Origin: a bacterium
GTDB lineage: Bacteria; Patescibacteriota; Minisyncoccia; Phycocordibacterales; UBA6899
NCBI GenBank assembly: GCA_043756865.1
Contig: JAYUQG010000024.1
Span: 91,259 to 155,258 of the forward strand
Direction: 5' to 3'
Length of the DNA stretch: 64,000 nucleotides
Part shown: piece after piece, positions 1 through 64,000 of the stretch
How positions within the stretch are numbered: position 1 is the stretch's first letter
How the letters are laid out: each line of letters starts with the position of its first letter
Notes under the pieces: generated by a model
Told to the model about the DNA's origin: nothing
Databases searched by the model: none
Seen by the model: the letters and a program-made list of their open reading frames with translations, nothing else
Position numbers and translations under genes: made by a program

Positions 1-645
1 ATTGTGATTCCAAAACTCTCAGCGATTATTTTGGAAACAGGAAAGGATTTACCAATCTATACAAAGGCAGTTATTGGCGCGTCGAATTTTATGATAAATT
101 ACGGCCTGCTTTTTGCAGCAGCCATTGCGCTCTTTATTTTTTCTATATGGCGCTACGTACAAACAGATCACGGGAAGGAAGTTATGGCCCGTCTCTCACT
201 CTCAGTCCCGTATATTGGTGACTTATACAAGAAACTCTATTTGGCCCGCATTGCTGATAACTTAAACACAATGCTTTCTTCGGGTATTGCCGTTGTGCGT
301 GCGGTTGAAATCGCAGCGTCAGTTGTCGGCAACGAAGTCTACAAAAACGCACTCCTGAATGTCGCGTCAGATGTACGTACTGGAGTTTCGCTTTCACAGG
401 CAATGGGAAAGCATCCAGAAATTCCCGGAATTATGATTCAAATGATAAAAGTGGGAGAGGAAACAGGGGAAGTGGGAAGTATTCTCGAGACACTCGCAAA
501 GTTTTATAAACGCGAAGTTGATAATGCTGTTGAAACACTCATTGGTATGATTGAGCCAGCAATGATTATTTTGCTGGGGTTGGGGGTTGGGGGACTGTTG
601 GTATCCATCCTCCTCCCAATCTACGACATCACCGCAAGTTTCTAA
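1..645 (+). CDS. pilC: Type II secretion / type IV pilus platform protein GspF/PilC, C-terminal part; the 5' end lies outside the window
   Basis: Open frame with no upstream stop inside the window. Multi-TM GspF-like C-terminal repeat (..LSVPYIGDLYKKLYLARIADNLNTMLSSGIAVVRAVEIAA..). Sits directly upstream of pilin and prepilin peptidase genes. Confidence 0.75.
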   Translation: MVIPKLSAIILETGKDLPIYTKAVIGASNFMINYGLLFAAAIALFIFSIWRYVQTDHGKEVMARLSLSVPYIGDLYKKLYLARIADNLNTMLSSGIAVVRAVEIAASVVGNEVYKNALLNVASDVRTGVSLSQAMGKHPEIPGIMIQMIKVGEETGEVGSILETLAKFYKREVDNAVETLIGMIEPAMIILLGLGVGGLLVSILLPIYDITASF

Positions 646-687
646 AATTGACGCATTGCTCGGTTTTCCCTCACTAAACTCACGCAA

Positions 688-740
688 CGTATAAAACATA
701 CGTCTCGTGAGTATTAGCTCAGTCCAAACCTTCGCACTGC
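688..740. repeat. 54-nt intergenic repeat, copy A (most diverged member of a 3-copy family)
   Basis: acgtataaaacatacg..cagtccaaaccttcgca shares its pattern with copies at 784-839 and 22977-23036. Confidence 0.55.
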
Positions 741-783
741 ATCTCATTTTGTGCGTTTTACTCAGCATTATGAACAGTTTTTT

Positions 784-839
784 GGACGTATAACTCATAC
801 GCCCATCCAAATATCGCCGCAGTCCAGAACTTCGCAATC
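784..839. repeat. 54-nt intergenic repeat, copy B (tandem to copy A)
   Basis: ggacgtataactcatacgcccatccaaatatcgccgcagtccagaacttcgcaatc is about 85% identical to copy C at 22977-23036. Confidence 0.6.
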
Positions 840-1090
840 TTGGAGCGAGTGTTACCTTTTGGGGGGACTCTCGCAGGAGGGTTGGCTTGGTGTCGCTCTC
901 TTGAGCGACCAACCCGCCGAGAGTGAAGTTGGCGCCCGCAGGAGGCGCCGACTTGTGCCCCTCAAAAGGCTAACCCGAGCGGTTATTTATCCACACCCTC
1001 TTCCCGTACCCTCATTTTGCATGGTACGATATATACAGTGCTTCGAAAATCTGAAGCAATTACATCAGTTATTAATTTTAGTCATTTCTT

Positions 1091-1690
1091 ATGTTCACCT
1101 CTATTAAAGACACGAAGAAAGGTTTCACCCTGATTGAGCTTCTTGTGGTCATTGCGATCATCGGTATTCTCTCTTCAGTTGTGCTCGCATCGCTTTCAAC
1201 CGCGCGCCAAAAGTCACGTGACGCAAAGCGTATCTCTGACGTAGGGCAGATTCAGCTTGCGCTCGAACTCTTCTTCGACGCACAGCAGAGCTACCCACGA
1301 ACAACGCAGCTTGCAAGTACTGTAACGCAGGATGGAGGAGTGCTCGCTCTTACTGCCGCTCAATTTCTTCCTCAGACACCGGTTCCTCCAGCAGGTGGAA
1401 GTCCAAAGTATTTCTACCGCGGTCGTGTAAGCGCAGCGAATCCCCCCGGCATTGCTGATGAGTGTAATGCACTTGCAGAGACATCATGCACTTCGTACAT
1501 TGTTGCAGTCACGCTGGAGCGTGCGGACAACACCGTGCTGACAAGTGATGCCGACACTGACGCAAGTGCTTGGGTTGCCCATGCAGCTGGAGTGGTAGCA
1601 CAGTATGGTGAAGGAGGTGACATCTTTGGTGGCGCTGCAGCTTGTGGGGTCACTGGTGGTGCAGACCTTTGCTACGACATCTCACCGTAA
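1091..1690 (+). CDS. Type IV pilin (major pilin candidate)
   Basis: Class III signal peptide with prepilin processing motif KKGFTLIELLVVIAIIGIL. First pilin gene after the pilC-like gene. Confidence 0.8.
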   Translation: MFTSIKDTKKGFTLIELLVVIAIIGILSSVVLASLSTARQKSRDAKRISDVGQIQLALELFFDAQQSYPRTTQLASTVTQDGGVLALTAAQFLPQTPVPPAGGSPKYFYRGRVSAANPPGIADECNALAETSCTSYIVAVTLERADNTVLTSDADTDASAWVAHAAGVVAQYGEGGDIFGGAAACGVTGGADLCYDISP

Positions 1691-1776
1691 GCAACAGCGA
1701 ATCTTATTTGATTCCAACACAAGCCCAAGCGGGGCTTGTTTTGTTTCGGGCCACCAAGTATGTCTGAACACTCGAG

Positions 1777-2628
1777 GTGAGATGGTATACTGTGTTCCAC
1801 ATGACGTTGTATATTGGAGTTATATACTTTCTTGCTTTTCTTCTCGGAGCTACTATCGGGAGCTTTCTCAATGTGGTTATTTATCGTATGGGAAGTGGAG
1901 TGGGGTTGGGGGGAAGGTCAAAGTGTCTTTCCTGCGGGCGCGCACTCACCGTGCGCATGCTCATTCCGTTATTCTCGTATTTCTTCCAGAAGGGAAAATG
2001 TGTATTTTGTCGCACAAAAATTGCAGTACAGTATCCCGCTGTTGAATTGGCACTCGCTTCACTTTTCGTTGCTGTTGTAGTGTTGCGTGGATTTGACCCC
2101 CTGCTCGCCACTTGGGTTGAGGTGTTACGAGTATTGCTTGAAATGACCGTGTGGTCGGTTTTACTTGGGGTACTCGTGTATGATCTCAAGCATAAGATTA
2201 TTCCTGACAGATTTTCTGTCATGTTTGCGGTTACTTCAGGAATATTGTTGTTTGTCACTACGCAATTGCAGACACCATCCGTGCAATATATTCCATTCCT
2301 CAATACTACGCCTGCGTGGATTGATTGGGCGGCTGCCCCCCTTATTGCAATTCCGTTTGCGTTACTGTGGCTTCTCTCGGGTGGTCGCGCGATGGGGTTG
2401 GGTGACGCGAAACTTGCTTGGGGGATAGGGTGGTTTCTCGGTTTTTCAGGTGGCGTAACGGCGGTCATTCTCAGTTTTTGGATTGCATTCATCCCAAGTA
2501 TAGTGCTGTTGTTTCTTCGTGCAAAACACTTTACAATGAAAAGTGAGATTCCATTTGCACCCTTTCTTGTGCTCGGCACACTTGTCACTTATTTGTTTGG
2601 GGTCGACATACTCGCATGGACATTTTAG
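1777..2628 (+). CDS. pilD: Prepilin peptidase (A24 family, PilD-like)
   Basis: N-terminal CxxC..CxxC tetracysteine motif (CLSCGRAL..CVFCRT), multiple TM segments, acidic catalytic-loop region. Located inside the pilus locus. The start codon is uncertain. Confidence 0.75.
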   Translation: MRWYTVFHMTLYIGVIYFLAFLLGATIGSFLNVVIYRMGSGVGLGGRSKCLSCGRALTVRMLIPLFSYFFQKGKCVFCRTKIAVQYPAVELALASLFVAVVVLRGFDPLLATWVEVLRVLLEMTVWSVLLGVLVYDLKHKIIPDRFSVMFAVTSGILLFVTTQLQTPSVQYIPFLNTTPAWIDWAAAPLIAIPFALLWLLSGGRAMGLGDAKLAWGIGWFLGFSGGVTAVILSFWIAFIPSIVLLFLRAKHFTMKSEIPFAPFLVLGTLVTYLFGVDILAWTF

Positions 2629-2647
2629 GCGATTCGGTATTTATAAT

Positions 2648-3292
2648 ATGTACAAGAAACAGCCATACACACAGTCCCAGTCATTGGAGAAAGGATTTTC
2701 CCTGCTCGAACTTATTGTTGCCATTTCCATTTTTATTGTCCTTTCGAGTGCTTTTTTGATTAACTATAATTCGTTTAATAAGCGTATCAGTATTGATACA
2801 TTGGCACATCAGATAGGCCAGTGGGTTCGCGATGCTCAAGTTTCTGCAATGAGCGTGAAGCGGACCAGTGTTTCATCGACCGTATTTCCCGGATATGGGT
2901 TGCATTTTTCGACATTAACTCCCAACAAGTTCATCTTTTTTGCAGATTCCCTGACCGCAAATAATCAATATGATGCAGGTGTGGGAATATGCGGCAGCGC
3001 AACCACTGAATGTGAGCGTGAGGTGCAACTCCTGCAGGGGAATGTGCTTGAGGCGCTCTGCGGCGATGCTCCGTCGGGTGCCGCCATTACGGCAAAATGC
3101 GGACTACTCGATACTTCAGAAACATTTGATATTGTGTTCACGCGACCCAATCCTGATGCGGTAATTACTGGCGACCTTGGCGGGGCATCATTCCCCACAG
3201 CGTATTCTCGGGCACAAATTCATTTGCTTTCCCCTGCAGGACACCGACGTGTGGTGGAGGTGTGGACAACTGGCCAGGTATCAATCAGATAA
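2648..3292 (+). CDS. Pilin-like / pseudopilin (minor pilin candidate)
   Basis: The ATG at 2648 gives MYKKQPYTQSQSLEKGFSLLELIVAISIF, a prepilin N-terminus. The longer ORF from 2543 would overlap pilD. Confidence 0.65.
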   Translation: MYKKQPYTQSQSLEKGFSLLELIVAISIFIVLSSAFLINYNSFNKRISIDTLAHQIGQWVRDAQVSAMSVKRTSVSSTVFPGYGLHFSTLTPNKFIFFADSLTANNQYDAGVGICGSATTECEREVQLLQGNVLEALCGDAPSGAAITAKCGLLDTSETFDIVFTRPNPDAVITGDLGGASFPTAYSRAQIHLLSPAGHRRVVEVWTTGQVSIR

Positions 3293-3296
3293 TGCC

Positions 3297-3908
3297 ATGA
3301 AACCAAACGTTATAAAAAAAGCAGGAAAGAAGAATGGATTCACACTCATTGAGATGATTGTCTCGATGTCTATTTTTACCATCGCACTCCTCATTATCGT
3401 TGGAGCGCTTATCAGTCTTGAAAATGCGAGCAGGAAAGCCCGAACAGTGCGTATTGTGACTGACAACTTGAGTGCGGCCATCGACTCCATGTCGCGCAAT
3501 GTGCGCATGGGCACGTATTACCACTGTGGTTGCGTCGGCCCCTATACTACGCCGCTTAACTGCCCAATGACCGACGACACGGGAGGTGGTGGCGCGACAT
3601 GCTTGGCGTTCGAGAGCCAGCGTGGCGATCCATCTATTTCAACCGACCAATATATCTACCGCCTTTCAGGAAATCGCATAGAACGCTCAACAGATGGCGG
3701 AAGCACGTTTCTCGCGCTCACAGCTCCTGAGCTCGATGTAACAAACCTGCGTTTTTATGTCACGGGAACTGAGACAAGCAGCAATCAACCTTATGTGACA
3801 ATGATAGTTCGTGGCTCGGCGTCCACCACACCAAGGACGGCAACAGATTTTAATATTCAAACAACCATCGGCGAGCGAACCCCAAACTTCGACTTCACAG
3901 CACCGTAG
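3297..3908 (+). CDS. Pilin-like / pseudopilin (minor pilin candidate)
   Basis: The internal ATG at 3297 gives MKPNVIKKAGKKNGFTLIEMIVSMSIF, a prepilin N-terminus. The upstream part of the ORF overlaps the previous gene. Confidence 0.65.
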   Translation: MKPNVIKKAGKKNGFTLIEMIVSMSIFTIALLIIVGALISLENASRKARTVRIVTDNLSAAIDSMSRNVRMGTYYHCGCVGPYTTPLNCPMTDDTGGGGATCLAFESQRGDPSISTDQYIYRLSGNRIERSTDGGSTFLALTAPELDVTNLRFYVTGTETSSNQPYVTMIVRGSASTTPRTATDFNIQTTIGERTPNFDFTAP

Positions 3909-3910
3909 CC

Positions 3911-4510
3911 ATGAAATACTCAAATGCACATCACAAGGGTTTTACACTCATAGAGGCAGTGGTCTCCATTGCAATTTTAGCGTTTGCGGTCGGAGGTCCC
4001 ATGGCACTTTCCGCACAAAGTTTGCGTGCGTCGCGTGAGGCGCGTATCCAGCTGGAAGCTATACACATTGCAGAAGAGGGAATTGAGATTATTCATAACA
4101 TTCGTGACAATAATTCCGCAAAAGACGTTACGCTCACCCGCGATGCATGGATGTCATCCATACTGGGAACATGCGTAGGCGGTTGTATCGCGGATGTTAC
4201 TGACCACTCCGCTGGTGTATGGGGTCCAGCAGCACTTACTGCATGCCCCGCTGGTGACTGCAGTGTTGTAGGGCGCATTTACTATCATCCAACGTCATCA
4301 TTGTATCGACAACGCCAAATCGCGCTTGCGGCGCCGTGGGTGCCAACGGTGTTTACCCGCTCAATGACCGTTGCGGGCGTTGATGACGTGTCGAATCCTG
4401 TGCGACAGGTCGTGGTTACCTCAACGGTGACGTATCAGGGATATAATGGAGCCATCCGTACAATAAGCGTACGTCAGGATCTTTACAATTGGTTTCCTCG
4501 GCTCAACTGA
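3911..4510 (+). CDS. Pilin-like / pseudopilin (PilV-like minor pilin candidate)
   Basis: MKYSNAHHKGFTLIEAVVSIAILAF prepilin motif. Begins 2 nt after the previous gene ends. Confidence 0.65.
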   Translation: MKYSNAHHKGFTLIEAVVSIAILAFAVGGPMALSAQSLRASREARIQLEAIHIAEEGIEIIHNIRDNNSAKDVTLTRDAWMSSILGTCVGGCIADVTDHSAGVWGPAALTACPAGDCSVVGRIYYHPTSSLYRQRQIALAAPWVPTVFTRSMTVAGVDDVSNPVRQVVVTSTVTYQGYNGAIRTISVRQDLYNWFPRLN

Positions 4511-4516
4511 TACTTC

Positions 4517-5041
4517 ATGAAACACTTACGCACACAACTTGAGGATGAAAAACAAGGAGGATATATTCTTCTGCTCACCGTGCTCATTGTCAGCATTATT
4601 CTTGCAATCAGTTTCAGTATTTATGCACTCAGCATAAAGGAAGTAATTCTCGCATCGTTCCTTCGGGAATCAGAAAAGGCATTTACTGCAGCAGACCGTG
4701 CGGTGGAGTGTACAATCTATTGGGACCGTTCGTTCCCTCAGAATGGTTTACCCTACACTGCGTTTGCAACGTCAACAACTTGGGTAGATCCTGTTAATGT
4801 CAATACGGTTGTCTGTGACACCACCTCGCTTCCGCTCATTCCTTGGGATAACACCACAGGGAGAACTGCAACGAGGGGGATTACCACATTTACCATGCAG
4901 TATGTAGATGGTACGTGCGCTGATGTAACAGTCATCAAAGAAAACGGAGGAACAAACATCACCACCAATGGCTATAACAATTGCACACCCGGTGCAGCGC
5001 GAAGAACGCAGCGGACTATTCTGGTTGACAGTAACATTTAA
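4517..5041 (+). CDS. Pilus-associated hypothetical protein (PilX-like; N-terminal TM anchor)
   Basis: N-terminal hydrophobic helix with no canonical G-F-T-L-I-E prepilin motif. Last gene of the pilin run. Function inferred from context only. Confidence 0.4.
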   Translation: MKHLRTQLEDEKQGGYILLLTVLIVSIILAISFSIYALSIKEVILASFLRESEKAFTAADRAVECTIYWDRSFPQNGLPYTAFATSTTWVDPVNVNTVVCDTTSLPLIPWDNTTGRTATRGITTFTMQYVDGTCADVTVIKENGGTNITTNGYNNCTPGAARRTQRTILVDSNI

Positions 5042-5047
5042 CACTAA

Positions 5048-7156
<2,109 letters not shown>

Positions 7157-7253
7157 GACGCAGGGGCGGAAGCCCTCCAAGACAATGGGGAAGATTTTTT
7201 ACGAAAAATTTTCTGTTTTGTCAATGAACTCATCATTTCGCAAATGGTGTAGT

Positions 7254-7547
7254 ATGAAGACCATGCTCACAAAAGATGACATCAGTAATCTGGCAGAACT
7301 CGCGCGACTTTCTATTTCTGACGAAGAAAAAGCACTTTTCGCAGAGCGTCTTGGTCCCGTACTTGCCTACGTATCCGAGGTAACCTCCGTTACTACCGAA
7401 GAAGATGCAGTGCCCCGTGTTGGTGCACTAAGAAATGTTATGCGCGAAGATGGCGCGCCCAGAGAAGGCGGAACCTTCACTGACCGTATCCTCACCAACG
7501 CTCCTGCAACCGAAGACGGGTATGTTAAAGTGCGTCAGATTTTCTAG
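7254..7547 (+). CDS. gatC: Asp-tRNA(Asn)/Glu-tRNA(Gln) amidotransferase subunit C
   Basis: 98 aa reading MKTMLTKDDISNLAELARLSISDEEKALFAERLGPVLAYV.., the GatC pattern. Immediately upstream of gatA. Confidence 0.8.
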   Translation: MKTMLTKDDISNLAELARLSISDEEKALFAERLGPVLAYVSEVTSVTTEEDAVPRVGALRNVMREDGAPREGGTFTDRILTNAPATEDGYVKVRQIF

Positions 7548-7557
7548 TTTTCCACCT

Positions 7558-8991
7558 ATGTCTATCGATATACACAATCTCACAATTAAAGATGCAAGTG
7601 TCGCGCTTCGCGATGGGGAATACACTTCGGTGCAATTGACCGAAGCAGTGCTTACTAATGCAAAAAAAGAAAATCCAGAAATCAATGCGTATGCGGAAAT
7701 TTTTGAAGATGCGGTGGAGCTCGCCGCAAAGGCGGATGCACTGATTGCCCGCAAAGAGGGTGGACCAATGACCGGCATCCCTGTGTCTATAAAGGACAAT
7801 ATGCTCTATCAAGGCAAAGAATCTACTTCAGGCTCGATGATTTTGCGCGGACACAAAGCGACATACAATGGGACAGCAGTTGAAAAACTCATAGCCGGAG
7901 GAGCGGTCATTATTGGACGCACAAATATGGACGAGTTCGCCATGGGAAGCTCAACAGAGACGTGTGCCTATGGGCAGGTAAAGAACCCTATTGACCCCAC
8001 ACGCGTTCCTGGGGGCTCTTCTGGGGGTGCTGCTGCATCGCTTACTATGGGGGGCGCCCTTGGCTCCTACGGCTCGGATACGGGAGGGTCTATTCGTCAG
8101 CCTGCTGCGTTTTGCGGCATCGTTGGGCTAAAGCCCACCTACGGTGCAGTTTCGCGTTACGGACTTATGGCACTGGCGTCATCATTGGACCAGATTGGAC
8201 CATTCGGGAAAACCGTAGAAGACACGAGACTCCTTTTTGATGCAGTGCGTGGGCACGACCCCATGGATAGCACGTCAGTACCCGAAGCACATGCACTCCG
8301 CGCAAAACGCGATGCACCAAAGACGCTCACCATTGGTATTCCGGAGGCATTTATCGACATGGATGGAATGGATGCAGATGTACGTGAAAATTTTCGTGCA
8401 ACGATCGCCCGACTGGAAGCTTCAGGACACAAAATTAAACCTATTGACCTGCCGTCGATGCCGCGATCGCTTGCGGTGTACTACATCATTCAGCCCGCAG
8501 AAGCTTCCGCAAACCTTGCGCGGTATGATGGTATTCGTTTTGGATTCTCGAAATCCGCAGACCGTCTTCGTGAGGTGTATACAGAGACCCGCGGAGAAGG
8601 GTTTGGCAAAGAGGTCCGCCGACGCATCCTCCTTGGAACGTATGTACTTTCTGCAGGATATTACGATGCGTACTACAACAAAGCAGTTGCAGTTCGCCGC
8701 ATGATTATGGAGGAGATGAAGAAGGCGTTTAGTGAGGTAGATGTTATCGCTACACCCACCACCCCTTCTCCCGCATGGAAATTGGGCGCAATGAACGCGG
8801 ATCCACTCAAGATGTATCTCGAAGACATCTTCACTGTACCCGCCAATATTGCCGGTGTGCCAAGCATCTCCATTCCCTCAGGTGTGGTGACGCGCGACGG
8901 CGTGGTGCTTCCCGTGGGTATACAGTTCATGGCGGATGCATTCAACGAAGACGTGCTGTTTCAGGCGGGTTCTGCAGTTGAGCGTATATGA
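7558..8991 (+). CDS. gatA: Glutamyl-tRNA(Gln) amidotransferase subunit A (amidase signature family)
   Basis: Amidase signature GGSSGGAAASLTMGGALGSYGSDTGGSIRQPAAFCG. 477 aa. Follows gatC. Confidence 0.9.
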   Translation: MSIDIHNLTIKDASVALRDGEYTSVQLTEAVLTNAKKENPEINAYAEIFEDAVELAAKADALIARKEGGPMTGIPVSIKDNMLYQGKESTSGSMILRGHKATYNGTAVEKLIAGGAVIIGRTNMDEFAMGSSTETCAYGQVKNPIDPTRVPGGSSGGAAASLTMGGALGSYGSDTGGSIRQPAAFCGIVGLKPTYGAVSRYGLMALASSLDQIGPFGKTVEDTRLLFDAVRGHDPMDSTSVPEAHALRAKRDAPKTLTIGIPEAFIDMDGMDADVRENFRATIARLEASGHKIKPIDLPSMPRSLAVYYIIQPAEASANLARYDGIRFGFSKSADRLREVYTETRGEGFGKEVRRRILLGTYVLSAGYYDAYYNKAVAVRRMIMEEMKKAFSEVDVIATPTTPSPAWKLGAMNADPLKMYLEDIFTVPANIAGVPSISIPSGVVTRDGVVLPVGIQFMADAFNEDVLFQAGSAVERI

Positions 8992-9638
8992 CTATGTCAG
9001 ACAAACCCCCAGCAAAAGGACCACCAAAAGCAGCAGTAGGAGCGCCAAGCGGAAACAAGATATTTGCGGAGGTTGGAGGTATTCTCATAGCACTCCTCGT
9101 GTTTCTTCCAATCTTAAGCTCGCTTGCGGGGTCGCTCGGATTTCTTGGAGTGGTTGGTGACACGGTGGCTTCTGTTTTCTCTTATGTAAAGATGCTCGCT
9201 ACGGTTATTTCAATGGTTGCATTGATTATTGCTGTCTATTCGTTTATACGTATTTCAGAAATTGCCGCTGAGGAAACAAAGAAGCTTGGGCTCGCGCTCA
9301 ATTGGACAAGTGAACGAAAGCAGAAGAATGCACGTTGGGAGCGCGTAGAGACATACATGACTTCGCTGAATTCCTCTGACTGGAAAATTGCGATTCTTGA
9401 GGCTGATAACATTCTCGACCAAGTAGTAGAACGGATGGGCTACAAGGGGACCACGCTTGGGGAGCGCATGAAGCATATCGAAGCAAGTGATTTCCCGTAT
9501 CTTGAGGACGCATGGACTGCACATAAGACAAGAAATGCGATAGCGCATAAAGGGACTGACTATGAAGTATCCCGCAGTGATGCGGAGCAAACCATCAATA
9601 TCTATCACAGAATTTTTAAGGAGTTGGGGTATTTGTAA
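8988..9638 (+). CDS. Membrane-anchored protein with a C-terminal HEPN-like (DUF4145-type, Rx4H motif) domain
   Basis: The start overlaps the gatA stop (ATGA). Two or three N-terminal TM helices. The C-terminal domain carries AHKTRNAIAHKG, an R-x4-H HEPN-type motif. Confidence 0.55.
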   Translation: MTMSDKPPAKGPPKAAVGAPSGNKIFAEVGGILIALLVFLPILSSLAGSLGFLGVVGDTVASVFSYVKMLATVISMVALIIAVYSFIRISEIAAEETKKLGLALNWTSERKQKNARWERVETYMTSLNSSDWKIAILEADNILDQVVERMGYKGTTLGERMKHIEASDFPYLEDAWTAHKTRNAIAHKGTDYEVSRSDAEQTINIYHRIFKELGYL

Positions 9639-9646
9639 AGCCCAGT

Positions 9647-10756
9647 TTATTCTGCCCATGGACTCGCCAATGGTTCGCCTACAAAAACACCTTGTGCAGG
9701 AAACGCAACGCTTTTCCAGTATGACTCAATCAGCGTCTCTCCTTGAGTGTAGTGAGTAATCACTATTTGTGGGTCAGGAAATTTTTTTTTCAGCGCGTAC
9801 GGTTCGCTTACTGTGCCGTAACTCCCTGTTACTCCAGCTTCAATAAATTCAAGTATGCTCATTTGCGAAGTGTCAGTCAGCATTCCACCAAATGAGGTTA
9901 GGTGGTCTGCTACTGCCCCATTGGGAAATTTGTTTGACGAAATGTTGGGGACCTTGGTTAGACCCTGAAAATAAAAGAGTGCATCGGTAGTATTAGAAAT
10001 GTAATTTTCTGAGGATGCTTTTGTTGATGTGGCACTCTCGGGTTGCGCAGAAAGAAGTTTCACGTGCACTTGCTGGCTAATTGCATGCCCAAGCATCGAT
10101 TTTGAATAATTATTTGCACGCATGCTTCTTATTTGATCTGATGTTTTCATAATGTACGCACTCCCAAATGGTTGTGAATTGTCAGAGGCGACCCCCCGCT
10201 CAATTAATTTTTTTACGCTCGAGACTGATTTTCCCGCGAGCATCATTGATGGCCTAAACCCAAAATCTGTATATGGTGCCAGAGACAGAGAATTATAATA
10301 GGGAAGTGCATCGGGCACATTCCGAGGATCAACGCACGCCATATCGTTGTACCCGAGAGATATTGCGGAGGTAATTCCGTTGCAATTAACGCGTGAGGGG
10401 TTTGTCCACGCAACGGCAATAATCTGAACTGTCTTTGGCAATGCAGCGTTTACTTCCTGAGATAATGCACCGAATTCCTCAGCAGTTAATTGATTTTTTA
10501 GGGGGAGGCTAACATGGACAATATTTTCATTCGGTATACCCCTTTTTGTTTGGTAGTACCATCCAATCTCGATACTTTCGGGGTCATTTTTGTTAATAAC
10601 AATTCCGGTGTTTTGACTGGTTACTTCCCTGTGAAACGTGAGCAATTTCTTTACTGGGGAGATTGTAACCCCACCTTCACTTCGGAAATGTCCAACAAAG
10701 TAGGTACTTACAAACATATAAGCAAGGACAAAAAGAAATATTTCTTTTCTAGGCAT
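9647..10756 (-). CDS. Hypothetical secreted/membrane-anchored protein
   Basis: 369 aa from the first ATG, with an N-terminal signal/TM segment (IFLFVLAYMFVSTYFV). No motif recognised. Confidence 0.5.
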   Translation of the reverse strand: MPRKEIFLFVLAYMFVSTYFVGHFRSEGGVTISPVKKLLTFHREVTSQNTGIVINKNDPESIEIGWYYQTKRGIPNENIVHVSLPLKNQLTAEEFGALSQEVNAALPKTVQIIAVAWTNPSRVNCNGITSAISLGYNDMACVDPRNVPDALPYYNSLSLAPYTDFGFRPSMMLAGKSVSSVKKLIERGVASDNSQPFGSAYIMKTSDQIRSMRANNYSKSMLGHAISQQVHVKLLSAQPESATSTKASSENYISNTTDALFYFQGLTKVPNISSNKFPNGAVADHLTSFGGMLTDTSQMSILEFIEAGVTGSYGTVSEPYALKKKFPDPQIVITHYTQGETLIESYWKSVAFPAQGVFVGEPLASPWAE

Positions 10757-11092
10757 GCATACAGAATAGCATAGCAAGAAAGCAGGCTTAGCCTAAGGGA
10801 ACTCTCGGCTACCGCCGCGGGTGATATTCAATCTCGACGACTTGATAATGGATATCCTTTCTTCAGCAGACGGGACTCTAGCATAAGAGGCGCAACACCC
10901 ATTTCCAATTTTCAGAACGAGACTCTGTCGCGAATATTTTGCTTGCCGCCGAGCGCAAAATTTCTCGACCCCAGCTCGTGGTTTCGCCTGCTGACGAAAC
11001 ATCGCTCCGCTTTTCGAGTCCCTCGTTGAGTGCGGCAGCGCACTCAACACCGCCGTGCAAAAATACCACCTTACGGTGGCTTTTTGTATTTG

Positions 11093-11166
11093 CGCGGCGG
11101 ACGGGACTCGAACCCGCAACCTCCCACGTGACAGGCGGGTGCTCTAACCAGTTGAGCTACCACCGC
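11093..11166 (-). tRNA. tRNA-Asp (anticodon GTC)
   Basis: The reverse complement folds as a cloverleaf. Acceptor stem GCGGTGG/CCGCCGC, anticodon loop CTGTCAC, T-loop GGTTCGAGTCC. CCA is not encoded. Confidence 0.85.
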
Positions 11167-11195
11167 AAATATTATTTTCTGGCCACCTTGACCAG

Positions 11196-11272
11196 TGGTG
11201 TCGACGGGAGGGAACGATCCTCCGACCTCGGGCTTATGAGTCCCGCGCTCTAACCAACTGAGCTACGTCGAC
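11196..11272 (-). tRNA. tRNA-Met-like (anticodon CAT; could be elongator Met, Ile2 or initiator)
   Basis: The reverse complement reads GTCGACGTAGCTCAGTTGGTTAGAGCGCGGGACTCATAAGCCCG..CGTCGACACCA. Perfect 7-bp acceptor stem. CCA is encoded. The T-loop is atypical. Confidence 0.75.
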
Positions 11273-11400
11273 ATATAAACATGCGTGCTCCAGTCACACC
11301 AATGAGCACAGTGGATTTATAGCATATTCTGTCTCAAAATCAAACTTGGATGTCATTTGCATGCGGTTAGGAATTAATCACCAGTCCTAAGTTCACAGAC

Positions 11401-11424
11401 AGGACTCGGTCACGAGTTACTAAG
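11401..11424. repeat. 24-nt repeat related to the repeats next to tRNA-Gln (36153-36186 and 37301-37331, reverse complement)
   Basis: aggactcggtcacgagttactaag matches the reverse complement of cttagtgactcgtgaccgagtcc at 36153-36175 at 22 of 24 positions. Confidence 0.5.
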
Positions 11425-11550
11425 TCTTTTGGTGCGAAGGCCACCAAAAGCCCAAGTACTCCCGACCCCGACTCGCCCGTCTCACAAGGCTTCGACATGG
11501 CTCCGTCTTTCGATTCCTGATGAAAGTGCCATTGGGCGCTTTTTTGTAAT

Positions 11551-11623
11551 TGTTGCGGGGACAGGAATCGAACCTGTGCCTGAAGGTTATGAGCCTTCCG
11601 AGCTACCGCTGCTCCACCCCGCT
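11551..11623 (-). tRNA. tRNA-Met-like (anticodon CAT) with a mismatched 1-72 pair (possible initiator)
   Basis: The reverse complement reads AGCGGGGTGGAGCAGCGGTAGCTCGGAAGGCTCATAACCTTCAGGCACAGGTTCGATTCCTGTCCCCGCAA. Classic TTCGATT T-loop. Positions 1 and 72 form an A-A mismatch. Confidence 0.75.
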
Positions 11624-11748
11624 ATATTCAATAGTTCCTTGTCCGCATGACTAAGGAAGTGATGATTTCGGCATTATAAGCAATAGAGCCATTTTTCGCA
11701 AGGACTTGCGTAGTGGGCGCAAAACGATAAATCCGATATGATGGAACA

Positions 11749-12369
11749 ATGAATTTGTTCTCACATATTGTGCATTCTCCACTCATAAATATCTCCCTCG
11801 GTTTTATGCTTTCTATGGTATGGGTAATCTTTGCATTTTCACACGTACAGGCATGGCAATCGACGGGCGAATTCGCGCTCCTCGCATTCTGCCTTTCGGA
11901 GACTTTGCAGGCAATGTTTTTTTTGTTTCGTAAGGTTCCCGAAACAGTATCTGTCGACCCCTTTGACTGGCTTGTTGCAGGAGGGGGAACTTTTGCGCCA
12001 CTGCTTTTTCGTCCGGGGGGAGAGGTGCTGTTTGCCCATGGCGACAAAATATTGCTTATTGGCGTATTTTTGCAAATTGCCGCATTAATTTCTTTGAATA
12101 GGAGTTTTGCAATTGTTGCTGCCAAGCGCTCGGTGAAAACAAAAGGCATGTATAGGATTGTGCGCCATCCTATGTATGCGAGTTATATATTCCTTTTGTT
12201 TGGCTACATACTGTTCAACGCCTCAATCGTCAATGTTTTTTTGCTTATGATGGCGTTTCTGTTTATGTATCTGCGGATTGAACAAGAAGAAAAGCACTTA
12301 CTGCAGGATTCGCTCTATCTTGCCTTCACAAAAAAAACAAAGTGGCGACTGATTCCTTTCGTGTATTAG
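11749..12369 (+). CDS. Isoprenylcysteine carboxyl methyltransferase / phospholipid methyltransferase family membrane protein
   Basis: Multi-TM protein with C-terminal signature RIVRHPMYASYIFLLFGYIL..EEKHLL, the RHPxY..EE motif of the ICMT/PEMT family. Confidence 0.65.
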   Translation: MNLFSHIVHSPLINISLGFMLSMVWVIFAFSHVQAWQSTGEFALLAFCLSETLQAMFFLFRKVPETVSVDPFDWLVAGGGTFAPLLFRPGGEVLFAHGDKILLIGVFLQIAALISLNRSFAIVAAKRSVKTKGMYRIVRHPMYASYIFLLFGYILFNASIVNVFLLMMAFLFMYLRIEQEEKHLLQDSLYLAFTKKTKWRLIPFVY

Positions 12370-12438
12370 GAGAGAGGAATTGTAAAATAGTGTTGTATCA
12401 TGTATATTCTCGGTACTGTGAATTGATTCGCGTTTTAT

Positions 12439-12514
12439 GCCGTTTTAGCTCAGCTGGTAGAGCATTTCCATGGTAAGGAAAAGGTCCCCGGTTCGATTCC
12501 GGGAAACGGCTCCA
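12439..12514 (+). tRNA. tRNA-Thr (anticodon GGT)
   Basis: GCCGTTTTAGCTCAGCTGGTAGAGCATTTCCATGGTAAGGAAAAGGTCCCCGGTTCGATTCCGGGAAACGGCTCCA. Perfect acceptor stem. CCA is encoded. Confidence 0.85.
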
Positions 12515-12537
12515 TGCTAGTATCTCGCTACTAGTTT

Positions 12538-12610
12538 GCCGCCTTAGCTCATCTGGTAGAGCAACGGTATCGTAAATCGTAGGTGCCCAGTTCGAGTCTG
12601 GGAGGCGGCT
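12538..12610 (+). tRNA. tRNA-Thr (anticodon CGT)
   Basis: GCCGCCTTAGCTCATCTGGTAGAGCAACGGTATCGTAAATCGTAGGTGCCCAGTTCGAGTCTGGGAGGCGGCT. Anticodon loop ATCGTAA. Confidence 0.85.
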
Positions 12611-12613
12611 CAA

Positions 12614-13087
12614 ATGAATTCCTCGGCAAATAATCCGCGTGTGGGTATCGGGGTCATGATATTTCGTGACTTTCCTGCGTACGCAGGTGGAACTGTAGTC
12701 AAAAAAATATTACTAGGAAAACGAAAGAGTAAGCTTGGGCAGGGCGATTGGTCGTTTCCCGGCGGACACCTCGAAGCAGGGGAGTCCTTCGCTACGTGCG
12801 CAATTCGCGAAACTCAGGAAGAGACGGGAATAGAAATAACAAATATGCAATTTCAATTATTGGGAAATATTCCCAACACGTTTTCGGCGCATTATGTCCA
12901 GATTGCATTCACGGCGGATTGGAAGTCCGGTGAGCCTACAGTGATGGAACCGGAGAAGTGTGAACGCTGGGAGTGGAGTACGCTAAATGACTTACCTGAA
13001 CCACTGTTTGTACCAACGCGGATGATGATTGATGCATGGAAAGAGGGAATACATTTTTTAGATAGTAAGCAAAAAAGTAATATTTAG
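12614..13087 (+). CDS. NUDIX hydrolase
   Basis: Nudix box GGHLEAGESFATCAIRETQEETGIE. Confidence 0.85.
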   Translation: MNSSANNPRVGIGVMIFRDFPAYAGGTVVKKILLGKRKSKLGQGDWSFPGGHLEAGESFATCAIRETQEETGIEITNMQFQLLGNIPNTFSAHYVQIAFTADWKSGEPTVMEPEKCERWEWSTLNDLPEPLFVPTRMMIDAWKEGIHFLDSKQKSNI

Positions 13088-13093
13088 TATTTA

Positions 13094-13120
13094 AAAAGCC
13101 GCGCAATGCGCGGCTTGTGG
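13094..13120. terminator. Bidirectional rho-independent terminator between convergent genes
   Basis: aaaaagccgcgcaatgcgcggctt is a perfect GC-rich hairpin, A-rich on one side and T-rich on the other. Confidence 0.7.
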
Positions 13121-13612
13121 CTATGTTCTGAGAACTCGTGGAATATCCCCCGAGTAAATACGCCTGAGAATCAGGGGAATGAGCAATGCGTTACTGAGAA
13201 GAAAAAGCACAGTGCCCAACCATCGGCAGAGATCGCCGATACTCACGATGTTTACGCCCCCCTCGAAGGGGTAGTCAAGCCATTTGCCCCACCACCGAAT
13301 TGCGGAACCGATGGCTCCACGCGGAATCTCGTCTTCCCAATTCGGAAAGTCGATACGCACTCGGTCTGCAAGTATGAGCAGTTTGCCATCATCTACGAAC
13401 TGGCGAGGTGTTCCTGCGTTGGTCGTGATAATTCCGGGTATATCGACAATGACCGGCATGACCCCGTCATTTACTTCCACCACTATGCCGTTCATCACAA
13501 CTCCCCATGCATTGAGCGCAAGCCCAATGACGACAAGGAGAGTGAGCGCGGTATCAACGAAACCCCATTTGGTTCGCTCGCGACGAAGATTCAGTTCTTG
13601 AGAGAGTTCCAT
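13121..13612 (-). CDS. Hypothetical membrane protein
   Basis: 163-aa protein-like sequence with a TM helix. Convergent with the NUDIX gene across a shared terminator. The overlapping + strand frame at 13106-13741 is Cys/His/Arg-rich junk. Confidence 0.5.
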   Translation of the reverse strand: MELSQELNLRRERTKWGFVDTALTLLVVIGLALNAWGVVMNGIVVEVNDGVMPVIVDIPGIITTNAGTPRQFVDDGKLLILADRVRIDFPNWEDEIPRGAIGSAIRWWGKWLDYPFEGGVNIVSIGDLCRWLGTVLFLLSNALLIPLILRRIYSGDIPRVLRT

Positions 13613-13741
13613 GTGTACTCCTTAGAATGGAAAGATGTGTCAGCCAAGTATAATAATAGTACAAAAAAACTGAATTGTCAAACACGCAAGTCAGTAACAA
13701 GGAGGACATGCAGTGTTCGTCTAGGTATTTGCTATACTCGC

Positions 13742-14227
13742 ATGATGAATACGTACACCGTGCGCACCGCAACAAAAAAAGATATAGACGCGCTTATTCC
13801 ACTGCAAAAAGAGATGGCAAAATATCACCACGCGCTCGATTCCATCTGGAATAAGGGAGCAAAGGATGATTCTGTTTGGCGTGAAATGCTTCTTGGGTTT
13901 TTTAAAAGAGGAAAAAATTTTTCCTTTCTCGTGCTTGAGTGTAATGGAAAAATAGTTGGTTATGCGAACGCAGAAATAAAGGTCGCGAGTCCCGCATATG
14001 CAGTCAAGTTGCTCGGGCATATAGGTAGTGTGTATGTGCAAAAACCCTATCGTCGCTCAGGTCTTGCAAGTATGGCAGTTGACCACTCCATGGACTGGTT
14101 TAAGAAAAATAAGGTGACATGGGTTACGCTTCAGGTTGATACAGACAATCCTTTGGGCACTAAAACGTGGAAGAAACTTGGATTTGAGGAGTGGCGCTTG
14201 GTGTTACGCAAGAAGCTACGTACATAG
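13742..14227 (+). CDS. GNAT family N-acetyltransferase
   Basis: The internal ATG of long ORF 13106..14227 gives a 161-aa protein with a GNAT-like acetyl-CoA binding core (VQKPYRRSGLASMAV). Confidence 0.65.
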   Translation: MMNTYTVRTATKKDIDALIPLQKEMAKYHHALDSIWNKGAKDDSVWREMLLGFFKRGKNFSFLVLECNGKIVGYANAEIKVASPAYAVKLLGHIGSVYVQKPYRRSGLASMAVDHSMDWFKKNKVTWVTLQVDTDNPLGTKTWKKLGFEEWRLVLRKKLRT

Positions 14228-14269
14228 CCTGTTGGTTGCATCGCGCGCAGTTCTCGCTATGATACCTCT

Positions 14270-14962
14270 ATGTCCAAGCATAAGGAGTTTTGGAATAAAG
14301 AATACAAGACTGCAGAGCACCTGCAGCTTTCAGACGAGCCCGCAGAGGACTTGGAGAAGTTTTGTCGTTGGCTGGAGCGCAATCATGGCAAAAAATATTT
14401 GAACGTGACAACGCGCGTGCTGGACCTCGGCAGCGGCAATGGCCGTAACCTGATTTATCTTGCACAGAACTATGGCATGCGTGCGGTGGGATATGACATT
14501 TCCGAGGAGGGAGTGAAGCTTGCAACTAAGGCATCTCAAGGTATGCCAATCAAATATGTTACTCGTTCGATTGCGGGAGAGTTTGAGGAAAAAGATTCCT
14601 CGTTCGATGTGGTGATGGATATGATGACCTCACATTTTCTTCGCGAACAAGAACGCGAAATGCTGCTTCGCGAGACACTTCGCGTACTTAAGCCAGGGGG
14701 ATGGCTTTTTTATAAATCTTTCCTCGCCGACCAAGACTTGAATGTTAAACGACTCCTAAATAAACATAGTGCAGATGAAAAAGATTCATACATCCACCCG
14801 ACGCTCGGCGTGTACGAGCATGTTTGGACAGAAGAAACATTGCACGAGTTTTTTGCTCCTCATTTCGTTATTGAAAAGGTTGAGAAGTCGTTTAAGCATA
14901 TTCGTGACGGAAAGGCATTTAAGCGCAGAACCGTTGTCGCATATCTCAGAAAGCCTTTTTAG
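14270..14962 (+). CDS. Class I SAM-dependent methyltransferase
   Basis: Motif I VLDLGSGNGRNLIYLA and motif II-like DVVMD. Confidence 0.8.
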   Translation: MSKHKEFWNKEYKTAEHLQLSDEPAEDLEKFCRWLERNHGKKYLNVTTRVLDLGSGNGRNLIYLAQNYGMRAVGYDISEEGVKLATKASQGMPIKYVTRSIAGEFEEKDSSFDVVMDMMTSHFLREQEREMLLRETLRVLKPGGWLFYKSFLADQDLNVKRLLNKHSADEKDSYIHPTLGVYEHVWTEETLHEFFAPHFVIEKVEKSFKHIRDGKAFKRRTVVAYLRKPF

Positions 14963-15047
14963 GGTAAATAGGATATGTGAGTACTATCGCGCCACGACTT
15001 ATAAAAAAGCGCCAGCACAATTTGCTGGCGAGTGTTGCTTCATTCTC

Positions 15048-15359
15048 TCACGAGACGCAAACGGGCGTCGCGGTGTGTTTTGCGTGGTACTCACTTGGGG
15101 GAAGTCCACCGATTTGCGCAAATGGCGTTTCGCCTGCGACGTATCCCCAAGAGCAGACGCCGCATGTGCATGAGCCACCTTTGTCAAAGTGGGCTGGGAG
15201 AGTGTCCTTGCATTGCGGGCAATGCGCTGTGATGACCTTCGAGGTGACCATGGCGTCCTTCCATTGATTGTTGCAACCCAAAATATACACTAAGTTATAC
15301 ATATTGTCAATGTTTTTGTTGGAGGGGTACATATTTACAAAGCTTAAATTATCTTGCAA
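15048..15359 (-). CDS. Small Cys-rich (zinc-ribbon-like) hypothetical protein
   Basis: 103 aa with HCPQCKD..CTCGVC. A hairpin plus T-run terminator lies on the minus strand just downstream (15003-15030). Confidence 0.4.
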   Translation of the reverse strand: MQDNLSFVNMYPSNKNIDNMYNLVYILGCNNQWKDAMVTSKVITAHCPQCKDTLPAHFDKGGSCTCGVCSWGYVAGETPFAQIGGLPPSEYHAKHTATPVCVS

Positions 15360-15432
15360 AAAGATGTGGTTGGAATAGCATTAGCCCAGAGCTGTTATTT
15401 CACATAGTTCAACTTTATAAAGGGGATCAGAT

Positions 15433-18027
15433 ATGGGCTGGTTCAAAAATGGGGCGGGTGACGAAGCTGAGCGCAGAAAAAGTGAACGGCGCGCAGCAGC
15501 GTTAGCACAGAACGCAAAGCGCTCCCGTGTCTGGCGTTTCTTTGCTGTCGGACTCCCTGCACTGGCTTGGACACTCTTGTGGCTTGTTGGCCTTCCGCTC
15601 GCATGCTTCGGCATGATTGGATTGTGGTACTTCGCCGACAGTCTGCTCGACACCAATACGCTTGAAAGCGTTGCGATCGTCTTCTCCACCGTTGTGTCCG
15701 AATTCATCTATGCAGTGGATATGCGCACGGGTTGGTTCTCGTATGAGATGCCAAAGGTATTCACGCTCGGAGTCAAAGAGTACATACTCACCATTCCGTT
15801 TGTTTTTTACCTGAAAGTTGCGAGTGCGGCACTCGTTGCGCTTACTGCGTTCTTTGTGGCGATTCGCTACAAAAAGGCGCGCTGGGCAGCATCGCTTATT
15901 GCGCTCATCCTGTTCACCGGAATTTCCGTCGGGTACTACACCGTTTTGGATCCCGTGGCCGCACCTCCTGCCTACGGAACACAGCTGCGCGACTTTCGCA
16001 TGCGTGAAGCTACTCATGTCACCGACGCGACAGGCACAAACGAGATTGGCTGTTTTGCGCATGAAAATCGCAACATCGTCGACCTTGCGCAGGTGAGTCC
16101 GCATCTCCTTCAAGCCATTCTTGCGTCCGAAGACCACAAGTTTTACGACCATGCGGGAGTGAACCTGTACGCGATTGTGCGTGCGGCGTTTGCAAACGCC
16201 ATGAAAGCAAAGATTGCTTCAGGCGCTTCGACGATTCCGATGCAACTGACGAAAAACGTGTTTTTGACTCCGGAAAAGTCGCTTATCCGCAAGGCGCGGG
16301 AGGCGGTCATCGCCATACATCTGGAGCATTCGGTTTCAAAAGACGAACTCCTGTATTTGTACATCAACCTTGTGTACTTCGGTGGCGCATATGGCGTCGA
16401 GGCGGCGAGTCAATCGTACTTCGGCAAGTCGGCAAAAAATGTGACCATTGCGGAAGCGGCATTTCTCGCAGCGCTCATCAACCAACCTGAAGCATATCGC
16501 CGTGGCGGCACTGCTGGGCGAAAAGCAATCATGGTGCGCCAAGTGCGCGTTGTGGACTTGATGGTCAAACGCGGAATGATTTCGGCAAGAGATGGCGACC
16601 TCGCAAAACAGCAAACGCTCGCGCCGCAAGAGTACAAGGGTACCTGCACACGTACTGAGGCGTACATTAACGCTGCGGTGAATCGTGAATTCGGCATTGA
16701 CCGCAAGATACCGATTGCAAGCGCCGGACTCAATATTCAAACGACTATTGACCTCGCGAAGCAGTCGGTGCTCGACAAGGCATGCAGAAAGGCCATTGAA
16801 GACTATCTGAAGCGTCGTCCGGAAAATGCGGAAACGATACGCTGCTCGTCGCTTGCGATAAAGACGCAGACGGGTGAAGTTGTCGCCATGGTGAGCGGTC
16901 AGAACTTTAAGATCGATCAGTATGACCACGTGGAGATGTCTGAACGCCAAGCGGGTTCGGTGTTCAAGCCCTTCGTGTATGCGGCACTCTTGGAAAAAAT
17001 CGAACTCGACGAGCTGGCGCTTCGCGAAGAACGCTGCTCCTCCATCACGGAAGACGAATGCACCGCACTCATGTCCATTCCAATTGACCTGAACTCGCTC
17101 TGCAAGGTCCTCGACGCTCCTGTTTGGGTGCCTCAAGTCGTGGGGTGGAAAGGTCGCATCGTCTCACGGCATGTGATCAACAACTACCCCTATGAGGCGC
17201 GCCCACAGCATCGTGGATGGATTTCCTGCACGCTTGCGCTCGGAGAAAGTCGCAATACTGCAACCATCTGGGGTGAAGGTCAGCTGGCTCCCGCAAGTTG
17301 GGGAGAACTGGAGCGCTGGGTTTACGGGGCGAAGACTGTGGTTAGCATGGCGCACCGCTTGGGTGTGAAGAGTCCGCTCGAACACAAGAGCGTAACCGGC
17401 AAGACCGCAGAAGAGCGTGCACAATCGCTCCCCAACTACACCATCGGCATCGGTTCCGCTGAGGTGACATTGTGGGAAATGGCAGAAGCATTCTTGCCGC
17501 TTATGAATGGAGGATGCAAACAAAGCATCTCATTCATCAAGAAAGCGACGAACGCTGAAGGCAAGGTCATCTACGAACACCTGCTCGCACCTTCGTGCAA
17601 GCGCGTGCTCTCACCGCGAGTGGCGGCCGCAATGCGCGACTTGATGACCGCATCGATTGATGTGCGCGGACAGCGTGGCTCGAATGCTCCCGGGGACGTA
17701 CTCCTCGGCACGGCTGCAAGCTTGCGCAAGTCTTTCCCGGAGGGCGTGCTCTACGGGAAGACAGGTACCGCTACGGGCCCAGATGGAACCTCATCGACCG
17801 AGAACTGGTTCATCGGTGCGAGCGCCGATTACCTTGTGGCGACAAGGCTGAATAACGTCAACAAGACGCCCCTCGGCAAGAAAGAGACCGGCGGCAGGAA
17901 CGCGCTTCCTGTATTTGATATCTTCAACAGGGAATTGAAACTCTTCGACCCGCTCGCCGTTTCTCCTCCCATCGACACCAGTGCGTCGTGGGCCCCTCCG
18001 GCACCACGGCCGATGGCAACCCGTTGA
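15433..18027 (+). CDS. Bifunctional penicillin-binding protein 1A (GT51 transglycosylase plus transpeptidase)
   Basis: GT51 motifs (EDHKFYDHAGVN, RKAREAV..), transpeptidase SxxK region and C-terminal KTGT. 864 aa. Confidence 0.9.
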   Translation: MGWFKNGAGDEAERRKSERRAAALAQNAKRSRVWRFFAVGLPALAWTLLWLVGLPLACFGMIGLWYFADSLLDTNTLESVAIVFSTVVSEFIYAVDMRTGWFSYEMPKVFTLGVKEYILTIPFVFYLKVASAALVALTAFFVAIRYKKARWAASLIALILFTGISVGYYTVLDPVAAPPAYGTQLRDFRMREATHVTDATGTNEIGCFAHENRNIVDLAQVSPHLLQAILASEDHKFYDHAGVNLYAIVRAAFANAMKAKIASGASTIPMQLTKNVFLTPEKSLIRKAREAVIAIHLEHSVSKDELLYLYINLVYFGGAYGVEAASQSYFGKSAKNVTIAEAAFLAALINQPEAYRRGGTAGRKAIMVRQVRVVDLMVKRGMISARDGDLAKQQTLAPQEYKGTCTRTEAYINAAVNREFGIDRKIPIASAGLNIQTTIDLAKQSVLDKACRKAIEDYLKRRPENAETIRCSSLAIKTQTGEVVAMVSGQNFKIDQYDHVEMSERQAGSVFKPFVYAALLEKIELDELALREERCSSITEDECTALMSIPIDLNSLCKVLDAPVWVPQVVGWKGRIVSRHVINNYPYEARPQHRGWISCTLALGESRNTATIWGEGQLAPASWGELERWVYGAKTVVSMAHRLGVKSPLEHKSVTGKTAEERAQSLPNYTIGIGSAEVTLWEMAEAFLPLMNGGCKQSISFIKKATNAEGKVIYEHLLAPSCKRVLSPRVAAAMRDLMTASIDVRGQRGSNAPGDVLLGTAASLRKSFPEGVLYGKTGTATGPDGTSSTENWFIGASADYLVATRLNNVNKTPLGKKETGGRNALPVFDIFNRELKLFDPLAVSPPIDTSASWAPPAPRPMATR

Positions 18028-18083
18028 GCGGTATGTGAAATAGTTCTTAGCATCCCCCGCGCCTTGGCGCGGGGGCTTTCTTT
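18028..18083 (+). terminator. Rho-independent terminator after the PBP1A gene
   Basis: cccccgcgccttggcgcgggggctttcttttt. Confidence 0.7.
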
Positions 18084-18140
18084 TTGCCAAATTCACGTTA
18101 TGGTGAGATGAGACAGCTGTTTAACTTTTTGGAGAATAAC

Positions 18141-19466
18141 ATGAAAGCACTCCTCGCAGTGTTTTTGAGCGCTACTACAGTTGCGTGTCTCGCAGCGCCA
18201 CCTTTGCCGACCGTTGCTCCTGAGTTGCGCGGTGAATACATTTTGACTAAAGTCGCCGAGGCAGAAGAGCGTTGTCGCGATGAGCCGCTCACGCTTCCGC
18301 AGTCACCTGATCCGAAGGGCGCAAACAATACCTGGTTCATTGAACGCCCCGTGCTTTTGTGCGCCTACAGTGAAGTCAATCGCACTTGGCACCCCGTTGT
18401 GGTCACGATTCCGTCTCCCGTTCCTCGCGAATATTTTGCGTGTATCGGTGCAGCGCAGACTGTGCAAGACCGCAAATCATGTGTCATGCCCTATCGTATA
18501 ATTAGCGATGGGTATAGGCTCGCACACCTTGGCGGCACTGGAGCAACCCGACTTTCATTCAATGTTTGGCATCAAGCAACGGGGGAGCGTCTCACGGTCT
18601 ACCGTACGCGACATCTCTGGCTTGACGATGATGCACTCAAGAGTAGAGACATTACTCGAGTCATCGCCACGATGCGGACGATTAGCTACACACCGTATCA
18701 CGCCGATCTTTATGATCCTGCGTTGGTGGTCGAGGGGAAAGAGTTTCTCTATCGCGCCGTGGAGCGGTCGCTTGCGGAGATGACACACGTGCCATCAAAC
18801 GCATTTCCTGATCGGACCCTCTCGAAATCAGTCCCATGGGAAATTCCCATGGCACTCGCGATCATTGAGCAGATGGATGACAAGGCATTTGAGGAGTTGC
18901 CCACCGTAACGACAGAGGCAGTGTTTGTGGAATACGCGCTCAACCGCGAGCGCACGTTTATGTGGACGCAATCATCCGCAATGGCAATTGGTCCAATGCA
19001 GTTCACCAACGGTAATGGCAACGGCACCTATTCATCCGTGGTCGCGCGATGCCCAGAGGCCAAGCTCAATCCGAACTTTGATGTTGGCGCACGCGAACTG
19101 ACGAACTCAATTAAGGCAGCGATTTGCCTGATTGATCTTGAGGTTGCGCAGTTCCCACGTATCGCTAAGCTGTTCGAGCGCAGCCCGATCCTGGCAGGTA
19201 TCTATCCTGTCGCTGCCTATAACGGCTCGCCCGCCTCTGCGCGCGCACTCTATGACTGGGTTTTGCGTCGAGGTATCGACATCGAGGCTGACGCCGTGGC
19301 TGTGCCGGATGCACTGCATATGAAACGCCACGAATCATGCCCCTGTCGTCTTGCGAACGGAAAGCTCCGCAAAAAGGGAACTCGGCTTGTGATAAAGCAA
19401 AACACCGAAACACCGGGGTACATCAAGAAATACATTTTTGTCATCAATTACCTTTCAAAGGAATAA
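18141..19466 (+). CDS. Secreted hypothetical protein (weak lytic-transglycosylase-like E..GxMQ motif)
   Basis: RBS ggaga upstream of the ATG at 18141. Signal peptide MKALLAVFLSATTVACLAAPP. Segment NRERTFMWTQSSAMAIGPMQF resembles the SLT E-S..GLMQ motif only weakly. Confidence 0.5.
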   Translation: MKALLAVFLSATTVACLAAPPLPTVAPELRGEYILTKVAEAEERCRDEPLTLPQSPDPKGANNTWFIERPVLLCAYSEVNRTWHPVVVTIPSPVPREYFACIGAAQTVQDRKSCVMPYRIISDGYRLAHLGGTGATRLSFNVWHQATGERLTVYRTRHLWLDDDALKSRDITRVIATMRTISYTPYHADLYDPALVVEGKEFLYRAVERSLAEMTHVPSNAFPDRTLSKSVPWEIPMALAIIEQMDDKAFEELPTVTTEAVFVEYALNRERTFMWTQSSAMAIGPMQFTNGNGNGTYSSVVARCPEAKLNPNFDVGARELTNSIKAAICLIDLEVAQFPRIAKLFERSPILAGIYPVAAYNGSPASARALYDWVLRRGIDIEADAVAVPDALHMKRHESCPCRLANGKLRKKGTRLVIKQNTETPGYIKKYIFVINYLSKE

Positions 19467-19494
19467 ATAAACACCCGCCATGGCGGGTGTTTTC
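19467..19494. terminator. Bidirectional terminator
   Basis: aacacccgccatggcgggtgtttt. Confidence 0.7.
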
Positions 19495-20169
19495 TTATGC
19501 AAACAAATGCGGCTTGTCCGTGAAGATGCGCTCGGCTCCCCAGTCATAGACGCGCTTAGCCGTCTTCAGGTCATTTACTGTCCATACCCACACATGAAAG
19601 CTTAGTGCTTTGGCGCGAGCCATGAACTCACCTCCGTTTTGCATGTCCATGTCTGCGTTCATATATTCCATGTGCAGATTATCTATCTGCGCTTCGTGGA
19701 GGATATCGAGGTAGCGCACATCGGGGATAGCGTCCATGATGACGCCGACCGTGAGGCGGGGGGAGCGTTTTTTGATGAGCAACGCAGTGGGGTGGTGAAA
19801 TGTGGAAATGACAAATTGCTCTGCCCGCCATCCAGCATGGGTGATGTACCAATGCATAATCTCCAGCACTCTTTGCCATATGGCTGGGTCTTTGATTTCG
19901 ATATTTACACGACAGGAATCATTGATCACATCGAGCGCATCCACGATAGTTGGAACATTGCCTCCAGAATAAGGGTCATGCGCAATGACAGGAAAATTTT
20001 TATCCCCAAGTGGGTTTATTCTTGCATCGAATTCGATCATTACTGCACCTCTATCAATCGAGGCACGAAACGCCGCAAGTGAGTTTTCGGCAATGAGGAC
20101 AATATGCCCTCCGCAGTTGACATATCCGTGCCGGCCTCGATGGTCGATGAGATCTTTCTGGGTGAACAT
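19495..20169 (-). CDS. Glycerophosphodiester phosphodiesterase (GDPD family)
   Basis: HRGRHG..ENSLAAF..GAVMIEFDARI GDPD motifs. Confidence 0.8.
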   Translation of the reverse strand: MFTQKDLIDHRGRHGYVNCGGHIVLIAENSLAAFRASIDRGAVMIEFDARINPLGDKNFPVIAHDPYSGGNVPTIVDALDVINDSCRVNIEIKDPAIWQRVLEIMHWYITHAGWRAEQFVISTFHHPTALLIKKRSPRLTVGVIMDAIPDVRYLDILHEAQIDNLHMEYMNADMDMQNGGEFMARAKALSFHVWVWTVNDLKTAKRVYDWGAERIFTDKPHLFA

Positions 20170-20260
20170 GCAACACTCCAAGGAACACTGTCCTCATTCA
20201 ACCAAGTTTACAAAAGGAGTCAACCCGAGATAAAGGTTGCTATTTGCTATACTGGATTTC

Positions 20261-21145
20261 ATGAGTGACCAACCACACCCACATCAAACCCGTATTGCCG
20301 AAATTGAAAACGTAATGCTTACGGGAGATTTCTGGAGTGATAAAGAAAAGGCGCATGCGCTCATTAAGGAGCTTCAGGATTTAAAGACTGAAGTCGAAGG
20401 GGGAGGAAAATATGACAAGGCAAATGCGATTATCACCATCTTCTCTGGCGCCGGTGGCGACGACTCCGAAGATTTCTCCGCAATGTTGGTGCGCATGTAT
20501 TTCAAATACTGCGAACGCAAAGGTTGGGGATACGATGTACTGCACGCCCACGACAATGACCATGGGGGATATCGCAATATCACATTTGAGGTAGTGGGCA
20601 AAGCATCATACGGTGAACTCAAGAATGAATCCGGTGTGCATCGACTGGTGCGCATCTCGCCGTTTAATTCAAATGCAAAACGACACACCTCCTTCTCAAT
20701 GGTCGAGGTCATACCGAAATTCAAAAAAGGTGAAATTGAAGCACTTCCAGAAGCAGAAGTGCGTTTCGAGTACTCGCGCTCTGGTGGCGCAGGTGGGCAG
20801 AACGTAAACAAGCGCGAGACCGCAGTGCGTGCCGTGCATGAGCCAACAGGACTTGCCGTACATGTGTCTGCCGAGCGCTCGCAGCTCCAAAACAAAGAGC
20901 GCGCACTCGAGATTCTCGCTGCGAAGGTTTTTCATTTGCGCGAATCACTCACTCAGGCGGAAAAAGAAAAGATGTATGTATCCAAAACCACAAAGGTGGA
21001 ATGGGGCAATCAGATACGCTCATATGTCCTTCATCCCTACAAGATGGTAAAGGATCATCGCACCGATGTAGAGACATCGAAGGTTGATGACGTACTTCTG
21101 CACGGGGAGCTCGATGAGTTTATTGAGGCCGAGCGAGGGTTGTAG
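20261..21145 (+). CDS. prfB: Peptide chain release factor 2
   Basis: SPF motif (VRISPFNSNAKRHTSF), GGQ motif (SGGAGGQNVNKRETAV) and FSGAGG region. Short N-terminus. No CTTTGAC frameshift site seen. Confidence 0.85.
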   Translation: MSDQPHPHQTRIAEIENVMLTGDFWSDKEKAHALIKELQDLKTEVEGGGKYDKANAIITIFSGAGGDDSEDFSAMLVRMYFKYCERKGWGYDVLHAHDNDHGGYRNITFEVVGKASYGELKNESGVHRLVRISPFNSNAKRHTSFSMVEVIPKFKKGEIEALPEAEVRFEYSRSGGAGGQNVNKRETAVRAVHEPTGLAVHVSAERSQLQNKERALEILAAKVFHLRESLTQAEKEKMYVSKTTKVEWGNQIRSYVLHPYKMVKDHRTDVETSKVDDVLLHGELDEFIEAERGL

Positions 21146-21246
21146 TTCGGCACCCACTCAGTTTCCTAAGAGTTTCTTGACCCACCAGAGGACTTCCCGT
21201 AGCTTTATATATAGACGCATATTGTTCGTTTACTGGGGGTATCACC

Positions 21247-22158
21247 ATGAAGCACGTGGAAATGCTCAATCGATATTTTGATCCGCTCTCCGTACGAGCA
21301 AGCATCATCCATGAAAATTGGAGCCAAACGCCTTCTCGGAGTTTCGCTCATTTGGTTCGCCGCATTCAAAATGGGTTTGCGCGCATCCTTGATGACGAGT
21401 CACAGCATGCACCGTTTTTGATTTCTGAAGCACTTTACGAGCGCGACGAGAATGGCGAGGAATACGAGGTCGGTCTACTACCTAAGCGCACCGGGGGAGT
21501 GAAGCGTGTACTCACACCCACTGAGGCAATCGAAGGCCGTAAGTCATACGACACAAATAAATGGCGCTTCCATTATGGCGATGACTTGTTACCCCATCTC
21601 GCGGGTCAGACAGAGGTGCTGCGCGCACATCGCGATTTTCTTTCGGCATGCCGCATTATGAACAATCGTGGTGCATATCTCGCCACGCAGCTTGCTCGTG
21701 CATTTGACCAGTGTGGGTACCCTGGTAATCTGGAAGCGAAGTTTGCAAAAGGAAAAGCATTCACGCGTGTGTTGCGCTATGAGCAACCGCAAGGAAATGC
21801 TCCAGACGCGGGACTCCACCGCGACCGGTCTGCACTGACTTTTCACTGGTACTCCTCACACTCGGGACTCGTACTGTTTAACCAGGCGGGCAATCCGATG
21901 CAAGGAAACGAGACCGACCCCCGTGCAGTCATGACGTTTCCGGGAACTAAATTCTGGGCAATGACTCGAGGGAGGTATGGCAAAGGAACCATTCATGGTG
22001 TGCGCGACAACCGTCGTGATTTGCAAGCTGCGACAACAAATCAGGCGCGCTACGCAATTGTGACCTTTGTGCACTCAATGCTCGACCCCGACGACGTATT
22101 GTTTATGCGCGAACACCTACCTGAACTCCGCATCGACCAAGGTGCATACCGTATCTAA
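21247..22158 (+). CDS. 2OG-Fe(II) oxygenase superfamily-like protein (isopenicillin N synthase-like fold)
   Basis: LHRDRSALTFHW (HxD) .. GLVLF .. KGTIHGVRD..RYAIVTF, consistent with an HxD...H...RxS facial triad. Confidence 0.45.
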   Translation: MKHVEMLNRYFDPLSVRASIIHENWSQTPSRSFAHLVRRIQNGFARILDDESQHAPFLISEALYERDENGEEYEVGLLPKRTGGVKRVLTPTEAIEGRKSYDTNKWRFHYGDDLLPHLAGQTEVLRAHRDFLSACRIMNNRGAYLATQLARAFDQCGYPGNLEAKFAKGKAFTRVLRYEQPQGNAPDAGLHRDRSALTFHWYSSHSGLVLFNQAGNPMQGNETDPRAVMTFPGTKFWAMTRGRYGKGTIHGVRDNRRDLQAATTNQARYAIVTFVHSMLDPDDVLFMREHLPELRIDQGAYRI

Positions 22159-22200
22159 CACCCCGCCGTGGGGTGTTTTCTCTTGGTGAGCAATAGAACT
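22159..22200 (+). terminator. Rho-independent terminator
   Basis: aacaccccgccgtggggtgttttctc. Confidence 0.65.
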
Positions 22201-22260
22201 ACACATATCCCATTGGAGATTCTTTTCCTTCGTGTGTGAAAAAGCTATACTAGAGCAACG

Positions 22261-22938
22261 ATGATTTATTTCGATAATGTCACCAAGCTGTACTCCGACC
22301 ACGCAGCACTTTCCGATGTGACGTTTGGAATTCAAACGGGGGAGTTCGTCTCTATCGTGGGGCATTCTGGCGCCGGCAAGACTACTATGCTTCGTCTGCT
22401 GATGGTGGAAGACAAGCCGACAAGTGGGGCGATTTTTTTTGAATCTACAAATGTGCACCGTATCAAGTCTTCCAGCGTGCCAGAGTATCGACGCAGAATT
22501 GGGACGGTTTTTCAGGATTTCCGCTTGCTTCCAAATAAGACCGCTTATGAAAACATCGCCTTTGCCATGGAAGCTGCGGGACGCCCCGACGAGGAGATTC
22601 ACTCCGATGTTCCTCAAGTACTCGAACTTGTCGACTTATCATCGAAGGCACTGCATTTTCCTCACGAACTTTCAGGCGGTGAAAAACAGCGCGTCGCTAT
22701 CGCGCGCGCGATCATAAGCCAGCCTGATGTGTTGATAGCTGACGAGCCGACAGGAAACCTTGATCCCGTGAATACATACGACATCATCCAGATACTCAAA
22801 AAGATAAACGACATGGGAACGACGATTATTTTGACGACACACAATAAGGGCATTATTGATGCATTGAAACGACGGGTGATTACGATGGAGCATGGAAAGA
22901 TTATCCGTGACGACCAGCACGGCAAGTATATTCTCTAG
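22261..22938 (+). CDS. ftsE: Cell division ATP-binding protein FtsE (ABC ATPase)
   Basis: Walker [13 protein letters not shown] signature [14 protein letters not shown], Walker [13 protein letters not shown]. 225 aa. Confidence 0.9.
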
Positions 22939-22976
22939 TATTTGGGCGCACTACTCGCCCTTCCTTTGGCAAATTT

Positions 22977-23036
22977 GGAGGACGTATCACTCATACGCCC
23001 TCGCAAATATTGCCGCAGTCCAGGACTTCGTACTGC
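22977..23036. repeat. 54-nt intergenic repeat, copy C
   Basis: ggaggacgtatcactcatacgccctcgcaaatattgccgcagtccaggacttcgtactgc matches copy B at 784-839. Confidence 0.6.
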
Positions 23037-23221
23037 GACCAATTTTTATTAGCGGTATCCGCCTTAGAAAAATGAAGTACTCTTGTGGTGCATCCCAAAT
23101 ATTAGAGAATACACGAGTTCTTGCGCCTCGTAATGCGCTGAGAATATTAGAGAATATGCGTGACCGTGATTTTGGTGTGCTATATTTTGGATACATGGAA
23201 CAAGAAAACAGAGTCCAACAC

Positions 23222-24394
23222 ATGAAGCAAAACGGCTCAAATATTTTCCTTGGAATTGTAGCGATACTCACGGGGGTATTCGCATTGCTTGTTGGTTTCG
23301 GCCTCATTCAAACTGACGGGAATGACAATGATGTTCCTCTCGGGATTGCGCGCATTACAGGAGGGATCTTTTTTGTTGCAGGAGTGATGGCGCTTGGAAT
23401 AGGAAAGTTTCCCCCACGTTTATACAACATACTGGGTGCAGTCCTCATGACCCTTTTTTCTTTTATAGCGGGATGGGTGGCATTCGGACCCGGCAACAGA
23501 GTGTTTGGTGGTGCTGGACCAATGTTGGGACGCATGGTTTTTGGATTTTCGGCATTTATTTGTGTTTATATGGCTATAGTGGCATGGAAGCGAGTTTTTA
23601 TGAGCGAAGTAAATGAGGGGAATAAAACCATAGTTATTGATAAGCCTAAAGGATTTTTTACTCTGTTTTTATTTTTATTTCCGTTTATGGTTTGGCCTTT
23701 TGTTGTGTTTTTCTTTGTTCAATCTGACGGGTCGTGGAAGTTCCCCACACTTGATGTCCTGCCGACAACCTCGTCGACAATGCAGCAACATGAAGAATTA
23801 TTAAACCGACAAGGATTCACCCTCCACACTGCGGAAAAGAATGGTACACATATATTCGACGGTGCCATTATTGTCGCGTTTGACAAACAAACAGGGGCGA
23901 TCGTGGGCGAAGCGATTATCGACATGGATGGTAATGCACAATTTATCCTACCGTACGGACATTATGAGTTTCGTCCGCATCCTCTTAAGGAAGATAAAGT
24001 TGTTGGCAGTCTTGATTTTGATATGTTTGCCACAAAACTACAACCAACCATACTGTATCTTTCCGAGATAGGCCCACATGGGTTCGGAACACCACTAAAG
24101 AGTTGCGAAGAAAAAAAGGATGTTCTTGCTGTGGCTGTCGAAAATAAGAATTACTGCGATGATGATGGGGACTGTAAATTTCTGAATACTTATTTTGGCT
24201 GCCCGTATCTTGTAAACAGACATGCTGATCTTGAGATATTTAAGGATCGTGATGAAGATGTTTTAAAATCTTGTCCGACTATTGTGGATATGTTGTGTCC
24301 TCTTTCTTCTCAAAATCTGAGGTGTGAGAAACATTCTTGTGTTTCAGGTTCTCGGGGAAATGGGGAAAGTCAAACAATTGACAATGCTATATAA
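23222..24394 (+). CDS. Hypothetical multi-pass membrane protein with a Cys-rich C-terminal domain (AT-rich gene)
   Basis: Start taken at MKQNGSNIFLGIVAIL, after the repeat. Four to five TM helices, then a domain with eight or more Cys. Noticeably AT-rich. Inserted between ftsE and ftsX. Confidence 0.5.
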   Translation: MKQNGSNIFLGIVAILTGVFALLVGFGLIQTDGNDNDVPLGIARITGGIFFVAGVMALGIGKFPPRLYNILGAVLMTLFSFIAGWVAFGPGNRVFGGAGPMLGRMVFGFSAFICVYMAIVAWKRVFMSEVNEGNKTIVIDKPKGFFTLFLFLFPFMVWPFVVFFFVQSDGSWKFPTLDVLPTTSSTMQQHEELLNRQGFTLHTAEKNGTHIFDGAIIVAFDKQTGAIVGEAIIDMDGNAQFILPYGHYEFRPHPLKEDKVVGSLDFDMFATKLQPTILYLSEIGPHGFGTPLKSCEEKKDVLAVAVENKNYCDDDGDCKFLNTYFGCPYLVNRHADLEIFKDRDEDVLKSCPTIVDMLCPLSSQNLRCEKHSCVSGSRGNGESQTIDNAI

Positions 24395-24406
24395 AAGTGA
24401 TATAAT
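24378..24406 (+). promoter_or_regulatory. Consensus sigma70-type promoter (TTGACA, 17-nt spacer with TG, TATAAT)
   Basis: ttgaca at 24378-24383, a 17-nt spacer ending in tg, then tataat at 24401-24406. Sits about 65 nt upstream of the 24474 ORF. Confidence 0.6.
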
Positions 24407-24473
24407 ATATATGGCACAGTGAATTCTAGTTACGTCCTGTACGTTGGTATTGTCATTCCACTAGGAGAGACAC

Positions 24474-24776
24474 ATGTTGGAAACCGTTCCCGTCCCGTTG
24501 GTCCGCTTCGACCTGAAATCGGAATCCCCATTCGACCTCACCGAGGCTATCTCGGTGACGGAGTGGAAGGGCTTCGCCGTCGGTATGACCGTGGACGTCA
24601 ACATTGCGCGCGGTACGGCACTCGGCGAGATTCACACGATTTGGCTCGGCGCCAAGTCGCACAACGACGCACACGTGGTCGCTTTCGAAGTTCACGTCGA
24701 CAACATACAGCATTACCTCACCCAGCGCGGCGTGCATCACGTCGTCGTCGATGACCTCGCACACCGCCTTCACTGA
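24474..24776 (+). CDS. Small hypothetical protein (GC-rich gene of likely foreign origin)
   Basis: RBS aggagag 6 nt upstream. 100-aa protein-like sequence. Local GC is about 60%, against a flanking AT-rich gene. Followed by a terminator. The overlapping Arg-rich ORF 24419..24754 is rejected. Confidence 0.55.
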   Translation: MLETVPVPLVRFDLKSESPFDLTEAISVTEWKGFAVGMTVDVNIARGTALGEIHTIWLGAKSHNDAHVVAFEVHVDNIQHYLTQRGVHHVVVDDLAHRLH

Positions 24777-24795
24777 CTCCCTTCGAGGAGTCAAC

Positions 24796-24829
24796 ACACC
24801 GTAGCTATTGCTACGGTGTACTTTTTTCT
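24796..24829 (+). terminator. Rho-independent terminator
   Basis: acaccgtagctattgctacggtgtactttttt. Confidence 0.75.
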
Positions 24830-25251
24830 AACAGGCTTTTAAGAAAAACATCCGCGCGCTGCGGATGTCGATATTAGGAGTTCGGACCTTGTGGGCGCTT
24901 GAGTGCTATCCACCGGACGCGGTGGGTGATGTCAGTTCGAGCGGGGCCTTCTGCGTAGAACCTGCTATTTCGGGCACCGTAAACGGCCATGACTGCATGC
25001 GCGTCACCTGTACATTTCACCATGAGAAATGCGGGAATGACACTTGGTGCTTGTTCCGGCCACTTGAGCCATTCGATTACTTCGCCAATCATATGCACCT
25101 CTGTGAGAACGCTCGTATGACCATAACACACGAACTTTTAAAGACAAGTATGTGCGTAACTAGGCGTGAATTACTGAATTTCACTAATAATATCTAACGT
25201 CTTTCTATCCCCATTTCGCATTCTCTGCATATCATGGGAAAATAAAGGCTT

Positions 25252-26181
25252 ATGGGAGTTTTCACGAGTACACGCAGGATTATTAAGGCTGGCTTCATTA
25301 ATTTTTGGAGAAATGCGGTGGTTTCGCTTTCTGCGATTTTTGTAATGACCGTCGCACTCTTTGTCGTTGGGGCAACTATCTTGTCTTCAGCGTTTCTCGA
25401 CTCGGCTCTGCGGGAAATCAAAAGCAAGGTTGATATCAACGTCTATTTCAATCCTGACGCTGAGGAATCAGACATCTTCGTGATGAAACGCTCGCTAGAA
25501 GACCTGCCCGAAGTTGCGGCTGTTGAGTATATCGCACGTGAAACCGCTATCGAGAATTTCAAGCAGCGTCATGAGAACGACTATCTCATGAAACAGGCGC
25601 TCGACGAGCTCATTGATAATCCGCTCGGTGCAATTTTGAACATCAAAGCGAAAGACACTTCACAGTACGAGGCTATCGCCAAGCACATTAGGGCAGAACA
25701 AGAAGACGCAGGTCCAAGTGGGAACCTTATCTACAACGTCAACTACGGCAAAAACAAAATTGTTATCGACAAACTGACCGCTATCACAAGGGGTGTCGAG
25801 CGTGTCTCCTTGGCGGTACTCCTACTCCTTATTGTCATTGCTATTGTGATTACGTTTAACACTATTCGCCTCGCTATTTATGTATCGCGCGAAGAAATTG
25901 CAATCATGAGACTCGTTGGTGCGAACAACATGTTTGTCCGAGGGCCATTTGTTGTTGAGGGAATCATGTATGGCATGGTTTCCGCAATTGTGGCCACTGC
26001 GCTCTTCTATCCTGTTACGGTGTGGTTGCGCGATTCCACTGAGAATTTCTACGGAGGGATAGACCTCTTTGTCTACTACATTACAAACTTCAATCAAATA
26101 TTTCTCGTACTGCTTTTTAGTGGAATGTTCCTTGGAGCGGTGTCAGCATTTCTGGCGGTCAGAAGGTATTTAAAAGTATAA
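25252..26181 (+). CDS. ftsX: Cell division permease-like protein FtsX
   Basis: N-terminal TM, large periplasmic loop and C-terminal three-TM FtsX-family region. Partner of ftsE but separated from it by 2.3 kb. Confidence 0.8.
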   Translation: MGVFTSTRRIIKAGFINFWRNAVVSLSAIFVMTVALFVVGATILSSAFLDSALREIKSKVDINVYFNPDAEESDIFVMKRSLEDLPEVAAVEYIARETAIENFKQRHENDYLMKQALDELIDNPLGAILNIKAKDTSQYEAIAKHIRAEQEDAGPSGNLIYNVNYGKNKIVIDKLTAITRGVERVSLAVLLLLIVIAIVITFNTIRLAIYVSREEIAIMRLVGANNMFVRGPFVVEGIMYGMVSAIVATALFYPVTVWLRDSTENFYGGIDLFVYYITNFNQIFLVLLFSGMFLGAVSAFLAVRRYLKV

Positions 26182-26284
26182 ACACGATTCATGAGTGAAT
26201 GCACACCACAACAAGAAAGTGAGACCCCCTCACTTCTCGTCTCCGAGTTTCGTTTTATACAGCAAGTAATAACACATAAACAGT

Positions 26285-27931
26285 ATGGCAAAAAATCATA
26301 AATACATCTTTGTTGTGGGTGGTGTGATGAGCGGGGTGGGGAAGGGTGTGGCCACTTCATCTATCGCGCTTTTGTTGCAATCACGCGGGTTCAAAATTTC
26401 GCCAATTAAAATTGACCCGTATCTAAACGTGGACGCGGGCACGATGAATCCAACCGAGCACGGTGAGGTGTTTGTATTAAATTCCGGGCTTGAGACTGAC
26501 CAAGACATGGGCTCGTACGAGCGCTTTCTCGGAAGGGACCTGAATACTGAGAACTATATGACGGGAGGATTGGTGTATAAGACCGTGATTGACCGTGAGC
26601 GTGCACTTGGCTATGGCGGAAAATGTGTCGAGCCTGTGCCACATATTCCTGAGGAAGTTATTCGTCGCATTAAAGCGGCAGGAGAGAAAGATAAGTCCGA
26701 TATCACCATTGTGGAAATCGGAGGGACACTCGGCGAGTACCAGAGCGTCATGTTTATCGAAGCGGCACGTACGCTTCATCTCGATAATCCCGATGACGTC
26801 CTCTTTGTACTCGTCTCCTATCTTCCTGTTCCGGGAAAGTTGGGTGAAATGAAGACGAAACCCACACAGTATGCGGTACGCACGATGAATTCGTACGGTG
26901 TGCAGCCTGATATTATCATTGCACGCGGTGAGGTTGCACTCGACCAAAAGCGCAAAGAGAAGATTGCCGCATCTTCGGGTATGCGGGTGGAGCAGGTTAT
27001 TGCTGCCCCTGACGTGGACAGTGTCTATGACGTACCGCTGAACTTCGAAGACGACTACATGGCGGACATTGTCATGAAGATTTTGAAACTCAAAGCGAAG
27101 CGCCCCGTCAATCTTCTGCCATGGAAAGGTTTTGTCCGTAAGGTGAACAACGCAAAGGGTGAAGTCCGTATTGGTATGGTGGGAAAGTATTTTGCAACGG
27201 GAGATTTCGTACTTGCCGACTCTTACCTTTCCGTTATCGAGGCACTGAAATACGCCGCATACCATGCAGGGAAGAAACCCGTGATTGATTGGATTGCCGC
27301 CACGGACTTTGAGGGTAGCGGGGCATCAAAAAATCTTGCGAAGCTCGCAAAGTATGACGGCATTGTCATTCCGGGAGGATTTGGGTCACGCGGTGTGGAG
27401 GGAAAGCTTAAAGTTATAGCATATGCACGCACGCACAAAATTCCGTATTTCGGACTGTGCTATGGCATGCAGCTTATGGTCGTCGAATACGCACGCAATG
27501 TGCTTGGCCTCAAGGGCGCAATCACTACCGAAATTGACCCGAAGACAAAGTATCCTGTAATAGACGTGATGCCCGACCAAAAAGCAAAGCTTGCAGAGGG
27601 GGATTATGGAGGATCTATGCGCCTCGGCACATACCCTGCATATCTGAAGGAAAAGACAGTTGCGCGATTGGCATATAAATCCGAAATGGTGCACGAGCGT
27701 CACCGCCATCGCTATGAGGTGAACCCTGAGTATGTGTCGCAGCTTGAAGCGGCAGGACTCGTCTTTTCAGGCATATCGCCCGATCGTGCACTTATGGAAA
27801 TTGCGGAACTTCCAAAATCAAAGCACCCCTTCTTTTTGGGAACGCAGTTTCACCCCGAGTTTACGGCCCGCCCACTTACCTCGCACCCACTTTTCGACGC
27901 GTTCATCAAGGCAGCGGCAAAAAGAAAGTAG
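26285..27931 (+). CDS. pyrG: CTP synthase
   Basis: N-terminal synthetase motif GGVMSGVGKGVATSSIALLL. C-terminal class I glutamine amidotransferase domain (GLCYGMQ, H..E). 548 aa. Confidence 0.95.
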   Translation: MAKNHKYIFVVGGVMSGVGKGVATSSIALLLQSRGFKISPIKIDPYLNVDAGTMNPTEHGEVFVLNSGLETDQDMGSYERFLGRDLNTENYMTGGLVYKTVIDRERALGYGGKCVEPVPHIPEEVIRRIKAAGEKDKSDITIVEIGGTLGEYQSVMFIEAARTLHLDNPDDVLFVLVSYLPVPGKLGEMKTKPTQYAVRTMNSYGVQPDIIIARGEVALDQKRKEKIAASSGMRVEQVIAAPDVDSVYDVPLNFEDDYMADIVMKILKLKAKRPVNLLPWKGFVRKVNNAKGEVRIGMVGKYFATGDFVLADSYLSVIEALKYAAYHAGKKPVIDWIAATDFEGSGASKNLAKLAKYDGIVIPGGFGSRGVEGKLKVIAYARTHKIPYFGLCYGMQLMVVEYARNVLGLKGAITTEIDPKTKYPVIDVMPDQKAKLAEGDYGGSMRLGTYPAYLKEKTVARLAYKSEMVHERHRHRYEVNPEYVSQLEAAGLVFSGISPDRALMEIAELPKSKHPFFLGTQFHPEFTARPLTSHPLFDAFIKAAAKRK

Positions 27932-28190
27932 CACCCCCTTATGTATCTCTCGCTCCTTCTGCTCCTGCTTGCAAAAGTTCCCTACACTTAACCCCAGATT
28001 CCGTTGGGAATTTATGTGGTAGTAAAGTTCCTTGTGCTCGTAGCCTTCGGGGCTGGAATTGGGCGCTTCTTTGTTTTTTGCCGCGTTTGCGCATTTTATC
28101 GCGCTTCGGCGCCTCGATAACTCTGCCTATGCGTGGTTTGCGGTAGCGGTGATTGGAGCGCTCCTTGTGTCGATGTTATAATAGGGGCAT

Positions 28191-28619
28191 ATGAATTTTG
28201 CGCGTTTGCCATTCTCATTCTGGGTTGTCTTCCTCGTCGCTGATATCGGGCTTCTCTTTACGCTACTTCTCTCCATTTCATACATTACCGACCTCAAATT
28301 TATTCAAGAGCCCGTGAGGTTCTTGCTCGGGCTCCCAATATACTATTTTGAGTTTCTCCTATTTCTTGTCATCGATGTTGTTTCCGTCTTTGTGCTGACG
28401 CGCGATTATGACATCTATCGTGTGCACATGATCACTGGCGCAATGAGCACCCTTGGAATTCTGCTTTCGGGTGTGTACTCAGCACTTGAAATGACCACCC
28501 TCATGCAACAGGGTGTTGGCGCATACACACTGCTGGCACCCACAAGTGTGTTCTCACTCGTATTGTTTATGATTGCGCTCGTGGCGGCCGCGCTGTCACT
28601 GTCGAGTCGACCTGAGTAG
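28191..28619 (+). CDS. Hypothetical membrane protein
   Basis: 142 aa with four predicted TM helices. Confidence 0.45.
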   Translation: MNFARLPFSFWVVFLVADIGLLFTLLLSISYITDLKFIQEPVRFLLGLPIYYFEFLLFLVIDVVSVFVLTRDYDIYRVHMITGAMSTLGILLSGVYSALEMTTLMQQGVGAYTLLAPTSVFSLVLFMIALVAAALSLSSRPE

Positions 28620-29208
28620 TGGTGCTTCGCTTCCCTAGAATTAGGGTCACCGAGATTAGTACATTAATCACAAGCAAGTATGCAGGGATCAACATGTCGG
28701 GGAGTGCATAGGCGGGTATCGCATATAATGCAAGTGAGTTTGCAATTACAGATAATGCATAGGTTAAGAATGTTTCTTCGCTCGGCCTTCTCCATGCATG
28801 AAGAACGGTGGGTATTGCGCCAATGGCGTCCGTGACTACGAAGCCGATTATCGCTGCAGTGGGGTTGTCGGTGAGCCACCATGCCAATAGACCAAGTAAC
28901 GCACCTGCTTGGCAAAATGCGTCGAAACGCGTGTATGTGTAATGCCCTTTCCCAAGTGAAAATAGCACGATGACAAAACTTTCTATCGTAAGCGCCATGG
29001 CCAAAATAGCCGATGCATAGGCGCCCTCTATAAACGCCGCAATTGATGCAATTCCCGCAAGCACCATCCATGTCATCCAGCTCACTATCGCGGGCTTAGT
29101 CGTTCCACGACGAATATCACGAATGTACGGAAGAGCTGTACTTGCTTCAAGGATTCCGGCCAGAATAAGGAGTGGCAGCATTTTTCGATAATAACACATG
29201 AACCCCAT
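28567..29208 (-). CDS. Hypothetical multi-pass membrane protein
   Basis: About 213 aa from an internal ATG, chosen to avoid overlapping the divergent gene at 29244. Six or more TM helices. Its 3' end overlaps the convergent ORF by 52 nt. Confidence 0.45.
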   Translation of the reverse strand: MGFMCYYRKMLPLLILAGILEASTALPYIRDIRRGTTKPAIVSWMTWMVLAGIASIAAFIEGAYASAILAMALTIESFVIVLFSLGKGHYTYTRFDAFCQAGALLGLLAWWLTDNPTAAIIGFVVTDAIGAIPTVLHAWRRPSEETFLTYALSVIANSLALYAIPAYALPDMLIPAYLLVINVLISVTLILGKRSTTTQVDSTVTARPPRAQS

Positions 29209-29243
29209 GGAATGGTTGAGTCGTCTGCATATGTTGCTATACT

Positions 29244-30059
29244 GTGATGTATATGAAAAATAACACAATATTGAGCATCGGAGTGGGTGTTGTTGCACTC
29301 GTTTTTACTCCAGCGGGACTTATTACTGCAGAAACTACAGGTGCGGGAGTACAGAGTAAGCCGCAGCCGCTCCTTTATATGGAGGCAGGTGGTGAGGCGG
29401 GAGGAGAAGGGGGTATTATCATGGAAGACCGGGTGAAAATGGAAGGAACTACCATGACAAAAGAAGAGATGGAAAATGCTCGTCCCATGGAAAAAAATAT
29501 TGATGCAATCAAAAACGAAATAGACACGGACGATGATACTGACGAGGATCTTTTTGATATCGAGATAGATATTGATGTGGACGCACTCATGAATGATAAG
29601 AATGAGTCAAGTCATACTCATGAAGGTAAGAGTGATATAGATGAGGCAGATGATGTTGACTCTGCGGCTGATTTCGAACATTTCGTCTCTTTTAAAGTGA
29701 AGGCAGATGATCGCATCAAAGATGTTGATATTAAGGACGGAAATCTCGTTGTCACCTACGCTCTCCCTGTTAAATTCTTTGGATTTTGGAAAACATCGTT
29801 GAACACTACAGCGGAGGTGGATAGTGCGGGCACTGTGGAAGTCCGATACCCCTGGTATGCGATATTCATGAGAAAAGAGTTTTCGAAGAAAACACTCGAG
29901 CCAATATTCACCGCATCGCTTGAAGCAGAGCAGGGCGGAAGTGCAAAGGCCTATGTCGTACCCCATGTTTTTGATACTGTTGTAAAAACTTTTAGCGAAG
30001 TTTCTTCCAGTGAGTTGTCTTACTCCGCGAAAACAGGAAAAACGGGAAAGACGAAGTAG
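29244..30059 (+). CDS. Secreted acidic hypothetical protein
   Basis: Signal peptide, then a highly acidic D/E-rich stretch (DTDDDTDEDLFDIEIDIDVD). Confidence 0.5.
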   Translation: MMYMKNNTILSIGVGVVALVFTPAGLITAETTGAGVQSKPQPLLYMEAGGEAGGEGGIIMEDRVKMEGTTMTKEEMENARPMEKNIDAIKNEIDTDDDTDEDLFDIEIDIDVDALMNDKNESSHTHEGKSDIDEADDVDSAADFEHFVSFKVKADDRIKDVDIKDGNLVVTYALPVKFFGFWKTSLNTTAEVDSAGTVEVRYPWYAIFMRKEFSKKTLEPIFTASLEAEQGGSAKAYVVPHVFDTVVKTFSEVSSSELSYSAKTGKTGKTK

Positions 30060-30062
30060 CGT

Positions 30063-30092
30063 TAAAAAAGACCCCGATTGGGGTCTTTTTGC
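30063..30092 (+). terminator. Rho-independent terminator
   Basis: aaaaaagaccccgattggggtctttttgc. Confidence 0.75.
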
Positions 30093-30150
30093 TATCCCTT
30101 GATGTATCACCGTAAACCCGTTACGCTACAGCTACTCATTTGTATAACGT

Positions 30151-32034
30151 ATGACACAAGACACCGCACTTACAATTATGAAAACCGGGGCAAATATTTT
30201 CCTCACTGGTGAGCCGGGGTCTGGAAAAACACATACCGTGAACGCATATGTGCGGTACCTGAAGGAGCATGGTATTCAACCTTCCATCACTGCGTCGACG
30301 GGGATTGCCGCAACACATGTCGGAGGTATGACGATTCACTCATGGAGCGGTATTGGGATACGTCGCGCACTCTCCGAATATGACCTTGATGCAATGGCCT
30401 CGAACGAGGGGCTGGTCCGCCGACTCGCGAAAGCCAAAGTGCTTATCATCGACGAAATCTCGATGCTTGATGGCACGGTGCTCGACATGGTCGACCAAGT
30501 CTCGCGCACGATAAGGATGAAACAAGAACCCTTTGGCGGGCTACAGGTGATTTTGGTGGGTGACTTCTTTCAGCTCCCGCCGATTGCAAAGCAAGGCGAA
30601 CGTGCGCAGTTTGCGTTTGATTCAAAGGCGTGGAAACTCGCCAATCCAATTATTTGCTATCTTTCTGAACAGCATCGCCAAGAAGACACGGCGTTTCTCT
30701 CGACCTTGGGTGCGATACGTCGCGGGGAATTGGAGGACAGTGTCTTTGAGTATATTGGTGAGCGTAACGTGGCACCGGGTGAACACCCACTCGATATTCC
30801 CCAACTGTACACACACAATATCGACGTCGACAAAAAGAACACCATAGAACTAGAAAAGCTCACCAGCGCACCTGTGGTCTTTCTGATGGAAACAAAGGGG
30901 AGTACGGGGCGGGTAGAACAGTTGGTAAAAGGATGCCTCTCGCCAGAGGAATTGGTCTTGAAGGAAGGTGCGTCTGTCATGTTTACCAAGAACAGCTTTG
31001 ATTCAGGTTATGTAAATGGCACACTCGGTACGGTCATCGGGTTTGATGCTGACAACGGATTTCCTATCGTGGAAACACGTGATGGCGATGAGATAACGGC
31101 GTTTCCGTCGGAGTGGGCAGTGGACGATAGTGGCAAGGTCCTCGCGACCATCACGCAAGTGCCACTACGACTCGCATGGGCTATCACGGTGCACAAAAGC
31201 CAAGGACTCTCGCTGGACGCGGCGGTCATGGACCTCTCACGTGCGTTTGAGTACGGTCAGGGGTATGTCGCACTCTCACGTGTTCGTGAATTCGCTGGTC
31301 TGCATATTCTTGGTATCAACCAGCGCGCGTTTGAGGTACATCCACTCGTCCTTGAACGCGATCAAGCATTCCGCGAACGCTCCGACGATGCAGAGCGTGG
31401 TTTTGAAGACATGCCACCGTCTGATCTCCTGGCACTCCACAATAATTTTATTACTGCTATGGGGGGAACGATTCATGCCGTCGCGCTTGATGAAGCGACA
31501 AAAGCCCCGAAGATTTCTACATATGAACAAACACTCGCACTGGTCGCAGACGGAAAAACTCTTGCAGAGATTATCGCACTTCGCGGGATGACCGAGGGTA
31601 CAATTGTGAAACATCTCGAAGAGCTCGCGCTTTCGGGCAATCTTCCGCCCCTCGAGATGGCACAATTCACAGGACTCGAGCAGCGTGGGCTCGACGATAT
31701 ACGGGAAGCCATCCTCGGCGTAGAAGGAGGTTACTTAAAGCCTATTTATGAAGCGCTCGATGAAGCCTATTCTTATGAAATGATTCGACTTGTGCGCTTA
31801 GCCACAGGCGCTCTGGCAAAGCGTAAAGAAGAGAGCACAGAGCAAAAAGTCGCTCGTAAAGAACCAGCCACTGCGAAGCCAGACAATCTTGGTGCCAAAT
31901 GGTCAACGGAAGAGGAGTCACGTCTGAGAGAAATGTTTCAATCGGGAATGAAGACTGCGCACATCGCCCGCGAGCTCAAGCGTCAATCGGGAGGTATCCG
32001 TGCGCGACTCAAGAAGCTCGGGTTGCTTGAATAG
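30151..32034 (+). CDS. PIF1/RecD-family ATP-dependent helicase with a C-terminal HTH domain
   Basis: Walker A GEPGSGKTH, AAA_30-like core (LIIDEISMLDG), UvrD_C-like region and C-terminal HTH_40-like segment. Confidence 0.75.
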   Translation: MTQDTALTIMKTGANIFLTGEPGSGKTHTVNAYVRYLKEHGIQPSITASTGIAATHVGGMTIHSWSGIGIRRALSEYDLDAMASNEGLVRRLAKAKVLIIDEISMLDGTVLDMVDQVSRTIRMKQEPFGGLQVILVGDFFQLPPIAKQGERAQFAFDSKAWKLANPIICYLSEQHRQEDTAFLSTLGAIRRGELEDSVFEYIGERNVAPGEHPLDIPQLYTHNIDVDKKNTIELEKLTSAPVVFLMETKGSTGRVEQLVKGCLSPEELVLKEGASVMFTKNSFDSGYVNGTLGTVIGFDADNGFPIVETRDGDEITAFPSEWAVDDSGKVLATITQVPLRLAWAITVHKSQGLSLDAAVMDLSRAFEYGQGYVALSRVREFAGLHILGINQRAFEVHPLVLERDQAFRERSDDAERGFEDMPPSDLLALHNNFITAMGGTIHAVALDEATKAPKISTYEQTLALVADGKTLAEIIALRGMTEGTIVKHLEELALSGNLPPLEMAQFTGLEQRGLDDIREAILGVEGGYLKPIYEALDEAYSYEMIRLVRLATGALAKRKEESTEQKVARKEPATAKPDNLGAKWSTEEESRLREMFQSGMKTAHIARELKRQSGGIRARLKKLGLLE

Positions 32035-32043
32035 CTATCCCGA

Positions 32044-32158
32044 GTTATGCACACCCACCCCTTGCGTAATTCTACACAGGGTGTATATTTCATTCATCGA
32101 GACGATACGTCGTCTCAATTTAACAAAGCCTGTCACCCGACGGGCTTTTTTACGCCTC
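32044..32158 (+). repeat. Direct repeat R (~115 bp) holding a promoter-like element, an 18-nt hairpin and an intrinsic terminator; left copy
   Basis: About 95% identical to 33721-33837. ttgcgt, 16 nt, (tgt)atattt. Hairpin gagacgatacgtcgtctc. Terminator agcctgtcacccgacgggctttttt. Confidence 0.7.
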
Positions 32159-32178
32159 GATAAAGTATTAAGTATTTC

Positions 32179-32226
32179 AGCGCGAAGCGCAGAGATAGTG
32201 AGTCCTCGAGCGACAACGCCAAATAG
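32179..32226 (+). repeat. Direct repeat X (48 nt), left copy
   Basis: agcgcgaagcgcagagatagtgagtcctcgagcgacaacgccaaatag matches 33666-33712 at roughly 80%. Confidence 0.6.
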
Positions 32227-32262
32227 AAAGAAAAAACCGCCTTTTAGAGGCGGTCTGGTTTT

Positions 32263-33591
32263 TTAAGCTACTTCGTCGATTTTCTCAAGCGGGCGATCAT
32301 TGATTGCACGTTCAAGTGAACTCAAACGTTTGTAGATTGAGAGCATTTCGACAATAGTCGGCCAATTGAGGACCAAATATTGAAAAGAACTTTCTACTCT
32401 TCCGAATGCGCGCACAATCTGCTGCATGACTCCAAGGGTGAATCCTGCAAGTATCGCCTCTTTGGAAAGCAGGGTTGGTGCGAGTGCGATGTAGGGAACG
32501 AGTGCACCCGCCTGTAGATAGCTATACCGCACCATGTTGAAGTACATGTAGTGAAAGTACATCCGAAAGTAGTTTGTTCTCACGTGACCAAACAGCTCAC
32601 GCAATGTCTTCGGTTGTGCCCGAGTTTCGTCCTCTTCGCCGAATACTAGCTCCTTGCGGTAAGCGTGCTCCACTCGTTGGTTGTGGAATTTCAATGTCGG
32701 CAGATAATAACCCGTCAGTGCGAGCACAATCGTACCGAAAACAGACCAGCAGACTGCAATAATCACCAATCCATGGGCGATCGGTCCGATGACGGGTATC
32801 TCCGAGACAAACTTCGTCGAGAGCATCCAAAGAATCGGCAAGAACGCAATGAGCGTCATCACCGCATCAAGCAGTCCCGCACCCAATCCTTCCATGATGT
32901 CTGCAAAACGCATCGTGTCGTCTTGAATACGTTGGGACGCTCCTTCGATGTGACGGACTTTGCTCCATTTCCCAGTATAGTACTCGTTCATCGCGGTGCG
33001 CCACCGGAAGTTGTAGTGCTGGATGAAATAGTTTCCCAGCGTTCTCACAATCACAAACACCGCTGCAATGGTGAAAAAGGTGGCCAGACGTCCGTAGTAC
33101 TCAGTATTTTCGATAGTTCCGGGGTTCGCAAACATGGTTTGAATCATGTTGTAAAACCCACCGAACCATTCGTTAATCATGACATCGAGTTGCACCTGAA
33201 ACCACGTGAAAAAGATAATCACAGCGGAACCAAGAAGCGACCACTTCAGCCATTTGTGTGAACTACAGAAGTACCAGCAGGCAATAAATATTCCGTAGCA
33301 AGGGATGAGGAATTGGTATGCCCAAAAAGTCACCGCGCTTCCGAGCGCACTTATCTGGGATTGCACCAACTTTACTCGCTCGGGGTCTGTCTTTGCACCG
33401 AATCGCGCCGCTTCCTTTTGTAGCGTTTCGAGTAATCCGTAGTCGAGTTGAGCAAAGCCGAACCATTGACCAACGGAATACATTTGACCTGTTTGCTCTC
33501 CTAATGTGAACCAAAACACCAAGCAGGCAAGTGCCCATATCACAAATGAGCCAAAGAAGAGGAGCGGCCTCGGAAAGAAGGAATTAAACAT
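32263..33591 (-). CDS. sbmA: SbmA/BacA-family peptide (microcin/antimicrobial peptide) transporter
   Basis: 442 aa, collinear with enterobacterial SbmA along its whole length by eye: MF.SFFP, RWRTAMNEYY, HIEGA.QR.Q.DTMRFA, NQRVE.AYRKELV.GE.D.TRA, FHYMYFN, SIYKRL. Confidence 0.85.
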   Translation of the reverse strand: MFNSFFPRPLLFFGSFVIWALACLVFWFTLGEQTGQMYSVGQWFGFAQLDYGLLETLQKEAARFGAKTDPERVKLVQSQISALGSAVTFWAYQFLIPCYGIFIACWYFCSSHKWLKWSLLGSAVIIFFTWFQVQLDVMINEWFGGFYNMIQTMFANPGTIENTEYYGRLATFFTIAAVFVIVRTLGNYFIQHYNFRWRTAMNEYYTGKWSKVRHIEGASQRIQDDTMRFADIMEGLGAGLLDAVMTLIAFLPILWMLSTKFVSEIPVIGPIAHGLVIIAVCWSVFGTIVLALTGYYLPTLKFHNQRVEHAYRKELVFGEEDETRAQPKTLRELFGHVRTNYFRMYFHYMYFNMVRYSYLQAGALVPYIALAPTLLSKEAILAGFTLGVMQQIVRAFGRVESSFQYLVLNWPTIVEMLSIYKRLSSLERAINDRPLEKIDEVA

Positions 33592-33665
33592 TGGGGGACC
33601 CCTTTTGTGTCGAGAACTTTGTCTGTCAAAAGTCTAAAGGAAGGCGCAAATATAGCAACTGCATT

Positions 33666-33712
33666 AAGCGCGAAGCACCCGGATAGTGAGTCCGCGAGCG
33701 GTAACGTCAAAT
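33666..33712 (+). repeat. Direct repeat X', right copy
   Basis: agcgcgaagcacccggatagtgagtccgcgagcggtaacgtcaaatag. Confidence 0.6.
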
Positions 33713-33720
33713 AGCCCCCA

Positions 33721-33837
33721 AGTTATCCACACCCACCCCTTGCGTAATTCTACACAGGGTGTATATTTCATTCATCGAGACGATACGTCGTCTCAATTTA
33801 ACAAAGCCCGTCTCTGACGGGCTTTTTTACGTCTCCA
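33721..33837 (+). repeat. Direct repeat R', right copy (promoter-like element, hairpin, terminator)
   Basis: Near-identical to 32044-32158, including gagacgatacgtcgtctc and agcccgtctctgacgggcttttttacg. Confidence 0.7.
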
Positions 33838-33901
33838 CAACCGCCACAGCTTTTTCAAGAAAAAAACCGCCAACTGTTGATGGCGGTTTATTGTGTTTCT
33901 G

Positions 33902-34621
33902 CTATTTACGCAGTTTGCGAATGAGCGGTTTCACGAGTATGAGGGTGATGTTGAGTGCAATCAGGCAAAGCCACAATCCAAATAGGTATTTCATGGCTGT
34001 GAAAAACCAGTCATGTTCAGTCCAGATTTCTTTGAGCGTGAACACGAAGTAGTCTGGGTCATGCCACGCGAATGCGACGATTGCTGCCACAAAAAGTGAG
34101 GTGAGGATGATTTGCCCTCGTGGTTCCTCCACAAGCCACGCGCCGATGCGCTCGAGACGATTCGTGATTTTGCTCCACCCCTCCGCCGTTCGTACGGCGA
34201 TGGGTGTCCAGAATGCACGGAGTGCTTCGTGAATTGGATCCCATGCCATATGCCAAATCTTGGTGACCCAACTTGCGGTAGCATTCCACATGCGGGCAAG
34301 TCTGTCGCCGAGTCTCAGCACGCTCACGATGGCCACTATGGTGAGGGCGACCTGACCCAAGATTGCAAAGGGAAGTCCCACAATAAGGAGCGGAATACCC
34401 CACCATGCACCTGCAGAAATTCGTTCAACAAATGCACTGCCGAGCAGTAGCGCAAAAGAGAGAATCGCCACTCCCCATGCAGGTAAGAGTGGCATTTCAT
34501 GGCGGAGCCAAAATTTGAGCCCCACAAACAGGTGGAAGTAATAAGCAATTCCTGATTTCTCGGGAACTGATTCATGCCTTGCGAGGTACGGACGCTCAAA
34601 GAAAAACCGTGCAATGTTCAT
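33902..34621 (-). CDS. Hypothetical membrane protein
   Basis: 239 aa with several TM helices. No motif recognised. Confidence 0.5.
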   Translation of the reverse strand: MNIARFFFERPYLARHESVPEKSGIAYYFHLFVGLKFWLRHEMPLLPAWGVAILSFALLLGSAFVERISAGAWWGIPLLIVGLPFAILGQVALTIVAIVSVLRLGDRLARMWNATASWVTKIWHMAWDPIHEALRAFWTPIAVRTAEGWSKITNRLERIGAWLVEEPRGQIILTSLFVAAIVAFAWHDPDYFVFTLKEIWTEHDWFFTAMKYLFGLWLCLIALNITLILVKPLIRKLRK

Positions 34622-34758
34622 GTGATGAACCCCTTTTTATCTTTCTGCAAACTACAACGATAAATGGTTATTGTAAAGAGCTTGTCGTCATGTGGTGTAT
34701 TGCACTCTCCGCCCCCACCCCGTATCATTTGCACCAGCATGTACAGCGGGAAAAGGTA

Positions 34759-35055
34759 ATGGGCAAAATGGATACATGGCGTATGACCGAAACAGGCACG
34801 GTCGGAGAATGGATACAGGCACCCAATGGTGAATTTGTGGGGACTATTGTCTCCGACTGTGGCGATGTGTACATCGCAGGAAGCAAGGACTGCCCTGATC
34901 CCTACGATGGCGCGCTCATTACCAAAGGCACGCGCGTGCGCTTCGTCCCCGAGCAAAAGGGGAACAAGGTGAAAGACATGGACACGGGTGTTCCGTACTC
35001 TTGGGGCGTCGCTCGAGAAATCGCGATTGTTCCTAAAACACTCAAGCACCGTTAG
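34759..35055 (+). CDS. Small hypothetical protein
   Basis: The internal ATG with an upstream AAGG gives 98 aa (MGKMDTWRMTETGTVGEWIQ..). The longer ORF from 34579 has an implausible Cys-rich N-terminus. Confidence 0.4.
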   Translation: MGKMDTWRMTETGTVGEWIQAPNGEFVGTIVSDCGDVYIAGSKDCPDPYDGALITKGTRVRFVPEQKGNKVKDMDTGVPYSWGVAREIAIVPKTLKHR

Positions 35056-35396
35056 CGGTGCTTTTTCTTTGCACCGCTAATTTCCGCGGACTCACGCACC
35101 CAGGCGTCGATTTGCTCGCGGTCAGTCATGATTTCTTCGGGGACTTCCCAGTAGCTCATGGCTACCTTCTTTTGGTCTTTGCTTGAATATGCAAACGGGG
35201 CGCTGCCTAGCGTTTCATAGTGAGCACGGTTTGTCTCGTTCACCTTGAAATAAAGCGTGCTTTCGGCAATGATTCCAAAAATTATCCCGTCTAAGTACAG
35301 CCCATAGCCGCCAAACATGGATTTGGAGGTAATGCCACGAATGCGCCCTAAGACATCATGCACCACATAGTCGTGGAACTCACTCGATTTTTTCAT
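35052..35396 (-). CDS. TfoX N-terminal domain protein (TfoX/Sxy competence-regulator family)
   Basis: VLGRIRGITSKSMFGGYGLYLDGIIFGIIAESTLYFKVNE..APFAY..MSYWEVPEEI matches the TfoX_N pattern. Confidence 0.7.
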   Translation of the reverse strand: MKKSSEFHDYVVHDVLGRIRGITSKSMFGGYGLYLDGIIFGIIAESTLYFKVNETNRAHYETLGSAPFAYSSKDQKKVAMSYWEVPEEIMTDREQIDAWVRESAEISGAKKKHR

Positions 35397-35848
35397 GGAC
35401 GTGGTTTGTGCAATGCTTCTTGCTCAGTCTTAAAACGAAACCATACTTTTCTCCAGTACTGGTAAGTGAGAAAAATAAAGACTCCTGCTAAGGCCGACCA
35501 TGCTCCAAGCAGAAAAAAGTAGGCACACCAGAAAAGTTCTTTGATATAAAAATATTTGATGAGTTTTGGGTAGCAACTCACCTCCGCCTGTGTGGCGTCG
35601 GGGTACTTTCTGCGCTGCGCTTCTTCTAGACTGTTTGCCACTGATGCGTGCATCCAAGAAAAGAATACCGCACAGACACCGAGATATTCGATCCAACCCT
35701 TGTTTGAAATATACGCAGTAGTAAGCAATACGAAAGCCACAATAATGGATTCAACTTGCCACGTATGCATGCCCGTCAGCTTCTGTATGCGCACCATACC
35801 GAGGCAAAAGAGGTTTTTCATAGTGCAAATTGTAACATGGACAGACAT
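35393..35848 (-). CDS. Hypothetical membrane protein
   Basis: 151 aa with three or four TM helices. Overlaps the downstream gene by 4 nt, suggesting an operon. Confidence 0.45.
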   Translation of the reverse strand: MSVHVTICTMKNLFCLGMVRIQKLTGMHTWQVESIIVAFVLLTTAYISNKGWIEYLGVCAVFFSWMHASVANSLEEAQRRKYPDATQAEVSCYPKLIKYFYIKELFWCAYFFLLGAWSALAGVFIFLTYQYWRKVWFRFKTEQEALHKPRP

Positions 35849-35918
35849 GGGGGTAATACCTTGAAAAATAGACGCATTTGGCTATACTGCGTAGGTTAGT
35901 TGGATTGATATAACATAT

Positions 35919-35989
35919 TGCGGGTTCGTCTAATGGTAGGACGTTACCCTCTGGAGGTAAATATTGGGGTTCGAGTCCCTGACCCGCAG
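35919..35989 (+). tRNA. tRNA-Gln (anticodon CTG)
   Basis: TGCGGGTTCGTCTAATGGTAGGACGTTACCCTCTGGAGGTAAATATTGGGGTTCGAGTCCCTGACCCGCAG. U1-A72 pair and anticodon loop CTCTGGA. Confidence 0.85.
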
Positions 35990-36057
35990 TTACCACACAA
36001 AAACACTCTGCCAAGAGTGTTTTTGTTTTGTGGTAACTCGCGGGTCAGGGACTCGAA
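35971..36057. repeat. 87-nt palindrome: tRNA-Gln 3' end, a 20-bp hairpin, and an inverted copy of the tRNA 3' end
   Basis: tcgagtccctgacccgcag..ttaccacacaaaaacactctgccaagagtgtttttgttttgtggtaa..ctcgcgggtcagggactcgaa. Confidence 0.7.
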
Positions 36058-36152
36058 ATGCGTAAGGTGGTATACAAGACGAGCGAAGCGAGTGCTTGTC
36101 ACCGAGCCGGGGTCGAGAGCACTTTGTAGTTCGGTGGCCTTGCGCCGAAATA

Positions 36153-36186
36153 CTTAGTGACTCGTGACCGAGTCCCTGACCCGCAG
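36153..36186 (+). repeat. att-like direct repeat of the tRNA-Gln 3' end (18 of 19 nt identical)
   Basis: cttagtgactcgtgaccgagtccctgacccgcag, compared with the tRNA 3' end tcgagtccctgacccgcag. Confidence 0.6.
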
Positions 36187-36221
36187 CAATGTCGCAACGT
36201 CACCCTTTTTGGGTGATTTTG

Positions 36222-36391
36222 CTATGGGTGAAAATTGTTTGTGAGGGTGATGTTTTTCTCCCCCCGCTCAATTATGCCAATATATGTGCGGTGCACCTCG
36301 GCGCGCTCTGTGAGTTTTTCTTGGGAAAGCTCGCGTTTCAAGCGTTCCTCGCGGACTCGTTTGCCGAATTTGGTTAGCAACTGTTTATTCA
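36222..36391 (-). CDS. XRE-family (Cro/CI-type) HTH transcriptional regulator, 56 aa
   Basis: Below the 60-aa cutoff of the ORF track. The minus-strand translation reads MNKQLLTKFGKRVREERLKRELSQEKLTERAEVHRTYIGIIERGEKNITLTNNFHP, a canonical HTH_XRE. Divergent from the DUF2726 gene, with a palindrome gtaggaagttgcctac between them. Confidence 0.7.
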
Positions 36392-36452
36392 TATCTACAT
36401 GTACAGTGTAGGAAGTTGCCTACCATGGTTCTACATACTAAAGTTAGCAAAT

Positions 36453-37043
36453 ATGGACAATAATGCGGTGATATTTATACTAGTTGTTTTTGTTGTTTTT
36501 ATTGTGATGAAGATGTTTTTTCAAAAAAAGACACACACAAACACTCATTCAAAAAGCGGACTAATCCTTTCAATCATCTCGCTTTTGTTACCATTCGCGA
36601 AGGAGTTTTTAGAAAAGAGACAGGAGGAAAAGAAGTATATTACAGAAGACGCTCGATATAGTAAAAAACAATATTTCATGACGACCGCTGAGCATCATGT
36701 TTTCGACCAGTTGTTAAAAATAGCAGGGGAGAAATATCACGTCTTTCCGCAGGTGCACTACAGTAAAATTATGTACGCCGAGGGACAGCAGAATTTCCAT
36801 AATCCGTGGTTCAACAAGATAGACCGAAAGTCCGCAGACTTTGTACTTTTTGACAAGCACGACATTTCTCCTGTTTTGGTGATTGAGCATGACGATAAGA
36901 CTCATAATCGTAAAGACCGAATTGAAAGGGACGATTTTATTGACCACACACTTGAAAAAAGTGGAATTTCAATTGTGCATGTTCGACCATTCGCGACCGA
37001 AGAGGAACTGAAGAAACTACTCCAAGTAAAAATCAGTATATAA
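36453..37043 (+). CDS. DUF2726-like protein (PD-(D/E)xK nuclease-like fold) with an N-terminal TM segment
   Basis: Core FDQLLKIAGEKYHVFPQVHYSKIMY..ADFVLFDKHDISPVLVIEHDDKTHNRKDRIERDDFIDHTLEKSGISIVHV matches the DUF2726 pattern (..DF.. ..IELDD.SH....R..RD.F.D..L...GI.L.RI). Confidence 0.55.
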   Translation: MDNNAVIFILVVFVVFIVMKMFFQKKTHTNTHSKSGLILSIISLLLPFAKEFLEKRQEEKKYITEDARYSKKQYFMTTAEHHVFDQLLKIAGEKYHVFPQVHYSKIMYAEGQQNFHNPWFNKIDRKSADFVLFDKHDISPVLVIEHDDKTHNRKDRIERDDFIDHTLEKSGISIVHVRPFATEEELKKLLQVKISI

Positions 37044-37300
37044 GCTTGGATTGGCTTAAAATTGTTCCAACGTCGTCCCACACTCCCAGCAAATGGAAGC
37101 ACCCCTTGGGGGTGTTTTCATTTGCGGGAAAAAGTGCTCTGCAGCACTTTTGGCAGGGACTCGAAGCCGTTCTCCCCTATTTGTGAAGGATTCTTATCCT
37201 GAGTAAATGGAAAACGGGTACTGCCCCTGTAAGGGGAGAGTCTCTGACTCGGAAGACTGAGGCGAAACACTTGGCACATAAGCACTCCTGTGCGAATATG

Positions 37301-37331
37301 TTTAGTAACTAATGACCAGTCCCTGACCCGC
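37301..37331 (+). repeat. att-like partial repeat (agtccctgacccgc) with a flanking ttagtaact motif
   Basis: tttagtaactaatgaccagtccctgacccgc. 14 nt are identical to the tRNA-Gln 3' region. Confidence 0.5.
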
Positions 37332-37364
37332 TACTAAATTGAGTGAGGTTCGGTTCGCGAGAGT

Positions 37365-37790
37365 ATGATTATGACGCCAGAAAATTTAATAAACATAATA
37401 AGTATCGGAGGGGCACTACTAGGTGTTGTTGTTGGAGCACTCCTTAATCACTTTCTAGAAAAAGATAGAAATAAAGACTCTTTAATCTTAAATAAGAAAA
37501 TTGATATTTACTCCTCCCTGTTAGTTAAATTAAATACAGTATTTCAAGACAGTGAGAAAAATATTCTTAATGACCCACTCTTTGAAACAACAATCAGAAC
37601 AACCCTTGCACAATCATTGTCAGAAGCTCGCCTAATAGCTGATGCAAAATTAGAACAGAAACTCAGGGACTACTATGATGAAGCAGTGCTTTTTTGGGAG
37701 AATAAAAAGTACGACAACACCATGCCTAATTTAGTTATTGAGATTGAGCAGTTGATGCGAATTGAGCTAGGAAAAGAACGTCTGCATTAA
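37365..37790 (+). CDS. Hypothetical small membrane protein (one N-terminal TM plus helical region)
   Basis: 141 aa. A TM helix at 12-30 is followed by a charged helical segment. Confidence 0.45.
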   Translation: MIMTPENLINIISIGGALLGVVVGALLNHFLEKDRNKDSLILNKKIDIYSSLLVKLNTVFQDSEKNILNDPLFETTIRTTLAQSLSEARLIADAKLEQKLRDYYDEAVLFWENKKYDNTMPNLVIEIEQLMRIELGKERLH

Positions 37791-37915
37791 TCATTTTGCT
37801 GAGCGCCGAAATGACTTCTTTCAAATCGCCTTATATATCATTATTGGCTTAATGGGGGAAAGTAGGACGCAGGGGGCTGCGGTAAAACCACGAAGTGAAA
37901 AGAAGTATCGATCCA

Positions 37916-38614
37916 ATGAAAAACGAAAAAATTAACTCAAAAATCATCGCTCTGTGGAACAAGTATTTTCAGAATGACACTGAGGTGTACGCACCGATGT
38001 TCTACGATGACTTCAAGCGGGGCGGGTTATTGTTTGTCGGCATGAACCCGTCATTTAGCGAGCGAGGATTCAAGACGATCTTGAAAGGCACAAAGTATGA
38101 GAAGATTGACCCCACTTCGTTTTTCAGGTGGAGTAATATTTCCTCAAACCCTGATCTTATCAGCGACTGTATTGCGGTCGAGACCCATGCGTACGAGAAT
38201 TACAAACCCTTCTTTGCTCGTCCTGTTGCGATCGCAAAAGAAGTCGGGCTTGATTGGCAACACATTGATCTATTTCTTTATAAAGAAACATCGCAGGCAG
38301 ATTTCAAGAAACGCATTAAGGATGGTGACTTGCTGAATCAATTTGCACTCGAGCAAATCGCGCTCTTTGAGGAGGTGCTCCTTGCGATTGAGCCGAAGTG
38401 CATCATCGTTGCGAACGCATTCGGCTCCGAGCTTCTCCGTGAACACATCAAGAATGACCTCTTGTGGGATAAAGAGCGGGGATTTCACTGGTTCACCAAA
38501 GGAGGACGAAAGATTCCCATGCTCTTTTCCTCCATGCTTAGTGGGCAAAGAGCACTTGATCGGTGGTCGTATGAACGCTTGAAATGGCACGTTGGGCAGG
38601 CGGTAAAATCATGA
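37916..38614 (+). CDS. Hypothetical protein, possibly a divergent uracil-DNA glycosylase superfamily member
   Basis: LLFVGMNPSFSE resembles UDG motif A (GMNPG in SMUG, GINPG in MUG). C-terminal PMLFSSMLSGQRA resembles motif B (HPSP/MPSSSAR). By-eye similarity only. Confidence 0.3.
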   Translation: MKNEKINSKIIALWNKYFQNDTEVYAPMFYDDFKRGGLLFVGMNPSFSERGFKTILKGTKYEKIDPTSFFRWSNISSNPDLISDCIAVETHAYENYKPFFARPVAIAKEVGLDWQHIDLFLYKETSQADFKKRIKDGDLLNQFALEQIALFEEVLLAIEPKCIIVANAFGSELLREHIKNDLLWDKERGFHWFTKGGRKIPMLFSSMLSGQRALDRWSYERLKWHVGQAVKS

Positions 38615-39321
38615 AAATTATGACAGGAATATTTTTTTCACATCCACATACACTTTCAGATCAAGTAGGTAAAATCTTGGAAAGAGTTGGTCCTCAGAAA
38701 TTCTTTTCAAGTTCTGACAAAGAAGTGAAGAAAGCACAAGAAGGATTCGCGGCATATTTCTTCACTCTTACTTTAAAGAAATACACAGGAAGAGACTGGT
38801 GGTTAGCTCAATACGATCAAGCGGCTCGGTCTTATCCAGATTTTAATTTTATATCATTCGCCGAAAATCCTGGCGATATAAAGATGGAACCAGTAGAACT
38901 AACTGGTATTTATCCTCATTTCAAAACTTTTGATGAGGCCTTAAGAGTTGTTGAAAATAAAAAGAAGAAATATGGATCTGAGCCAGTGAATTTTAGTCTG
39001 CTGGTATTTGTTAATCACGAAAAAAGCGAAGAGTGGATTAATCTGCTAAGGGAGAAAGTGAGTAGCGAGCATCCATTCCTAAGTATTTGGACTATACACT
39101 TGAGATTCAAGAAGGGTGGAAAGGAAGTTGGTAAGTCGGTCGCCCAAAGCATACCCCCCTTGCCATGGCTGAGGATTGAAGCAGATACTGATGATTCAGA
39201 AGTGCACAAGCGCCAGCCGCTCCCATCCTATATGGAAGAGCATCATGAAGGAAGGAATACTTACGTCACATTCAAACCCGAGTTTCTTGATAAGATCAGG
39301 TCGTTGCAAAAAAGTGCCTAG
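38611..39321 (+). CDS. Hypothetical protein; its start overlaps the previous gene (ATGA)
   Basis: 236 aa with no motif recognised. 4-nt overlap with the upstream gene suggests an operon. Confidence 0.45.
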   Translation: MKIMTGIFFSHPHTLSDQVGKILERVGPQKFFSSSDKEVKKAQEGFAAYFFTLTLKKYTGRDWWLAQYDQAARSYPDFNFISFAENPGDIKMEPVELTGIYPHFKTFDEALRVVENKKKKYGSEPVNFSLLVFVNHEKSEEWINLLREKVSSEHPFLSIWTIHLRFKKGGKEVGKSVAQSIPPLPWLRIEADTDDSEVHKRQPLPSYMEEHHEGRNTYVTFKPEFLDKIRSLQKSA

Positions 39322-39628
39322 TTTGTTGGTGCTGTAAGAATATCCCCGAATGGCTTCACTGTACGGTATTTGTTGTAAATGAGGCAGAGACAGAGACGGG
39401 TGTTTTGTGTCTTATCTGTAGCATTCACAAAATGACCCCAGTGACCGAGACGCCTAGTTACAAGAGTAGAAGGGGTGGTAAGATATCCGTATAAGGTCTT
39501 GCCCTACATGTTTGAGACCGAGATAGTCAGCTATCAACAATAGGTTCGGCTGACCGAGTGCTATCAGAACTGGAAATTTAAAGATTCACTCAATTCCATC
39601 CCGACATACCGGCTGAGTGCCGTATCTA

Positions 39629-39667
39629 GAAACTCAAAGTCGCTCAATGGGCGACTTTGAGTTTGAG
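39629..39667 (+). other. Strong 13-bp hairpin in a 600-bp noncoding stretch
   Basis: aactcaaagtcgctcaatgggcgactttgagtt. Confidence 0.5.
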
Positions 39668-39806
39668 TTGTAGAATAGGTCTGTAATCTATAGGATATAC
39701 AAATGTCAGTCAAACTCATTCTGAAGAGATAGTCCGCTTCTTGAAAACCACAGAGCCGGAAGCCATTTGTATTAGGGGTGAATAGGGTGTCAGATTTGCA
39801 ACTTTC

Positions 39807-39821
39807 GGTTCGAATCCCTGA
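39807..39821 (+). repeat. tRNA T-arm-like fragment (ggttcgaatccctga); possible degenerate right att boundary
   Basis: 15 of 16 identity to the tRNA-Gln T-arm/acceptor junction ggttcgagtccctga. Confidence 0.4.
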
Positions 39822-39933
39822 AGCATTACCTCCACGGAATTGCACTGTACTTTCACCTTTTTTTATATTGCCTTGCGTTTTGTGCAGATATTGATAGTTT
39901 GAGCAGTATTATTTATCAACGCACGGCTTCTTT

Positions 39934-42681
39934 ATGCGTAAACTCGTCACCGTCTTATTCCTCGCCCTCACGCTTTTAGCTATCTCTCTGCCCACTGCGT
40001 TTGCAGCCTTCCCTGTTTTTCCTCCGACACTCAATAAAAGTCCCGACGCTGGGTATGCGGATGATTCAGTGAGCAGTGGAGTGGTGCCGAACATTGGTAC
40101 AACGAGTGCTACAGTCTTCACCTTTAAGGTGCTGTATGCACAGTCACAGAATCGTGAGCCATGGGACATTAATCTTGTTGTCACTGATGGAACAACCACT
40201 GCAATTCATGCGATGAATCATGATGTGGGTGCGAATGATCCAATATTACGCGATGGGAATTATGCGAATGGGGAACAGTACATCTTCGCTGCAACGCTCA
40301 CTCCAGGCATGTGGCAATACCACTTTGAAAGCGATTTCGGCGCACAACTTCCGGGAGCGGGGGAGTGGGATTTCACAGTGAGTGTCGATACGACTCCTTC
40401 GAAGTGTGGGGTGGATTGTTACTCAAATGTGCTTTTCCTGCCTGGACTTGAGGCGAGCAGATTATTTTGGACAGATCCAAATTGCATTTTCCTCAATTGC
40501 GAAAACCAACTATGGCTTGCCAATAGTGATACAGATGCAAAACAACTCTACCTTAATTCAAACGGCACAAGCATATTGAATGACATTTATACGAGTGTTG
40601 AACGAGGTGCGATCGACGAGGCGGCGATTCCTGTGGCGGGCACAAATATATATAAAACTTTTCTCAATAGTCTCAGTGAATGGAAGAATGAAGAGCATCT
40701 TATTGCCGACTACGCAGTAGCACCGTATGACTGGAGATTGTCAGTTGATGATGTGCTCACGAAGGGAATAAAAAACGGAGACAATATTTATTATGGTGGC
40801 GCGAGCGGGACATATATTCTTGATGAACTTTTACGCATGGCGTCCACGTCGAAAACGCAAAAAGTTACAATTGTTGCGCACTCAAATGGTGGATTAGTTG
40901 CAAAACAGTTAATGCTGAAGCTCCGCGAGCTAGGCAAGGAGGACTTGATTGACAGGCTCATTCTCGTCGCTGTTCCACAGGTTGGAACACCAAAGGCAGT
41001 CGGTGGACTACTTCACGGAACAGATCTTGGTCTCCCGTTCATTCTTGATGAGGAGCACGCTCGAACTCTTGGCGAGAATATGCCGAGTGCCTATGCATTG
41101 ATGCCATCTCAGAAATATTTCGAGACCATCAATCCGAATTCAATTACAAACAAACTCATTTCATTTACCGACTCACCGCTGTATGCGCCAGAGAGATCAC
41201 AGTACGGATTTTTGGTGAGCAACATGACGGAGCTTCGGGGCTATCTACTCGGCAGTGAAGGACGAACAGAGCCTGCCGATTCTGATCTCGATTCACCAAA
41301 TGTGCTGAAGTTCGAACTTCTCGATCAAGCATCATCAACCCATGCGCTACTCGATGAATGGCAACCTGCGAGTACGACCGAAGTGGTGCAAATTGGGGGA
41401 TGGGGAGAGAAAACCATATCCGGAGTCAGCTATTACACGGAACAACAACGTGATTGTGTGACTGTGCAGGGTCAGTTTGGCGCTAGTCACCAAGAGTGCG
41501 GTCCGTATTATGAGGTGAAAAAATACAAACCCAATTTTACGACAGAGGGCGATGGTACGGTGGTTGTTCCGAGTGCGCTTTGGATAGCGACAAGCACTTC
41601 GCAGGTTGAGAGGTATTGGGTGGATTTGAAAAAATACAATGATGAGAACATCGATAAAGACCACGCGAAAATACTGGAAGTGAGCACTCTCCTCGACTTC
41701 ATTAAGACCAAACTCACTAATGTGACGTCCTCACTCCCGAACTACATAGTAAACTCCGCATCGACGCTGAGCGACGCTCCAGACATAAAGTTTGTCTATA
41801 CACTCCACTCGCCGCTTTCGCTCAATCTCTACGACACTTTAGGAAATCATACGGGAATATCTACCACAACAGGTTACGTGGAGCAAAATATCTCAGGGTC
41901 TCGCTACGGCACATTCGGCGAAGTGAAGTATATTATTGCAAATGCCGATGTCGCTCAACATCTTGCGCTTCAGGGGTATGCGACAGGAACGTTCAGTTTG
42001 GATGTTGAAAAAGTACGTGGAGATATAATTCTCGCGAGCACCACCTTTGCTTCGGTGCCCGTATCTCCAAACACCATTGCGACATTCTCGCTTCCTGCAA
42101 ATGGTGACTTCTCATCTTCGACACCATTACGGGTTGACGTTGATGGAAATGGGGCAAATGATATCGTGCTCGTACCAGAGATTGGAGCAACTGTATATCC
42201 AGACTTCACTCCACCCGAAGCGATATTCTCATTTAATGCAATTACTAAAGATGTTGTGATTTTGGGGGAAGATAACGTTGGGACAACCTCAACACTAATC
42301 ACACCAACGTCGACCACCATCACTGACCAGTCGGGAAATACACTCAGCATCCCATTCATCAAGTTCAAAGAGAAGCCAACTAAATTAAAAATTGCATTCG
42401 ATACGTTAATTTATAACGGAGTAGCGACCGCAACACCATGGGTGACTATTGAGTATGAATGGGTGATTAAGAATAACGGCATGCTCCAGTCACTTTCACA
42501 GGATATTCGCATCAAGGGTGCGCGCCGTGTGACTGCAGACTATTCTTTGAGCAAGGGTGAAACCAAGATTATGGACAGAATCAGGGAGGATGGGGAAAAG
42601 AGTGTCACAAAAACTGTAAAAACGGGTGTAACCGTGCTTCCGCTGTCGACAAAAGCAGGAGCACTCGACGTGACGTATTGA
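39934..42681 (+). CDS. Large secreted alpha/beta-hydrolase (lipase/esterase GxSxG) protein with a long beta-rich C-terminal region
   Basis: Signal peptide MRKLVTVLFLALTLLAISLPTAFA. Nucleophile elbow VTIVAHSNGGLVAKQ. 915 aa. C-terminal about 400 aa rich in T/S/G/V repeats. Confidence 0.6.
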   Translation: MRKLVTVLFLALTLLAISLPTAFAAFPVFPPTLNKSPDAGYADDSVSSGVVPNIGTTSATVFTFKVLYAQSQNREPWDINLVVTDGTTTAIHAMNHDVGANDPILRDGNYANGEQYIFAATLTPGMWQYHFESDFGAQLPGAGEWDFTVSVDTTPSKCGVDCYSNVLFLPGLEASRLFWTDPNCIFLNCENQLWLANSDTDAKQLYLNSNGTSILNDIYTSVERGAIDEAAIPVAGTNIYKTFLNSLSEWKNEEHLIADYAVAPYDWRLSVDDVLTKGIKNGDNIYYGGASGTYILDELLRMASTSKTQKVTIVAHSNGGLVAKQLMLKLRELGKEDLIDRLILVAVPQVGTPKAVGGLLHGTDLGLPFILDEEHARTLGENMPSAYALMPSQKYFETINPNSITNKLISFTDSPLYAPERSQYGFLVSNMTELRGYLLGSEGRTEPADSDLDSPNVLKFELLDQASSTHALLDEWQPASTTEVVQIGGWGEKTISGVSYYTEQQRDCVTVQGQFGASHQECGPYYEVKKYKPNFTTEGDGTVVVPSALWIATSTSQVERYWVDLKKYNDENIDKDHAKILEVSTLLDFIKTKLTNVTSSLPNYIVNSASTLSDAPDIKFVYTLHSPLSLNLYDTLGNHTGISTTTGYVEQNISGSRYGTFGEVKYIIANADVAQHLALQGYATGTFSLDVEKVRGDIILASTTFASVPVSPNTIATFSLPANGDFSSSTPLRVDVDGNGANDIVLVPEIGATVYPDFTPPEAIFSFNAITKDVVILGEDNVGTTSTLITPTSTTITDQSGNTLSIPFIKFKEKPTKLKIAFDTLIYNGVATATPWVTIEYEWVIKNNGMLQSLSQDIRIKGARRVTADYSLSKGETKIMDRIREDGEKSVTKTVKTGVTVLPLSTKAGALDVTY

Positions 42682-42709
42682 TTTAGGATTTGAGGTATAA
42701 TTAAAATGT

Positions 42710-43090
42710 ATGGAGATATTGCAAAAATCTAGTTTTAAGTTTTTCTTGACGACAGCCGTCTTGTTGGCTGCAGTCTTTTTGGTCGGAATTTTTACTGGCG
42801 CACACCTCATGAACTTAGATGGCACCCTCCAAACAGTGGGGTCTGTACTACTTTCCCTCTTCGTGTGTTCTTTTTTTGCGTTATTTGTGAAGCCAGAAGT
42901 ATTTAAGTCATGGCTACACTATATGTATTGGTGGATTGTTCCACTACTCTTCGCATACAGTCTCACATTAAGTCGTGGGGGCGGGTTCAGTGGCATTAAT
43001 CCTTGGGAACCCCTGTTTCCAATTTTTCTCTTTTTGTTTGTCCTCTCGACTCCGATTTATCTCTATATCAAATCTAAAAGGCTGAAATAG
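42710..43090 (+). CDS. Hypothetical membrane protein
   Basis: 126 aa with four TM helices. Confidence 0.45.
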   Translation: MEILQKSSFKFFLTTAVLLAAVFLVGIFTGAHLMNLDGTLQTVGSVLLSLFVCSFFALFVKPEVFKSWLHYMYWWIVPLLFAYSLTLSRGGGFSGINPWEPLFPIFLFLFVLSTPIYLYIKSKRLK

Positions 43091-43149
43091 TGCGGAAAGA
43101 AATTAATAAAAAACGGCTTTATTACGAGGTCGTTTTGGAAAGAGGAGAT

Positions 43150-43320
43150 TTTAATCCCTCAATTCCCCTCAGCTTGCTGGGGGGTATCCGCTAAGGAAGA
43201 GTTTGAGAAACCGCTGGTTTCTCAAGATGATTCAGAGCGGAGCTCCTATGATACCCCGCCGATACGGAGCGGTAGCGGAGTGAGGGTAGCAGCTTGCTGC
43301 GGGGAGCTTCATTATTCTCA
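43150..43320 (+). other. Structured GC-rich noncoding region (candidate ncRNA or 5' leader) upstream of the collagen-like gene
   Basis: Hairpins cccctcagcttgctgggggg, ttgagaaaccgctggtttctcaa and gcagcttgctgc. The motif cagcttgctg occurs twice. No ORF of 60 aa or more in any frame. Confidence 0.35.
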
Positions 43321-43423
43321 GCGATCATCGTCTCGGGCTGTGTGTATTTTCTCGTGAGGAAGTAGGGAAAGGCCTATTATAAAAAGACGTGCACGTTTTT
43401 CCTCCCTTTCCTCTATACTCGAT

Positions 43424-44034
43424 ATGTCCCAACCCCCCTATCTTGCACCAACAGAAAATGGGTGTAAGTTTACTCATGCGATAAAAAAGAAATTCTCGCT
43501 TGCCTCTGGAGCACTCATGATTCTCGGTGGGTTATTCACTGCAGAGGGTTGCCATAGCGGCGGGTGGTTCGCCGTTTGACCGACTTGCGGCTGCACTCGG
43601 AGAGCTGCGGAGAGACCTCTCCAGCCTCGAAGTGTGCATTAACAACTTGGTACTTGTACCCGGTCCGCAGGGACCTCGAGGTATTCAGGGAGAGGTTGGA
43701 CCGCAGGGTTTACAGGGTGCTCCTGGTACACAGGGAGCGGTCGGTCGACTGATTACTTACCGTGTGACCTTACCATTCGCCGACATCGCGCTTAATTCTT
43801 CGGCTGCTGCAATCGCAAGGTGCGAACGCGGTGACCAGATACTCTGGTGGGTACTTCCTTCAGGGCTCGACTACTCAGATAGTGGACACAAGGCCTGACT
43901 ATATGGATTGGAACGGAACAAGTTTCGTCGAAGGATGGAAAGTCGTAGGTAGCAATACGAATCCTCCGGCAGGAATTCCCTCAAGCATCGGACTCATTGC
44001 CGCATACGCGCTGTGTAATGACGCCACGCCGTAG
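43424..44034 (+). pseudogene. Collagen-like (Gly-X-Y) repeat protein gene split across three reading frames (frameshifted pseudogene or sequencing errors)
   Basis: Frame a, 43424-43576, has signal-peptide-like MSQ..KKKFSLASGALMILGGLFTAEGC. Frame b, 43527-43898, carries GPQGPRGIQGEVGPQGLQGAPGTQGAVG. Frame c, 43831-44034, is a C-terminal domain. The three frames run consecutively and overlap. Confidence 0.5.
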
Positions 44035-44178
44035 TCTTGCTCGTTTATCAAAAAAACCGCTACTTGGCGTTGCCGCTCGAAGACTCACTTTTTTTGCGCG
44101 CTTTGCGCGGTAGATACAAAAAGCCATCACGTGGTTTTTTGGTAACACGGTCTCTATGTATTTTGCTAGAATACATTA

Positions 44179-44529
44179 ATGGAAAAACACCGTATCTACA
44201 CAATGAGCTTTGCTAGTGTTTATCCATTGTATGTCGCCAAGGCAGAGAAAAAGGGGCGTACGAAAAAAGAGGTGGATGAGGTCATCCGTTGGCTGACGAG
44301 GTACAGCCAGAAAGAATTGGGCACGCAACTGAAAAAACAAACAGACTTCGAGACGTTTTTTGGTGAGGCACCCGAAATGAATCCTGCGCGAGCATTAATT
44401 ACCGGTGTTATTTGTGGTGTGCGATTAGAAGATATTGAGGAAGCGCTTATGCGCGAAATCCGTTATCTGGATAAACTTATCGACGAGCTGGCTAAGGGGC
44501 GTACGATGGAGAGGATTTTGCGAAAGTAA
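44179..44529 (+). CDS. DUF2200 family protein
   Basis: [73 protein letters not shown] matches the DUF2200 pattern. Confidence 0.65.
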
Positions 44530-44577
44530 CACATCATCAGATGATGGAGTCACCAAGCTAAATGTTACAATTCCAAT

Positions 44578-44967
44578 ATGACAAAAAATAAAACAAAGTA
44601 TGTCGACGGGTTCGTGCTTATTGTTCCTCAAAAAAATGTAGCAGCTTACAAAAAAATGGCACAGAGTGCAGGGAAAATGTGGATGCGCTGTGGCGCTCTT
44701 GAGTACGTGGAATGTATGGGAGACGACATGTATCCACCATCCATGGGCATGCAGTCACTCACTTTTCCTAAATTGGCAAACGCGAAAAAGGGCGAGACGG
44801 TGTGGTTCTCCTACATTACGTACAAGTCTCGTGCGCATCGTGATCAGGTGAACAAAAAAGTATACGCAGAAATGAATAAAGTTGCTGCAAAGTACAAGAA
44901 CATGAAGATGCCCTTTGACATGAAGAAAATGGCATTCGGAGGCTTTAAGGTGATGGTACACAACTAA
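44578..44967 (+). CDS. DUF1428 family protein
   Basis: KYVDGFVLIVPQKNVAAYKKMAQSAGKMWMRCGALEYVECMGDD..FPKLA..GETVWFSYITYKSRAHRD..FGGFKVMV matches the DUF1428 pattern. Confidence 0.65.
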   Translation: MTKNKTKYVDGFVLIVPQKNVAAYKKMAQSAGKMWMRCGALEYVECMGDDMYPPSMGMQSLTFPKLANAKKGETVWFSYITYKSRAHRDQVNKKVYAEMNKVAAKYKNMKMPFDMKKMAFGGFKVMVHN

Positions 44968-44972
44968 TCTCT

Positions 44973-45380
44973 ATGCCGAAATCAGTCACAAAGTTACACG
45001 CAGACATCGAAGCATACAACAAGGCACAGTCTCGTGACGACAAAGCGATTTGCGTCATGTTGGCAGAAGAGATAATGCACAATCTTCCCGATGCTGAAAA
45101 TAAAATCTGGCACAGGCATCCTGTATGGTTTCTGGATGGAAATCCTGTTGTGGGGTATAGCAAGCTGAAGGATTCCGTCCGTCTCCTGTTTTGGAGCGGG
45201 CAGTCTTTTGATGAAGCGGGTTTAACGAATGAGGGAAGTTTTAAGGCAGCGGACATGCGCTATACGGAACTGTCACAGATAAACAAAAAAGACCTCAAGC
45301 GCTGGCTAAGGAAATCCGAGGATATTCAATGGGACTACAAAAACATTGTCAAAAGAAAGGGTGTGCTGATTAGATTGTAA
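44973..45380 (+). CDS. Hypothetical protein (DUF1801/YdhG-like?)
   Basis: 135 aa reading ..WHRHPVWFLDGNPVVGYSKLKDSVRLLFWSGQSF..QWDYKNIVKRKG. Family assignment is uncertain. Confidence 0.4.
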   Translation: MPKSVTKLHADIEAYNKAQSRDDKAICVMLAEEIMHNLPDAENKIWHRHPVWFLDGNPVVGYSKLKDSVRLLFWSGQSFDEAGLTNEGSFKAADMRYTELSQINKKDLKRWLRKSEDIQWDYKNIVKRKGVLIRL

Positions 45381-45482
45381 GCAGCGTTGTGGGTGCATAA
45401 TAACTTCAATATTTGCGAGGGAAAAATTTTGACAACCAGCCGTACGTATTCAAGACGGGAATTCTTTTGATATAATTAGTGC

Positions 45483-45830
45483 ATGCCTGATTTCGTCGTG
45501 AATACGTTTATTTCACTCGAGTCCAACGAACTGAGTGGAATTACATTGCTTGCAGCATTGGGGATCGTGTTTGTATTTTTTTGTTATTGGGGGATGCGAC
45601 TACTTCTGCCTTTGTTCCAAACAAATAAGCTACATATTTCAAAAAGACAAAAAATGATTTATGCATGGGGAGTCGTGGGTATTCTTTCACTTATTTTTTT
45701 AGGTATGATCAGAGAAAAGTTCCTTCCTTGGGTAGATAGCGATATCTTTATTTTCACATTCTCAGCAATTATTGTGTCGGGTTGTATCTATTTTTTGTTG
45801 AAGAAGGAGGATAAGACTATGCAAAAGTGA
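45483..45830 (+). CDS. Hypothetical membrane protein
   Basis: 115 aa with three TM helices. Confidence 0.4.
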   Translation: MPDFVVNTFISLESNELSGITLLAALGIVFVFFCYWGMRLLLPLFQTNKLHISKRQKMIYAWGVVGILSLIFLGMIREKFLPWVDSDIFIFTFSAIIVSGCIYFLLKKEDKTMQK

Positions 45831-45980
45831 ACTACTGTTTATTCAACCATTCACTCGTTCTCCCTTACGTTTGCTTTAGCATGCACTACGGGACCACGTA
45901 AGATCTGGGGGTGTCACCATGCCCATTCCGCTTAATGATATATTCTGCTACTCTCATTTCATAAATCTAATTTTATACAC

Positions 45981-46424
45981 ATGGCACGCGTCAGCACTTA
46001 TCTCAATTTCACTCGTTCGACGGAAGAAGCATTCAATTTTTACCAGTCAATCTTTGGAGGTACGTTCACGGGCGGAATCGCACGACTCGGTGATGCGCCT
46101 GCACAAGAGGGCATGCCCCCACTTGCTGATGGAGACAAAAATCTCGTTATGCATGTTGCACTCCCGATTCTCGGCGGTCACGTACTCATGGGCACCGATG
46201 CTCCAGAATCACTGGGATTTAAAGTCAGCTTTGGGAACAATATCTATATTAACCTTGAGCCGGACACTCGTACCCAAACAAAGAAATTGTTTGATGCGTT
46301 GTCGCAAGGAGGTAAAATTGAAATGGAGTTACAGGAAATGTTTTGGGGAGACTACTATGGTTCATGCACGGACAAATATGGGGTGCACTGGATGTTTAAT
46401 TGTAGTACTGCCCTTTCCAAATAA
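45981..46424 (+). CDS. VOC-family protein (PhnB / glyoxalase-bleomycin resistance-like)
   Basis: YLNFTRSTEEAFNFYQSIFGG..MHVALPILGGHVLMGTD..MELQEMFWGDYYGSCTDKYGVHWMF is PhnB-like. Confidence 0.7.
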   Translation: MARVSTYLNFTRSTEEAFNFYQSIFGGTFTGGIARLGDAPAQEGMPPLADGDKNLVMHVALPILGGHVLMGTDAPESLGFKVSFGNNIYINLEPDTRTQTKKLFDALSQGGKIEMELQEMFWGDYYGSCTDKYGVHWMFNCSTALSK

Positions 46425-46603
46425 ACTTAATGAAAAACATGCCACTTTTGCCCCATGCACACCATTCCCGCAAAACCCCTTTTCACCGTAATGCTATTAC
46501 GCCTCAAGGGTTTTTGCGCTTCATGGCAGCGCATGAGACAAAAGTCATCACGTTTGTTCTTGTTAAGTTAATTTAGAAAGAGCAGTAGTAAAACATAACT
46601 CAT

Positions 46604-47011
46604 ATGCCACAAATCACCGTTCACACAAGCGTAAACGCACCGGTGGAAAAAGTTTGGCAATATTACACGGAACCTATGCATGTCACGATGTGGAATAACG
46701 CCTCACCTGATTGGCACTCACCCCACGCAGAGAACGACTTGCGTGTCGGGGGCAACTTTAGCTTCAGAATGGAGGCGATGGACGGCAGTGCGGGATTTGA
46801 TTTTGCGGGGACATACACTGAAATAGTGCCCCTCCAAAAGATTGCATACACTTTTGGTGGCAGAAATGCATCTGTTTTATTTGCAGAACAAGGGGAAAAG
46901 ACCGACGTAACCATTGTGTTTGATGCAGAGTCTGAAAACTCCCTCGTAATGCAGCAAGACGGGTGGCAGGCGATTCTTGATAATTTCAAGAAGCATGTTG
47001 AAGCTGTGTAA
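46604..47011 (+). CDS. SRPBCC-family protein (AHSA1/polyketide cyclase-like)
   Basis: APVEKVWQYYTEP..WN..DLRVGGNFSFRM..FAGTYTEIVPLQKIAYTF. Confidence 0.65.
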   Translation: MPQITVHTSVNAPVEKVWQYYTEPMHVTMWNNASPDWHSPHAENDLRVGGNFSFRMEAMDGSAGFDFAGTYTEIVPLQKIAYTFGGRNASVLFAEQGEKTDVTIVFDAESENSLVMQQDGWQAILDNFKKHVEAV

Positions 47012-47081
47012 CCTGTTCTGTGCGTTGACAGCACCACAAAGCCATCTATCATGAACTGAGATGTCCCCTGAAGGGAAGCGC

Positions 47082-47717
47082 ATGAATACGCCCATTGCTC
47101 CTCGCCGCGACACTCAACCAAAGCGTACGCGCAAACCGCCACTTCGCTATGCGTTTGATCATCTTGCGATCGTGCTCGATGAGCAAACATATAGGGCATT
47201 GCGTCTGCGCCTGCCTATCCCAAAAGCGCGCGTCGCTTACGAAACACCGTATGTCGGAAACGATGCGGACGGCATGGAGACGTTCGTACTTCAGCGCGAT
47301 GACGTACGTATTGCATTTATGGTGGGAAGAGAAAAAGCAGCGGGTGCTGTTTCTCAGATCACACGGTACCAGATACGTTATGGAAATATGAAGCTCCAGC
47401 ACATCGCACTGCGCACAAATAACATCGAGCGCGCCGTGAGGGAATGGGAACGTGACGGACATCGTTTTCTCACCCGTTCCGCAGACGGCAAGCCTGCGAT
47501 ACTCAAGAGTGTAGATGAGCGTGGTGTGGTGTATCAGTGTTTTACCATGCCGATCGCGGACGGTCTGTTTTTTGAACTGAAGGAAGTATGCAAAAAAGAA
47601 CGCACACTTGTCGGCTTTCAGGAATTTCGAGACGACAACATTGAAGGCCTCTGGGGAGCCGTTGAACGCGAAATTCATGACGGCGAAGATCGATTCTGGC
47701 AGTACACTCTTTTTTGA
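47082..47717 (+). CDS. VOC-family (glyoxalase/dioxygenase) protein, two-module
   Basis: AFDHLAIVLDEQTYRAL.. and ..HIALRTNNIERAVREWERDGHRF form two beta-alpha-beta-beta-beta VOC-like modules. Confidence 0.55.
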   Translation: MNTPIAPRRDTQPKRTRKPPLRYAFDHLAIVLDEQTYRALRLRLPIPKARVAYETPYVGNDADGMETFVLQRDDVRIAFMVGREKAAGAVSQITRYQIRYGNMKLQHIALRTNNIERAVREWERDGHRFLTRSADGKPAILKSVDERGVVYQCFTMPIADGLFFELKEVCKKERTLVGFQEFRDDNIEGLWGAVEREIHDGEDRFWQYTLF

Positions 47718-47750
47718 CTCCCTCCCGCCATCTTGCGCACGGCGGGTTTT
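47718..47750 (+). terminator. Rho-independent terminator
   Basis: cccgccatcttgcgcacggcgggtttttta. Confidence 0.75.
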
Positions 47751-47853
47751 TTATACGTTTTTAAAAATCGTATAGGAACGGATTGCATTTGAAGCCCACT
47801 TCAATTGCGCATGCGTGGGCGCACTTGCTATGTAGCTGATAGAATAAGCATAT

Positions 47854-48045
47854 ATGAATCCGAAACTCACATATTTTTCAACCGCGATTATCTTGTCGCT
47901 TTTTATTTTAGTACTCGCAATGTTTGCAGGGTCAGCTTTAAAGGAACCGCAATTATTTTGGCTAGGTACAGTAGCCGTTATTTTTTGTGTTAATCTCGTG
48001 TGCTACATGCTGAGTCGGCGCGCCGCAAAGAAAAAAGCAAAGTGA
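47854..48045 (+). CDS. Small hypothetical membrane protein (63 aa, two TM)
   Basis: Two hydrophobic helices and a Lys-rich C-terminus. Confidence 0.3.
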   Translation: MNPKLTYFSTAIILSLFILVLAMFAGSALKEPQLFWLGTVAVIFCVNLVCYMLSRRAAKKKAK

Positions 48046-48174
48046 CTGCCGCTATTTCCAGCTGTGCACCGCAATTACAGTTTTAATGCACCCACACCAT
48101 CCTCTTTGAGTCTGGGCGCTTTTCATTCAAAACACATCTTGAAGGGGTAACGTGAAGGCATAAACGCAAAACAT

Positions 48175-48378
48175 ATGTCCAAACCCAAAATCACCGCACA
48201 GTCACAAGTGGTATTGGATACTTGCGCAAAAAAACTCGATGAGGCGGGGATAGAAGTCTCACACACGGAATACAAGGGAGTCTTTCATGAATTCTTTGGG
48301 ATGATAGGAGCTATCGATGAGGCGAGCGATGCCCTCGCCGAAGCAGCGAGGCGTTTGAATGTGGTATTTGGACAATAA
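48175..48378 (+). pseudogene. C-terminal fragment of an alpha/beta-hydrolase fold-3 (Aes-like) esterase
   Basis: 67 aa reading ..CAKKLDEAGIEVSHTEYKGVFHEFFGM.. matches the esterase C-terminus (..YA.RL..AGV.V....Y.G..HGF) with the catalytic His region. No N-terminal catalytic domain is present upstream. Confidence 0.5.
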
Positions 48379-48426
48379 GCAATCTTCATATTCCGGACTT
48401 TTTGCCGGAGTGTTATACTAGCTCAC

Positions 48427-48852
48427 ATGGACCAAAATTACACATTGATACTCTTGGCTACGGTCGCCCAGTTTATCTTGGGAGCGATGTGGTATTCGCC
48501 GCTTATGTTCGGGAAGTGGTGGATGGAAATCATGGAAAGCACTCATTTATCAAAAGAAGAATTGCAGAAGATACAAAAAGCAATGGCGCCATTCTATGGC
48601 CTGCAATTTTTGCTGACTGTACTCTCTACGTTTGTCCTTTCCCTGTTTATTCATTACCTTCAGATGGCGAACGTTGGTTTTTACGCATACGGCATCGCGG
48701 GGTGGGTGTGGCTCGGTTTTATAGTACCCAGCCAAGTGGCTGGTGTGGTGTGGGCGAATACAAAACAAAAATATTGGGTGAAACAAATTTTTGTGATGAC
48801 CAGCTATTCGTTGGTGGCGATGATGATTGCCGCATGGATATTGTCGCAATAG
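48427..48852 (+). CDS. DUF1761 family membrane protein
   Basis: LILLATVAQFILGAMWYSPLMFGKWW.. matches the DUF1761 N-terminal pattern. Four TM helices. Confidence 0.6.
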   Translation: MDQNYTLILLATVAQFILGAMWYSPLMFGKWWMEIMESTHLSKEELQKIQKAMAPFYGLQFLLTVLSTFVLSLFIHYLQMANVGFYAYGIAGWVWLGFIVPSQVAGVVWANTKQKYWVKQIFVMTSYSLVAMMIAAWILSQ

Positions 48853-48885
48853 TATCGCAGTAGTAGTATAAATTAAGTACTGAGT

Positions 48886-49080
48886 ATGATCGAAGAAACA
48901 GAGAATGAAGTAAGCACAGAGGCTCCACAAGAAAACAGTCGAGAACTGGGTGATTCACTTGTACCCGACGCTGGTCCCAGTCCTGTTGGCGAAGATACAA
49001 AACTGGGCAGCGGCATCCTTGTCATGGCACTTGTTGGAGTTGCGGTAATTGTGTATGTCTTGTTAATTCAGTCCAATTAA
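48886..49080 (+). CDS. Small hypothetical protein with a C-terminal TM anchor
   Basis: 64 aa. Acidic N-terminus, then a C-terminal hydrophobic helix. Confidence 0.3.
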   Translation: MIEETENEVSTEAPQENSRELGDSLVPDAGPSPVGEDTKLGSGILVMALVGVAVIVYVLLIQSN

Positions 49081-49120
49081 TGCCATCCCCAACTAATCAT
49101 CTTATAAAAAACTCCTCACT

Positions 49121-49708
49121 ATGTTACATATATATCTCGTACGACACGGCGAGGACCAAGACAATATGCACGGGGTATTGAATGGCCGCAGGGATCAATC
49201 ACTGACGTTGCGCGGTGAAGCGCAGGCTATGAGCGCTGCAAAGCAACTACGCGCACTGGATATACCTTTTGCTGTTGTATACACATCACCACTTGTGCGT
49301 GCCGTCAAAACTGCGGAAATTATTACCAATGAGCTTCGCGCGAAAAGGGCGGAGATACTCTCGGACCTTATTGAGAGAGATTTTGGAGTGATGACTGGGG
49401 AATTGGTTACACGAATTCCCGAATTGTGTGGGCCGAACATTCTCGTGACAGAAAAGAATACATATTTTCTCTCTGCAAAAAAAGCAGAGGCATTTCCTCA
49501 GATGATGACACGGGCACGCCGATTGCTAAAACGCATTGCCTTACGTACGCCGAATGGAGCGGTTATTCTGGTTACTCATGGCGATATCGGGAAGATGATT
49601 TACGCGAGTTACTACGAGTTAGACTGGAAAGAAGTGCTCGAATCGTTACATTTCGACAATTGCGATGTTCTGCTCCTTTCGCCAGATGCAGACCTCGACG
49701 AACCTTAG
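49121..49708 (+). CDS. Histidine phosphatase family protein (phosphoglycerate mutase-like)
   Basis: N-terminal LVRHGEDQDN catalytic RHG motif, and C-terminal VTHGD. Confidence 0.8.
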   Translation: MLHIYLVRHGEDQDNMHGVLNGRRDQSLTLRGEAQAMSAAKQLRALDIPFAVVYTSPLVRAVKTAEIITNELRAKRAEILSDLIERDFGVMTGELVTRIPELCGPNILVTEKNTYFLSAKKAEAFPQMMTRARRLLKRIALRTPNGAVILVTHGDIGKMIYASYYELDWKEVLESLHFDNCDVLLLSPDADLDEP

Positions 49709-49867
49709 AGCCTATCCCAGCAGGAACTTTCCTGCTGCAACACGCGATCTTCAATAAAAACACGCAAAACCTTTGTCGTCTTGTCTCGACAAGCCTTCGC
49801 AGGTTTTGCATGTTTTTATAATAAAGCTCTCGCGTTTCGCTACGGAGGTCCTACTGGGATAGGCTCT
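49707..49867. mobile_element. MITE-like 161-bp element with about 19-bp terminal inverted repeats and internal hairpins
   Basis: The left end agagcctatcccagcagga and the right end tcctactgggataggctct are a perfect 14-bp TIR that extends to about 19 bp. Internal hairpins include cagcaggaactttcctgctg and gcaaaacct..aggttttgc. No ORF. Confidence 0.45.
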
Positions 49868-49950
49868 TATGTGTTCATGCAGGAAGACCGCAATAACTAG
49901 TCCGCACATCCCGTTTCTGCTAATTGCTAAAGTGCGTATAATAGCCACAT

Positions 49951-50502
49951 ATGCAAAAAGTCACACTCAGCGCACTTGTATTCTTACTCGTGCTTTTCCC
50001 GTACTCCGCAAGCGCACACGGAGCAGGGGAGAGTATCCAAGTTGAGCACAACGGATACACGCTTTCGCTCGGTTCTGCTGCGGAATTTGTCACCGCTGCC
50101 GCCGCTGAGCGACTAAATTTGGAAATTGAGACAGTGGGCGATGAGGATTTTCAGGGATATACCGGCGTGTGGGTGCGCATCGTCGACCCAAGCGGTGAGT
50201 TTCTTTTTGCAGGAACAATCGACAAGGCACCTACGGGGCTGTTGACCGGTATGACTTTTTTCTTTCCTGTATCTGGAACATACGATATGACACTGCGATT
50301 TATGGACGATGAAAAAGTCATTGCAGAGGGACAATTCCCGCTTCCAGTCCGCGACAGCAAAGTCTCAGCTGGGGGCACAAAAGAGAATGGGGAAAGTGGT
50401 AAGATGCTGCCGTTGTATTTTTTTGTTTCTGGTTTGGGGGGTCTCATCATCGGACTACTGTTTGCCGTGCGGTTACGCAAGTCAGCACTTACACAAAAGT
50501 AA
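49951..50502 (+). CDS. Secreted membrane-anchored hypothetical protein (N-terminal His straight after the predicted signal cleavage site)
   Basis: Signal peptide ..FPYSASA followed by HGAGES. C-terminal TM anchor. Adjacent to the DUF411 gene. Confidence 0.45.
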   Translation: MQKVTLSALVFLLVLFPYSASAHGAGESIQVEHNGYTLSLGSAAEFVTAAAAERLNLEIETVGDEDFQGYTGVWVRIVDPSGEFLFAGTIDKAPTGLLTGMTFFFPVSGTYDMTLRFMDDEKVIAEGQFPLPVRDSKVSAGGTKENGESGKMLPLYFFVSGLGGLIIGLLFAVRLRKSALTQK

Positions 50503-50510
50503 TTTCTATC

Positions 50511-51212
50511 ATGATTATTCAACGATACTTTTTCGCCCTCATGAGTGTGGTTTGTGTCAGCGTCCCGAGCGCCGTGTTTGCGCACGGTGGCGAGCATCCC
50601 ATGATGATGACTGAGCCACGGTACGCAGCCTACCTCTTGCCGGCGAGCGCCATCTTTGCGGGGTGCATTATTGGCGGGCTTTTGTTTGCGAAAACTCGTT
50701 CAAAAAAAGATGCCGGTATGCTCGGCCTTATCTCCGCACTTGTTGTGTTGATAGTCAGTCCGATGGTGTTCCCGCAATTGGGTAGTACGCCACATGACAT
50801 GAGCACTATGGCACCGATCGGAATGACTCCTGTGGGACAAATACTGTTGGGGTCTACTGCGACCGTGTATCGTTCACCTGGATGCGGTTGCTGTGGAGGA
50901 TATATAGAGGAGCTTAAGGCTGCGGGGGCTGCCGTCACCGAGACACAAGTGACGGATGCGGAGCTGGCTCTATTAAAACAGAAGCATAACGTTCCAAATG
51001 AGTTATATAGTTGCCACACAAGCATCATTGACGGATACGTCGTTGAGGGTCATGTGCCTTTTGAGGCAGTCGCCAAACTCTTGAAAGAGAAACCTACTAT
51101 ATCAGGAATCGCACTCCCGGGGATGCCGATTGGAACACCCGGGATGCCGGGCACGAAGACGAAACCCTTTGAAATTAAAACACTTTCAGGGGAAGAGTTC
51201 ATGAATCTTTAA
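50511..51212 (+). CDS. DUF411 (copper-resistance-associated metal-binding) domain protein with an N-terminal Met-rich segment
   Basis: The C-terminus YRSPGCGCCGGYIEELKAAG..SCHTSIIDGYVVEGHVP..ALPGMPIGTPGM matches the DUF411 pattern. N-terminus reads AHGGEHPMMM. Confidence 0.6.
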   Translation: MIIQRYFFALMSVVCVSVPSAVFAHGGEHPMMMTEPRYAAYLLPASAIFAGCIIGGLLFAKTRSKKDAGMLGLISALVVLIVSPMVFPQLGSTPHDMSTMAPIGMTPVGQILLGSTATVYRSPGCGCCGGYIEELKAAGAAVTETQVTDAELALLKQKHNVPNELYSCHTSIIDGYVVEGHVPFEAVAKLLKEKPTISGIALPGMPIGTPGMPGTKTKPFEIKTLSGEEFMNL

Positions 51213-51261
51213 TTAAATAGGTTCGTTCAGGGCACGGTATTCAAATGCTATAATAAGTTTA

Positions 51262-52467
51262 ATGAAAAAAATCCTCCTTATCCTTGTGGGAATAGTGCTC
51301 CTCGTTCTCCTTGGGGCCGCACTCTTTGTTTGGTACACCTACGGCAGTATTAATGTTCCTCGCAAGAGTGGCACTCCCGCCACCGCAGGAGCATTCACTG
51401 TCCCAGCAGGTTTTGCGTTCACGGAATTTTCGGGTGACGTGCCTCACGCACGCACGATGGCTATTGCACCGCGGGGAGTGCTTATTGTGGCGCAACCAGC
51501 AGAGGGGATTATTTCCGCACTTCCAGATGCGGACGGAAACCACAAGGCGGAAACACCGGTCATCGTTGTGGAAGGACTTAATCATCCGCATGGCCTCGCG
51601 TTTCGTTGTGTAAATATTGAAACACCTGACGTGTGCAACCTCTATGTAGCCGAACACGATGCACTGAGTGTGTTTACGTACGACGCAGCAACTATGCGTG
51701 CAACAAACAAACAGCATCTCCTCGACCTTCCTGTGTCGAAAGCAATAGGTGCACACAAAACACGTTCGCTCCTTTTTCTTCCGTCACCAAATGAGGATGA
51801 ACTCCTCATTGCGCTCGGCTCCACATGCAATGTGTGCGAAGAAGATGACGAACGTTTTGCGGCGGTGCTTAAATACAACATCAAATCAAAGAAAGTGGAG
51901 CAGTATGCGTCGGGACTCCGAAATGCAGTATATATGACACTCCACCCCGTCACTGGGGCAGTGTGGGCTACTGAGATGGGACGCGATGGGTTGGGTGACG
52001 ACTTGCCTCCAGACGAAGTAAATATTGTGCAGGAAGGTGCATGGTATGGATGGCCGTGGTTTTATGGAAAAAATACTGAGGACATGACGTTTCATCCGAA
52101 TATGCGCCCAAGCTTTGGGCAAATGGCAGCAGAAAGTCTTGTTGATATTCCTGCACACTCCGCACCCCTTGGCATCGGGTTTATACCAGAGGAAGGCTGG
52201 CCTGAGGAATATTGGTTTAATGCGCTTGTGGCTTACCATGGGTCGTGGAATAGAAGTACTCCAACGGGATACAAGGTTGTGCGCATGATGTTTGATCAAG
52301 CGGGAACATACAAGGGTGAAGTAGATTTTATTACCGGTTGGTTGGGTGCTGACGGAAAAACTATTGGCAGGCCCGCTGATGTGCTTGTGCTTTCAGGGGG
52401 CACAATGTATGTGTCCGACGACCAAGCAGGGAAGGTATACGTCCTCACGAACGCTCGAGGAGAGTAA
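51262..52467 (+). CDS. PQQ-dependent sugar dehydrogenase (soluble aldose/sorbosone dehydrogenase-like beta-propeller)
   Basis: LNHPHGLAF.., GLRNAVYMTLHPVTGAVWATEMGRDGLGDDLPPDEVN..GAWYGWPWFYG, GGTMYVSDDQAGKVY. Confidence 0.7.
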   Translation: MKKILLILVGIVLLVLLGAALFVWYTYGSINVPRKSGTPATAGAFTVPAGFAFTEFSGDVPHARTMAIAPRGVLIVAQPAEGIISALPDADGNHKAETPVIVVEGLNHPHGLAFRCVNIETPDVCNLYVAEHDALSVFTYDAATMRATNKQHLLDLPVSKAIGAHKTRSLLFLPSPNEDELLIALGSTCNVCEEDDERFAAVLKYNIKSKKVEQYASGLRNAVYMTLHPVTGAVWATEMGRDGLGDDLPPDEVNIVQEGAWYGWPWFYGKNTEDMTFHPNMRPSFGQMAAESLVDIPAHSAPLGIGFIPEEGWPEEYWFNALVAYHGSWNRSTPTGYKVVRMMFDQAGTYKGEVDFITGWLGADGKTIGRPADVLVLSGGTMYVSDDQAGKVYVLTNARGE

Positions 52468-52514
52468 TCGTATCCTGTATTGTCATCCGATACGAGACTG
52501 GTAACATAGAACGT

Positions 52515-53858
52515 ATGCACAAAGCCTTCACCTGCGTACTTGGCGTGTTCGTACTATTCTCAGGAACAGTGGTTTATGCACAAGCAGGAGACGGTACTTC
52601 GGGAGGACTCCCTCCTCGCGATTCTTCGGCAGCAACAACTTCAACGGGACAAACGTCACCGACGGGCGACCCCAAACCCGATACTACCCCTTCTCCCGCG
52701 CCCGCAAGCAGCACGCCCCCTTTAGCTGTAGCATCTTCCACCGCTTCCACCCCACCGAGTACTCCCACCGGAAATGCTGTGGCCACCACCTCACCAGCGA
52801 CATTCCCAGTAACGCAAGAGGCACTTCCTGACCCCCAAGTATTCCCCCCGTTCATAGCGCCAATCAGTCACCCTTCTCCTCTCGACCCTCTTGAAGCGAA
52901 CACGGGGGAAAACATCAGCATGTTGCTTTCAATTGTTCTCGCAGGAGCCACTTTTTCGTTGATCGGCGGAGTTCTCGTTGCTGCACGAGCAAAAAAGAAA
53001 ATACCCAAAAGCGACCCATGTGGTGCATTACAAAAAAAGCTCGAACTTGCGCAGTCCGCGCACGAAATGGTTACGGAGCGCATCAGCATGCAGGAGCGAA
53101 TTATTACGCAACTAGAGCGTTCGATAGTTGAAGTGAGAGACGCACTCAAAGGAAAGATACAGGCACAGGTGCGACATGTCGCAGTCAAGATGACGACAGA
53201 AATATTGGAAGCAGAAAAAAGTGGAATACTGGAAGAGTCACTCGCCCTCGCAGGAGAAGCCAAAGTGGCATATGAGCAACTCTCAAAGCGATATAAGCAG
53301 GCGAAAGAATTGATGGAAATACTACAGGCGCGAGCGCATGGACTTTCCAACGAGGTCCGCGAACAGCAAGCACTACTGCAGATTTGCCAAGATGGTGTTG
53401 CTGCACTCACCACGAATCAAGGTGGCGGAGAAAAAATCGCAACTATCGGACACGTGCCCGAAGAAAAAACCATTCTGGTTGACGCGATTGATGCATTTGT
53501 AACCGACGAGGGCATTTTCCGCGAAATGTATGACCTACTCGAGACATACCCACACAGGAAAATTCTACTGACGGGTGCAAATGACGAGCAATGTGCAAAG
53601 TTCAGTTTAGGACTGATGCCCTATGAAGTGTTTACGCAGAAGCACAATCCGGAAAAGACCGACCCCCAATATTATGAACTTATGCTCCGCAATTTTGGTT
53701 TATCGAAAGACGATGTCATTTATTTTGAGCACAACGAGCAGGCCGCGCAAAGCGCAATATCGGTGGGGATTCCGACGTATCATTACGACAGCGCAACCCG
53801 AGACCTGCAATCACTGAAGCAATTTCTTGACACACAGTTAACTTCTCCAATTTTATGA
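52515..53858 (+). CDS. Membrane-anchored protein with a Pro/Thr/Ser-rich low-complexity region, a coiled coil, and a C-terminal HAD-like (possibly degenerate) domain
   Basis: Signal peptide, PT-rich tract (TTPSPAPASSTPPLAV..), TM helix, then QERIITQLERSIVEVRD.. coiled coil. C-terminus ..VIYFEHNEQAAQSAISVGIPT resembles HAD motif III. Confidence 0.45.
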   Translation: MHKAFTCVLGVFVLFSGTVVYAQAGDGTSGGLPPRDSSAATTSTGQTSPTGDPKPDTTPSPAPASSTPPLAVASSTASTPPSTPTGNAVATTSPATFPVTQEALPDPQVFPPFIAPISHPSPLDPLEANTGENISMLLSIVLAGATFSLIGGVLVAARAKKKIPKSDPCGALQKKLELAQSAHEMVTERISMQERIITQLERSIVEVRDALKGKIQAQVRHVAVKMTTEILEAEKSGILEESLALAGEAKVAYEQLSKRYKQAKELMEILQARAHGLSNEVREQQALLQICQDGVAALTTNQGGGEKIATIGHVPEEKTILVDAIDAFVTDEGIFREMYDLLETYPHRKILLTGANDEQCAKFSLGLMPYEVFTQKHNPEKTDPQYYELMLRNFGLSKDDVIYFEHNEQAAQSAISVGIPTYHYDSATRDLQSLKQFLDTQLTSPIL

Positions 53859-54040
53859 AAGATGTAGTTGTTATTTTGGGTGTGGAATAAATGTGGACGG
53901 CTCATTGCCTGAGTTGCCTCGGCGATGCGTCGACAAAGGAATTAGCTTCTGTAATGCCCATGACACTGCTAATATGATTAACATCAGGTACCATAAGAAG
54001 GGCGTTCTCGCTTGGTGAGCAGAGTGTTACCATAAGACAT

Positions 54041-54334
54041 ATGACAAACAGCGCAACCAATAACGCACCCACCGTCTCCATTCAAAAGCTCTCTGACGCA
54101 GAGCTTCGCGAGCGGGGAGTTTTCAATTGGGAGATATGGGAGAAAGAGGTCTCCGAATTTGCATATCATTACGACTCGGAAGAGCAATGTTATTTTCTTG
54201 CTGGGGATGTGGTGGTGACCACTGAGGAGGCAACGTATGCATTCGGAAAAGGAGATTTTGTGGTGTTCCCCAAAGGACTTTCCTGCACTTGGCACATTCG
54301 CGAGGCGGTACGCAAGCACTATCGCTTTGTGTAG
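54041..54334 (+). CDS. Cupin domain protein
   Basis: 97 aa reading ..GDVVVTTEEATYAFGKGDFVVFPKGLSCTWHI.. matches the cupin_3-like pattern. Confidence 0.65.
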   Translation: MTNSATNNAPTVSIQKLSDAELRERGVFNWEIWEKEVSEFAYHYDSEEQCYFLAGDVVVTTEEATYAFGKGDFVVFPKGLSCTWHIREAVRKHYRFV

Positions 54335-54413
54335 CACACCCCATCTCCTAGGCCACTTTACGCTCGGGCGGTACAATACTATACATCATTACATAAGCGT
54401 ACTGTCCCAATCT

Positions 54414-55307
54414 GTGAATAAACAATATCTTATTTTTGGAGCAATCGGCGTAATCGTGCTCGCCACAGGGGGATTCCTGTTGATGCAAAAGGGAAACGCT
54501 ACGGGTGGAGTTGCTAATTCGGTGACGCAGGGCATGGCAAAGCTTTTTAATGCAGAGTGTCGATATAATGACGCCGAGCTGTGTAAGTTTATGAATGACT
54601 GGGAAATGCCCACAGAGTATGCGATGCGCTTGACCATGACTTCAAAGGGCGGGCCCAAAACAGAATTTGAAAGCATAATAAAGGGTGAGGATTCCCACAC
54701 TACTATGAAGGAATCGGGGAAGGTAATCCAAGAGTTGATTACGCTATCAGGAGTCGACTACATCAAAGACTTGAGTGATGGGAAGTGGTGGAAGGTTCCC
54801 AAGGAAAAGGCGACGGAGACACCAGCTGAAGACATGATAGAGGTGGACTATGACTTTACTGAGAAAATGCAAGAAGTGGAGGACAAGACAACATATGTAC
54901 GTATTGGAATGGACGCGTGCGGATCTGCCCAGTGTTACAAATATGAGGTGGTTGATCCCGCAAACAAAACATTAAAAGAATTTATTTGGTTCGATGACGA
55001 AGACTACCTCATGCGCAAGAAGCGCTCTGAGGAGATTGGCGGAGAAATGTCTGTGTCGGAAGTTGAGAACACATACGGCAACATGACTATTGTGACGCCT
55101 GCCCCAGTGAAGGAAGGCACCGCACTTGATGTGTATGGTGCATCTTCCGGCATGAGCAAGGCAGAGATTGAACAAATGAAGAAAGACCAAGTTGAGGCTG
55201 AAAAAGAAGCTGCCTCGTATATGAAAATGATGAACAATCCAAGCGCGAGTGGAGATATGCAAATGCAGTGGGGTACATCGCCTGACATGCCTCAGGATGC
55301 TCCTTAG
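54414..55307 (+). CDS. Hypothetical membrane-anchored protein
   Basis: The long ORF from 54237 overlaps the cupin gene. A GTG at 54414 gives N-terminal TM YLIFGAIGVIVLATGGFLLM followed by a soluble domain. The start codon is uncertain. Confidence 0.4.
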   Translation: MNKQYLIFGAIGVIVLATGGFLLMQKGNATGGVANSVTQGMAKLFNAECRYNDAELCKFMNDWEMPTEYAMRLTMTSKGGPKTEFESIIKGEDSHTTMKESGKVIQELITLSGVDYIKDLSDGKWWKVPKEKATETPAEDMIEVDYDFTEKMQEVEDKTTYVRIGMDACGSAQCYKYEVVDPANKTLKEFIWFDDEDYLMRKKRSEEIGGEMSVSEVENTYGNMTIVTPAPVKEGTALDVYGASSGMSKAEIEQMKKDQVEAEKEAASYMKMMNNPSASGDMQMQWGTSPDMPQDAP

Positions 55308-55443
55308 CAGGAGATGGCCTACTGGGGGAGTGGGAGCACGAGGTTATGTAAATGCGAAATACGAAAAAGTCGCAAGTGTTCCGTGCTCCTTGCCCGATTC
55401 CTTGCCGGTCTATATGCTTTGAGTAGAAGTTAACGGAGTATCC

Positions 55444-56041
55444 ATGAACATTATTCTTTCTAGTCGGAACAAAAGCAAAATTCTCCAAATTAAAGCCGCC
55501 CTGGACGGCCTCGGGGTAGATGTCCTCTCACTTGAAGACGCGGGCATCGTAGGCGAGGCTGTCGAGGATGGGACAACACTTCATGAGAATGCACTCAAAA
55601 AGGCGCTTTTCGCTCACCAACAAACAGGGGGGGTGGGTAGTTGCCGAGGACACTGGTTTCTTCATTGACGCCTTGGGTGGCAGGCCCGGTATTTATGCCG
55701 CACGGTGGGCTGGTGATGGGCTTACAACCGAAGAAATTATGCACTACACACTTCGTGAACTGAAAGACATTCCTGAAGAAGCCCGCACGGCAACATTCAC
55801 CACCGTCGCGGTACTCGTATCTCCCGAAGGAGTTGTTTCTGTCTTTACAGGTTCGGTTCTCGGAAGTCTGCTCACAAGTCCACGGACGGAATGTCAACCG
55901 AATATGCCGTACAGCGCACTATTTATGCCGAGTGGCACGAACAAAGTTTGGGCGGAAATGGAAGTCGCAGAAGAGAACGCCATTAGTCACCGTGGTAAAG
56001 CGTTTCGTCAGGTACGCGACTACCTGAGTGAGATACTCTAG
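55444..56041 (+). pseudogene. rdgB: rdgB/HAM1-family non-canonical purine NTP pyrophosphatase, frameshifted at a poly-G(7) tract (or a sequencing error)
   Basis: Frame 1 covers 55444-55668 and reads MNIILSSRNKSKILQ..ENALKKALFAHQQTGG. Frame 2 covers 55568-56041 and reads ..VVAEDTGFFIDALGGRPGIYAARWAG..ISHRGKAF. Deleting one g from ggggggg at about 55624-55630 restores a single ORF. Confidence 0.75.
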
Positions 56042-56175
56042 CGCTCAAAAGACATGCGAATGCATGTCTGTTTATTTACAGACGCGATAGCCGTGGAGTA
56101 CAATCAGCACACGAGTATCCACCTCAAATAATCACAGCAAGGTCATTTCCTTTTTCTTCACGTACTACCCGAATT

Positions 56176-56652
56176 ATGAAAACTACGAGCACAACACAGC
56201 GTATTACCGTATTTTTCCTGCGCATATGCTTGGGGTGGTTTATGTTTTTTGCTGGTTTTGAGAAGGTGCTTGACCCCGCATGGACTGCCAAGGGCTTTCT
56301 TCTCGGTGCTAAAACTTTTCCTGACTTTTATGTGTGGTTCGCACTCCCCGCAAATACGTGGTGGGTAGATCCCCTAAATGCATGGGGGATACTTTTGGTT
56401 GGAGTTGCACTCCTCTTGGGACTAGGGGTGCGGCTTGCCTCATTGTGTGGCGCAGCACTCATGACCCTCTACTACTTCCCGCAAATTACGTTTCCGTATG
56501 TCCCGCATGGCTATATCGTCGACGACCATATTATCTACGCAGCGGCATTCATTTTTCTTGCGTTACTTCCACATAAAGAACATTTTGGTATCGGCAACGT
56601 CCTGCGCCGCACCCGCCTCGGACGTGTTCCCGTGGTTCGCTCACTCCTCTGA
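56176..56652 (+). CDS. DoxX family membrane protein
   Basis: FLRICLGWFMFFAGFEKVLDP.. is DoxX-like. Four TM helices. Confidence 0.6.
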   Translation: MKTTSTTQRITVFFLRICLGWFMFFAGFEKVLDPAWTAKGFLLGAKTFPDFYVWFALPANTWWVDPLNAWGILLVGVALLLGLGVRLASLCGAALMTLYYFPQITFPYVPHGYIVDDHIIYAAAFIFLALLPHKEHFGIGNVLRRTRLGRVPVVRSLL

Positions 56653-56847
56653 TTGAGCCGCTGTGTGTATTTCACGCTCTTTTGTGGATTTCCGCGACGC
56701 AAAAACCTCACTTTGAGGTCGCGCGCACCTCGATAATAGTCAAGAAAGACAAGCCCGTTTTAAATATGTCCCAAAAGGAGGGGGGTGCTTGACCTGAGGC
56801 CACAGGACTCTGTTTAAACCTATTTTCCTAGCCAGAGCCCTGTAGGG

Positions 56848-56862
56848 TGGTATAATGGATGG
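56848..56862 (+). promoter_or_regulatory. Extended -10 promoter element (TGgTATAAT) upstream of the SWIB gene
   Basis: gggtggtataatgg lies about 25 nt upstream of the ATG at 56885. Confidence 0.45.
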
Positions 56863-56884
56863 ATTAATTAAACATCAGTAAAAC

Positions 56885-57175
56885 ATGCCAACAGCAAAAC
56901 CAGCAGCAAAAGCAAAACCAGCTGCAAAAGCAAATTCCGCGTTTATGAAACCGCTTGCAGTGAGCGAAGAACTCGCCGCAGTGGTCGGAACGGGCCCGCT
57001 GCCTCGCTCAGAAGTCGTCAAGAAACTCTGGGTGTATATCAAGAAGCATGATCTTCAGGATCCAAAAAACAAGCGCAATATCATCGCTGACGTCAATCTC
57101 CTCCCTGTATTTGGTGGAAAGGATGTGGTCAACATGTTTGAAATGACGAAACTCGTTTCAAAACATCTCTCATAA
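56885..57175 (+). CDS. SWIB/MDM2 domain protein
   Basis: N-terminus is a Lys/Ala-rich tail. ..LAVSEELAAVVGTGPLPRSEVVKKLWVYIKKHDLQDPKNKRNIIADVNLLPVFGG..MFEMTKLVSKHL matches the SWIB pattern. Confidence 0.75.
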   Translation: MPTAKPAAKAKPAAKANSAFMKPLAVSEELAAVVGTGPLPRSEVVKKLWVYIKKHDLQDPKNKRNIIADVNLLPVFGGKDVVNMFEMTKLVSKHLS

Positions 57176-57243
57176 TTGCCATCTTACGGTAATGCACAAA
57201 TTGCTCCAATTGGAGCGATTTTTGTTACGCCTCGTTGGCGCAG

Positions 57244-57777
57244 ATGTTGTGTTACCATGAATTTATGAAGGAAAAGGTGTTTATTGTTGACTATGCATCC
57301 GGATTTCTTCCTGAGATTTGTGCCCCAGACCACATCTCGGTTGCGCGCACTCAAGCTGCACTTCGTGCCTTCCACGCATACCCCAATGCGAAGATTGTGC
57401 TTGGGGCGGGCCTTCGTGAGCGCACTATGGGTTGCGGTCCGCTTGCAGAAATGATGCATACCGCTCTCACTCTGCAGGGGATACCCGAGGATGCTATTTT
57501 AGAGAACGCACTTGGGCACGATACACTTTCGGAAACCGAAGCTGCATATGCGGTCATCGTGAAACAGGGAGGGGGAACAATAGTCTGTGCAACCTCGCGC
57601 TATCACATGCGCCGCGTGTGGTGTTTGTGGTTTTTTCGTTTCGGAATTACTCCAAAAATGTTCCCCGCGGAGATTCGTCCCAGTAGTCAAGAGCAATTTC
57701 GCGAGTATTGCAAGCTCCCTGTTGATTGTCTACGTGCATTAATCCATCGATTCACCAATGAAACCTCAAGCCAATAA
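57244..57777 (+). CDS. YdcF/DUF218 family protein
   Basis: ..IVLGAGLRER..LTLQGIPEDAILENALGHDTLSETEAAYAVI..CATSRYHMRRV.. is DUF218-like. Confidence 0.5.
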   Translation: MLCYHEFMKEKVFIVDYASGFLPEICAPDHISVARTQAALRAFHAYPNAKIVLGAGLRERTMGCGPLAEMMHTALTLQGIPEDAILENALGHDTLSETEAAYAVIVKQGGGTIVCATSRYHMRRVWCLWFFRFGITPKMFPAEIRPSSQEQFREYCKLPVDCLRALIHRFTNETSSQ

Positions 57778-58093
57778 GATTACCTTTTCGGAGCGTGTTG
57801 TGCGGCTTGCGCGCGCGATACCTGCCGGCCGCGTGACTACGTACGGACGTATTTCTCGGGCTGCTGGTGGCGGAGGCATGGCGGCACAAAGCATTACAAC
57901 TATTCTTAGCAAAGCGTGGGATGTGGGTATTAAAGATATTCCCTTTCATCGTATTGTGTATGCGAATGGGAGAATTTGGGTTGACGAAGCGCATCGCGCG
58001 AAACGCATGCAGCTCTACAAAAAAGAAGGAATTCTTATCGACAATCGTGACCGTGTTGTGCATTTTAACGACATTCTTCTTGAGTATAAGTAG
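57758..58093 (+). CDS. Alkyltransferase-like (ATL) protein: MGMT DNA-binding domain with the active-site Cys replaced (PFHR instead of PCHR)
   Basis: ERVVRLARAIPAGRVTTYGRISRAAG..IPFHRIVYANGRI.. has the MGMT helix-turn-helix and Asn hinge pattern, but Phe sits where the alkyl-acceptor Cys would be. 111 aa. Confidence 0.65.
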   Translation: MKPQANKITFSERVVRLARAIPAGRVTTYGRISRAAGGGGMAAQSITTILSKAWDVGIKDIPFHRIVYANGRIWVDEAHRAKRMQLYKKEGILIDNRDRVVHFNDILLEYK

Positions 58094-58155
58094 CATGTTG
58101 CGAAACTGAGGTATCTGCCTATACTCATGAGAGATGTCAGTCACTGGAGTTTAAA

Positions 58156-58842
58156 ATGCAGTTTCGTCCTCAGACCATTCTGGCCTACGTGATGGTTGCC
58201 ATGGTTGCAATCTACTTATTCTTCCCTTCCACTTCACCTGAGATAGAAACGGTGGTGGTGCCGAGTCGCCCAGATACACAGACCTTGATGAATGAGTCAG
58301 TCATTCGCATCAAGGATTTCGAACTGACCGTCCGGCTTGCTGGAGGGCATGCAGAATTTCCCGCAGACCCAAACGAGCCTGATGGCGTGAAGGGTACAGT
58401 TGAGCTGCTCCCAATCGTCGCCAAGAAGGAGGTCATTGTCGGGGAGGGTGACCCACCGCGGAAGGCCACATATGTCTTTAGCGTCGCTGTGGTGAATGCA
58501 GGGGGGAGCGGAAGCTTCTCATATCTTCTGATGTACTACGATGACGGCAAATCGCTTGGCCACGTTGCCTCCGCCGGTCTTGGTGACCGCGTAGTTATCC
58601 AAGAACTGAAAGTGGGAGAGTTTCTGGATAGGGGAGGAGAAAACTTCCCTGTGATGGTCCGCATACTTGGGCGTGAAGAAGGTGGTGCAGGTGGAAGCCC
58701 TCCACAGGTTTCAAAAGTGCTCATCTTTCGAGTCAAAAAAGACTCAGAAACATTGACTCCTGAAGTTATGTCGCCACAGGTGGTTCCGTATGTTCCGGGT
58801 AATCCGACAATCCCACCGGCTCCACCGTTGGGCGGGGATTAA
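58156..58842 (+). CDS. Hypothetical secreted/membrane-anchored protein
   Basis: N-terminal TM helix, followed by a beta-rich domain and a Gly/Pro-rich C-terminus. Confidence 0.45.
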   Translation: MQFRPQTILAYVMVAMVAIYLFFPSTSPEIETVVVPSRPDTQTLMNESVIRIKDFELTVRLAGGHAEFPADPNEPDGVKGTVELLPIVAKKEVIVGEGDPPRKATYVFSVAVVNAGGSGSFSYLLMYYDDGKSLGHVASAGLGDRVVIQELKVGEFLDRGGENFPVMVRILGREEGGAGGSPPQVSKVLIFRVKKDSETLTPEVMSPQVVPYVPGNPTIPPAPPLGGD

Positions 58843-58877
58843 TCAAAACCGCGAAAGTATCGCGGTTTTTTTATATC

Positions 58878-59888
58878 TCAGAGAGTGTACGCGCCACCTT
58901 CAAAAATTATTTCGTCGTCGACAAGTACGCGGTCAACGACGGGGAAGAGGTCGACATGAAAGCGCGCTTTGTGTGTTACGATGCCCTCCTTTTTGTATAC
59001 GCTATGCTTTTCTCCAAGCGAAAGATGCTGCCCAAGAATTCGTTCAAACGCGGTAACGTCATCGATGTAGCGTTCGCGTGTAATGGCACGATTTAGTCCA
59101 AAGCCGATTTCGCGCACCAGGGGTCGCTCGTTTGCGGTGATGCTCGCAATAACTTCGGGAAATGATGCAGGGGCATTCTCCGCCCAGCCTATAACGACGC
59201 CTTCTTTCACATCTACGCGAAAGGGTTCGTGCATAGCAACTGAGAAGTCGCTTCCCGCATACGCATAGACGACGAAGGAGCCATTCATTTGTGCAAAGTC
59301 GCGACTTTCAGTAAATACTTCTCCGATAGGGAATGTGCCGCCGATGTTCTCCATACCCGCATAGTCACCAAGATTTGGTTTCGGGGTTTCAAGCCCCCCT
59401 GTCACCACAAGTGCATGTGTGCCCGCTTCGATGCGCAGCACTTTGCAGTTGGCCAGCTTTGTTTGGAGCTTCGGTCCGATGACTCGGTACCACGATGGGT
59501 CATAGGCAAGCGCGTTGATATACACATCCCACACCTCTTCTTTGTTGCGATAGAGATGGGTGTGCTCGATAACCTTTAGCTTGAGTTTAAAGAGATGCAG
59601 ACGTATGCGAAAGTCATCCAGTCGGAAACTCGAGGTTTGGATAAGCACAACAAGGTCGCGCGGACTGAGTCCGTCGAATGCGGCAATCACTTCCTCCTTT
59701 GTCACCGTATCGAAGTCGATAAACTGTGCGTGAGGTAGCACGGTGCGATATGCAGCAGTCAGAATGTCTGTAAGACCATTTTGGGTGTCATAGACGACAA
59801 GTGCCCGCTCGGGGCTCTTGTGTTCGAGTGCAAGGGTGACCATGTCGCCGATATTCTTTGTTGCGAGCTGGAGCAGTTCCGCGTTCAT
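58878..59888 (-). CDS. Aminopeptidase, possibly M29 (AmpS/PepS-like) family
   Basis: 336 aa. Segments ..VREIGFGLNRAI.. and ..GTHALVV..EVFTE.. resemble M29 aminopeptidases. Tentative. Confidence 0.35.
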   Translation of the reverse strand: MNAELLQLATKNIGDMVTLALEHKSPERALVVYDTQNGLTDILTAAYRTVLPHAQFIDFDTVTKEEVIAAFDGLSPRDLVVLIQTSSFRLDDFRIRLHLFKLKLKVIEHTHLYRNKEEVWDVYINALAYDPSWYRVIGPKLQTKLANCKVLRIEAGTHALVVTGGLETPKPNLGDYAGMENIGGTFPIGEVFTESRDFAQMNGSFVVYAYAGSDFSVAMHEPFRVDVKEGVVIGWAENAPASFPEVIASITANERPLVREIGFGLNRAITRERYIDDVTAFERILGQHLSLGEKHSVYKKEGIVTHKARFHVDLFPVVDRVLVDDEIIFEGGAYTL

Positions 59889-60065
59889 ACCAAGAGCCTA
59901 TCGTAAATATATTGAAATACCAAATTTATTTTGTTCAACAAAAAACCCGACATTGGCGTGGATGTATCACGGTTTCCCTGAGGAGTGATCTGGGAACTGC
60001 TGTTCAGCTATAACACACTTGCTTGACTGGCACACACATTCATGTTATTTTAAAACCAGTAACAC

Positions 60066-60656
60066 ATGACAACACTTCCCGATTTATCGATAGGAACACA
60101 AATGAGTTTTGAACAAATGGTGACTGCAGTACGCGAACTTGGTGACAATGGCGCCTATATCGGCCGGCTTTGCCCTCCGCATTTGGGGCACCTCTATCTC
60201 GCCGACCTCCTGCTTCAGGCGTTTCCCAGCACGCACATGATTGGGGTCGGAAGTTGCAACGAGAAGGTTTCGTTCAAGCACCTCTTCAACTACGGTGATA
60301 AGCGCGATGTGTTGCGCCTCGTATATCCACAAGCGACGATTCTCCCAGTTCCCGACTTCGGCAACGATGCGCTCTGGTTTTCCGCCATCGATGACCAGTT
60401 GAGTGCAATGGGAAGAAATCCCAAGGACACCGTCTTCATCGGCGGGTGCGAAGAAGAAGTTGAGTTCTACTACAAGGCTGGGCGAAAGGTCTTCATCGTG
60501 AATCGCTTCGGGGGGCTCACCACCAAGGTGAGCGGCACTGAAGTACGCGACGCACTCATCGAAGGGAGACCACTTGATGGAATGCTCCATCCAAGCACAA
60601 TTCCACTTGTGAAAGAACGTTTCGTGTTGCGCTGGGAAGAATTGCGCAGCAAATAG
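60066..60656 (+). CDS. Nicotinamide-nucleotide adenylyltransferase-like cytidylyltransferase (NadM-type HxGH)
   Basis: GRLCPPHLGHLYLADLL is the (H/T)xGH nucleotidyltransferase motif. About 190 aa. Confidence 0.55.
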   Translation: MTTLPDLSIGTQMSFEQMVTAVRELGDNGAYIGRLCPPHLGHLYLADLLLQAFPSTHMIGVGSCNEKVSFKHLFNYGDKRDVLRLVYPQATILPVPDFGNDALWFSAIDDQLSAMGRNPKDTVFIGGCEEEVEFYYKAGRKVFIVNRFGGLTTKVSGTEVRDALIEGRPLDGMLHPSTIPLVKERFVLRWEELRSK

Positions 60657-60700
60657 CAAACAGACAGCACCCGCATGATGCGGGTGTTTTTTTGTGTACA
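60657..60700. terminator. Bidirectional terminator between convergent genes
   Basis: cagcacccgcatgatgcgggtgtttttttgtg. Confidence 0.7.
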
Positions 60701-60720
60701 AAATAACACGCCTTGGCGTG

Positions 60721-61365
60721 TTATGTAATTACGATGCGCAGATTTTTTCCCGTTCTCTGTGCATGCCCGACTACTTTCTCACCGATATATATCATCGTGT
60801 CCGCAAGTGTGGAACAAACAAAAAACGCACTTGCGATATATTCTTGAAACATGAAGAGCGTTGCAGTTTCGATGCGGGAGTACTGCCTGTGCAGATACAT
60901 GTGGTACAGGGAGAGTCGGTGGGGAAGCCAGCCTGGCGCAATCCTCCGTTCTGCCAAGAGGTCAATTTCGAATTGCATCGATTCCCCCGTGTCTTCGCAC
61001 GGACGCGATATTGCCTCTTTCGGAAGCGTAATCGTGAGTGCCGTCGCAGGAGAGTGGGCGAATGACTTCAGCACAGTTTCAAATGCGGTATGGTGACATA
61101 GAGTTCCGGTGTGCCCGACAATCGTAAGTTCGGTGCAATCGGCAAGGATTTGTCGCGTAAAGTCCTCGTGCATTTCACCAAGTGACGAACGTTGGTGCTG
61201 CAGGGTGTCGCTTTTGCGTAAGTACGTGAACGCCTCGGCTCGGTTGAGAATGACGAAGATGTCTCGTTCGTCATACTGTGTAACGTGAGCGATAATTGCA
61301 GCTCGCGTGAGGTGCATTGTGTCGTAGCGGGTTTGCGGATGCACCACGAGAAGTTTCTTTCCCAT
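60721..61365 (-). CDS. Isochorismatase-family cysteine hydrolase (possible nicotinamidase PncA-like)
   Basis: KKLLVVHPQTRYD.. and ..LTIVGHTGTLCHHTAFE carry the isochorismatase-like nucleophile Cys. Convergent with the NMNAT-like gene. Confidence 0.45.
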   Translation of the reverse strand: MGKKLLVVHPQTRYDTMHLTRAAIIAHVTQYDERDIFVILNRAEAFTYLRKSDTLQHQRSSLGEMHEDFTRQILADCTELTIVGHTGTLCHHTAFETVLKSFAHSPATALTITLPKEAISRPCEDTGESMQFEIDLLAERRIAPGWLPHRLSLYHMYLHRQYSRIETATLFMFQEYIASAFFVCSTLADTMIYIGEKVVGHAQRTGKNLRIVIT

Positions 61366-61479
61366 AGTCCTCTCTTAACAAGTCTGTCATCAGAAAACAC
61401 CCACAGTGCTACTTTTGCAAGTTTGCGCGAAGCACACAATAAAAAAGCCCCCTAGGGGGCTTTGTGTACAAAAGTAGAT

Positions 61480-62733
61480 TCAGTCTTTCCCGACTTCGCG
61501 AAGCATCGGTGCTTCGGCTGGGCCAGTCGGGGTGGGGGTGCCACCACGGCGAGAGACAACTTCGTCTTCGATTCTGTTCTTGGCTTCGATATTGTCGTAG
61601 ATGTAGCCGAAACGCTTCAGGAAGGCGTTGAAGACATCATGCAGGATGCGCAACGTGATGATCTTGCGGATTGCGCGCAGGCCCATGCTGAAAGGCCAGA
61701 AGAAGACCCACAGGAACAGTTGCCCCTTGTGTTCGTTCTTCGTCGTGGGGCTACGCTTCGTTGCCTTGCCGATGATGTAGTCGCTGAACTCGGGAACGAG
61801 GACGGTTTTCTCGGGCGTCGAACGACCAAGTTGCTGCGACCAGTACTTCAGGTCTTCGTCGGTGAAGGGGGCGTCTTCGGCTCCCTCTGCTTTCGTGAAC
61901 GCAGCCCTGAGTCTGTTTTCTTCGTCAGAGATGGCTTTCAGACCATACTGCACATCTTGCGAGTTGAAACTGCCCATCGAGACAGCCTTGGTGGGCAAGG
62001 GGTCATCTTTCGACAGTCCCGTACCCTTGCGGAAGTCCGTGCGCAGCTTGACCAGTGCGTCCATGCTCTCCTTGAGTTGGAGCGCCAGTTGCGTCTTGGT
62101 CTCGGTGAAGAGTTCGTGCAGGAAGGCACTGAAGTCTTTCCAGCGGTACACGCTCCAGCCGATGCCGATGGCCACCCAGATGGCGATTGCAGGCGCTGCC
62201 TTCCATGACATCAGCGTTTCCCAGATGGGAAGACCACCGTAGTTCAGGAATGCGAGCATGCCGACGAAAATCAGGGTTGTGGCGAACTCGTGCGTGTCGA
62301 TGCGCTCGCGCTGTCCGCGCTTGCTTTCACGCCAGAACCACCCGATACGCGAGTCGGAATATTCCGACAAGATACCGATTGCAGCCATGGGAATGAAGAG
62401 CACGAGGGCAAACGCGAGCCAGCCGATGGTGCCCATGCCGACCAAGAGCCAGCCACCCGCAAAGAGTGCGCCGAATGCAGCGGTGACACCAACGAACAGG
62501 CCTTTGAGAAAGCCGGTGTTTTCAGATTGCGCTGTGGTTGTTTCCGCGGCGACGCGGACGACGGTTTCAGGTGCGCGGGAGGGTGTGGACTGCGCAGCAG
62601 TACCCGATGGTGTTTGCGCATTTGCCACGACGGTAGCCGTTGCAACAGTACTTGCTGTCGTCGCGTCAGCGGGCGGTTTGAAGACAAACCATCCTGCTAT
62701 CGCAAGAACTATTACGAAAAACAAAGTCTTCAT
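61480..62733 (-). CDS. Hypothetical membrane protein (GC-rich gene)
   Basis: 417 aa. N-terminal signal/TM, then an Ala/Thr-rich tract, several TM helices and a soluble C-terminus. The overlapping + strand ORFs are read as GC-rich artefacts. Confidence 0.55.
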   Translation of the reverse strand: MKTLFFVIVLAIAGWFVFKPPADATTASTVATATVVANAQTPSGTAAQSTPSRAPETVVRVAAETTTAQSENTGFLKGLFVGVTAAFGALFAGGWLLVGMGTIGWLAFALVLFIPMAAIGILSEYSDSRIGWFWRESKRGQRERIDTHEFATTLIFVGMLAFLNYGGLPIWETLMSWKAAPAIAIWVAIGIGWSVYRWKDFSAFLHELFTETKTQLALQLKESMDALVKLRTDFRKGTGLSKDDPLPTKAVSMGSFNSQDVQYGLKAISDEENRLRAAFTKAEGAEDAPFTDEDLKYWSQQLGRSTPEKTVLVPEFSDYIIGKATKRSPTTKNEHKGQLFLWVFFWPFSMGLRAIRKIITLRILHDVFNAFLKRFGYIYDNIEAKNRIEDEVVSRRGGTPTPTGPAEAPMLREVGKD

Positions 62734-62883
62734 GTCTCAATCTCTCTTTCTCACTGTGTTGTAAAGAAGGGCCTCCGTAATAACTACTACGTTTTATAAA
62801 ATTGTCAAGCGTCTCTGTTGGGAGCATGTGTTTAATTTTTCAAAATCACTTATAATAGAGTAAATCACTTAACCTCATCTACT

Positions 62884-63090
62884 ATGAATAAAACAACCCT
62901 TATTGGGATACTGCTATTTATCGCACTTTTGCTTGTCGGGGCATTAGGGTTTCTTTTGTTTGGCTCGTCGGGCAGCGACGAGGCTCGCGCGTGTACCGAA
63001 GAAGCAAAACTTTGCCCAGATGGAAGTGCTGTTGGCAGGACTGGCCCCAATTGTGCATTCGCTGTATGTCCCGAAGTCTCAAAGCTGTAG
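62884..63090 (+). CDS. Small secreted Cys-containing peptide
   Basis: 68 aa. Signal-anchor LIGILLFIALLLVGALGFLLFG. Four Cys in the mature part. Confidence 0.4.
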   Translation: MNKTTLIGILLFIALLLVGALGFLLFGSSGSDEARACTEEAKLCPDGSAVGRTGPNCAFAVCPEVSKL

Positions 63091-63190
63091 GTTTTTGACA
63101 TTGCAGATGGTACGGAAATCAAGTGGAGATTTGACGGAGTACTGCCCACACTTATACTGCACTTAGTTGGTACAACATCTTGGAGGTCGA

Positions 63191-63961
63191 ATGACCGAAG
63201 CTATAAATGTGCGCATTCCCGACCTTATCACTCCGAAAACGGATGAAGACTTCTTTGCAATTGGCAGGTTGCTCTTGCCACGCTCGACGTGCTTGAAGAC
63301 TCAAACTGCTGCGCTTATCGTGCAGGACGGTGTCATCGTCTCGTACGGGTACAACATGTGCTGTCCGCAGGGGCAACTTTACGGCATGCCCGTAGCGCAC
63401 TGTCCTCGTGTGGACACGAAGACGGGTACCGCATATGCACTTTGCAAGCCGATTCATGCTGAGGTGGTTGCAGTCTTAAACGCATTTGGTATTAGCCACG
63501 CAGAACGCACATCGCTCTGGCATTTCCCTGGGCATCTGGTGAAGCTTTTTCAGTACAAAGACTACTTCAGGGGTAAGGCGACGTTATACTTGCTCGGTCA
63601 CTACTGGGCGTGCGAGGAGTGTGTTGCCTTTCTCAAGCTCATTGGAATAACGGAAATAAAGTTTGATGACCTCTCTGGCAATGCAACGCTCTCGACATAT
63701 GCCAGAGCAGGGCTGACTGGTACCGAAAGCGGCTGTGTCACTTCGGGGACGCTGCTTATGGGTGTGGTATCCGTTACGCTCACACCTACGGCAAGCGAAA
63801 GCGAACTCTGCGCACGCCTCGGCCTCACCACAGGGCTCTGTCTACCTAAAGAAACAGGTGTTGCACTCCTGCGGGTTCCTGCCGGGACAGAGTTTGAGTG
63901 GGCGAAGCTCCTCGCAACCGATGCTTCCGTCATTGAAGCAAACTTGATTTATCGGCACTGA
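63191..63961 (+). CDS. Cytidine/deoxycytidylate deaminase family protein with a C-terminal extension
   Basis: RBS ggagg before the ATG at 63191. CDA zinc motifs PIHAEVVAVLNA (HAE) and YWACEECVAFL (CxxC). Confidence 0.6.
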   Translation: MTEAINVRIPDLITPKTDEDFFAIGRLLLPRSTCLKTQTAALIVQDGVIVSYGYNMCCPQGQLYGMPVAHCPRVDTKTGTAYALCKPIHAEVVAVLNAFGISHAERTSLWHFPGHLVKLFQYKDYFRGKATLYLLGHYWACEECVAFLKLIGITEIKFDDLSGNATLSTYARAGLTGTESGCVTSGTLLMGVVSVTLTPTASESELCARLGLTTGLCLPKETGVALLRVPAGTEFEWAKLLATDASVIEANLIYRH

Positions 63962-64000
63962 CGCTACCGGCACAACACTGTGCCGGTTTTGCTTTGCAAA

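What the first reader, a model, noticed from the sequence alone, without database searches (positions are those of the whole stretch)
35919..39840. Island-like ~3.9 kb segment at tRNA-Gln: XRE regulator, DUF2726 nuclease-like protein, TM protein, UDG-like protein and an unknown protein, bounded by tRNA 3'-end repeats
tRNA-Gln at 35919-35989 is followed by three partial copies of its own 3' end at 36168-36186, 37318-37331 and 39807-39821 (a degenerate T-arm fragment). Between them lie five genes. The first is a 56-aa Cro/CI-type HTH repressor, divergent from its neighbour across a palindrome gtaggaagttgcctac. The second is a DUF2726 PD-(D/E)xK-like protein with an N-terminal TM. The third is a small TM/coiled-coil protein. 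The fourth and fifth are overlapping genes: a protein with UDG-superfamily-like motifs (GMNPS..FSSMLSG) and a 236-aa unknown. tRNA-anchored integration, a repressor, a nuclease fold and a DNA-glycosylase-like fold together fit a small integrative element or defence island. A membrane-anchored nuclease-like protein operonic with a UDG-like protein is not a combination I recognise from known defence systems.
Basis: partly seen in the sequence, partly recalled or inferred. Interest (0 to 1): 0.8.

Follow-up and report, generated by a model that had tools for sequence, protein, structure and literature searches.

The report
Decayed defence island at tRNA-Gln
Downstream of a glutamine tRNA gene in a Patescibacteria genome lies a patchwork of worn-out mobile-element remnants with no recombinase; one remnant carries a previously undescribed family of DNA-glycosylase-fold proteins that elsewhere sits in anti-phage defence islands.

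Summary
tRNA-Gln(CUG) is followed by copies of its own 3' end: 18/18, 14/14 and 14/15 matches, none expected by chance. The stretch is the lowest-GC 3.8 kb of the window.

It is not one element or one system. It is an integrase-less composite.
- Segment A (35990-36186) is a solo structured "arm" plus an att core.
- Segment B (36187-37331) is a deletion derivative of a family of elements that integrate at tRNA-Gln. An intact relative (L099) carries a large serine recombinase, a rolling-circle Rep, a 70-aa XRE, DUF2726 and TIR cargo between 66-nt att repeats. Here the recombinase and Rep are gone and the XRE is cut after residue 52.
- Segment C (37332-39821) carries a rare TM protein, P4 and P5.

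P4 homologues (358+, almost all Patescibacteria) lie beside Mrr, type I/IIG R-M and helicase-nucleases. They often follow tRNA-Gln. They are followed by a swappable gene and a conserved 165-nt non-coding element.

DUF2726 and P4 are not a conserved pair. P4 is most likely a Brig-like glycosylase acting on modified bases; this is inferred, not shown.

The parts
35918..35990 (+). tRNA-Gln(CUG). Its T-loop and 3' end (35970-35989) act as the attL-type site.
   Evidence: ARAGORN; Rfam tRNA 56.6 bits.
35992..36038 (+). Terminator-like hairpin directly after the tRNA.
   Evidence: Inverted repeats I2 and I10; terminator scan 35997-36026.
36040..36168 (+). Arm 'e1', a conserved structured non-coding arm. 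It starts with an inverted copy of the tRNA 3' end (36040-36057) and ends in the dyad ACTCG-TGAC-CGAGT.
   Evidence: 18/18 inverted copy. RNA fold of 35990-36190, which includes the terminator hairpin: -106.8 kcal/mol, z = -10. nhmmer E 4e-31, with homologues in L080, L028, L012 and after tRNA-Met and tRNA-Asp of this window.
36169..36186 (+). att core copy 2, a direct repeat of the tRNA-Gln 3' end (18/18).
36187..36235 (+). Extension of the att repeat. It is homologous to the part of the 66-nt attL/attR repeat of the intact element L099 that follows the core. The deletion junction lies at about 36236.
   Evidence: blastn of segment B positions 1-37 against L099 10115-10151, 86%; L099 repeat D1; alignment A4.
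36222..36392 (-). Truncated XRE / controller-protein-like HTH gene: 56 aa, with residues 1-52 matching 70-aa homologues.
   Evidence: Pfam HTH_3 covers 1-40 of 55. PADLOC Control_protein E 3e-14 covers 7-53 of 77. 79-81% identity to the 70-aa XRE of L097/L099 up to residue 52, then divergence and a stop.
36393..36452 (.). Divergent regulatory region with the palindrome GTAGGAAGTTGCCTAC (36408-36423).
   Evidence: conserved in L097 and L099.
36453..37043 (+). DUF2726 (PD-(D/E)xK clan) protein with a hydrophobic N-terminus, 196 aa.
   Evidence: Pfam PF10881 E 9e-24. 38 homologues, mostly 150-200 aa. Conserved XRE|DUF2726 module in L097-L100.
37044..37317 (+). Arm 2, a divergent copy of the structured arm, with an inverted tRNA-end copy at 37154-37168.
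   Evidence: Fold -118.4 kcal/mol, z = -4.2. TTAGTAACTAATGACC matches the arm motif with 2 mismatches. Alignment A4.
37318..37331 (+). att core copy 3 (14/14).
37365..37790 (+). P3, a small protein with an N-terminal hydrophobic helix. Rare family, function unknown, GC 0.34.
   Evidence: No Pfam, PADLOC or PHROG hit. 29 representatives in an exhaustive search. Absent from all P4 loci.
37916..38614 (+). P4, a UDG-superfamily-fold protein of an undescribed family. Motif GMNPS follows beta-1; FSSMLSGQR follows the last strand.
38611..39321 (+). P5, a probable PD-(D/E)xK-like nuclease-fold protein. Homologues mostly start at the ATG at 38620.
39370..39535 (+). Conserved non-coding element (CNE), about 165 nt, with one hairpin and three GACCGAGAC-like direct repeats.
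   Evidence: 75-89% nt identity in 15 or more loci downstream of P4 plus a variable gene. Also in L093 without P4. No covarying structure; fold z about 0 on both strands.
39603..39664 (+). 24-nt stretch shared with L004, followed by a hairpin (39630-39664).
39807..39821 (+). Degenerate copy of the tRNA-Gln T-arm (14/15). It is the probable decayed outer attR.
   Evidence: Its distance from the CNE (272 nt) is comparable to the CNE-to-core distance in L028 and L080 (about 175-185 nt).

Best explanation
The 3.9-kb stretch is a decayed, recombinase-less composite island. It was built by successive site-specific insertions at the T-loop / 3' end of tRNA-Gln. New elements enter at the tRNA and push older material rightwards, and each leaves a copy of the tRNA 3' end.

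Segment A (35990-36186) is only the right-hand structured arm of such an element plus its att core.

Segment B (36187-37331) is what is left of an element of the L099 type. That type reads: large serine recombinase, rolling-circle Rep, XRE, DUF2726, cargo, arm. An internal deletion removed the recombinase, the Rep and the last 18 codons of the XRE. The conserved operator region, the membrane-anchored DUF2726 nuclease-fold gene and the right arm remain.

Segment C (37332-39821) is the oldest part. It holds a rare membrane protein, then a unit shared with relatives: P4, a swappable gene slot (here P5) and a conserved non-coding element. It ends in a degenerate tRNA T-arm copy.

P4 is a member of a new, almost Patescibacteria-specific family with a uracil-DNA-glycosylase fold. 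By context it most likely excises a non-canonical (phage-type modified) base from invading DNA, as Brig1 and Brig2 do. The neighbouring P5, with a PD-(D/E)xK-like fold, is an independent nuclease-type module co-transcribed with P4.

Shown:
- the repeats;
- the atypical composition;
- the XRE truncation;
- homology to an intact integrated element;
- the P4 fold;
- the genomic contexts.

Inferred:
- the order of insertion events;
- glycosylase activity and substrate;
- a defence role;
- nuclease activity of P5 and DUF2726.

The confidence given (0.7) is for the composite-island anatomy. The Brig-like function of P4 on its own I put at about 0.4-0.5.
For: Repeats and their significance.

Composition: lowest GC of the window and top 1% tetranucleotide distance.

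Intact relative L099:
- tRNA-Gln(ctg), with a 66-nt imperfect direct repeat 7205 bp apart.
- Between the repeats: a 488-aa Resolvase/Recombinase/Zn_ribbon_recom protein, a RepSA/REP_ORF2-G2P Rep, a 70-aa XRE, DUF2726 and ThsB_TIR.
- A structured arm with an inverted tRNA-end copy lies just inside attR.

Links between the window and that family:
- Window 36187-36235 is homologous to the L099 att flank.
- The XRE is identical in register to residue 52 of 70 and then broken.
- The operator region is conserved.
- No recombinase or Rep is present in the window.

Arm family:
- Found by nhmmer at three tRNAs of this window and in L080, L028 and L012. In those three loci it sits immediately right of P4, a variable gene and the CNE. 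In L028 and L080 it ends in a tRNA-Gln-like 3' end; the L012 contig stops within the arm.

P4:
- Fold.
- tRNA-Gln lies upstream on the same strand in L005, L054, L067, L036, L023 and L008.
- Neighbours include Mrr_cat, type I REase, type IIG, GajB-like UvrD, Hhe-like helicase and Cas4-like DUF2779.
- 28 of 57 loci have such a neighbour within 4 kb.
- A remote homologue lies on a conjugative Runella plasmid, next to a Dcm + MvaI/BcnI R-M system.

Against: - No empty-site genome of a close relative could be found, so insertion is inferred from repeats and composition only.
- In L005 and L054, P4 directly follows tRNA-Gln with no detectable repeats. This also fits vertical inheritance of P4 as a chromosomal neighbour of the tRNA.
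- The outermost repeat (39807-39821) covers only the T-arm. No arm precedes it.
- The inverted copies of the tRNA end, 113-150 nt from the direct copies, are not explained by standard serine-recombinase att sites.
- P4 has no sequence-level link to any UDG family: Pfam, PADLOC and PDB searches were negative, and hhalign probability against a Pfam-UDG protein was 1.8%.
- P4's motif B lacks the usual His.
Confidence: 0.7

Rival explanations
1. P3-P4-P5 is not island cargo but part of the ancestral chromosomal neighbourhood of tRNA-Gln. On this view P4 is a housekeeping or R-M-companion repair glycosylase. It would act on T:G or U:G mismatches, analogous to Vsr or Mig enzymes that repair deaminated 5-methylcytosine. 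Only segments A and B would be insertions.
For: - tRNA-Gln lies 55-62 bp upstream of P4 in L005 and L054, with no repeats.
- L005 and L008 share DNA_alkylation upstream and SWIB about 5 kb downstream.
- P4 is highly conserved.
- Its motif GMNPS resembles the Asn-type motif A of the MUG/TDG and SMUG1 families (from memory of those families).
- Dcm methyltransferases lie next to P4 in L008, L083 and the Runella plasmid.
Against: - Segment C has the same low GC as segment B: 0.417 against 0.488.
- In L028 and L080, P4 lies to the left of an attR-type junction; L012 has the same arm, but its contig ends within it.
- Most loci have no tRNA within 8 kb and no methyltransferase. Instead they carry Mrr, type I R-M or helicase-nucleases.
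- The distribution is patchy, and the Runella copy is on a conjugative plasmid.
- L099 has tRNA-Gln without P4 after attR.
Confidence: 0.2
2. The five genes form one functional system: an XRE-controlled membrane nuclease acting together with a UDG-like enzyme and an unknown partner.
For: - The five genes are physically adjacent.
- Four of the five lie on the same strand.
- The region has a shared low GC.
Against: - An att copy and a structured arm separate DUF2726 from P3-P5.
- The XRE is truncated.
- DUF2726 is absent from about 80 P4 loci, and P3 is absent from all of them.
- DUF2726's conserved neighbours are mobile-element genes.
- P5 occurs without P4.
Confidence: 0.04
3. The short structured arms are not scars of deleted elements. 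They would be autonomous-looking miniature non-coding mobile elements, analogous to MITEs or CIMEs. A recombinase encoded elsewhere would insert them in trans at tRNA T-loops. Segments A-C would then be delimited by such insertions rather than by whole elements.
For: - The same arm family lies next to three different tRNAs in this window (Gln, Met, Asp). Each carries an inverted and a direct copy of that tRNA's own 3' end and no cargo.
- L036 has an analogous 145-nt insert.
- The arms are much better conserved than their surroundings.
Against: - An arm of the same architecture sits inside attR of the intact element L099. This explains arms as element ends.
- No circular or excised forms were seen.
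- Only a handful of copies are known.
Confidence: 0.25
4. P4, the gene slot and the CNE form a cassette-exchange platform. P4 would be a conserved sensor or enzyme working with interchangeable effector genes. The CNE would be the site where effectors are swapped.
For: - Window against L012: P4 is 79% and the CNE 89% identical at nucleotide level, yet a different gene lies between them.
- At least eight different downstream gene families occur, several nuclease-like: P5, a PD-Lambda-3_A-like 148-aa protein, an HNH protein, and a second UDG.
- The CNE carries three repeats of the motif that forms the left half of the att core, GTGACCGAG.
Against: - Homologous recombination between two conserved flanks explains the swapping without any dedicated site.
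- The CNE also occurs without P4, in L093.
- P5 and the other partners occur without P4.
- There is no experimental link between P4 and any partner.
Confidence: 0.15

Closest known systems
Brig1 / Brig2 antiviral DNA glycosylases of the UDG superfamily (PMC11078745; bioRxiv 10.1101/2025.10.29.685425). Brig3-BapA (PMC13160076) is a precedent only for a glycosylase gene with an overlapping partner gene.
   Same: - Single small gene in AT-rich defence islands or mobile elements next to R-M systems.
- Brig3 is also encoded with an overlapping downstream partner gene.
   Different: - No detectable sequence similarity.
- P4 homologues are almost all Patescibacteria, whereas Brig1 homologues are mainly Actinobacteria.
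- Activity, substrate and phenotype of P4 are untested.
- P4 has an Asn-type motif A (GMNPS).
- P4 is followed by a variable gene and a conserved non-coding element.
Integrative elements that insert in tRNA genes with a large serine recombinase and a RepSA-type rolling-circle Rep (AICE-like, pSAM2-type). Related: tandem accretion of integrase-less derivatives (CIMEs).
   Same: - Direct repeats of the tRNA 3' end.
- Regeneration of the tRNA.
- An intact relative (L099) with recombinase, Rep and XRE.
- A tandem array of att copies with recombinase-less remnants.
   Different: - The window copy has lost the recombinase and Rep.
- pSAM2 itself uses a tyrosine integrase (from memory).
- The arms carry an extra inverted copy of the tRNA end. 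This is not a described feature.
- The host phylum is Patescibacteria.
Controller (C) proteins of restriction-modification systems.
   Same: The best PADLOC hits of the XRE are Control_protein models (E 3e-14). A palindromic operator lies in a divergent promoter region.
   Different: - No methyltransferase or classical REase is attached.
- In relatives it is the regulator of a mobile element.
- Here it is truncated.
SNIPE (PD-lambda-1), a membrane-bound nuclease that cleaves phage DNA during injection (PMC13190303).
   Same: The concept only: an N-terminal membrane anchor plus a cytoplasmic nuclease-fold domain, as in the TM-DUF2726 protein.
   Different: - SNIPE has DUF4041 plus GIY-YIG domains and is about 500 aa. 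The window protein is 196 aa with a PD-(D/E)xK-clan DUF2726 domain.
- There is no homology.
- No function has been tested.

Membership tests
UDG superfamily (P4) | Alpha/beta fold with a central parallel sheet, as in UDG families 1-6. | tested here: met
   [not shown]
UDG superfamily (P4) | Motif A (G-x-x-P-x) right after beta-1, with a catalytic Asp or Asn. | tested here: met
   G42-M-N44-P45-S46 directly follows strand 38-42. G42, N44 and S46 are invariant and P45 is >=90% conserved in 34 sequences. The assignment is by position in the fold, not by a residue-level superposition.
UDG superfamily (P4) | Motif B (HPS-type loop) after the last core strand. | tested here: inconclusive
   F204-S-S206-M-L-S-G210-Q-R follows strand 200-205 and is invariant or nearly so. 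It has no His. It resembles the TDG/MUG type only loosely (from memory).
UDG superfamily (P4) | Sequence-profile match (Pfam PF03167 or a PDB UDG). | tested here: not met
   No Pfam hit. No PDB hit with the family profile. hhalign probability against a Pfam-UDG protein was 1.8%.
UDG superfamily (P4) | N-glycosidic bond cleavage. | not testable with these tools
   Requires a biochemical assay.
Brig-type defence glycosylases (P4) | Sequence homology to Brig1, Brig2 or Brig3. | not tested
None of the 358 hits is from the phyla reported for Brig1. PADLOC 2023 has no Brig model.
Brig-type defence glycosylases (P4) | Location in defence islands or mobile elements. | tested here: met
   28 of 57 loci have an annotated defence-type neighbour within 4 kb. 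The Runella plasmid copy lies next to an R-M system.
Brig-type defence glycosylases (P4) | Protection against phages with a modified base. | not testable with these tools
   Requires expression and phage challenge.
tRNA-integrating serine-recombinase element (segments A and B) | Direct repeats of the tRNA 3' end flanking the insert. | tested here: met
   18/18 and 14/14 copies. The same is seen in L099, as a 66-nt repeat.
tRNA-integrating serine-recombinase element (segments A and B) | An element-encoded recombinase. | tested here: not met
   No match to the L099 recombinase or Rep anywhere in the 64-kb window. Both are present in the relatives L099 and L100.
tRNA-integrating serine-recombinase element (segments A and B) | An empty site in a related genome. 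| tested here: inconclusive
   Only one distant lipase relative was found in the genome collection. The exact lipase protein is not on record. Logan contigs break at 35941 and 39912, which is only suggestive.
R-M controller protein (XRE) | A complete five-helix HTH and linkage to an R-M system. | tested here: not met
   The profile is covered only to position 53 of 77. The protein is truncated relative to 70-aa homologues. No methyltransferase or classical REase is adjacent.
DUF2726 / PD-(D/E)xK clan | Pfam PF10881 above the gathering score. | tested here: met
   84 bits against a cut-off of 24.7.
PD-(D/E)xK nucleases (P5) | Core alpha-beta-beta-beta-alpha-beta fold with an E...PD...(D/E)xK catalytic set. 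| tested here: inconclusive
   [not shown]

The most novel reading that the evidence does not exclude
Two linked novelties may be hidden here.

1. P4 may define a new Patescibacteria-wide class of glycosylase-based immunity. A UDG-fold enzyme would work with interchangeable downstream effector genes. The 165-nt conserved non-coding element, carrying repeats of the att half-site motif, would be the site at which effectors are exchanged.

2. The about 130-nt structured arms carry both an inverted and a direct copy of the neighbouring tRNA's 3' end. They may be a new kind of miniature element that targets tRNA T-loops.
Probability: 0.15. Interest if true: 0.8.

Novelty: new variant of a known kind. 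Interest (0 to 1): 0.55.

Why it matters
Patescibacteria (CPR) have tiny genomes, few recognised defence systems and almost no characterised mobile elements.

This locus, read together with its relatives, shows three things:
- A family of small elements that carry a serine recombinase and a rolling-circle Rep and insert at tRNA T-loops.
- A recurrent variable hot spot downstream of tRNA-Gln.
- A widespread, unannotated family of UDG-fold proteins embedded among restriction enzymes.

If P4 is an antiviral glycosylase, the recently discovered Brig-type immunity would extend to CPR bacteria. That would imply that their phages use modified bases.

The conserved non-coding element and the tRNA-mimicking arms are concrete, testable candidates for new recombination sites.

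Tried and rejected
- **Rfam on 35000-40500.** An E-value scan found only the tRNA. A weak group I intron hit (E 0.53) at 39598-39753 was not pursued.
- **Sequence-level links of P4 and P5 to known families.** Pfam, PADLOC, PHROGs and PDB profile searches were all negative. The NCBIfam call failed on a coordinate error and was not repeated.
- **hhalign of the P4 family against a Pfam-UDG protein.** Probability 1.8%.
- **P4 in phages.** IMG/VR gave none. GenBank phages gave none.
- **Search for an empty site.** The lipase query in the genome collection found one distant hit. The exact lipase protein is not on record.
- **CNE as a structured RNA: rejected.** There are no covarying pairs, and the fold z-score is about 0 on both strands.
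- **CNE as a small ORF: rejected by eye.** No ORF and no codon periodicity.
- **CNE as part of the L099-type element: rejected.** No blast hit in L097-L100.
- **One IMG/VR hit to the CNE seed (L092).** It was a chance match inside a gene.
- **tmRNA or permuted tRNA for the 39807 fragment.** ARAGORN finds none.
- **Integron or attC reading of the arms.** Considered and dropped: no integron integrase and too few copies.
- **The afdb50 fold library.** Not available.
- **Runella 133-aa downstream ORF against the 148-aa partner.** No similarity.

Full report
**1. The observation**

tRNA-Gln(CUG) lies at 35918-35990 (Rfam 56.6 bits).

Its 3' end recurs as a direct copy three times:
- 36169-36186, 18/18 identical.
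- 37318-37331, 14/14 identical.
- 39807-39821, a T-arm-only copy, 14/15 identical.

The 14-mer occurs four times in the window against 0.02 expected. The 15-mer with one mismatch is not expected at all.

Each lies 113-150 nt to the left of a direct copy.

The five ORFs are present.

The stretch 35990-39821 has GC 0.425. The mean of 210 same-size windows elsewhere in the window is 0.488 +/- 0.021, and none is as low. Its tetranucleotide distance is in the top 1%.

**2. The proteins**

*XRE (36222-36392, minus strand).* It hits HTH_3 and, best of all, the R-M controller-protein models of PADLOC (E 3e-14). Only the first two-thirds of the profiles are covered.

*DUF2726 (36453-37043).* It is a clear DUF2726 protein of the PD-(D/E)xK clan (E 9e-24) with a hydrophobic N-terminus.

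*P3, P4 and P5.* None has a hit in Pfam, PADLOC or PHROGs.

*P4.*
- It has 358 homologues, almost all from Patescibacteria, and none carries a Pfam domain.
- An AlphaFold model built on 34 of them reaches pLDDT 89.5.
- The invariant GMNPS lies right after strand 1 and the invariant FSSMLSGQR right after the last strand. These are the positions of UDG motifs A and B.
- At sequence level nothing links P4 to UDGs.

*P5.*
- It has 144 homologues and a model with pLDDT 87.4.
- It conserves E44, P76-D77 and E96.

*P3.* It belongs to a rare family of 29 representatives in an exhaustive search.

**3. Segment B is a broken mobile element**

The closest DUF2726 homologues (68% and about 48% identity) sit in a conserved module:
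- A 70-aa XRE lies on the opposite strand across a conserved operator region.
- Beyond the XRE lie a RepSA/REP_ORF2-G2P rolling-circle Rep and, in L099 and L100, a 488-aa large serine recombinase.
- After DUF2726 comes cargo: Fic in L097, ThsB-TIR in L099.

L099 is an intact integrated copy:
- tRNA-Gln(ctg) lies at 2839-2910.
- A 66-nt imperfect direct repeat (2893-2958 and 10098-10163) spans 7205 bp.
- A structured arm with an inverted copy of the tRNA end lies just inside attR.

The window compares to it as follows:
- The sequence that follows att copy 2 (36187-36235) is homologous to the part of the L099 repeat that follows the core.
- The XRE matches the 70-aa proteins at 79-81% up to residue 52, then diverges and stops.
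- No recombinase or Rep is found in the whole window.

Segment B is therefore a deletion derivative that lost its recombinase, its Rep and the XRE C-terminus.

**4. The arms**

The 130 nt between the inverted copy at 36040 and the direct copy at 36169 make up a conserved element.
- nhmmer finds it in L080, L028/L029 and L012.
- It also finds it twice more in this window: after tRNA-Met (11407-11519, minus strand) and after tRNA-Asp (10935-11022, minus strand).
- Arm 2 (37044-37317) is a divergent copy.
- Each arm starts with an inverted copy and ends with a direct copy of the 3' end of its own neighbouring tRNA.
- The junction reads ACTCG-TGAC-CGAGT, a dyad whose right half is the T-loop (read directly from the sequence).
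- The stretch containing arm e1 folds very stably, with z = -10.

Segment A is just such an arm. It may be the scar of a deleted element or a miniature element in its own right.

**5. P4 in other genomes**

I examined 80 metagenome loci plus several assemblies.

- *tRNA-Gln linkage.* tRNA-Gln lies upstream of P4 on the same strand in L005 and L054 (55-62 bp), L067, L036, L023 and L008. A P5 homologue also lies 1.3 kb after a tRNA-Gln, in L096.
- *Neighbours.* They are overwhelmingly on the same strand as P4 and of defence type. They include Mrr_cat with a zinc ribbon directly upstream (14 deduplicated loci), Cas4-like DUF2779, type I REase, type IIG enzymes, GajB-like UvrD, an Hhe-like helicase and a Ppl/AriA-like ATPase. 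In 28 of 57 loci at least one such neighbour lies within 4 kb.
- *Remote homologue.* A 28%-identical homologue lies on a conjugative Runella plasmid after a Dcm + MvaI/BcnI R-M system. It too has a small overlapping downstream ORF.
- *Phages.* P4 is absent from phage collections.
- *The downstream slot.* The gene after P4 varies among at least eight families. P5 fills the slot only here and in L004.
- *The conserved non-coding element (CNE).* The variable gene is followed by a 165-nt non-coding element (window 39370-39535). Where both can be compared (L012, L080, L014) it is better conserved than P4 itself: against L012, 89% versus 79% nucleotide identity.
- *The right-hand junction.* In L028 and L080 the CNE is followed by a terminator, an e1-type arm and a tRNA-Gln-like 3' end. 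That is an attR-type junction. L012 has the same arm, but its contig ends within it. P4 therefore lies inside the island there. In the window the degenerate copy at 39807 occupies the corresponding place.
- *Nature of the CNE.* It is not a structured RNA. It contains three GACCGAGAC-like repeats that resemble the left half of the att core.

**6. Interpretation**

The best-supported reading is a composite, decayed island at a tRNA-Gln hot spot. It is neither a single element nor a five-gene system.

DUF2726 belongs to the backbone of the serine-recombinase element. P4 and P5 are independent modules of Patescibacteria defence islands.

For P4, three things point to a Brig-like enzyme that removes a modified base from invading DNA:
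- The fold.
- The Asn-type motif A.
- The company of Mrr and R-M enzymes.

A repair role remains a serious rival. This would be T:G or U:G mismatch repair accompanying cytosine methylation.

The membrane-anchored DUF2726 protein is conceptually similar to SNIPE (PMC13190303). It is unrelated in sequence and untested.

**7. Verdict**

The island itself is of a known kind. The P4 family, its swappable slot, the conserved non-coding element and the tRNA-mimicking arms are new variants worth experimental follow-up.

Every functional statement about P4, P5 and DUF2726 is inference.

Noticed in passing
window 39370-39535; also L012 1238-1403, L080 664-825, L004 4722-4864, L028 10073-10234, L093 1438-1592 (-): A 165-nt non-coding element is conserved at 75-89% nucleotide identity across genomes whose flanking proteins are only 47-90% identical. 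It has one hairpin and three GACCGAGAC-like direct repeats. It has no covarying RNA structure and no Rfam match. It usually lies after P4 plus a variable gene, but it also occurs without P4.
   Followed up: partly
window 11407-11519 (-) and 10935-11022 (-): The structured arm family seen at tRNA-Gln also follows tRNA-Met and tRNA-Asp. Each copy has a terminator hairpin, an inverted copy and a partial direct copy of that tRNA's own 3' end, and no cargo genes.
   Followed up: partly
window 35970-36057: The tRNA-Gln 3' end, a terminator-like hairpin and an inverted copy of the tRNA end together form one near-perfect palindrome of about 88 nt. If transcribed through, the inverted copy could pair with the tRNA's own T-arm and acceptor strand.
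   Followed up: no
L071 1901-2629 and L074 (gene directly after the P4 homologue): In two distant P4 loci (about 37-39% identity) the downstream gene is itself a Pfam-recognisable UDG (PF03167, E 3.6e-11, with a GEAPS motif). Two UDG-fold genes therefore sit in tandem.
   Followed up: no
L099 2839-10163 (NCBI GCA_900206355.1, OBEQ010832871.1): An apparently intact 7.2-kb integrative element lies at tRNA-Gln. It encodes a large serine recombinase, a RepSA/G2P-type Rep, XRE, DUF2726 and a ThsB-like TIR protein between 66-nt att repeats. L097 and L098 carry a related XRE-DUF2726 module with Fic cargo and a Rep.
   Followed up: partly
L001 (window 33801-39912) and L003 (ends at window 35941): The only public contigs identical to this region break about 90 bp after the outer repeat and inside tRNA-Gln, respectively. 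This may reflect strain variation at the island borders.
   Followed up: no
L096 5049-7185 and L094 5025-12617: P5 homologues occur without P4. One lies 1.3 kb after a tRNA-Gln(ttg). Another follows T5orf172, an EcoRI-type methylase and a GmrSD/HNH enzyme, with DUF2726 and NERD genes 2-3 kb downstream.
   Followed up: partly
window 39598-39753: A weak Rfam group I intron match (17.3 bits, E 0.53) lies in the long intergenic region between the conserved element and the degenerate tRNA fragment.
   Followed up: no
window 15500-19500 and 44000-46000: Other compositionally atypical stretches: the highest tetranucleotide distance, with GC up to 0.58, at about 15.5-19 kb, and low GC (0.41) at 45-46 kb.
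   Followed up: no

Follow-up and report, generated by a model that had tools for sequence, protein, structure and literature searches.

Folded elements behind tRNA and tmRNA genes, common in Patescibacteria, and the palindrome that one of them forms with a tRNA-Gln gene

Why should a tRNA-Gln gene run directly into a long palindrome built from its own 3' end? The question is raised by a stretch of 64,000 nucleotides, hereafter the window, which derives from a Patescibacteria genome and in which positions 35971–36057 form a nearly perfect palindrome of 87 nt, interrupted by two small bulges. The coordinates and sequences given for it in a preliminary description were borne out on re-checking, including the placement of the last 19 nt of the tRNA-Gln gene at 35971–35989. 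The central part had been called a perfect 20-bp hairpin; its left arm (35990–36009) has 20 nt and its right arm (36014–36036) has 23 nt around a GCCA loop (36010–36013), which leaves a 3-nt T bulge. The inverted copy of the tRNA end that was said to follow is indeed present at 36037–36057, but the outer arms differ by 1 nt (AG versus GAG); within them, a repeat finder returns an 18-nt pair (35970–35987 and 36040–36057) of 100% complementarity. Two further copies of the tRNA end had gone unmentioned: a third, direct and matching at 18/18 positions, at 36169–36186, and a fourth, degenerate, at 37316–37333. Besides the tRNA, the inverted copy can also pair with the downstream direct copy (repeat I3 of the repeat finder).

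The palindrome is far from chance, because the window contains four copies of the 18-mer with at most three mismatches versus 0.06 expected, and because the region 35918–36070 folds with −84.6 kcal/mol (z = −10.35), a value equalled by 0 of 200 shuffled sequences. It is no assembly artefact either, since the whole palindrome region is identical in an independent Logan assembly (L001, SRR23617209). A comparable palindrome arrangement is also found in the genomes L067, L108, L125, L076 and L157. The central hairpin, termed H1, folds with −29.1 kcal/mol (z = −8.1), and its inner part has the make-up of a Rho-independent terminator, a G+C-rich stem-loop at 35997–36026 followed by TTTGTGGTAA. This description fits the inner hairpin only, and the tRNA-derived outer arms remain unaccounted for.

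The origin of the right half of the palindrome is revealed by comparison with a Candidatus Lloydbacteria MAG (L112), the nearest relative of the window among the fetched loci. The two are syntenic, with 74–76% nucleotide identity in the genes of SbmA and a PIF1-like helicase. In L112, the tRNA-Gln gene runs directly into the sequence that is found after 36186 in the window, with 97% identity across 68 nt for the S copy (the tRNA end) and the following stretch. The 18 nt of the tRNA end in L112 align to both window copies. Because L112 lacks the intervening DNA and its tRNA end aligns twice, the window carries an insertion of 197 extra bases between 18-bp direct repeats (35972–35989 and 36169–36186); the empty-site junction would be tRNA-Gln joined to CAATGTCGCAAC. 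The palindrome is the tRNA-Gln end joined to the left end of this 197-bp, non-coding, structured insertion. The proposed look for the palindrome in related genomes had a mixed outcome, as L112 has none and several others carry one with tRNA-derived arms. Likewise, the suggested recombination footprint stands in so far as the right half of the palindrome lies inside an insertion with direct repeats, but no segment is inverted relative to L112 and an inversion is unsupported. Counting against the insertion reading that we favour below, L112 is not a pristine empty site, as the 50 nt past its tRNA are 97% identical to the window whereas the flanking genes are about 75% identical, and this stretch may itself be part of another mobile unit.

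The element is laid out as S (the tRNA end), H1, S' (the inverted copy), a body and a second, direct copy of S (Table 1). S starts at C56 of the host tRNA and extends to the 3' end. S' has the reverse-complementary sequence, and a side hairpin, H2, often interrupts S' where the acceptor stem meets the T stem. The body of the tRNA-Gln unit runs in the order AAAG, P2 with an internal loop, GG, P3 with an invariant G.U pair and a final GTGAC, and the P2 internal loop reads GUAAGG/CGA here versus GGAG/CGA in the family consensus. Positions 36037–36186 (150 nt) fold as a closing helix plus a three-way junction, with −81.6 kcal/mol on the plus strand versus −66.9 kcal/mol on the minus strand. The direct copy at 36169–36186 is probably the displaced original 3' end of the tRNA-Gln gene; together with the region of the second hairpin it makes up the part that is 97% identical to the sequence directly after tRNA-Gln in L112. 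Further downstream, the type-A unit comprises a degenerate S (37072–37091), H1 (37089–37125), GGG and hairpin H2 (37126–37152), the T-arm complement CAGGGACTCGAA (37154–37165), a body that holds GGGTACTG and a GUAA hairpin, and another degenerate S at 37237–37255.

Table 1. Features of the array behind tRNA-Gln and of the other units in the window
Feature	Position	Strand	Basis
Promoter-like site TTGAAA-16-TATACT upstream of tRNA-Gln	35861..35888	+	Consensus scan only; not counted as functional evidence
tRNA-Gln(CUG), CCA not encoded	35919..35989	+	ARAGORN; Rfam tRNA 56.6 bits
S, C56 to discriminator G73, left outer arm	35972..35989	+	Direct repeat D1, inverted repeat I1
H1: A-tract, 13-bp stem, GCCA loop, U-tract, 3-nt T bulge in 3' arm	35990..36036	+	
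S', reverse complement of C56–G73 plus one extra base, right outer arm	36037..36055	+	I1, I3
Type-B body, three-way junction	36056..36168	+	Covariance model R1, match 36046–36178, 63.4 bits, E = 1.5e-14
Direct copy of S, 18/18	36169..36186	+	D1; L112 alignment; CCA asymmetry in family
Second terminator-like hairpin and T tract	36199..36227	+	Terminator scan (hairpin 36199–36217); L112 alignment
Cargo between repeat copies	36222..37043	.	Pfam, PADLOC, gene calls in L001
56-aa HTH protein like restriction-modification control protein	36222–36392	-	PADLOC control protein, E = 3e-14
DUF2726 nuclease-like gene	36399–37043	+	Pfam
Older unit, type-A body	37072..37258	+	Motif matches, sequence; near-identical to first unit of L076
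Type-B right-end remnant (TTAGTAACTAATGACC) and degenerate S (15/18)	37296..37333	+	
Type-B unit behind tRNA-Met (11552–11623, -)	11399..11520	-	R1 78.8 bits, E = 1.8e-18
Type-B unit behind tRNA-Asp (11092–11166, -)	10917..11024	-	R1 79.4 bits, E = 1.3e-18

The tRNA-Gln unit has company within the window. The covariance model R1, built from an alignment of 59 units, returns exactly three matches in the 64 kb (E = 1e-14 to 1e-18), each just 3' of a tRNA gene and on the same strand, and three of the four tRNA transcription units carry an element. The S' of the tRNA-Met unit (CAGGAATCGAA) complements the T arm of tRNA-Met, not that of tRNA-Gln. The tRNA-Asp unit consists of H1, an acceptor complement, hairpin H2 and then GGGACTCGAA; its S' fits tRNA-Asp and not tRNA-Gln, and more remnants trail it down to about position 10800.

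Beyond the window, a scan of GTDB with one genome per species and the tRNA-Gln end as query returned at least 119 loci, mostly from Patescibacteria. Units with a hairpin, an inverted T-arm copy (often with the acceptor complement), about 100 nt and a direct copy are carried by 25 of the 121 tRNA-Gln copies in GTDB species representatives. At least four body types occur, and the window's tRNA-Gln unit is of type B. Units stand in tandem in L051, L076 and L018, and arrays, some with cargo between the repeats, are found in the window, L051, L076 and L119. R1 detected 12 units in 99 tRNA-Gln loci, nearly all of Patescibacteria, and gave no credible match in 20 other loci (17 from outside the Patescibacteria and 3 from metagenomes). 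A metagenome survey with a body pattern free of tRNA-specific bases yielded more than 120 loci. A same-strand tRNA gene lies upstream of 92 of 121 units, at a median distance of 61 nt and with more than 25 anticodons represented, and tmRNA genes lie upstream of at least five further units. Roughly 14–20% of the tRNA genes sampled from related genomes carry an element. By comparison, 2.9 million viral contigs contained no match to the 20-mer and none to the body pattern. These units constitute a family of folded elements behind tRNA and tmRNA genes that is common in Patescibacteria. Rfam 15 at its gathering threshold returned tRNA matches only, in the window and in 16 unit-bearing loci, and a search of 35850–36450 at E values up to 10 added nothing beyond sub-threshold noise (e.g., plant miRNA hairpins). 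Literature searches of open-access text retrieved no description of such elements, and the family is apparently new to the literature.

The 59 units were aligned with MAFFT, and no structure information was used. Double compensatory changes are nevertheless seen in 11 of the 18 predicted pairs; one body pair occurs as CG in 21, AU in 20, GC in 12 and UA in 5 sequences, and 58 of 59 share the G.U pair that forms the base of P3. Conservation extends to the junction nucleotides and the GGAG/CGA internal loop, and GTGACC is near-invariant. Conservation at the positions of the body pattern that seeded the metagenome survey is circular, whereas GTGACC, which lies outside the pattern, and the covarying pairs are independent of it. 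Wobble pairs comprise 87 G.T versus 4 A.C, or 29 versus 4 without the invariant pair, and this asymmetry places the fold on the tRNA-sense strand; furthermore, the plus strand folds more stably than the minus strand in 5 of 5 units. The body has evolved under selection for a single-strand fold on the tRNA-sense strand.

In contrast to the shared body, S' and S match whichever gene is the local host. Read as its reverse complement, S' agrees with the cognate tRNA without a break from T54 over a median of 11 nt, five of which (TTCGA) are fixed by the search pattern, versus a median of 5 nt in a control with non-cognate tRNAs. Among GTDB loci picked irrespective of body type, an inverted T-arm copy (at least 11/12 positions within 160 nt) is found downstream of 16 of 118 tRNAs and upstream of 0 of 115. 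An acceptor complement with at most one mismatch is present in 39 of 90 units, and H2, where present, separates the acceptor complement from the T-arm complement exactly at their boundary, so that the spacer from tRNA to body is made up of H1, the acceptor complement and often H2. The design of H1 recurs across units, with an A tract, a U tract or both in most family members. At the other end, the conserved GTGACC is followed by a perfect 14/14 tRNA copy (from A58 on) in 42 of 84 units; the junction between body and direct copy is GTGAC|C56 throughout, and the copy stops at the mature 3' end. As a separate observation, P2 is near-identical between the window's tRNA-Gln unit and a tRNA-Gly unit in L147, a hint of retargeting.

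The two copies of the tRNA end also preserve some history. Relative to the tRNA, S' and downstream S show 72 and 86 one-sided changes, respectively, versus 5 joint ones; therefore, the pairing of S with S' is not kept by compensatory evolution, and both look like host copies made, or fixed, at insertion. The downstream S retains CCA in six cases in which the present tRNA end lacks it, and the reverse was found in none. This asymmetry points to the downstream copy as the original 3' end, and hence to an arrival of the present tRNA 3' end and H1 with the element, as in classical integration into tRNA genes.

The enzyme that such integration would call for was not found at these loci. ORFs from the surroundings of 127 units (1016 in all) were clustered, and the top 14 clusters, three representatives of which were checked against Pfam, include no integrase or transposase; they are housekeeping genes, among them UPF0102/YraN, PilM, MiaA, the CCA-adding enzyme and ParB. 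No recombinase domain is encoded by the genes on either side of the tRNA-Gln array in the window, and neither a mobilising enzyme nor a free form or excision junction was found. No recombinase gene travels with the element.

We interpret the unit as a non-autonomous, structured insertion element aimed at tRNA genes, a reading to which we assign a probability of roughly 0.6. Insertion would join within the T loop, at T55|C56; the element would supply the present 3' end of the tRNA and its terminator, and the downstream S would be the displaced original. The element is presumably selfish as well as non-autonomous. Its active form may be single-stranded and folded, such that S pairs with S' in a stem that has H1 as its cap, stacks on the conserved P3 helix and mimics the duplex target in the tRNA gene. 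By analogy with CTX phage attP and integron attC, a host or helper enzyme could recombine this folded strand at the tRNA gene, and ordinary recombination via conserved tRNA-gene homology may also spread units between genomes. A circle junction, if formed, would join the body end GTGAC to CGAGTCCCTGACCCGCAG-TTACCAC. For the cell, the outcome that can be seen is a regenerated tRNA, a terminator in place of the old one and additional tRNA ends that are decoys. Several observations fit this reading poorly. One body serves more than 25 tRNAs, whereas a classical att-carrying element retargets less easily, and both S and S' would have to be made to match each new host. Furthermore, H2 splits S' exactly at the boundary between acceptor and T stem, which resembles a designed tRNA-like junction more than a copy, and conserved G.U pairs, GNRA-type loops and an internal loop rich in G and A are commoner in RNA than in single-stranded DNA.

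The same features raise the doubtful, though serious, possibility that the unit is a functional gene for a tRNA-like non-coding RNA, in which S' pairs with downstream S in read-through transcripts. An acceptor-like helix (7 bp plus the discriminator, as in the neighbouring tRNA), H2 as a side arm and an extended T-like helix with the body would be its parts; it would be excised like a tRNA by RNase P, enzymes that trim 3' ends and the CCA-adding enzyme, and the RNA would serve the cell (e.g., as a tRNA mimic or decoy) or its own spread. The fold on the sense strand, the wobble bias (87 versus 4), the invariant G.U, the conserved junction nucleotides and GGAG/CGA loop and the abundant compensatory changes all suit an RNA, and S', split by H2, resembles the 5' two-thirds of a tRNA. 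In addition, the unit stops exactly where the mature tRNA does, a terminator follows it, and it lies in housekeeping neighbourhoods from which mobility genes are absent. However, its closing helix is not maintained by compensation (72 + 86 one-sided changes, 5 joint), the terminator-like H1 precedes the unit and there is no room for a promoter of its own. Variable presence in related genomes and decayed tandem remnants would be unusual for an essential RNA gene, and no Rfam family matches. On how the units move, our leading ideas are an att mimic formed by a folded single strand and an RNA that resembles a tRNA.

Three other readings account for parts of the locus. Integration at tRNA genes classically leaves direct repeats of the tRNA 3' end that begin within the T loop, cargo genes lie between repeats in the window and L119, and tandem arrays at ssrA are known from Dehalococcoides (PMC3146451), all of which would agree with a decayed, CIME-like remnant of tRNA-Gln-specific integrase islands or prophages with two att sites and a deleted interior. 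We regard this as unlikely, because one 110-nt body stands behind more than 25 kinds of tRNA and also behind tmRNA, this body is selected for a single-strand fold, the top ORF clusters around 127 units include no integrase, the 20-mer and the body pattern are absent from 2.9 million viral contigs, and att remnants do not feature an inverted core copy. Pairing in cis, as raised in the preliminary description, would let S' bind the T arm and acceptor 3' strand of the tRNA-Gln precursor and control its folding or 3' processing. In the minimum-energy fold of 35918–36070 (−84.6 kcal/mol), the long hairpin does outcompete the T arm and acceptor stem; the S' of the tRNA-Met unit fully complements the upstream T arm and has one mismatch to the downstream S, and family-wide the complementarity of S' to the upstream tRNA is kept about as well as the identity of the downstream S. 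Such control is nevertheless improbable, as the terminator-like H1 lies between tRNA and S', the tRNA folds first during transcription and the downstream partner competes for S'. Moreover, most tRNA-Gln genes of the same sequence have no element, and therefore the element is dispensable for this tRNA. Finally, the inner hairpin alone resembles an ordinary terminator, but it is highly improbable that the palindrome is a chance product, an ordinary bidirectional terminator or the scar of a site-specific inversion, given 18-nt outer arms that match the tRNA exactly, the recurrence of the arrangement over genomes and tRNAs, and the absence of a detectable inverted segment relative to L112.

Several narrower candidates were tried and rejected. 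Synteny via the adjacent 151-aa protein failed, its homologues lying in unrelated neighbourhoods without tRNA-Gln, and L094 shares 36 nt after the tRNA with L121 but is a mosaic of remnants rather than its empty site. Judged by eye, the junctions do not fit the hammerhead core CUGANGA/GAAA, and known self-cleaving ribozymes, hairpin and twister included, gave no Rfam match at E values of up to 10. A bulge-helix-bulge intron of the archaeal type within the T loop was dismissed, as the two junction sequences lack complementarity and no splicing is needed for an intact tRNA. For a retrovirus-like primer-binding site, S' would need a CCA complement, but no TGG precedes it, and new tRNA ends lack CCA instead of gaining it. 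P-nucleotide hairpin opening or snap-back copying of the flank does not fit either, in that H1 is not repeated past the downstream S and H2 interrupts S'. Kissing of the H2 loop (CUGC) with AGCAG loops of P2/P3 can be drawn in some units only.

The units are best placed with tRNA-gene-targeted insertion elements. Williams (2002) reportedly sorted integration in tRNA and tmRNA genes into sublocation classes. Like elements that integrate in the T loop, the units target the 3' part of tRNA or tmRNA genes, have a direct repeat from the T loop to the gene end, regenerate the tRNA and form tandem arrays with cargo genes. They are distinct from such elements in having no integrase, a length of about 150–200 bp, one body for more than 25 tRNA species, an inverted core copy and a covarying single-strand fold. 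Mycobacteriophage Ms6 has its att core in the T loop of tRNA-Ala (PMC1762012), and Dehalococcoides carries ssrA islands in tandem arrays (PMC3146451). Among the marks of an att remnant, the tRNA 3' end does recur in direct orientation (18/18 here; 14/14 in 42 of 84 units), no integrase was found at one end, and three tRNAs are used in the window alone rather than one tRNA per lineage.

The attP(+) site of CTX phage, used by XerCD, and the integron attC site, used by IntI, are recombination sites that act as folded single strands. The units resemble them in their inverted complementary segments about a spacer, one strand of which is predicted to fold into a duplex-like, imperfect hairpin with bulges on one arm, in strand-specific selection on structure over sequence, in needing no recombinase of their own and in arrays of small cassettes. 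In the units, the bulges lie on the 3' arm only and the asymmetry is strand-specific; the folded molecule may be DNA or RNA. By comparison, the units target the tRNA T loop and not dif or attI, have no GTTRRRY, IntI or Xer-type site, copy the target exactly in their stem and have a large conserved three-way junction attached, and their single-strandedness is predicted. In agreement with this distinction, the palindrome ends GTTACCA/TGGTAAC do not fit the R''/R' boxes of attC (RYYYAAC ... GTTRRRY), and no integrase lies nearby.

With MITEs and CIMEs the units share small size, a non-coding and multi-copy nature, terminal inverted repeats (S' and S), the lack of an enzyme and presence/absence polymorphism; unlike theirs, the termini copy the target and vary per host gene, and the interior is a conserved covarying fold. 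Size, copy number and inverted ends fit a MITE, but the ends reproduce the target, and a parent transposon was not found; we know of no parent autonomous element for these units. The tRNA-like RNAs (viral 3' tRNA-like structures, mascRNA, the bacterial Y-RNA-like YrlA and tmRNA) likewise have an acceptor-like helix and a tRNA-type 3' end, with a possible reliance on tRNA-processing enzymes, whereas the helix of the unit is a literal copy of the neighbouring tRNA strand, no T loop is present and no tRNA-like family of Rfam matches. Prochlorococcus tycheposons, said by Hackl et al. (2023) to be kilobase-scale and defined by tyrosine recombinases, are similar in their tRNA-gene hot spots, arrays of partial tRNA repeats and small cargo, and some lack a recombinase; to our knowledge, neither a conserved structured non-coding body nor an inverted tRNA copy has been described for them. 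The group I introns of Patescibacteria interrupt tRNAs in the anticodon loop, at position 35/36 (PMC13011429), which is distinct from the present case, in which tRNA-Gln is uninterrupted, the unit lies 3' of the gene and no group I match is found.

It is conceivable, at somewhat less than even odds, that the units represent an unrecognised class specific to Patescibacteria, either a mobile element or a tRNA-mimicking RNA, which recognises the T-arm/acceptor module common to tRNAs and tmRNA, installs itself without its own recombinase and ends with inverted and direct host copies. If so, a new insertion chemistry would be at work, target-templated or via a folded single strand that imitates the target, or, alternatively, there would be a new family of tRNA-like RNAs, one per tRNA gene. 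Patescibacteria genomes are tiny, yet the elements are frequent at their tRNA genes. If mobile, they would provide a route by which DNA is gained at tRNA genes without a linked integrase, importing small defence-like cargo, and would bear on gene exchange among these episymbionts and on the annotation of tRNA fragments. If they are RNAs, they would make up a new and large family of tRNA mimics, clearly covarying and suited to structural and biochemical study. Either way, a conserved fold that pairs with a copy of the neighbouring tRNA offers a testable handle on mechanism.

The direct copies of the tRNA-Gln 3' end delimit more than the unit itself, the small folded non-coding insertion that follows this gene. 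Two such copies flank an HTH/DUF2726 gene pair (36222-37043), which is like a small defence-type cassette. At the corresponding site, two of the compared loci carry other genes, namely a SIR2-like gene (weak match) in L119 and a methyltransferase in L121. Past the direct copy of the tRNA end, by approximately 1-60 nt, both L119 and L121 contain a leader, CAGYYTRGARATAGKTTCG...CTCCRAGGAG...ATG, which is present in L115, L116 and L124 as well. This leader is conserved in several genomes that are not related to one another, where it lies 3' of either the tRNA-Gln end or the copy of that end, and the gene downstream of it differs from genome to genome. The leader with CAGYYTRGARATAGKTTCG may represent the conserved 5' end of a further kind of cassette.

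The tRNA-Gln gene itself (35919-35989) contains G at position 37 within the anticodon loop CUCUGGA, and does not encode CCA; an encoded CCA is likewise absent from most tRNAs of the metagenome survey (34 of 40 compared). L002, a Logan contig (SRR23617208) that provides a second assembly from the same organism, ends within the D/anticodon region of tRNA-Gln, a break that may stem from heterogeneity of the locus, either repeat-induced or within the population. Downstream of the tRNA-Gln array, the G+C content is 0.42-0.43 at 36001-40000 and again at 44001-46000, as compared with ~0.48-0.50 elsewhere, and the ORFs at 37365-39321 have no match in Pfam or PADLOC. The low-G+C DNA downstream of the array is possibly further acquired DNA.

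Features around the tRNA-Gln array and in the tRNA-Met/tRNA-Asp cluster
Feature	Position	Strand	Remark
tRNA-Met, type-B unit, tRNA-Met, tRNA-Asp, type-B unit (in that order)	10917-11623	-	
PIF1-like helicase with C-terminal HTH_40 domain	30151-32034		PADLOC: weak matches to RecD-like defence candidates
TfoX_N gene (competence-regulator domain)	35052-35396		immediately upstream of tRNA-Gln locus
HTH protein, 56 aa	within 36222-37043	-	similar to control (C) proteins of restriction-modification systems (PADLOC, E = 3e-14)
DUF2726 gene (PD-(D/E)xK-like)	within 36222-37043		divergent neighbour of HTH gene
LCAT-like alpha/beta hydrolase, 915 aa	39934-42681		3' of unmatched ORFs

Units with the three-way-junction body of the tRNA-Gln unit (type B) are also located directly 3' of tmRNA (ssrA) genes in five loci (L166, L180, L208, L225 and L236), where the inverted and direct copies both match the tmRNA 3' end. 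Within the window, additional tRNA-Asp end copies in degenerate form lie beyond the second type-B unit of the tRNA-Met/tRNA-Asp cluster, together with a fragment of a fourth body type, CACCCGCGGCGGTAGCCGAGAGT, which is common to this tRNA-Asp region and L100. Remnants are stacked in the tRNA-Met/tRNA-Asp cluster, and therefore such tRNA hot spots are not restricted to tRNA-Gln.

Follow-up and report, generated by a model that had tools for sequence, protein, structure and literature searches.

Insertion sequences of the IS200/IS605 type carry subterminal hairpins, have no terminal inverted repeats and use specific 4-bp targets, GT|GA included (PMC4810608, PMC10055086). Their superfamily also comprises the non-coding PATEs and REPs (PMC4810608; PMC10055086), and PATEs are reported to encode omega-RNAs in many cases (PMC10055086). 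The other systems that concern us here are the collagen-like surface proteins of bacteria, Scl1/Scl2 of Streptococcus and BclA of Bacillus, and the proteins C1q/adiponectin and resistin with their stalk-plus-head plan. Look-alikes of both lie side by side in the DNA described here, a window of 64,000 nucleotides (by which we mean the whole stretch analysed). The frames at 43476-44034 are very probably a recently inactivated pseudogene for a collagen-like protein, and the DNA upstream very probably a decayed repeat element plus a gene remnant, with no leader. Taken alone, the collagen-like locus is a case of ordinary gene decay, and it should be annotated as one pseudogene rather than as three small ORFs and an ncRNA. 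The gene comprises the following features:

43424-43579, + strand: ORF 1 of the broken gene, 51 aa, frame 2
43440-43475, + strand: promoter-like or 5'-UTR block, ATCTTGCAC...GTAAGTTTACTC, also found at the homologous genes
43476-44034, + strand: probable pseudogene of the collagen-like protein; ancestral ATG at 43476, TAG stop at 44032-44034
Between 43479 and 43498, + strand: lesion (i), +2 nt, just past the ancestral ATG at 43476, which now reads ATG CGA TAA
43527-43898, + strand: ORF 2 of the broken gene, 123 aa, frame 0
43539/43540, + strand: lesion (ii), -2 nt, from the codon-level DNA alignment
43662-43751, + strand: Gly-X-Y collagen-type run of 10 uninterrupted triplets, frame 0
43743-44031, + strand: C-terminal beta-sandwich head of ~95 aa with a conserved Cys pair, split by lesion (iii)
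43831-44034, + strand: ORF 3 of the broken gene, 67 aa, frame 1
43842/43843, + strand: lesion (iii), -2 nt, inside the invariant ILSGGY motif

The three + strand ORFs overlap serially, just as an earlier sequence-only reading had described, and jointly they make up one collagen-like protein. That reading had proposed one gene with two frameshifts, of which the single gene holds; the frame-breaking indels, placed by codon-level DNA alignment with the homologues, number three, not two. The run of nine Gly-X-Y triplets that it reported is likewise present, with a count of ten if the final GRL is included. Intact single-frame homologues of 203, 213 and 154 aa exist. Once the frameshifts are corrected and homologues are searched for, as had been suggested, the translation is a continuous protein that matches P0001 (203 aa; E 3e-73) and P0002 (213 aa; 1.7e-68) over ~90% of the length; P0001, P0002 and P0004 align with it over its whole length, the pieces keeping their order. 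The final TAG stop sits where L004 has TAA. At the other end, the DNA alignment to L004 and L006 extends to ~57 nt 5' of their start codons; the block at 43440-43475 is promoter-like DNA, for which we infer promoter function, and the 17 codons that form the N-terminus of ‘ORF1’ (43424-43475) are a spurious translation across it. Synteny with DUF2200, DUF1428 and DUF1801 genes is found at the homologous loci.

Lesion (i) places a stop two codons past the ancestral start, lesion (iii) cuts the head domain at its best-conserved strand, and the three indels together (+2, -2 and -2 nt) rule out a full-length product. The decay is also visible in substitutions: the window copy has six at positions where the five other core family members never vary, all in the head domain region (43743-44031), compared to none in P0001 and one in P0002. 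Pairs that include the window copy have a dN/dS of 0.13-0.18 versus 0.084 for L004-L006, a crude contrast given that dS is saturated (~1.3). Among the options left by the sequence-only reading, the decaying pseudogene is the one best borne out, by the intact homologues, the three indels and the changes at invariant sites.

A further option in that reading was base-calling error, such that the frameshifts arose in sequencing or assembly while the organism has an unbroken gene. Small indels are a classic error type, but contigs independently assembled from three runs (SRR23617209, SRR22198343 and SRR23617208), the Logan contigs L001 (spanning 43252-44869), L002 (43426-44456) and L003 (43512-44456), are 100% identical to the window at the DNA level, which makes base-calling error unlikely. 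All three agree at the downstream lesions (ii) and (iii), and L001 and L002, the only two to cover it, also at lesion (i); the support consists of assembled contigs rather than reads, and the three runs may share the genome's site or population. None of the three indels lies inside a homopolymer of at least 4 nt. Elsewhere in the window, LigA, GatA, PilD and pilins have unbroken genes, so frameshifts are not a general feature of the assembly, and the excess of substitutions at invariant residues is something that an indel artefact cannot produce. We therefore regard an error of this kind as exceedingly improbable.

The frame junctions also invite comparison with recoding. The frameshift site of prfB, the RF2 gene, is CUU UGA C; both internal frames of the broken gene end in NNY UGA C, where a +1 slip on the stop codon would lead into the following frame from GAC onwards, and lesion (iii) can be read as (CT)3 reduced to (CT)2 relative to L004. 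Programmed ribosomal frameshifting, or on/off slipped-strand (phase) variation, might on these grounds be thought to allow expression of the gene. The homology, however, switches frame at 43539/40 and 43842/3 and not at the UGA codons (43577, 43896), and a shift at the stops would swap the invariant SGGYFLQGST.QIV.TRP for unrelated residues, so that, unlike at prfB, the product would lack them. The window sites further differ from that of prfB in having no Shine-Dalgarno-like stimulator at the right spacing, 3 nt upstream, and in being unconserved in the homologues, every one of which is single-frame; re-pairing from GUU to UUU would be poor. Slippage fares no better: the GGG and CTCT tracts are too short for it to be frequent, even the ancestral start codon is no longer in frame, and an intact variant is seen in none of the contigs from the three runs. 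With no recoding signals at the frame junctions and no homopolymer or repeat tracts, the slippage-regulated gene of the earlier reading falls away, and either form of regulated expression is very improbable. An alternative genetic code was rejected as well: although each internal stop is a TGA, the ORFs lie in different frames, which UGA read-through cannot join.

The protein of which the pseudogene preserves the plan consists of a signal peptide, a short coiled coil, a collagen Gly-X-Y stalk and a disulfide-bonded beta-sandwich head of ~95 aa, and the unbroken gene would encode a small secreted surface protein of a Parcubacteria-like bacterium. In the window copy the Gly-X-Y run falls short of that of the two closest homologues by ~23-27 codons, and its score against Pfam Collagen (PF01391) is 22.5 bits, under the cutoff of 27.2, which the distant relatives P0030 and P0036 reach (27.2 and 30.2 bits); P0002 carries a precomputed PF01391 annotation, and P0004 has no collagen part at all. 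The family is one of secreted proteins with a coiled-coil/collagen stalk and an uncurated head from Parcubacteria-like bacteria, and it is tiny, with 4 clusters at E<1e-30 among 1.84 billion representatives. The resemblance to Scl1/Scl2, BclA and C1q is one of plan, as the heads of Scl, BclA and C1q are unrelated in sequence to that of the window family. This head belongs to no Pfam family and has no relative in the PDB by sequence; it is resistin/PCSK9-CTD-like, with no significant match in Foldseek. The sequence-only reading had mentioned phage tail fibres, an idea that the data do not support: tblastn against 50,697 phage records found no relatives of the head domain, and the neighbourhood is a chromosomal small-gene context of DUF2200, DUF1428 and DUF1801 genes, a glyoxalase/PhnB-like protein and an LCAT-like lipase. 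In reference genomes the LCAT-like gene has a single counterpart, at a distant Parcubacteria locus (34% identity). The proteins of this family are candidate cell-surface attachment factors of organisms living on other cells.

The 330 nt upstream of the gene are a mosaic at a synteny breakpoint, made up of a decayed element, a gene remnant and the old promoter-like block listed above. The remaining parts are:

43091-43164, + strand: spacer after the stop of an intact 126-aa membrane-protein gene (42710-43090), with a small hairpin GAGGAGAUUUUAAUCCCUC at 43142-43160
43165-43313, + strand: degenerate single copy of a hairpin-bounded non-coding element of ~150 nt
43165-43184, + strand: left-end hairpin box CCCCUCAG-CUUG-CUGGGGGG, 8 bp including one U-G pair, an exact match to the family pattern
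43185-43284, + strand: element interior, a 10-bp stem with a 3-nt loop (43203-43225) inside a stem CCGCU/AGCGG
43285-43313, + strand: degenerate right end GCAGCUUGCUGCGGGG plus tail AGCUUCAUU; the CCCC 5' arm is gone and only 4 bp are possible
43314-43413, + strand: gene remnant, what is left of a paralogue of ORF 45483-45830 at its 3' end and in the DNA beyond it

Homology to the orthologous loci L010-L017 ends exactly at 43090, and nothing else similar to 43091-43164 occurs among the sequences compared; the repeat element has its left boundary at some point inside this spacer. The frame of the 126-aa gene remains open for 87 codons beyond its TAG, but a readthrough extension or decayed coding sequence at 43091-43352 was rejected, the L009 orthologue ending after the last membrane helix and no frame having a homologue. 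Homologues of the 126-aa protein were reached through the protein database, and a metagenome scan with it gave no match. The upstream region as a whole has no protein homologue in any frame at E<=10 and no Pfam match; the statement of the earlier reading that it holds no ORF is essentially right, the region having, apart from short ORFs, a single run of 87 codons that is free of stops but lacks a start codon.

The hairpins which that reading had pointed out are real. The 64 kb of the window contain exactly two copies of the box CAGCTTGCTG (43170 and 43290), where shuffled sequences lead one to expect 0.16 occurrences and none of 100 shuffles reached two, and the perfect 10-bp stem TTGAGAAACC/GGTTTCTCAA is present at 43203-43212 and 43216-43225, enclosed by the outer interior stem CCGCU/AGCGG at 43188-43192 and 43236-43240. 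The + strand of 43091-43423 folds better than shuffles (z -3.5), as does 43140-43319 (z -4.4); the latter ranks in roughly the top 2% of 1066 windows of 180 nt and is not a folding outlier, since other regions, those of tRNAs among them, attain -6 to -10. A search of Rfam 15 over 42900-44250, at gathering thresholds and at E<=10, returned only two chance-level matches to eukaryotic families (E 4.6 and 7), so the fold and Rfam scan that had been proposed yield a structure but no relevant family. The sequence-only reading had seen a structured leader or ncRNA here, and of this the structure stands. That the region acts as a cis-regulatory leader or a small RNA gene of this locus is improbable: the folding (z -3.5 to -4.4) and the covariation of the family stems described below, which implies that the structure is under selection somewhere, speak for function, but the hairpin region is missing upstream of all homologues, whose intergenic spacers measure only about 100-140 nt, and does not follow any of the orthologues of the 126-aa gene that precedes it here. 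No relevant Rfam match at E<=10 accompanies it, one of its two hairpins lacks an arm, the gene remnant separates it from the promoter-like block, and members of the element family adjoin unrelated genes. The hairpins are the end boxes of a dispersed element, and the hairpin-rich DNA is a leftover element plus a gene fragment, not a regulatory RNA of the collagen-like gene.

Paired CAGCTTGCTGnGGGG boxes at the same spacing are found on 85 metagenome contigs and on no viral contig, although ~67-nt tandem arrays on large contigs (e.g. L022 and L040) among the 85 matches may be an unrelated satellite. The family is widespread in sediment, wetland and groundwater bacteria. Its elements have the same CCCCnCAG-CUUG-CUGnGGGG hairpin at both ends in direct orientation, and copies also occur arranged head to tail. 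A 154-nt subtype is present as near-identical copies in at least 27 distinct flanks, and 27 of 27 copies have TCAC at either junction, a tetranucleotide that could also be part of the element. The neighbouring genes are mutually unrelated, with 209 Pfam families among 150 ORFs. To judge from these copies and junctions the family behaves like a site-specific mobile element. Two other identities for its motifs were rejected: a CRISPR-repeat reading of the boxes, the spacing being irregular and the interiors conserved between copies rather than unique spacers, and a k-turn in the GAUR/AKGAA internal loop, which does not fit the consensus.

The window copy resembles the family only at the two boxes and the right tail. 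Its left box is the best match in the window to the family end model R1 (25 bits, E 1.5e-4), and the flanks of this box, CAATT and TATCC, differ from the commonest family motif GAUR...AKGAA. The interior (43185-43284) has no similarity to the 85 family loci by BLAST, where only the end boxes match, and is thus unique to the window copy. At the right end the 23 nt from 43289 to 43311 are 100% identical to the right end of Type 1 family elements, the alignment to R1 requires a 4-nt deletion in the 5' arm (15.8 bits, E 0.08), and the tail fits the family consensus AGnTTCAYT; the boxes being the search pattern, this tail, which lies outside the pattern, is the sole independent evidence for membership of the window copy. 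A hammerhead-like reading of the right end (CUGAUG...) was set aside by eye, as the core A9 and GAAA are absent.

One base past the right end of the element begins the similarity to the paralogue. Local alignment of 43314-43413 with 45758-45856 scores 32, shuffles giving 10.7 +/- 1.3 with a maximum of 15, and the frame-1 tail of the remnant, LFSAIIVSGCVYFLVRK followed by a stop (43312-43365), corresponds to TFSAIIVSGCIYFLLKKEDK... in the intact paralogue. By this alignment the remnant derives from a small membrane-protein paralogue. The intact paralogue reads TTTTCAC followed by ATTCTCAGC at the junction, and its TTCAC-ATTCTCAGC is the only proxy for an empty site. The element would on this evidence have inserted into the membrane-protein paralogue.

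Among described systems the element looks most like a PATE of the IS200/IS605 type, an assignment that we infer by analogy. Like PATEs and REPs, the family is short, non-coding and devoid of terminal inverted repeats; close to each end, on one and the same strand, it has the same imperfect hairpin; the junction TCAC is GTGA on the other strand, which corresponds to a reported IS605/ISC target type (GT|GA); and near-identical copies occur in unrelated flanks and in head-to-tail arrays. The window copy differs in being degenerate and solitary. No transposase family was among the top 25 Pfam families of the 150 neighbouring ORFs, neither a Y1 transposase nor TnpB was seen adjoining family members, and guide/target complementarity of the IS608 kind was not evident. 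BLAST of the family elements against plasmids and phages gave no matches, and the hairpin sequence was not found in the searchable full-text literature. If the assignment is right, the element would be related to IS200/IS605 without being autonomous: a Y1 transposase would mobilise it in trans, in the form of single-stranded DNA. Its ends could then help in searching uncultured bacteria for the matching transposase and the TnpB/omega-RNA systems.

The architecture of the family is conserved, and so are the internal-loop motifs of its hairpins. The left-end stem has a covariation score of 0.385, compared to 0.086 +/- 0.02 for shuffles (none of 500 reached it) and at most 0.09 for slid controls. 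These properties would suit a family that works mainly as RNA, either as a multi-copy small RNA or as an omega-RNA-like guide module of the kind found on PATEs. Against this, Rfam matched none of the elements on 28 family loci, IS605-associated families included, and TnpB was not seen nearby. At the variable pair of the hairpin, the 157 hairpins have G-C 95 times, C-G 28 times, A-T 12 times and T-A twice; zero G-T compared to ten A-C leaves wobble tolerance unsupported on the strand analysed. We consider a mainly RNA-based role unlikely, though less so than a leader function at this locus.

A bolder proposal, which we advance tentatively and hold to be more doubtful than probable, is that the hairpin elements are non-autonomous mobile elements of a family not yet described, structured and site-specific (TCAC) and perhaps with a functional RNA, and that the proteins with a collagen stalk and resistin-like head are a new class of CPR surface adhesins. 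The element is present as one copy in the 64 kb of the window and as none in 76 kb of related Parcubacteria loci, and the window may preserve a fossil copy in a streamlined CPR genome.

The collagen-like locus is a pseudogene with three lesions and belongs to a small family of surface proteins with a collagen stalk. The sequence-only reading had described it as one gene broken by two frameshifts into three overlapping plus-strand ORFs, and all three are confirmed; in the middle frame, Gly-X-Y triplets follow one another without interruption from 43662 to 43751. Joined and searched against about 5.8 billion proteins, the three frames returned, besides the window's own middle ORF (P0003), three relatives that are full-length and in a single frame: P0001 (203 aa, 65% identity, E 3e-73), P0002 (213 aa, 60% identity, E 1.7e-68) and P0004 (154 aa), the last of which has no collagen part. 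The lesions were placed by DNA alignment with the homologous loci, together with a codon-level version.

43424-43579, plus strand, frame 2: ORF 1
43527-43898, plus strand, frame 0: ORF 2 (middle)
43831-44034, plus strand, frame 1: ORF 3
Start codon region, lesion (i), +2: ancestral ATG at 43476, aligned with the homologues' start, reads ATG CGA TAA
43539/43540, lesion (ii), -2: 2 nt absent relative to the homologues
43842/43843, lesion (iii), -2: 2 nt absent within the invariant motif ILSGGY

The single broken gene therefore stands, with three lesions in place of two. From the ATG to the Leu-Ala-Ser-Gly codons there are 23 nt in the window versus 21 in the homologues, whose second in-frame Met is TCG here; at lesion (iii) the homologous locus L004 has CTCTCT and the window CTCT. 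Indels of +2, -2 and -2 predict precisely the frame order observed (0 to 2 to 0 to 1). The proposed signal-peptide frame is present as an ORF, but its first 17 codons (43424-43475) are spurious, since the homologues share 43440-43475 (ATCTTGCAC...TTTACTC) in their 5' flanks, and this stretch looks like promoter or 5'-UTR sequence.

The sequence-only reading had left base-calling errors, slippage and decay side by side. Error is unlikely, because Logan contigs assembled from three runs match the window at 100% identity: L001 (SRR23617209) over 43252-44869, L002 (SRR22198343) from 43426 to 44456 and L003 (SRR23617208) from 43512 to 44456, all three covering lesions (ii) and (iii) and the first two lesion (i). 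Moreover, the window's other series of overlapping ORFs resolve into distinct, intact genes (pilins, prepilin peptidase, LigA, GatC and GatA), and the assembly is therefore not frameshift-prone. A programmed shift at the stops might be entertained given that both broken frames end in UGA C, where a +1 shift would reach the next frame; this too is unlikely, as the breakpoints lack long homopolymers, the homology changes frame well upstream of the UGA stops, a +1 shift at the second site would swap the invariant SGGYFLQGST.QIV.TRP strands for unrelated sequence, and every relative is unshifted. Decay, by comparison of the sequences, is supported. The window's gene carries six substitutions at sites that do not vary among the five other core members of the family, and five of the six lie in the motif GSTANPPAGILPGIG; P0001 has no such change and P0002 has one. 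dN/dS is 0.13-0.18 for pairs including the window versus 0.084 between two intact relatives, values that are indicative only, dS being saturated. We conclude that the gene is a pseudogene that was under selection for most of its history and was inactivated relatively recently. Such a pseudogene is ordinary in itself; the collagen-stalk family and the repeat family described below are modestly novel by-products.

Members of the protein family have a signal peptide that looks cleavable, a short segment of heptad-like character (GSPF..L...I.EL), between 0 and about 20 Gly-X-Y triplets, and a head domain in which a Cys pair is conserved. When the C-terminal ~95 residues were used for an exhaustive profile search, only four clusters out of 1.84 billion representatives reached E<1e-30; further out came distant relatives that bear collagen, and proteins in which the domain occurs three times in tandem. 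The head domain is covered by no Pfam family and has no relative in the PDB by sequence. Neither has it relatives in phages, so the suggested phage tail fibre is not supported; a secreted or surface protein is plausible. Resistin consists of a coiled-coil stalk and a small beta head, an analogous stalk-plus-head plan. The small genes that neighbour the pseudogene in the window (DUF2200, DUF1428, DUF1801 and a PhnB-like gene) also neighbour the homologues, in shuffled order. The block at 43476-46424 (collagen-like, DUF2200, DUF1428, DUF1801, PhnB/glyoxalase-like) is rearranged among the close relatives L004, L005 and L006 and behaves like a shuffled accessory-gene patch: L004 and L006 have DUF2200 upstream, on one strand or the other, and the window has it downstream, and the 115-aa ORF 45483-45830 is, within this comparison, present in the window only.

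The 330 nt upstream of the gene are a mosaic with three components: a repeat element with hairpin ends, now decayed, the remnant of a gene, and the old promoter-like block.

39934-42681: LCAT-like lipase, first of the gene pair adjoining the breakpoint
42710-43090: 126-aa membrane protein, second of the pair
43165-43313: box-bearing segment with both CAGCTTGCTG boxes
43314-43413: gene remnant, similar to 45758-45856 (ORF 45483-45830, its final 24 codons plus 3' flank)

Orthologues of the gene pair were located in relatives at 75-83% DNA identity, and in all of them homology ends exactly at 43090; spacers upstream of the collagen-like homologues are only about 100-140 nt and contain nothing like 43091-43423 except the promoter-like block. 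Synteny therefore breaks here, and the gap is taken up by lineage-specific DNA, no frame of which has a protein homologue, in keeping with the reported lack of an ORF. The segment 43314-43413 is identified as a remnant because it is significantly similar to 45758-45856 (alignment score 32 versus 10.7 +/- 1.3 for shuffles) and still encodes LFSAIIVSGCVYFLVRK*. The pair itself encodes a large LCAT/lipase-like protein that is secreted and, after it, a membrane protein of ~126 aa with four helices; it is conserved in the window and nine relatives' loci (L009-L017) and kept across Parcubacteria-like relatives down to 34% identity. In the loci of the closest relatives (L010 2804-2935 and L011 524-655) a mini-ORF just 3' of the 126-aa gene encodes a lone membrane-helix tail (MTWFLTGLFFVVSLILIAYKSFRLRSKQS*), and thus small membrane-protein paralogue remnants recur at this junction in other lineages.

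The repeated hairpin boxes and perfect 10-bp stem noted previously are present, the former as exactly two copies of CAGCTTGCTG in the 64-kb window (43170 and 43290; 0.16 expected from shuffles), the latter at 43203-43225. As to a structured leader or ncRNA, the region does fold better than shuffles (43091-43423, z -3.5 on the plus and -1.7 on the minus strand), but it is not conserved at the leader position and matches no Rfam family. The piece 43140-43319 (z -4.4) ranks in roughly the top 2% in a whole-window scan of 180-nt pieces without being outstanding, tRNA regions and several other places reaching z -6 to -10. Stronger folds (z -6 to -7.7) occur at 33721-33900 (+), 49681-49860 (-), 22921-23100 (-), 32041-32220 (+) and 57121-57300 (+); at 33776-33976 Rfam matches are sub-threshold only.

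Public metagenome contigs were scanned for CAGCTTGCTGNGGGG-N(90-120)-CAGCTTGCTGNGGGG, a pattern with 28 specified bases whose chance expectation we infer to be far below one; 85 contigs matched, and no viral contigs did. The units are ~150 nt long with the hairpin CCCCnCAG-CUUG-CUGnGGGG at both ends in direct orientation, and subtypes differ in their interiors while the ends are conserved (right end GAUR-hairpin-AGnUUCAYU; left end usually stem-GRAUR-hairpin-AKGAA-stem). For one subtype, of 154 nt, there are 27 distinct flanking contexts, with TCAC at both junctions in 27/27 and T after the right end in 24. Head-to-tail arrays are also present, and the elements lie beside housekeeping genes unrelated to one another, 150 ORFs carrying 209 Pfam families. 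Compensatory changes are seen in the outer stem of the left end and at the hairpin's variable pair (G-C 95, C-G 28, A-T 12, T-A 2); 95.6% of cells are paired, and the covariation score is 0.385 versus 0.086 +/- 0.02 for shuffles (0/500 reach 0.385) and <=0.09 for slid controls. The elements match no Rfam family and no plasmid, and searching the literature by sequence returned no paper. In two contig pairs (L034/L084 and L087/L090) one flank of the 154-nt element is common and the other different, which suggests copy recombination or assembly joins across the repeat. A ~67-nt unit with CCCAGCTTGCTGGGGGG and a second hairpin (CCGGCTTATGG...CCATAAATCCTCGG) forms tandem arrays in large contigs (up to 233 kb; L022, L039, L040, L046, L049, L050, L082, L088, L092, L094 and L095); this satellite is either kin of the hairpin-ended elements or has the box alone in common with them.

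The window's right end (43289-43311, 23 nt) is 100% identical to that of the commonest subtype, and its tail AGCTTCATT, which lay outside the search pattern, fits the family consensus. A covariance model built from family right ends without the window aligns 43281-43313 (15.8 bits, E 0.08), where the 4 nt of the CCCC arm are deleted, and scores the left hairpin at E 1.5e-4. On the left side the flanks are atypical, and the boundary of the element could not be placed. No further copies were found in the 64-kb window or in 76 kb of related loci. The right end directly adjoins the first base of the paralogue remnant, and the intact paralogue reads TTTTCAC|ATTCTCAGC at the matching point, which fits insertion at a TCAC site of the former gene; the 5' part of the interrupted gene would later have been lost. 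The SRR23617209 assembly breaks inside the element (43252-43278), where the end of contig L008 and the start of L001 overlap by 27 nt; the cause may be low coverage, or repeated sequence at which the graph branches.

Published hallmarks of the IS200/IS605 superfamily and of non-coding PATEs (its non-autonomous relatives) and REPs (PMC4810608; PMC10055086) recur in the element family: subterminal one-strand hairpins, no terminal inverted repeats, a fixed junction tetranucleotide, many copies with tandem insertion and, as in PATEs and REPs, no coding capacity. TCAC is the complement of GT|GA, a reported target type of the superfamily (PMC4810608; PMC10055086). On these shared hallmarks we rate as the most likely mechanism, with a roughly even chance of being correct, a PATE-like element that would be moved as single-stranded DNA by a candidate Y1 transposase acting in trans; membership is putative, the likeness lying in element features and not in a transposase partner, empty site or guide/target pairing. 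Since PATEs often carry omega-RNAs, the family may have an RNA role.

Elsewhere in the window, the 3' end of tRNA-Gln(ctg), GAGTCCCTGACCCGCAG, has a direct repeat about 200 nt downstream at 36171-36187 and an inverted copy at about 36038-36058. The region 35918-36190 folds very strongly (z -6.7 to -10), with the tRNA as its sole Rfam match, and looks like an att-site scar left by integration of an element into the tRNA gene.

Follow-up and report, generated by a model that had tools for sequence, protein, structure and literature searches.

Bacterial MITEs (miniature inverted-repeat transposable elements) derived from IS5-family insertion sequences (IS) are small and non-coding, carry terminal repeats identical to the ends of an autonomous IS, are flanked by a short duplication, and have copies at unrelated sites, mostly intergenic or at gene ends, with presence/absence polymorphism. 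All these properties are shared by the 159-bp element described here, which was found in a 64-kb stretch of Patescibacteria DNA (hereafter the window, meaning the whole stretch that was analysed). The element is very probably a MITE, namely a non-coding, non-autonomous derivative of an IS5-family insertion sequence, and as such belongs to a commonplace class of mobile DNA, of which it is a clear case. In contrast to generic IS5-derived MITEs, however, it has an interior unrelated to any autonomous element found, a near-complete covarying foldback, a trait that is weak or missing in most other miniatures sharing its ends, and no autonomous partner seen in the host lineage.

A further parallel is offered by the Correia elements of Neisseria, which are palindromic miniatures of ~100–155 bp that end in terminal repeats and are bordered by a short TA-containing duplication. 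They resemble the window element in adjoining genes and in forming long hairpins in transcripts. Effects through promoters, IHF sites, and RNase III are documented for Correia elements; their repeat sequence and lineage, however, are unrelated to those of the window element.

As for individual insertion sequences, the nearest named ones are ISAzo38 (Aromatoleum aromaticum plasmid) and ISPrst3 (Proteus/Enterobacterales plasmids), both assigned to the IS5 family by RefSeq annotation. These are autonomous elements of 0.87–0.89 kb with TAA duplications, and their ends (GAACCTATCCC…) show the same motif with G3 changed to A, the repeat differing from that of the window element at 3 of 18 positions. 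Unnamed elements of 911 and 912 bp match the left end of the window element at 21 of 22 nt and have the same 3-bp duplication (TAA/TTA). They encode a transposase (OrfA/OrfB) and reside in Pseudomonadota, whereas the window element belongs to Patescibacteria, has no transposase, and shares with them only about 18–22 terminal nt. A literature search on MITEs in Patescibacteria (CPR) returned nothing relevant, and a search for the repeat sequence found no paper.

The features of the locus are as follows.

49121–49708, forward strand: histidine phosphatase gene (PF00300), truncated to 195 aa
49705–49707, no strand: left copy of the target-site duplication, TTA
49708–49866, no strand: the very probable MITE proper, 159 bp, non-coding, with a foldback over its whole length
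49708–49725, forward strand: left terminal inverted repeat GAGCCTATCCCAGCAGGA, its first 13 nt equal to the ends of the 911-bp IS5-family elements
49718–49737, no strand: local hairpin with a perfect 9-bp stem (49718–49726/49729–49737), overlapping the inner part of the left repeat
49754–49819, no strand: central hairpin with 32-nt arms (49754–49785/49788–49819), 81% complementary, the apex of the foldback
49849–49866, reverse strand: right terminal inverted repeat TCCTACTGGGATAGGCTC (reverse complement GAGCCTATCCCAGTAGGA)
49867–49869, no strand: right copy of the target-site duplication, TTA
49868–49900, forward strand: orphaned 3′ end of the phosphatase gene, 10 intact codons (YVFMQEDRNN) and the original stop TAG at 49898–49900
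49951–50502, forward strand: downstream gene of 183 aa with no Pfam hit, 84 bp beyond the element

The original prediction placed a MITE-like element of 161 bp at 49707–49867. Its location is correct, but its size has to be reduced to 159 bp (49708–49866), because the outer A and T belong to the TTA/TTA duplication. Near-perfect terminal inverted repeats of ~19 bp had been noticed at 49707 and 49849, and they are indeed present: AGAGCCTATCCCAGCAGGA (49707–49725) and TCCTACTGGGATAGGCTCT (49849–49867) are complementary at 18 of 19 positions. The 18-nt repeats of the element itself, which read GAGCCTATCCCAG(C/T)AGGA, are perfectly complementary over the first 13 nt and at 17 of 18 positions overall. 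According to an inverted-repeat search, the arms extend to 27 nt at 85% (49702–49728/49846–49872), and this pair, spanning 49702–49872, is the top-ranked inverted repeat of the 64-kb window. As for other copies of the 14-nt repeat core, the window holds the core at two places, both of them element ends (0.24 expected with at most 2 mismatches), and homologous copies of the element occur in other genomes and metagenomes. Thus, within the 64-kb window the copy number is 1 according to both the family nhmmer profile and the repeat-core search.

The insertion has the layout CC-TTA-[GAGCC…GGCTC]-TTA-TGTG. The flanking duplications that were to be looked for are therefore TTA/TTA, which agrees with the target rule of the family, and so do the adjacent bases (C|TTA|T). 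A 2-bp TA duplication would be an alternative to the 3-bp one; however, the 3-bp TWA reading gives symmetric repeats and suits 30 of 35 elements with this repeat. The lack of an ORF stated in the original prediction also holds, with none lying wholly inside the 159-bp element and all frames across it being too short for a transposase. In addition, the element shows no tblastn similarity to IS5-family transposase, and a protein-database search with its concatenated six-frame peptides gave no match at E up to 10.

The effect of the insertion on the upstream gene provides the most direct view of the event. The element had been described as starting at the stop codon of the histidine phosphatase gene. 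It does overlap this codon, but the stop is not the native one: the present TAG (49706–49708) was made by the insertion and consists of the TA of the duplication and the first G of the element. Almost all homologues, which are Patescibacteria proteins according to their database names, are 205 aa long, 205 being the commonest length. Right after the element, the frame continuing from 49705 reads YVFMQEDRNN and then TAG, and in-silico deletion of 49706–49867 (162 nt) yields a 205-aa protein ending in …DEPYVFMQEDRNN*, with the reconstructed pre-insertion sequence being …GAA CCT TAT GTG…. The restored C-terminus, …LLLSPDADLDEPYVFMQEDRNN as aligned (short form …EPYVFMQEDRNN), aligns residue for residue with the homologue ends …LLLSKDSPAEEPHVFKQNQHNH and …EEAYVFKMDQVNL; homologue C-termini read …EEPHVFKQNQHNH, and the relic codons match the conserved [H/Y]-V-F and the penultimate N. 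Scored with an HMM built from 107 homologues, the protein gains 7.8 bits over its truncated form when the restored frame is added, as compared with 0.6 and 2.3 bits for the other two frames. Since excision restores a 205-aa ORF that matches the homologues, the element was inserted ten codons before the original stop. Neither the relic codons nor the old stop has been damaged, which suggests that the insertion is fairly recent, and the phosphatase would now be made without its last ten residues. The junction expected in an empty allele of this locus is …GAACCTTATGTGTTC….

To locate the source of the ends, one genome per species was scanned with the query AGAGCCTATCCCAGYAGGA, which returned 45 loci, with approximately nine random matches expected under uniform base composition. 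None of these loci corresponds to the window itself, which places its genome outside the collection covered by the scan. The 13-nt core GAGCCTATCCCAG bounds 911-bp elements in Methylocaldum sp. GT1BB (11 copies in the fetched loci, namely L014 1117–2027 and 10 more) and one 912-bp element in a Burkholderiaceae genome (L005). The 911-bp element contains two overlapping ORFs with an A7 run (slippery site) in the overlap. OrfA corresponds to DUF4096 (PF13340, 87.7 bits) and OrfB to DDE_Tnp_1 (PF01609, 60 bits), and both match the NCBIfam model NF033580 “IS5 family transposase” above its cut-off (113.8 and 153.8 bits, respectively). Similar transposase sequence adjoins the repeat in a Methylomicrobium genome and also in a Phycisphaerae genome, where it is cut by the contig end. 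The transposases of ISAzo38 and ISPrst3, which may be of the IS427 or IS1031 type, are 53–72% identical to the Methylocaldum transposase. The IS427 group of the IS5 family is typified by two overlapping ORFs that contain a frameshift motif and by a length of ~0.85 kb (PMC3281130), and IS1031-group elements of similar size exist (PMC3196728). The ends of the window element are identical to the autonomous ones over 13 nt and match them at 18 of 19 positions when the flanking base is included; the 3-bp TWA duplication and ends of the form GAGCC… or GAACC… agree with the IS5 family as well, whose TA-containing duplications measure 2–4 bp and whose ends begin with GAG or GAA. Judging from these sequence comparisons, the source of the ends is the IS5 family, probably its two-ORF IS427/IS1031 type, in which a DDE transposase is predicted to be produced from two frames.

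The same core also bounds non-coding miniature elements of 42–336 bp in at least five phyla, with hosts including Noviherbaspirillum, a Myxococcales genome, Photorhabdus, Edwardsiella, Planctomycetales, Candidatus Schekmanbacteria, and an alphaproteobacterium, among others. Identical 3-bp flanks surround 30 of the 35 elements with this repeat (15 TAA and 15 TTA), and the duplication is usually preceded by C and often followed by G, which gives a CTWAG-like target. Outside the terminal 18–25 nt or so, the interior of the window element is unlike those of the elements from other phyla.

Several of these miniatures are lineage-specific, having the same end and unrelated interiors, such as those of 262–263 bp in Noviherbaspirillum and 143–163 bp in Photorhabdus/Edwardsiella. 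The Myxococcales genome has, spread over five contigs, three full-length copies of a 158–159-bp miniature, one 42-bp element, and a solo end, and an alphaproteobacterial contig (L036) carries three 88–89-bp copies within 1.6 kb. In Methylocaldum (L027 2232–3214), a 69-bp miniature (2232–2300) and a 911-bp IS (2304–3214) are separated by a single TAA, so that one of the two appears to have used the duplication of its neighbour as an insertion site.

Copies with a homologous interior occupy five distinct insertion sites: the one in the window and four unrelated loci elsewhere, namely L038, the 3′ end of a NusB-NUDIX gene, a site upstream of a glycosyltransferase gene, and L065 2781–2938. The copy in L038 and copies in metagenome contigs are 80–87% identical to the window copy, and their flanks are unrelated. 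L038, which belongs to Candidatus Lloydbacteria, is the only Patescibacteria locus among the 45 with the exact 19-mer; its copy runs off the end of the fetched stretch, and the 75 nt that could be compared, which extend into the interior, are 87% identical; the left flank is a different one. Three contigs were retrieved from metagenomes with a 22-mer specific to the family, and a look-up of neighbouring proteins added longer ones. The full-length 161-bp metagenome copies are ~80% identical to the window copy, and the architecture of the family spans 158–161 bp. Assembly ERZ28563625 contains two 161-bp copies that are 100% identical and lie at unrelated loci, one 5 nt after the stop of the NusB-NUDIX gene (scaffold_4082) and the other upstream of the glycosyltransferase gene (scaffold_9794). 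The third, diverged copy (scaffold_9794, L065 2781–2938; nhmmer score of 89.7 bits) has TAA/TAA flanks, and its insertion point coincides with the stop codon of a convergent gene, the stop being preserved. One family copy has TTA/TTG flanks, which is not a perfect duplication.

An empty site is represented by the orthologous glycosyltransferase locus L062, the flanks of which are colinear (77%) after excising the element and one TTA. A second candidate, L059 as the empty NusB-NUDIX site, was rejected, with only 21 nt available after the stop and flanks that are too diverged. Contigs of several other assemblies stop inside the element, because multi-copy repeats break assemblies. Five sites, presence/absence variation, and identical copies thus identify a mobile family. 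The MITE-like nature proposed in the original prediction is supported by the TTA/TTA duplication, the copies at four unrelated loci, the IS5-family ends, and the excision that restores the gene.

Two observations concern the surroundings of these copies. In L038 (6448–7999), the copy lies ~100 bp upstream of a 460-aa gene resembling a large serine recombinase, and this neighbourhood may be the edge of another mobile element. Near the locus bearing the L065 copy, colinear metagenome contigs (L065 12643–14809 and L066 3010–5021) differ between the GH57 and PGI genes, one of them having a 657-aa GH15 gene and the other two small unannotated reverse-strand ORFs, i.e., a gene-content polymorphism.

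Regarding the mechanism, an IS5-family transposase supplied in trans would bind both repeats, cut the element out or copy it, and, by a cut staggered by 3 nt, insert it at a TWA target, frequently CTWAG. The element would thereby be selfish and non-autonomous, and any transcript through it would carry a very stable 3′ hairpin. No matching transposase is present in the 64-kb window or in any family-carrying contig searched, and the metagenome scan with the family-specific subterminal sequence matched miniature copies only and no IS. An autonomous partner was likewise not found in the same genome or lineage, of which the coverage is partial, with L038 carrying the miniature only. A mobilising enzyme is nevertheless presumed to have acted in the Patescibacteria lineage. 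Viral contigs scanned with both the general and the family-specific repeat gave 0 matches.

The internal structure of the element deserves separate consideration. Two hairpins had been predicted in the interior, and both are there, at 49718–49737 and 49754–49819. The former is conserved in all family copies, and the core of the latter (GACAAG...CTTGTC) is invariant in the family; the arm pair 49737–49747/49830–49840 links them into one long imperfect foldback. Folding the whole element, as had been proposed, accordingly gave one long hairpin far beyond shuffled controls, with predicted energies of −77 kcal/mol for RNA of the + strand, −93.5 kcal/mol for RNA of the − strand, and −44.5 for DNA (z of −8.9, −11, and −9.5, respectively), and no shuffle was as good in any of the three cases. 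Over 49695–49880, RNA of the window copy gains 16 kcal/mol in folding on the − strand relative to the + strand, since positions that are mismatched on one strand can form G-U pairs on the other. A metagenome copy is free of this asymmetry (−90.9 vs −93.4 kcal/mol), and that of the window copy is attributed to a few transitions after insertion. An antisense RNA, considered on account of the better − strand fold, was rejected since the metagenome copy folds equally well both ways.

Beyond the repeats, the two arms are 69% alike in both full-length variants, as compared with 36–63% in other miniature elements with the same ends and ~47% for shuffled arms. Corresponding arms of different copies are 74–76% alike, which exceeds the similarity of the two arms within one copy, while a cross comparison of the left arm of one copy with the right arm of another gives 56–60%. 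It follows that the family inherited the palindrome from its ancestor and that the two arms have co-evolved. Among the three distinct full-length copies, 14 of 66 pairs have changed on both sides and still pair, and 91.9% of cells are paired; none of 500 shuffles reaches the observed values, and slid partner columns give 0–5 pairs. Several of the compensatory changes of the diverged copy fall within its terminal repeats. As the comparison comprises only three sequences, which also supplied the structure, the maintenance of the foldback by compensatory changes is suggestive rather than rigorous. The interior appears to be a lineage-specific foldback, which could reflect either a structural requirement or homogenisation between the arms.

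The original prediction took covariation in relatives to indicate a structured RNA rather than a mobile element. This turned out to be a false dichotomy: the family both covaries and is mobile, and covariation is thus no argument against mobility here. Interior covariation does, however, exceed what a transposase-binding requirement alone predicts, which is a point against an account based on a MITE only. A further reading is that the whole-length foldback is functionally required and no by-product, whether by forming a hairpin or cruciform on which transposition acts or by providing an RNA 3′-end module, and that the element persists in a lineage lacking its own transposase, being moved occasionally by an incoming IS5-family transposase. 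This extension of the MITE reading is considered improbable. Should the foldback function as an RNA 3′-end module, the small genomes of Patescibacteria could tolerate or even exploit such modules.

A more radical proposal is that the element is primarily a functional structured RNA (3′-UTR stabiliser, terminator-like barrier, or riboregulator) between the phosphatase and the downstream gene, its transposon ends being incidental or the element being a domesticated MITE. Such an RNA would fit the very stable predicted hairpin on both strands, the covariation that backs the foldback in three diverged copies, and the better fold of the − strand in the window (−93.5 vs −77 kcal/mol), although the latter asymmetry is absent in the metagenome copy. 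It would also fit the positions of the copies, since, of the 5 sites where the upstream flank can be read, 4 are located at a gene's 3′ end or immediately behind it, the fifth (L038) being upstream of the recombinase gene. Gene-end sites are, however, expected anyway, because purifying selection acts against insertions elsewhere and the TWA target resembles stop codons. In addition, the copies stand beside unrelated genes with no fixed context, one of them upstream of a recombinase gene, and a conserved protein is shortened by the insertion here, which has the look of damage, not of design.

Signature searches do not favour a structured RNA either. No Rfam match was obtained in the window at the gathering score, and at E up to 10 the region 49500–50100 gave two weak matches, both to the upstream phosphatase coding sequence, with one touching the first base of the element; the element itself thus has no Rfam match even at this relaxed threshold. 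A terminator and promoter scan of 49000–50600 detected no intrinsic terminator (stem plus T run) in or at the element and no sigma-70-type promoter in it. With no Rfam match, terminator signature, or fixed context, the alternative named in the original prediction, a structured RNA such as a terminator with a riboregulatory element, is not supported as an identification of the element, and a primarily functional RNA is regarded as quite improbable. A regulatory role of the element is possible but unsupported, since neither an Rfam match nor a predicted terminator or promoter was found.

Even less credit is given to the suggestion that a full-length IS was inserted at this site and lost its interior in situ, never having been mobilised as a miniature. 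While the ends are those of IS5-family elements and the window has no other copy, the same 158–161-bp architecture with a homologous interior is found at four other unrelated loci, identical copies included, and therefore the miniature form itself has moved. Moreover, nothing in the interior resembles the subterminal regions of the autonomous elements. Finally, a chance palindrome or an assembly artefact, for which the sole point is that metagenome assemblies can create foldback chimeras, is given hardly any weight, as no shuffle folds as well, family members occur in several independent data sets, and an independent assembly (Logan SRR23617209, L001) is 100% identical over 311 nt, so that the element is no product of assembly.

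Other repeats were noticed in the window. One of ~95 nt, unrelated to the probable MITE and with the core TTTGGGCGCACTACT…GTATCACTCATACGCCC…ATCGCCGCAGTCCAGGACTTCGCA, occurs twice in the window (22942–23036 and about 748–838) and once in L038 (4838–4930). One of the window copies directly follows the stop of an ftsE-like gene, and the L038 copy directly follows the lepA stop. Its copies agree at a mean column identity of 74%, 3 pairs are compensatory in the consensus fold of two sequences, and it has no Rfam match; it could be a small mobile repeat or a small RNA/terminator module. Within 35918–36186, the last 18 nt of tRNA-Gln(CTG) (35970–35987) recur in inverted orientation at 36040–36057 and in direct orientation at 36169–36186. 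Beyond this tRNA gene, G+C falls to 0.42–0.43 over 4 kb (36000–40000). The tRNA-Gln repeats resemble remains of attachment sites, left by an element that integrated at this tRNA gene.

Overall, the element is mildly notable for its host lineage, the reuse of its ends across phyla, and its covarying foldback, and it would hold no surprise for a specialist in mobile DNA. For annotation, it corrects a gene model, as a 205-aa phosphatase has been cut to 195 aa and the apparently “intergenic” DNA next to it comprises the orphaned last ten codons. It also illustrates how such elements break metagenome assemblies in practice, and it adds a caution for RNA-discovery screens, in which covariation in a palindromic repeat alone does not amount to a structured RNA gene. 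As for the IS5 family, miniature elements unrelated to one another share one 13–18-nt end of this type across at least five phyla, and with the window element, which is very probably one of them, a MITE family is documented in Patescibacteria (CPR), a lineage with small genomes.
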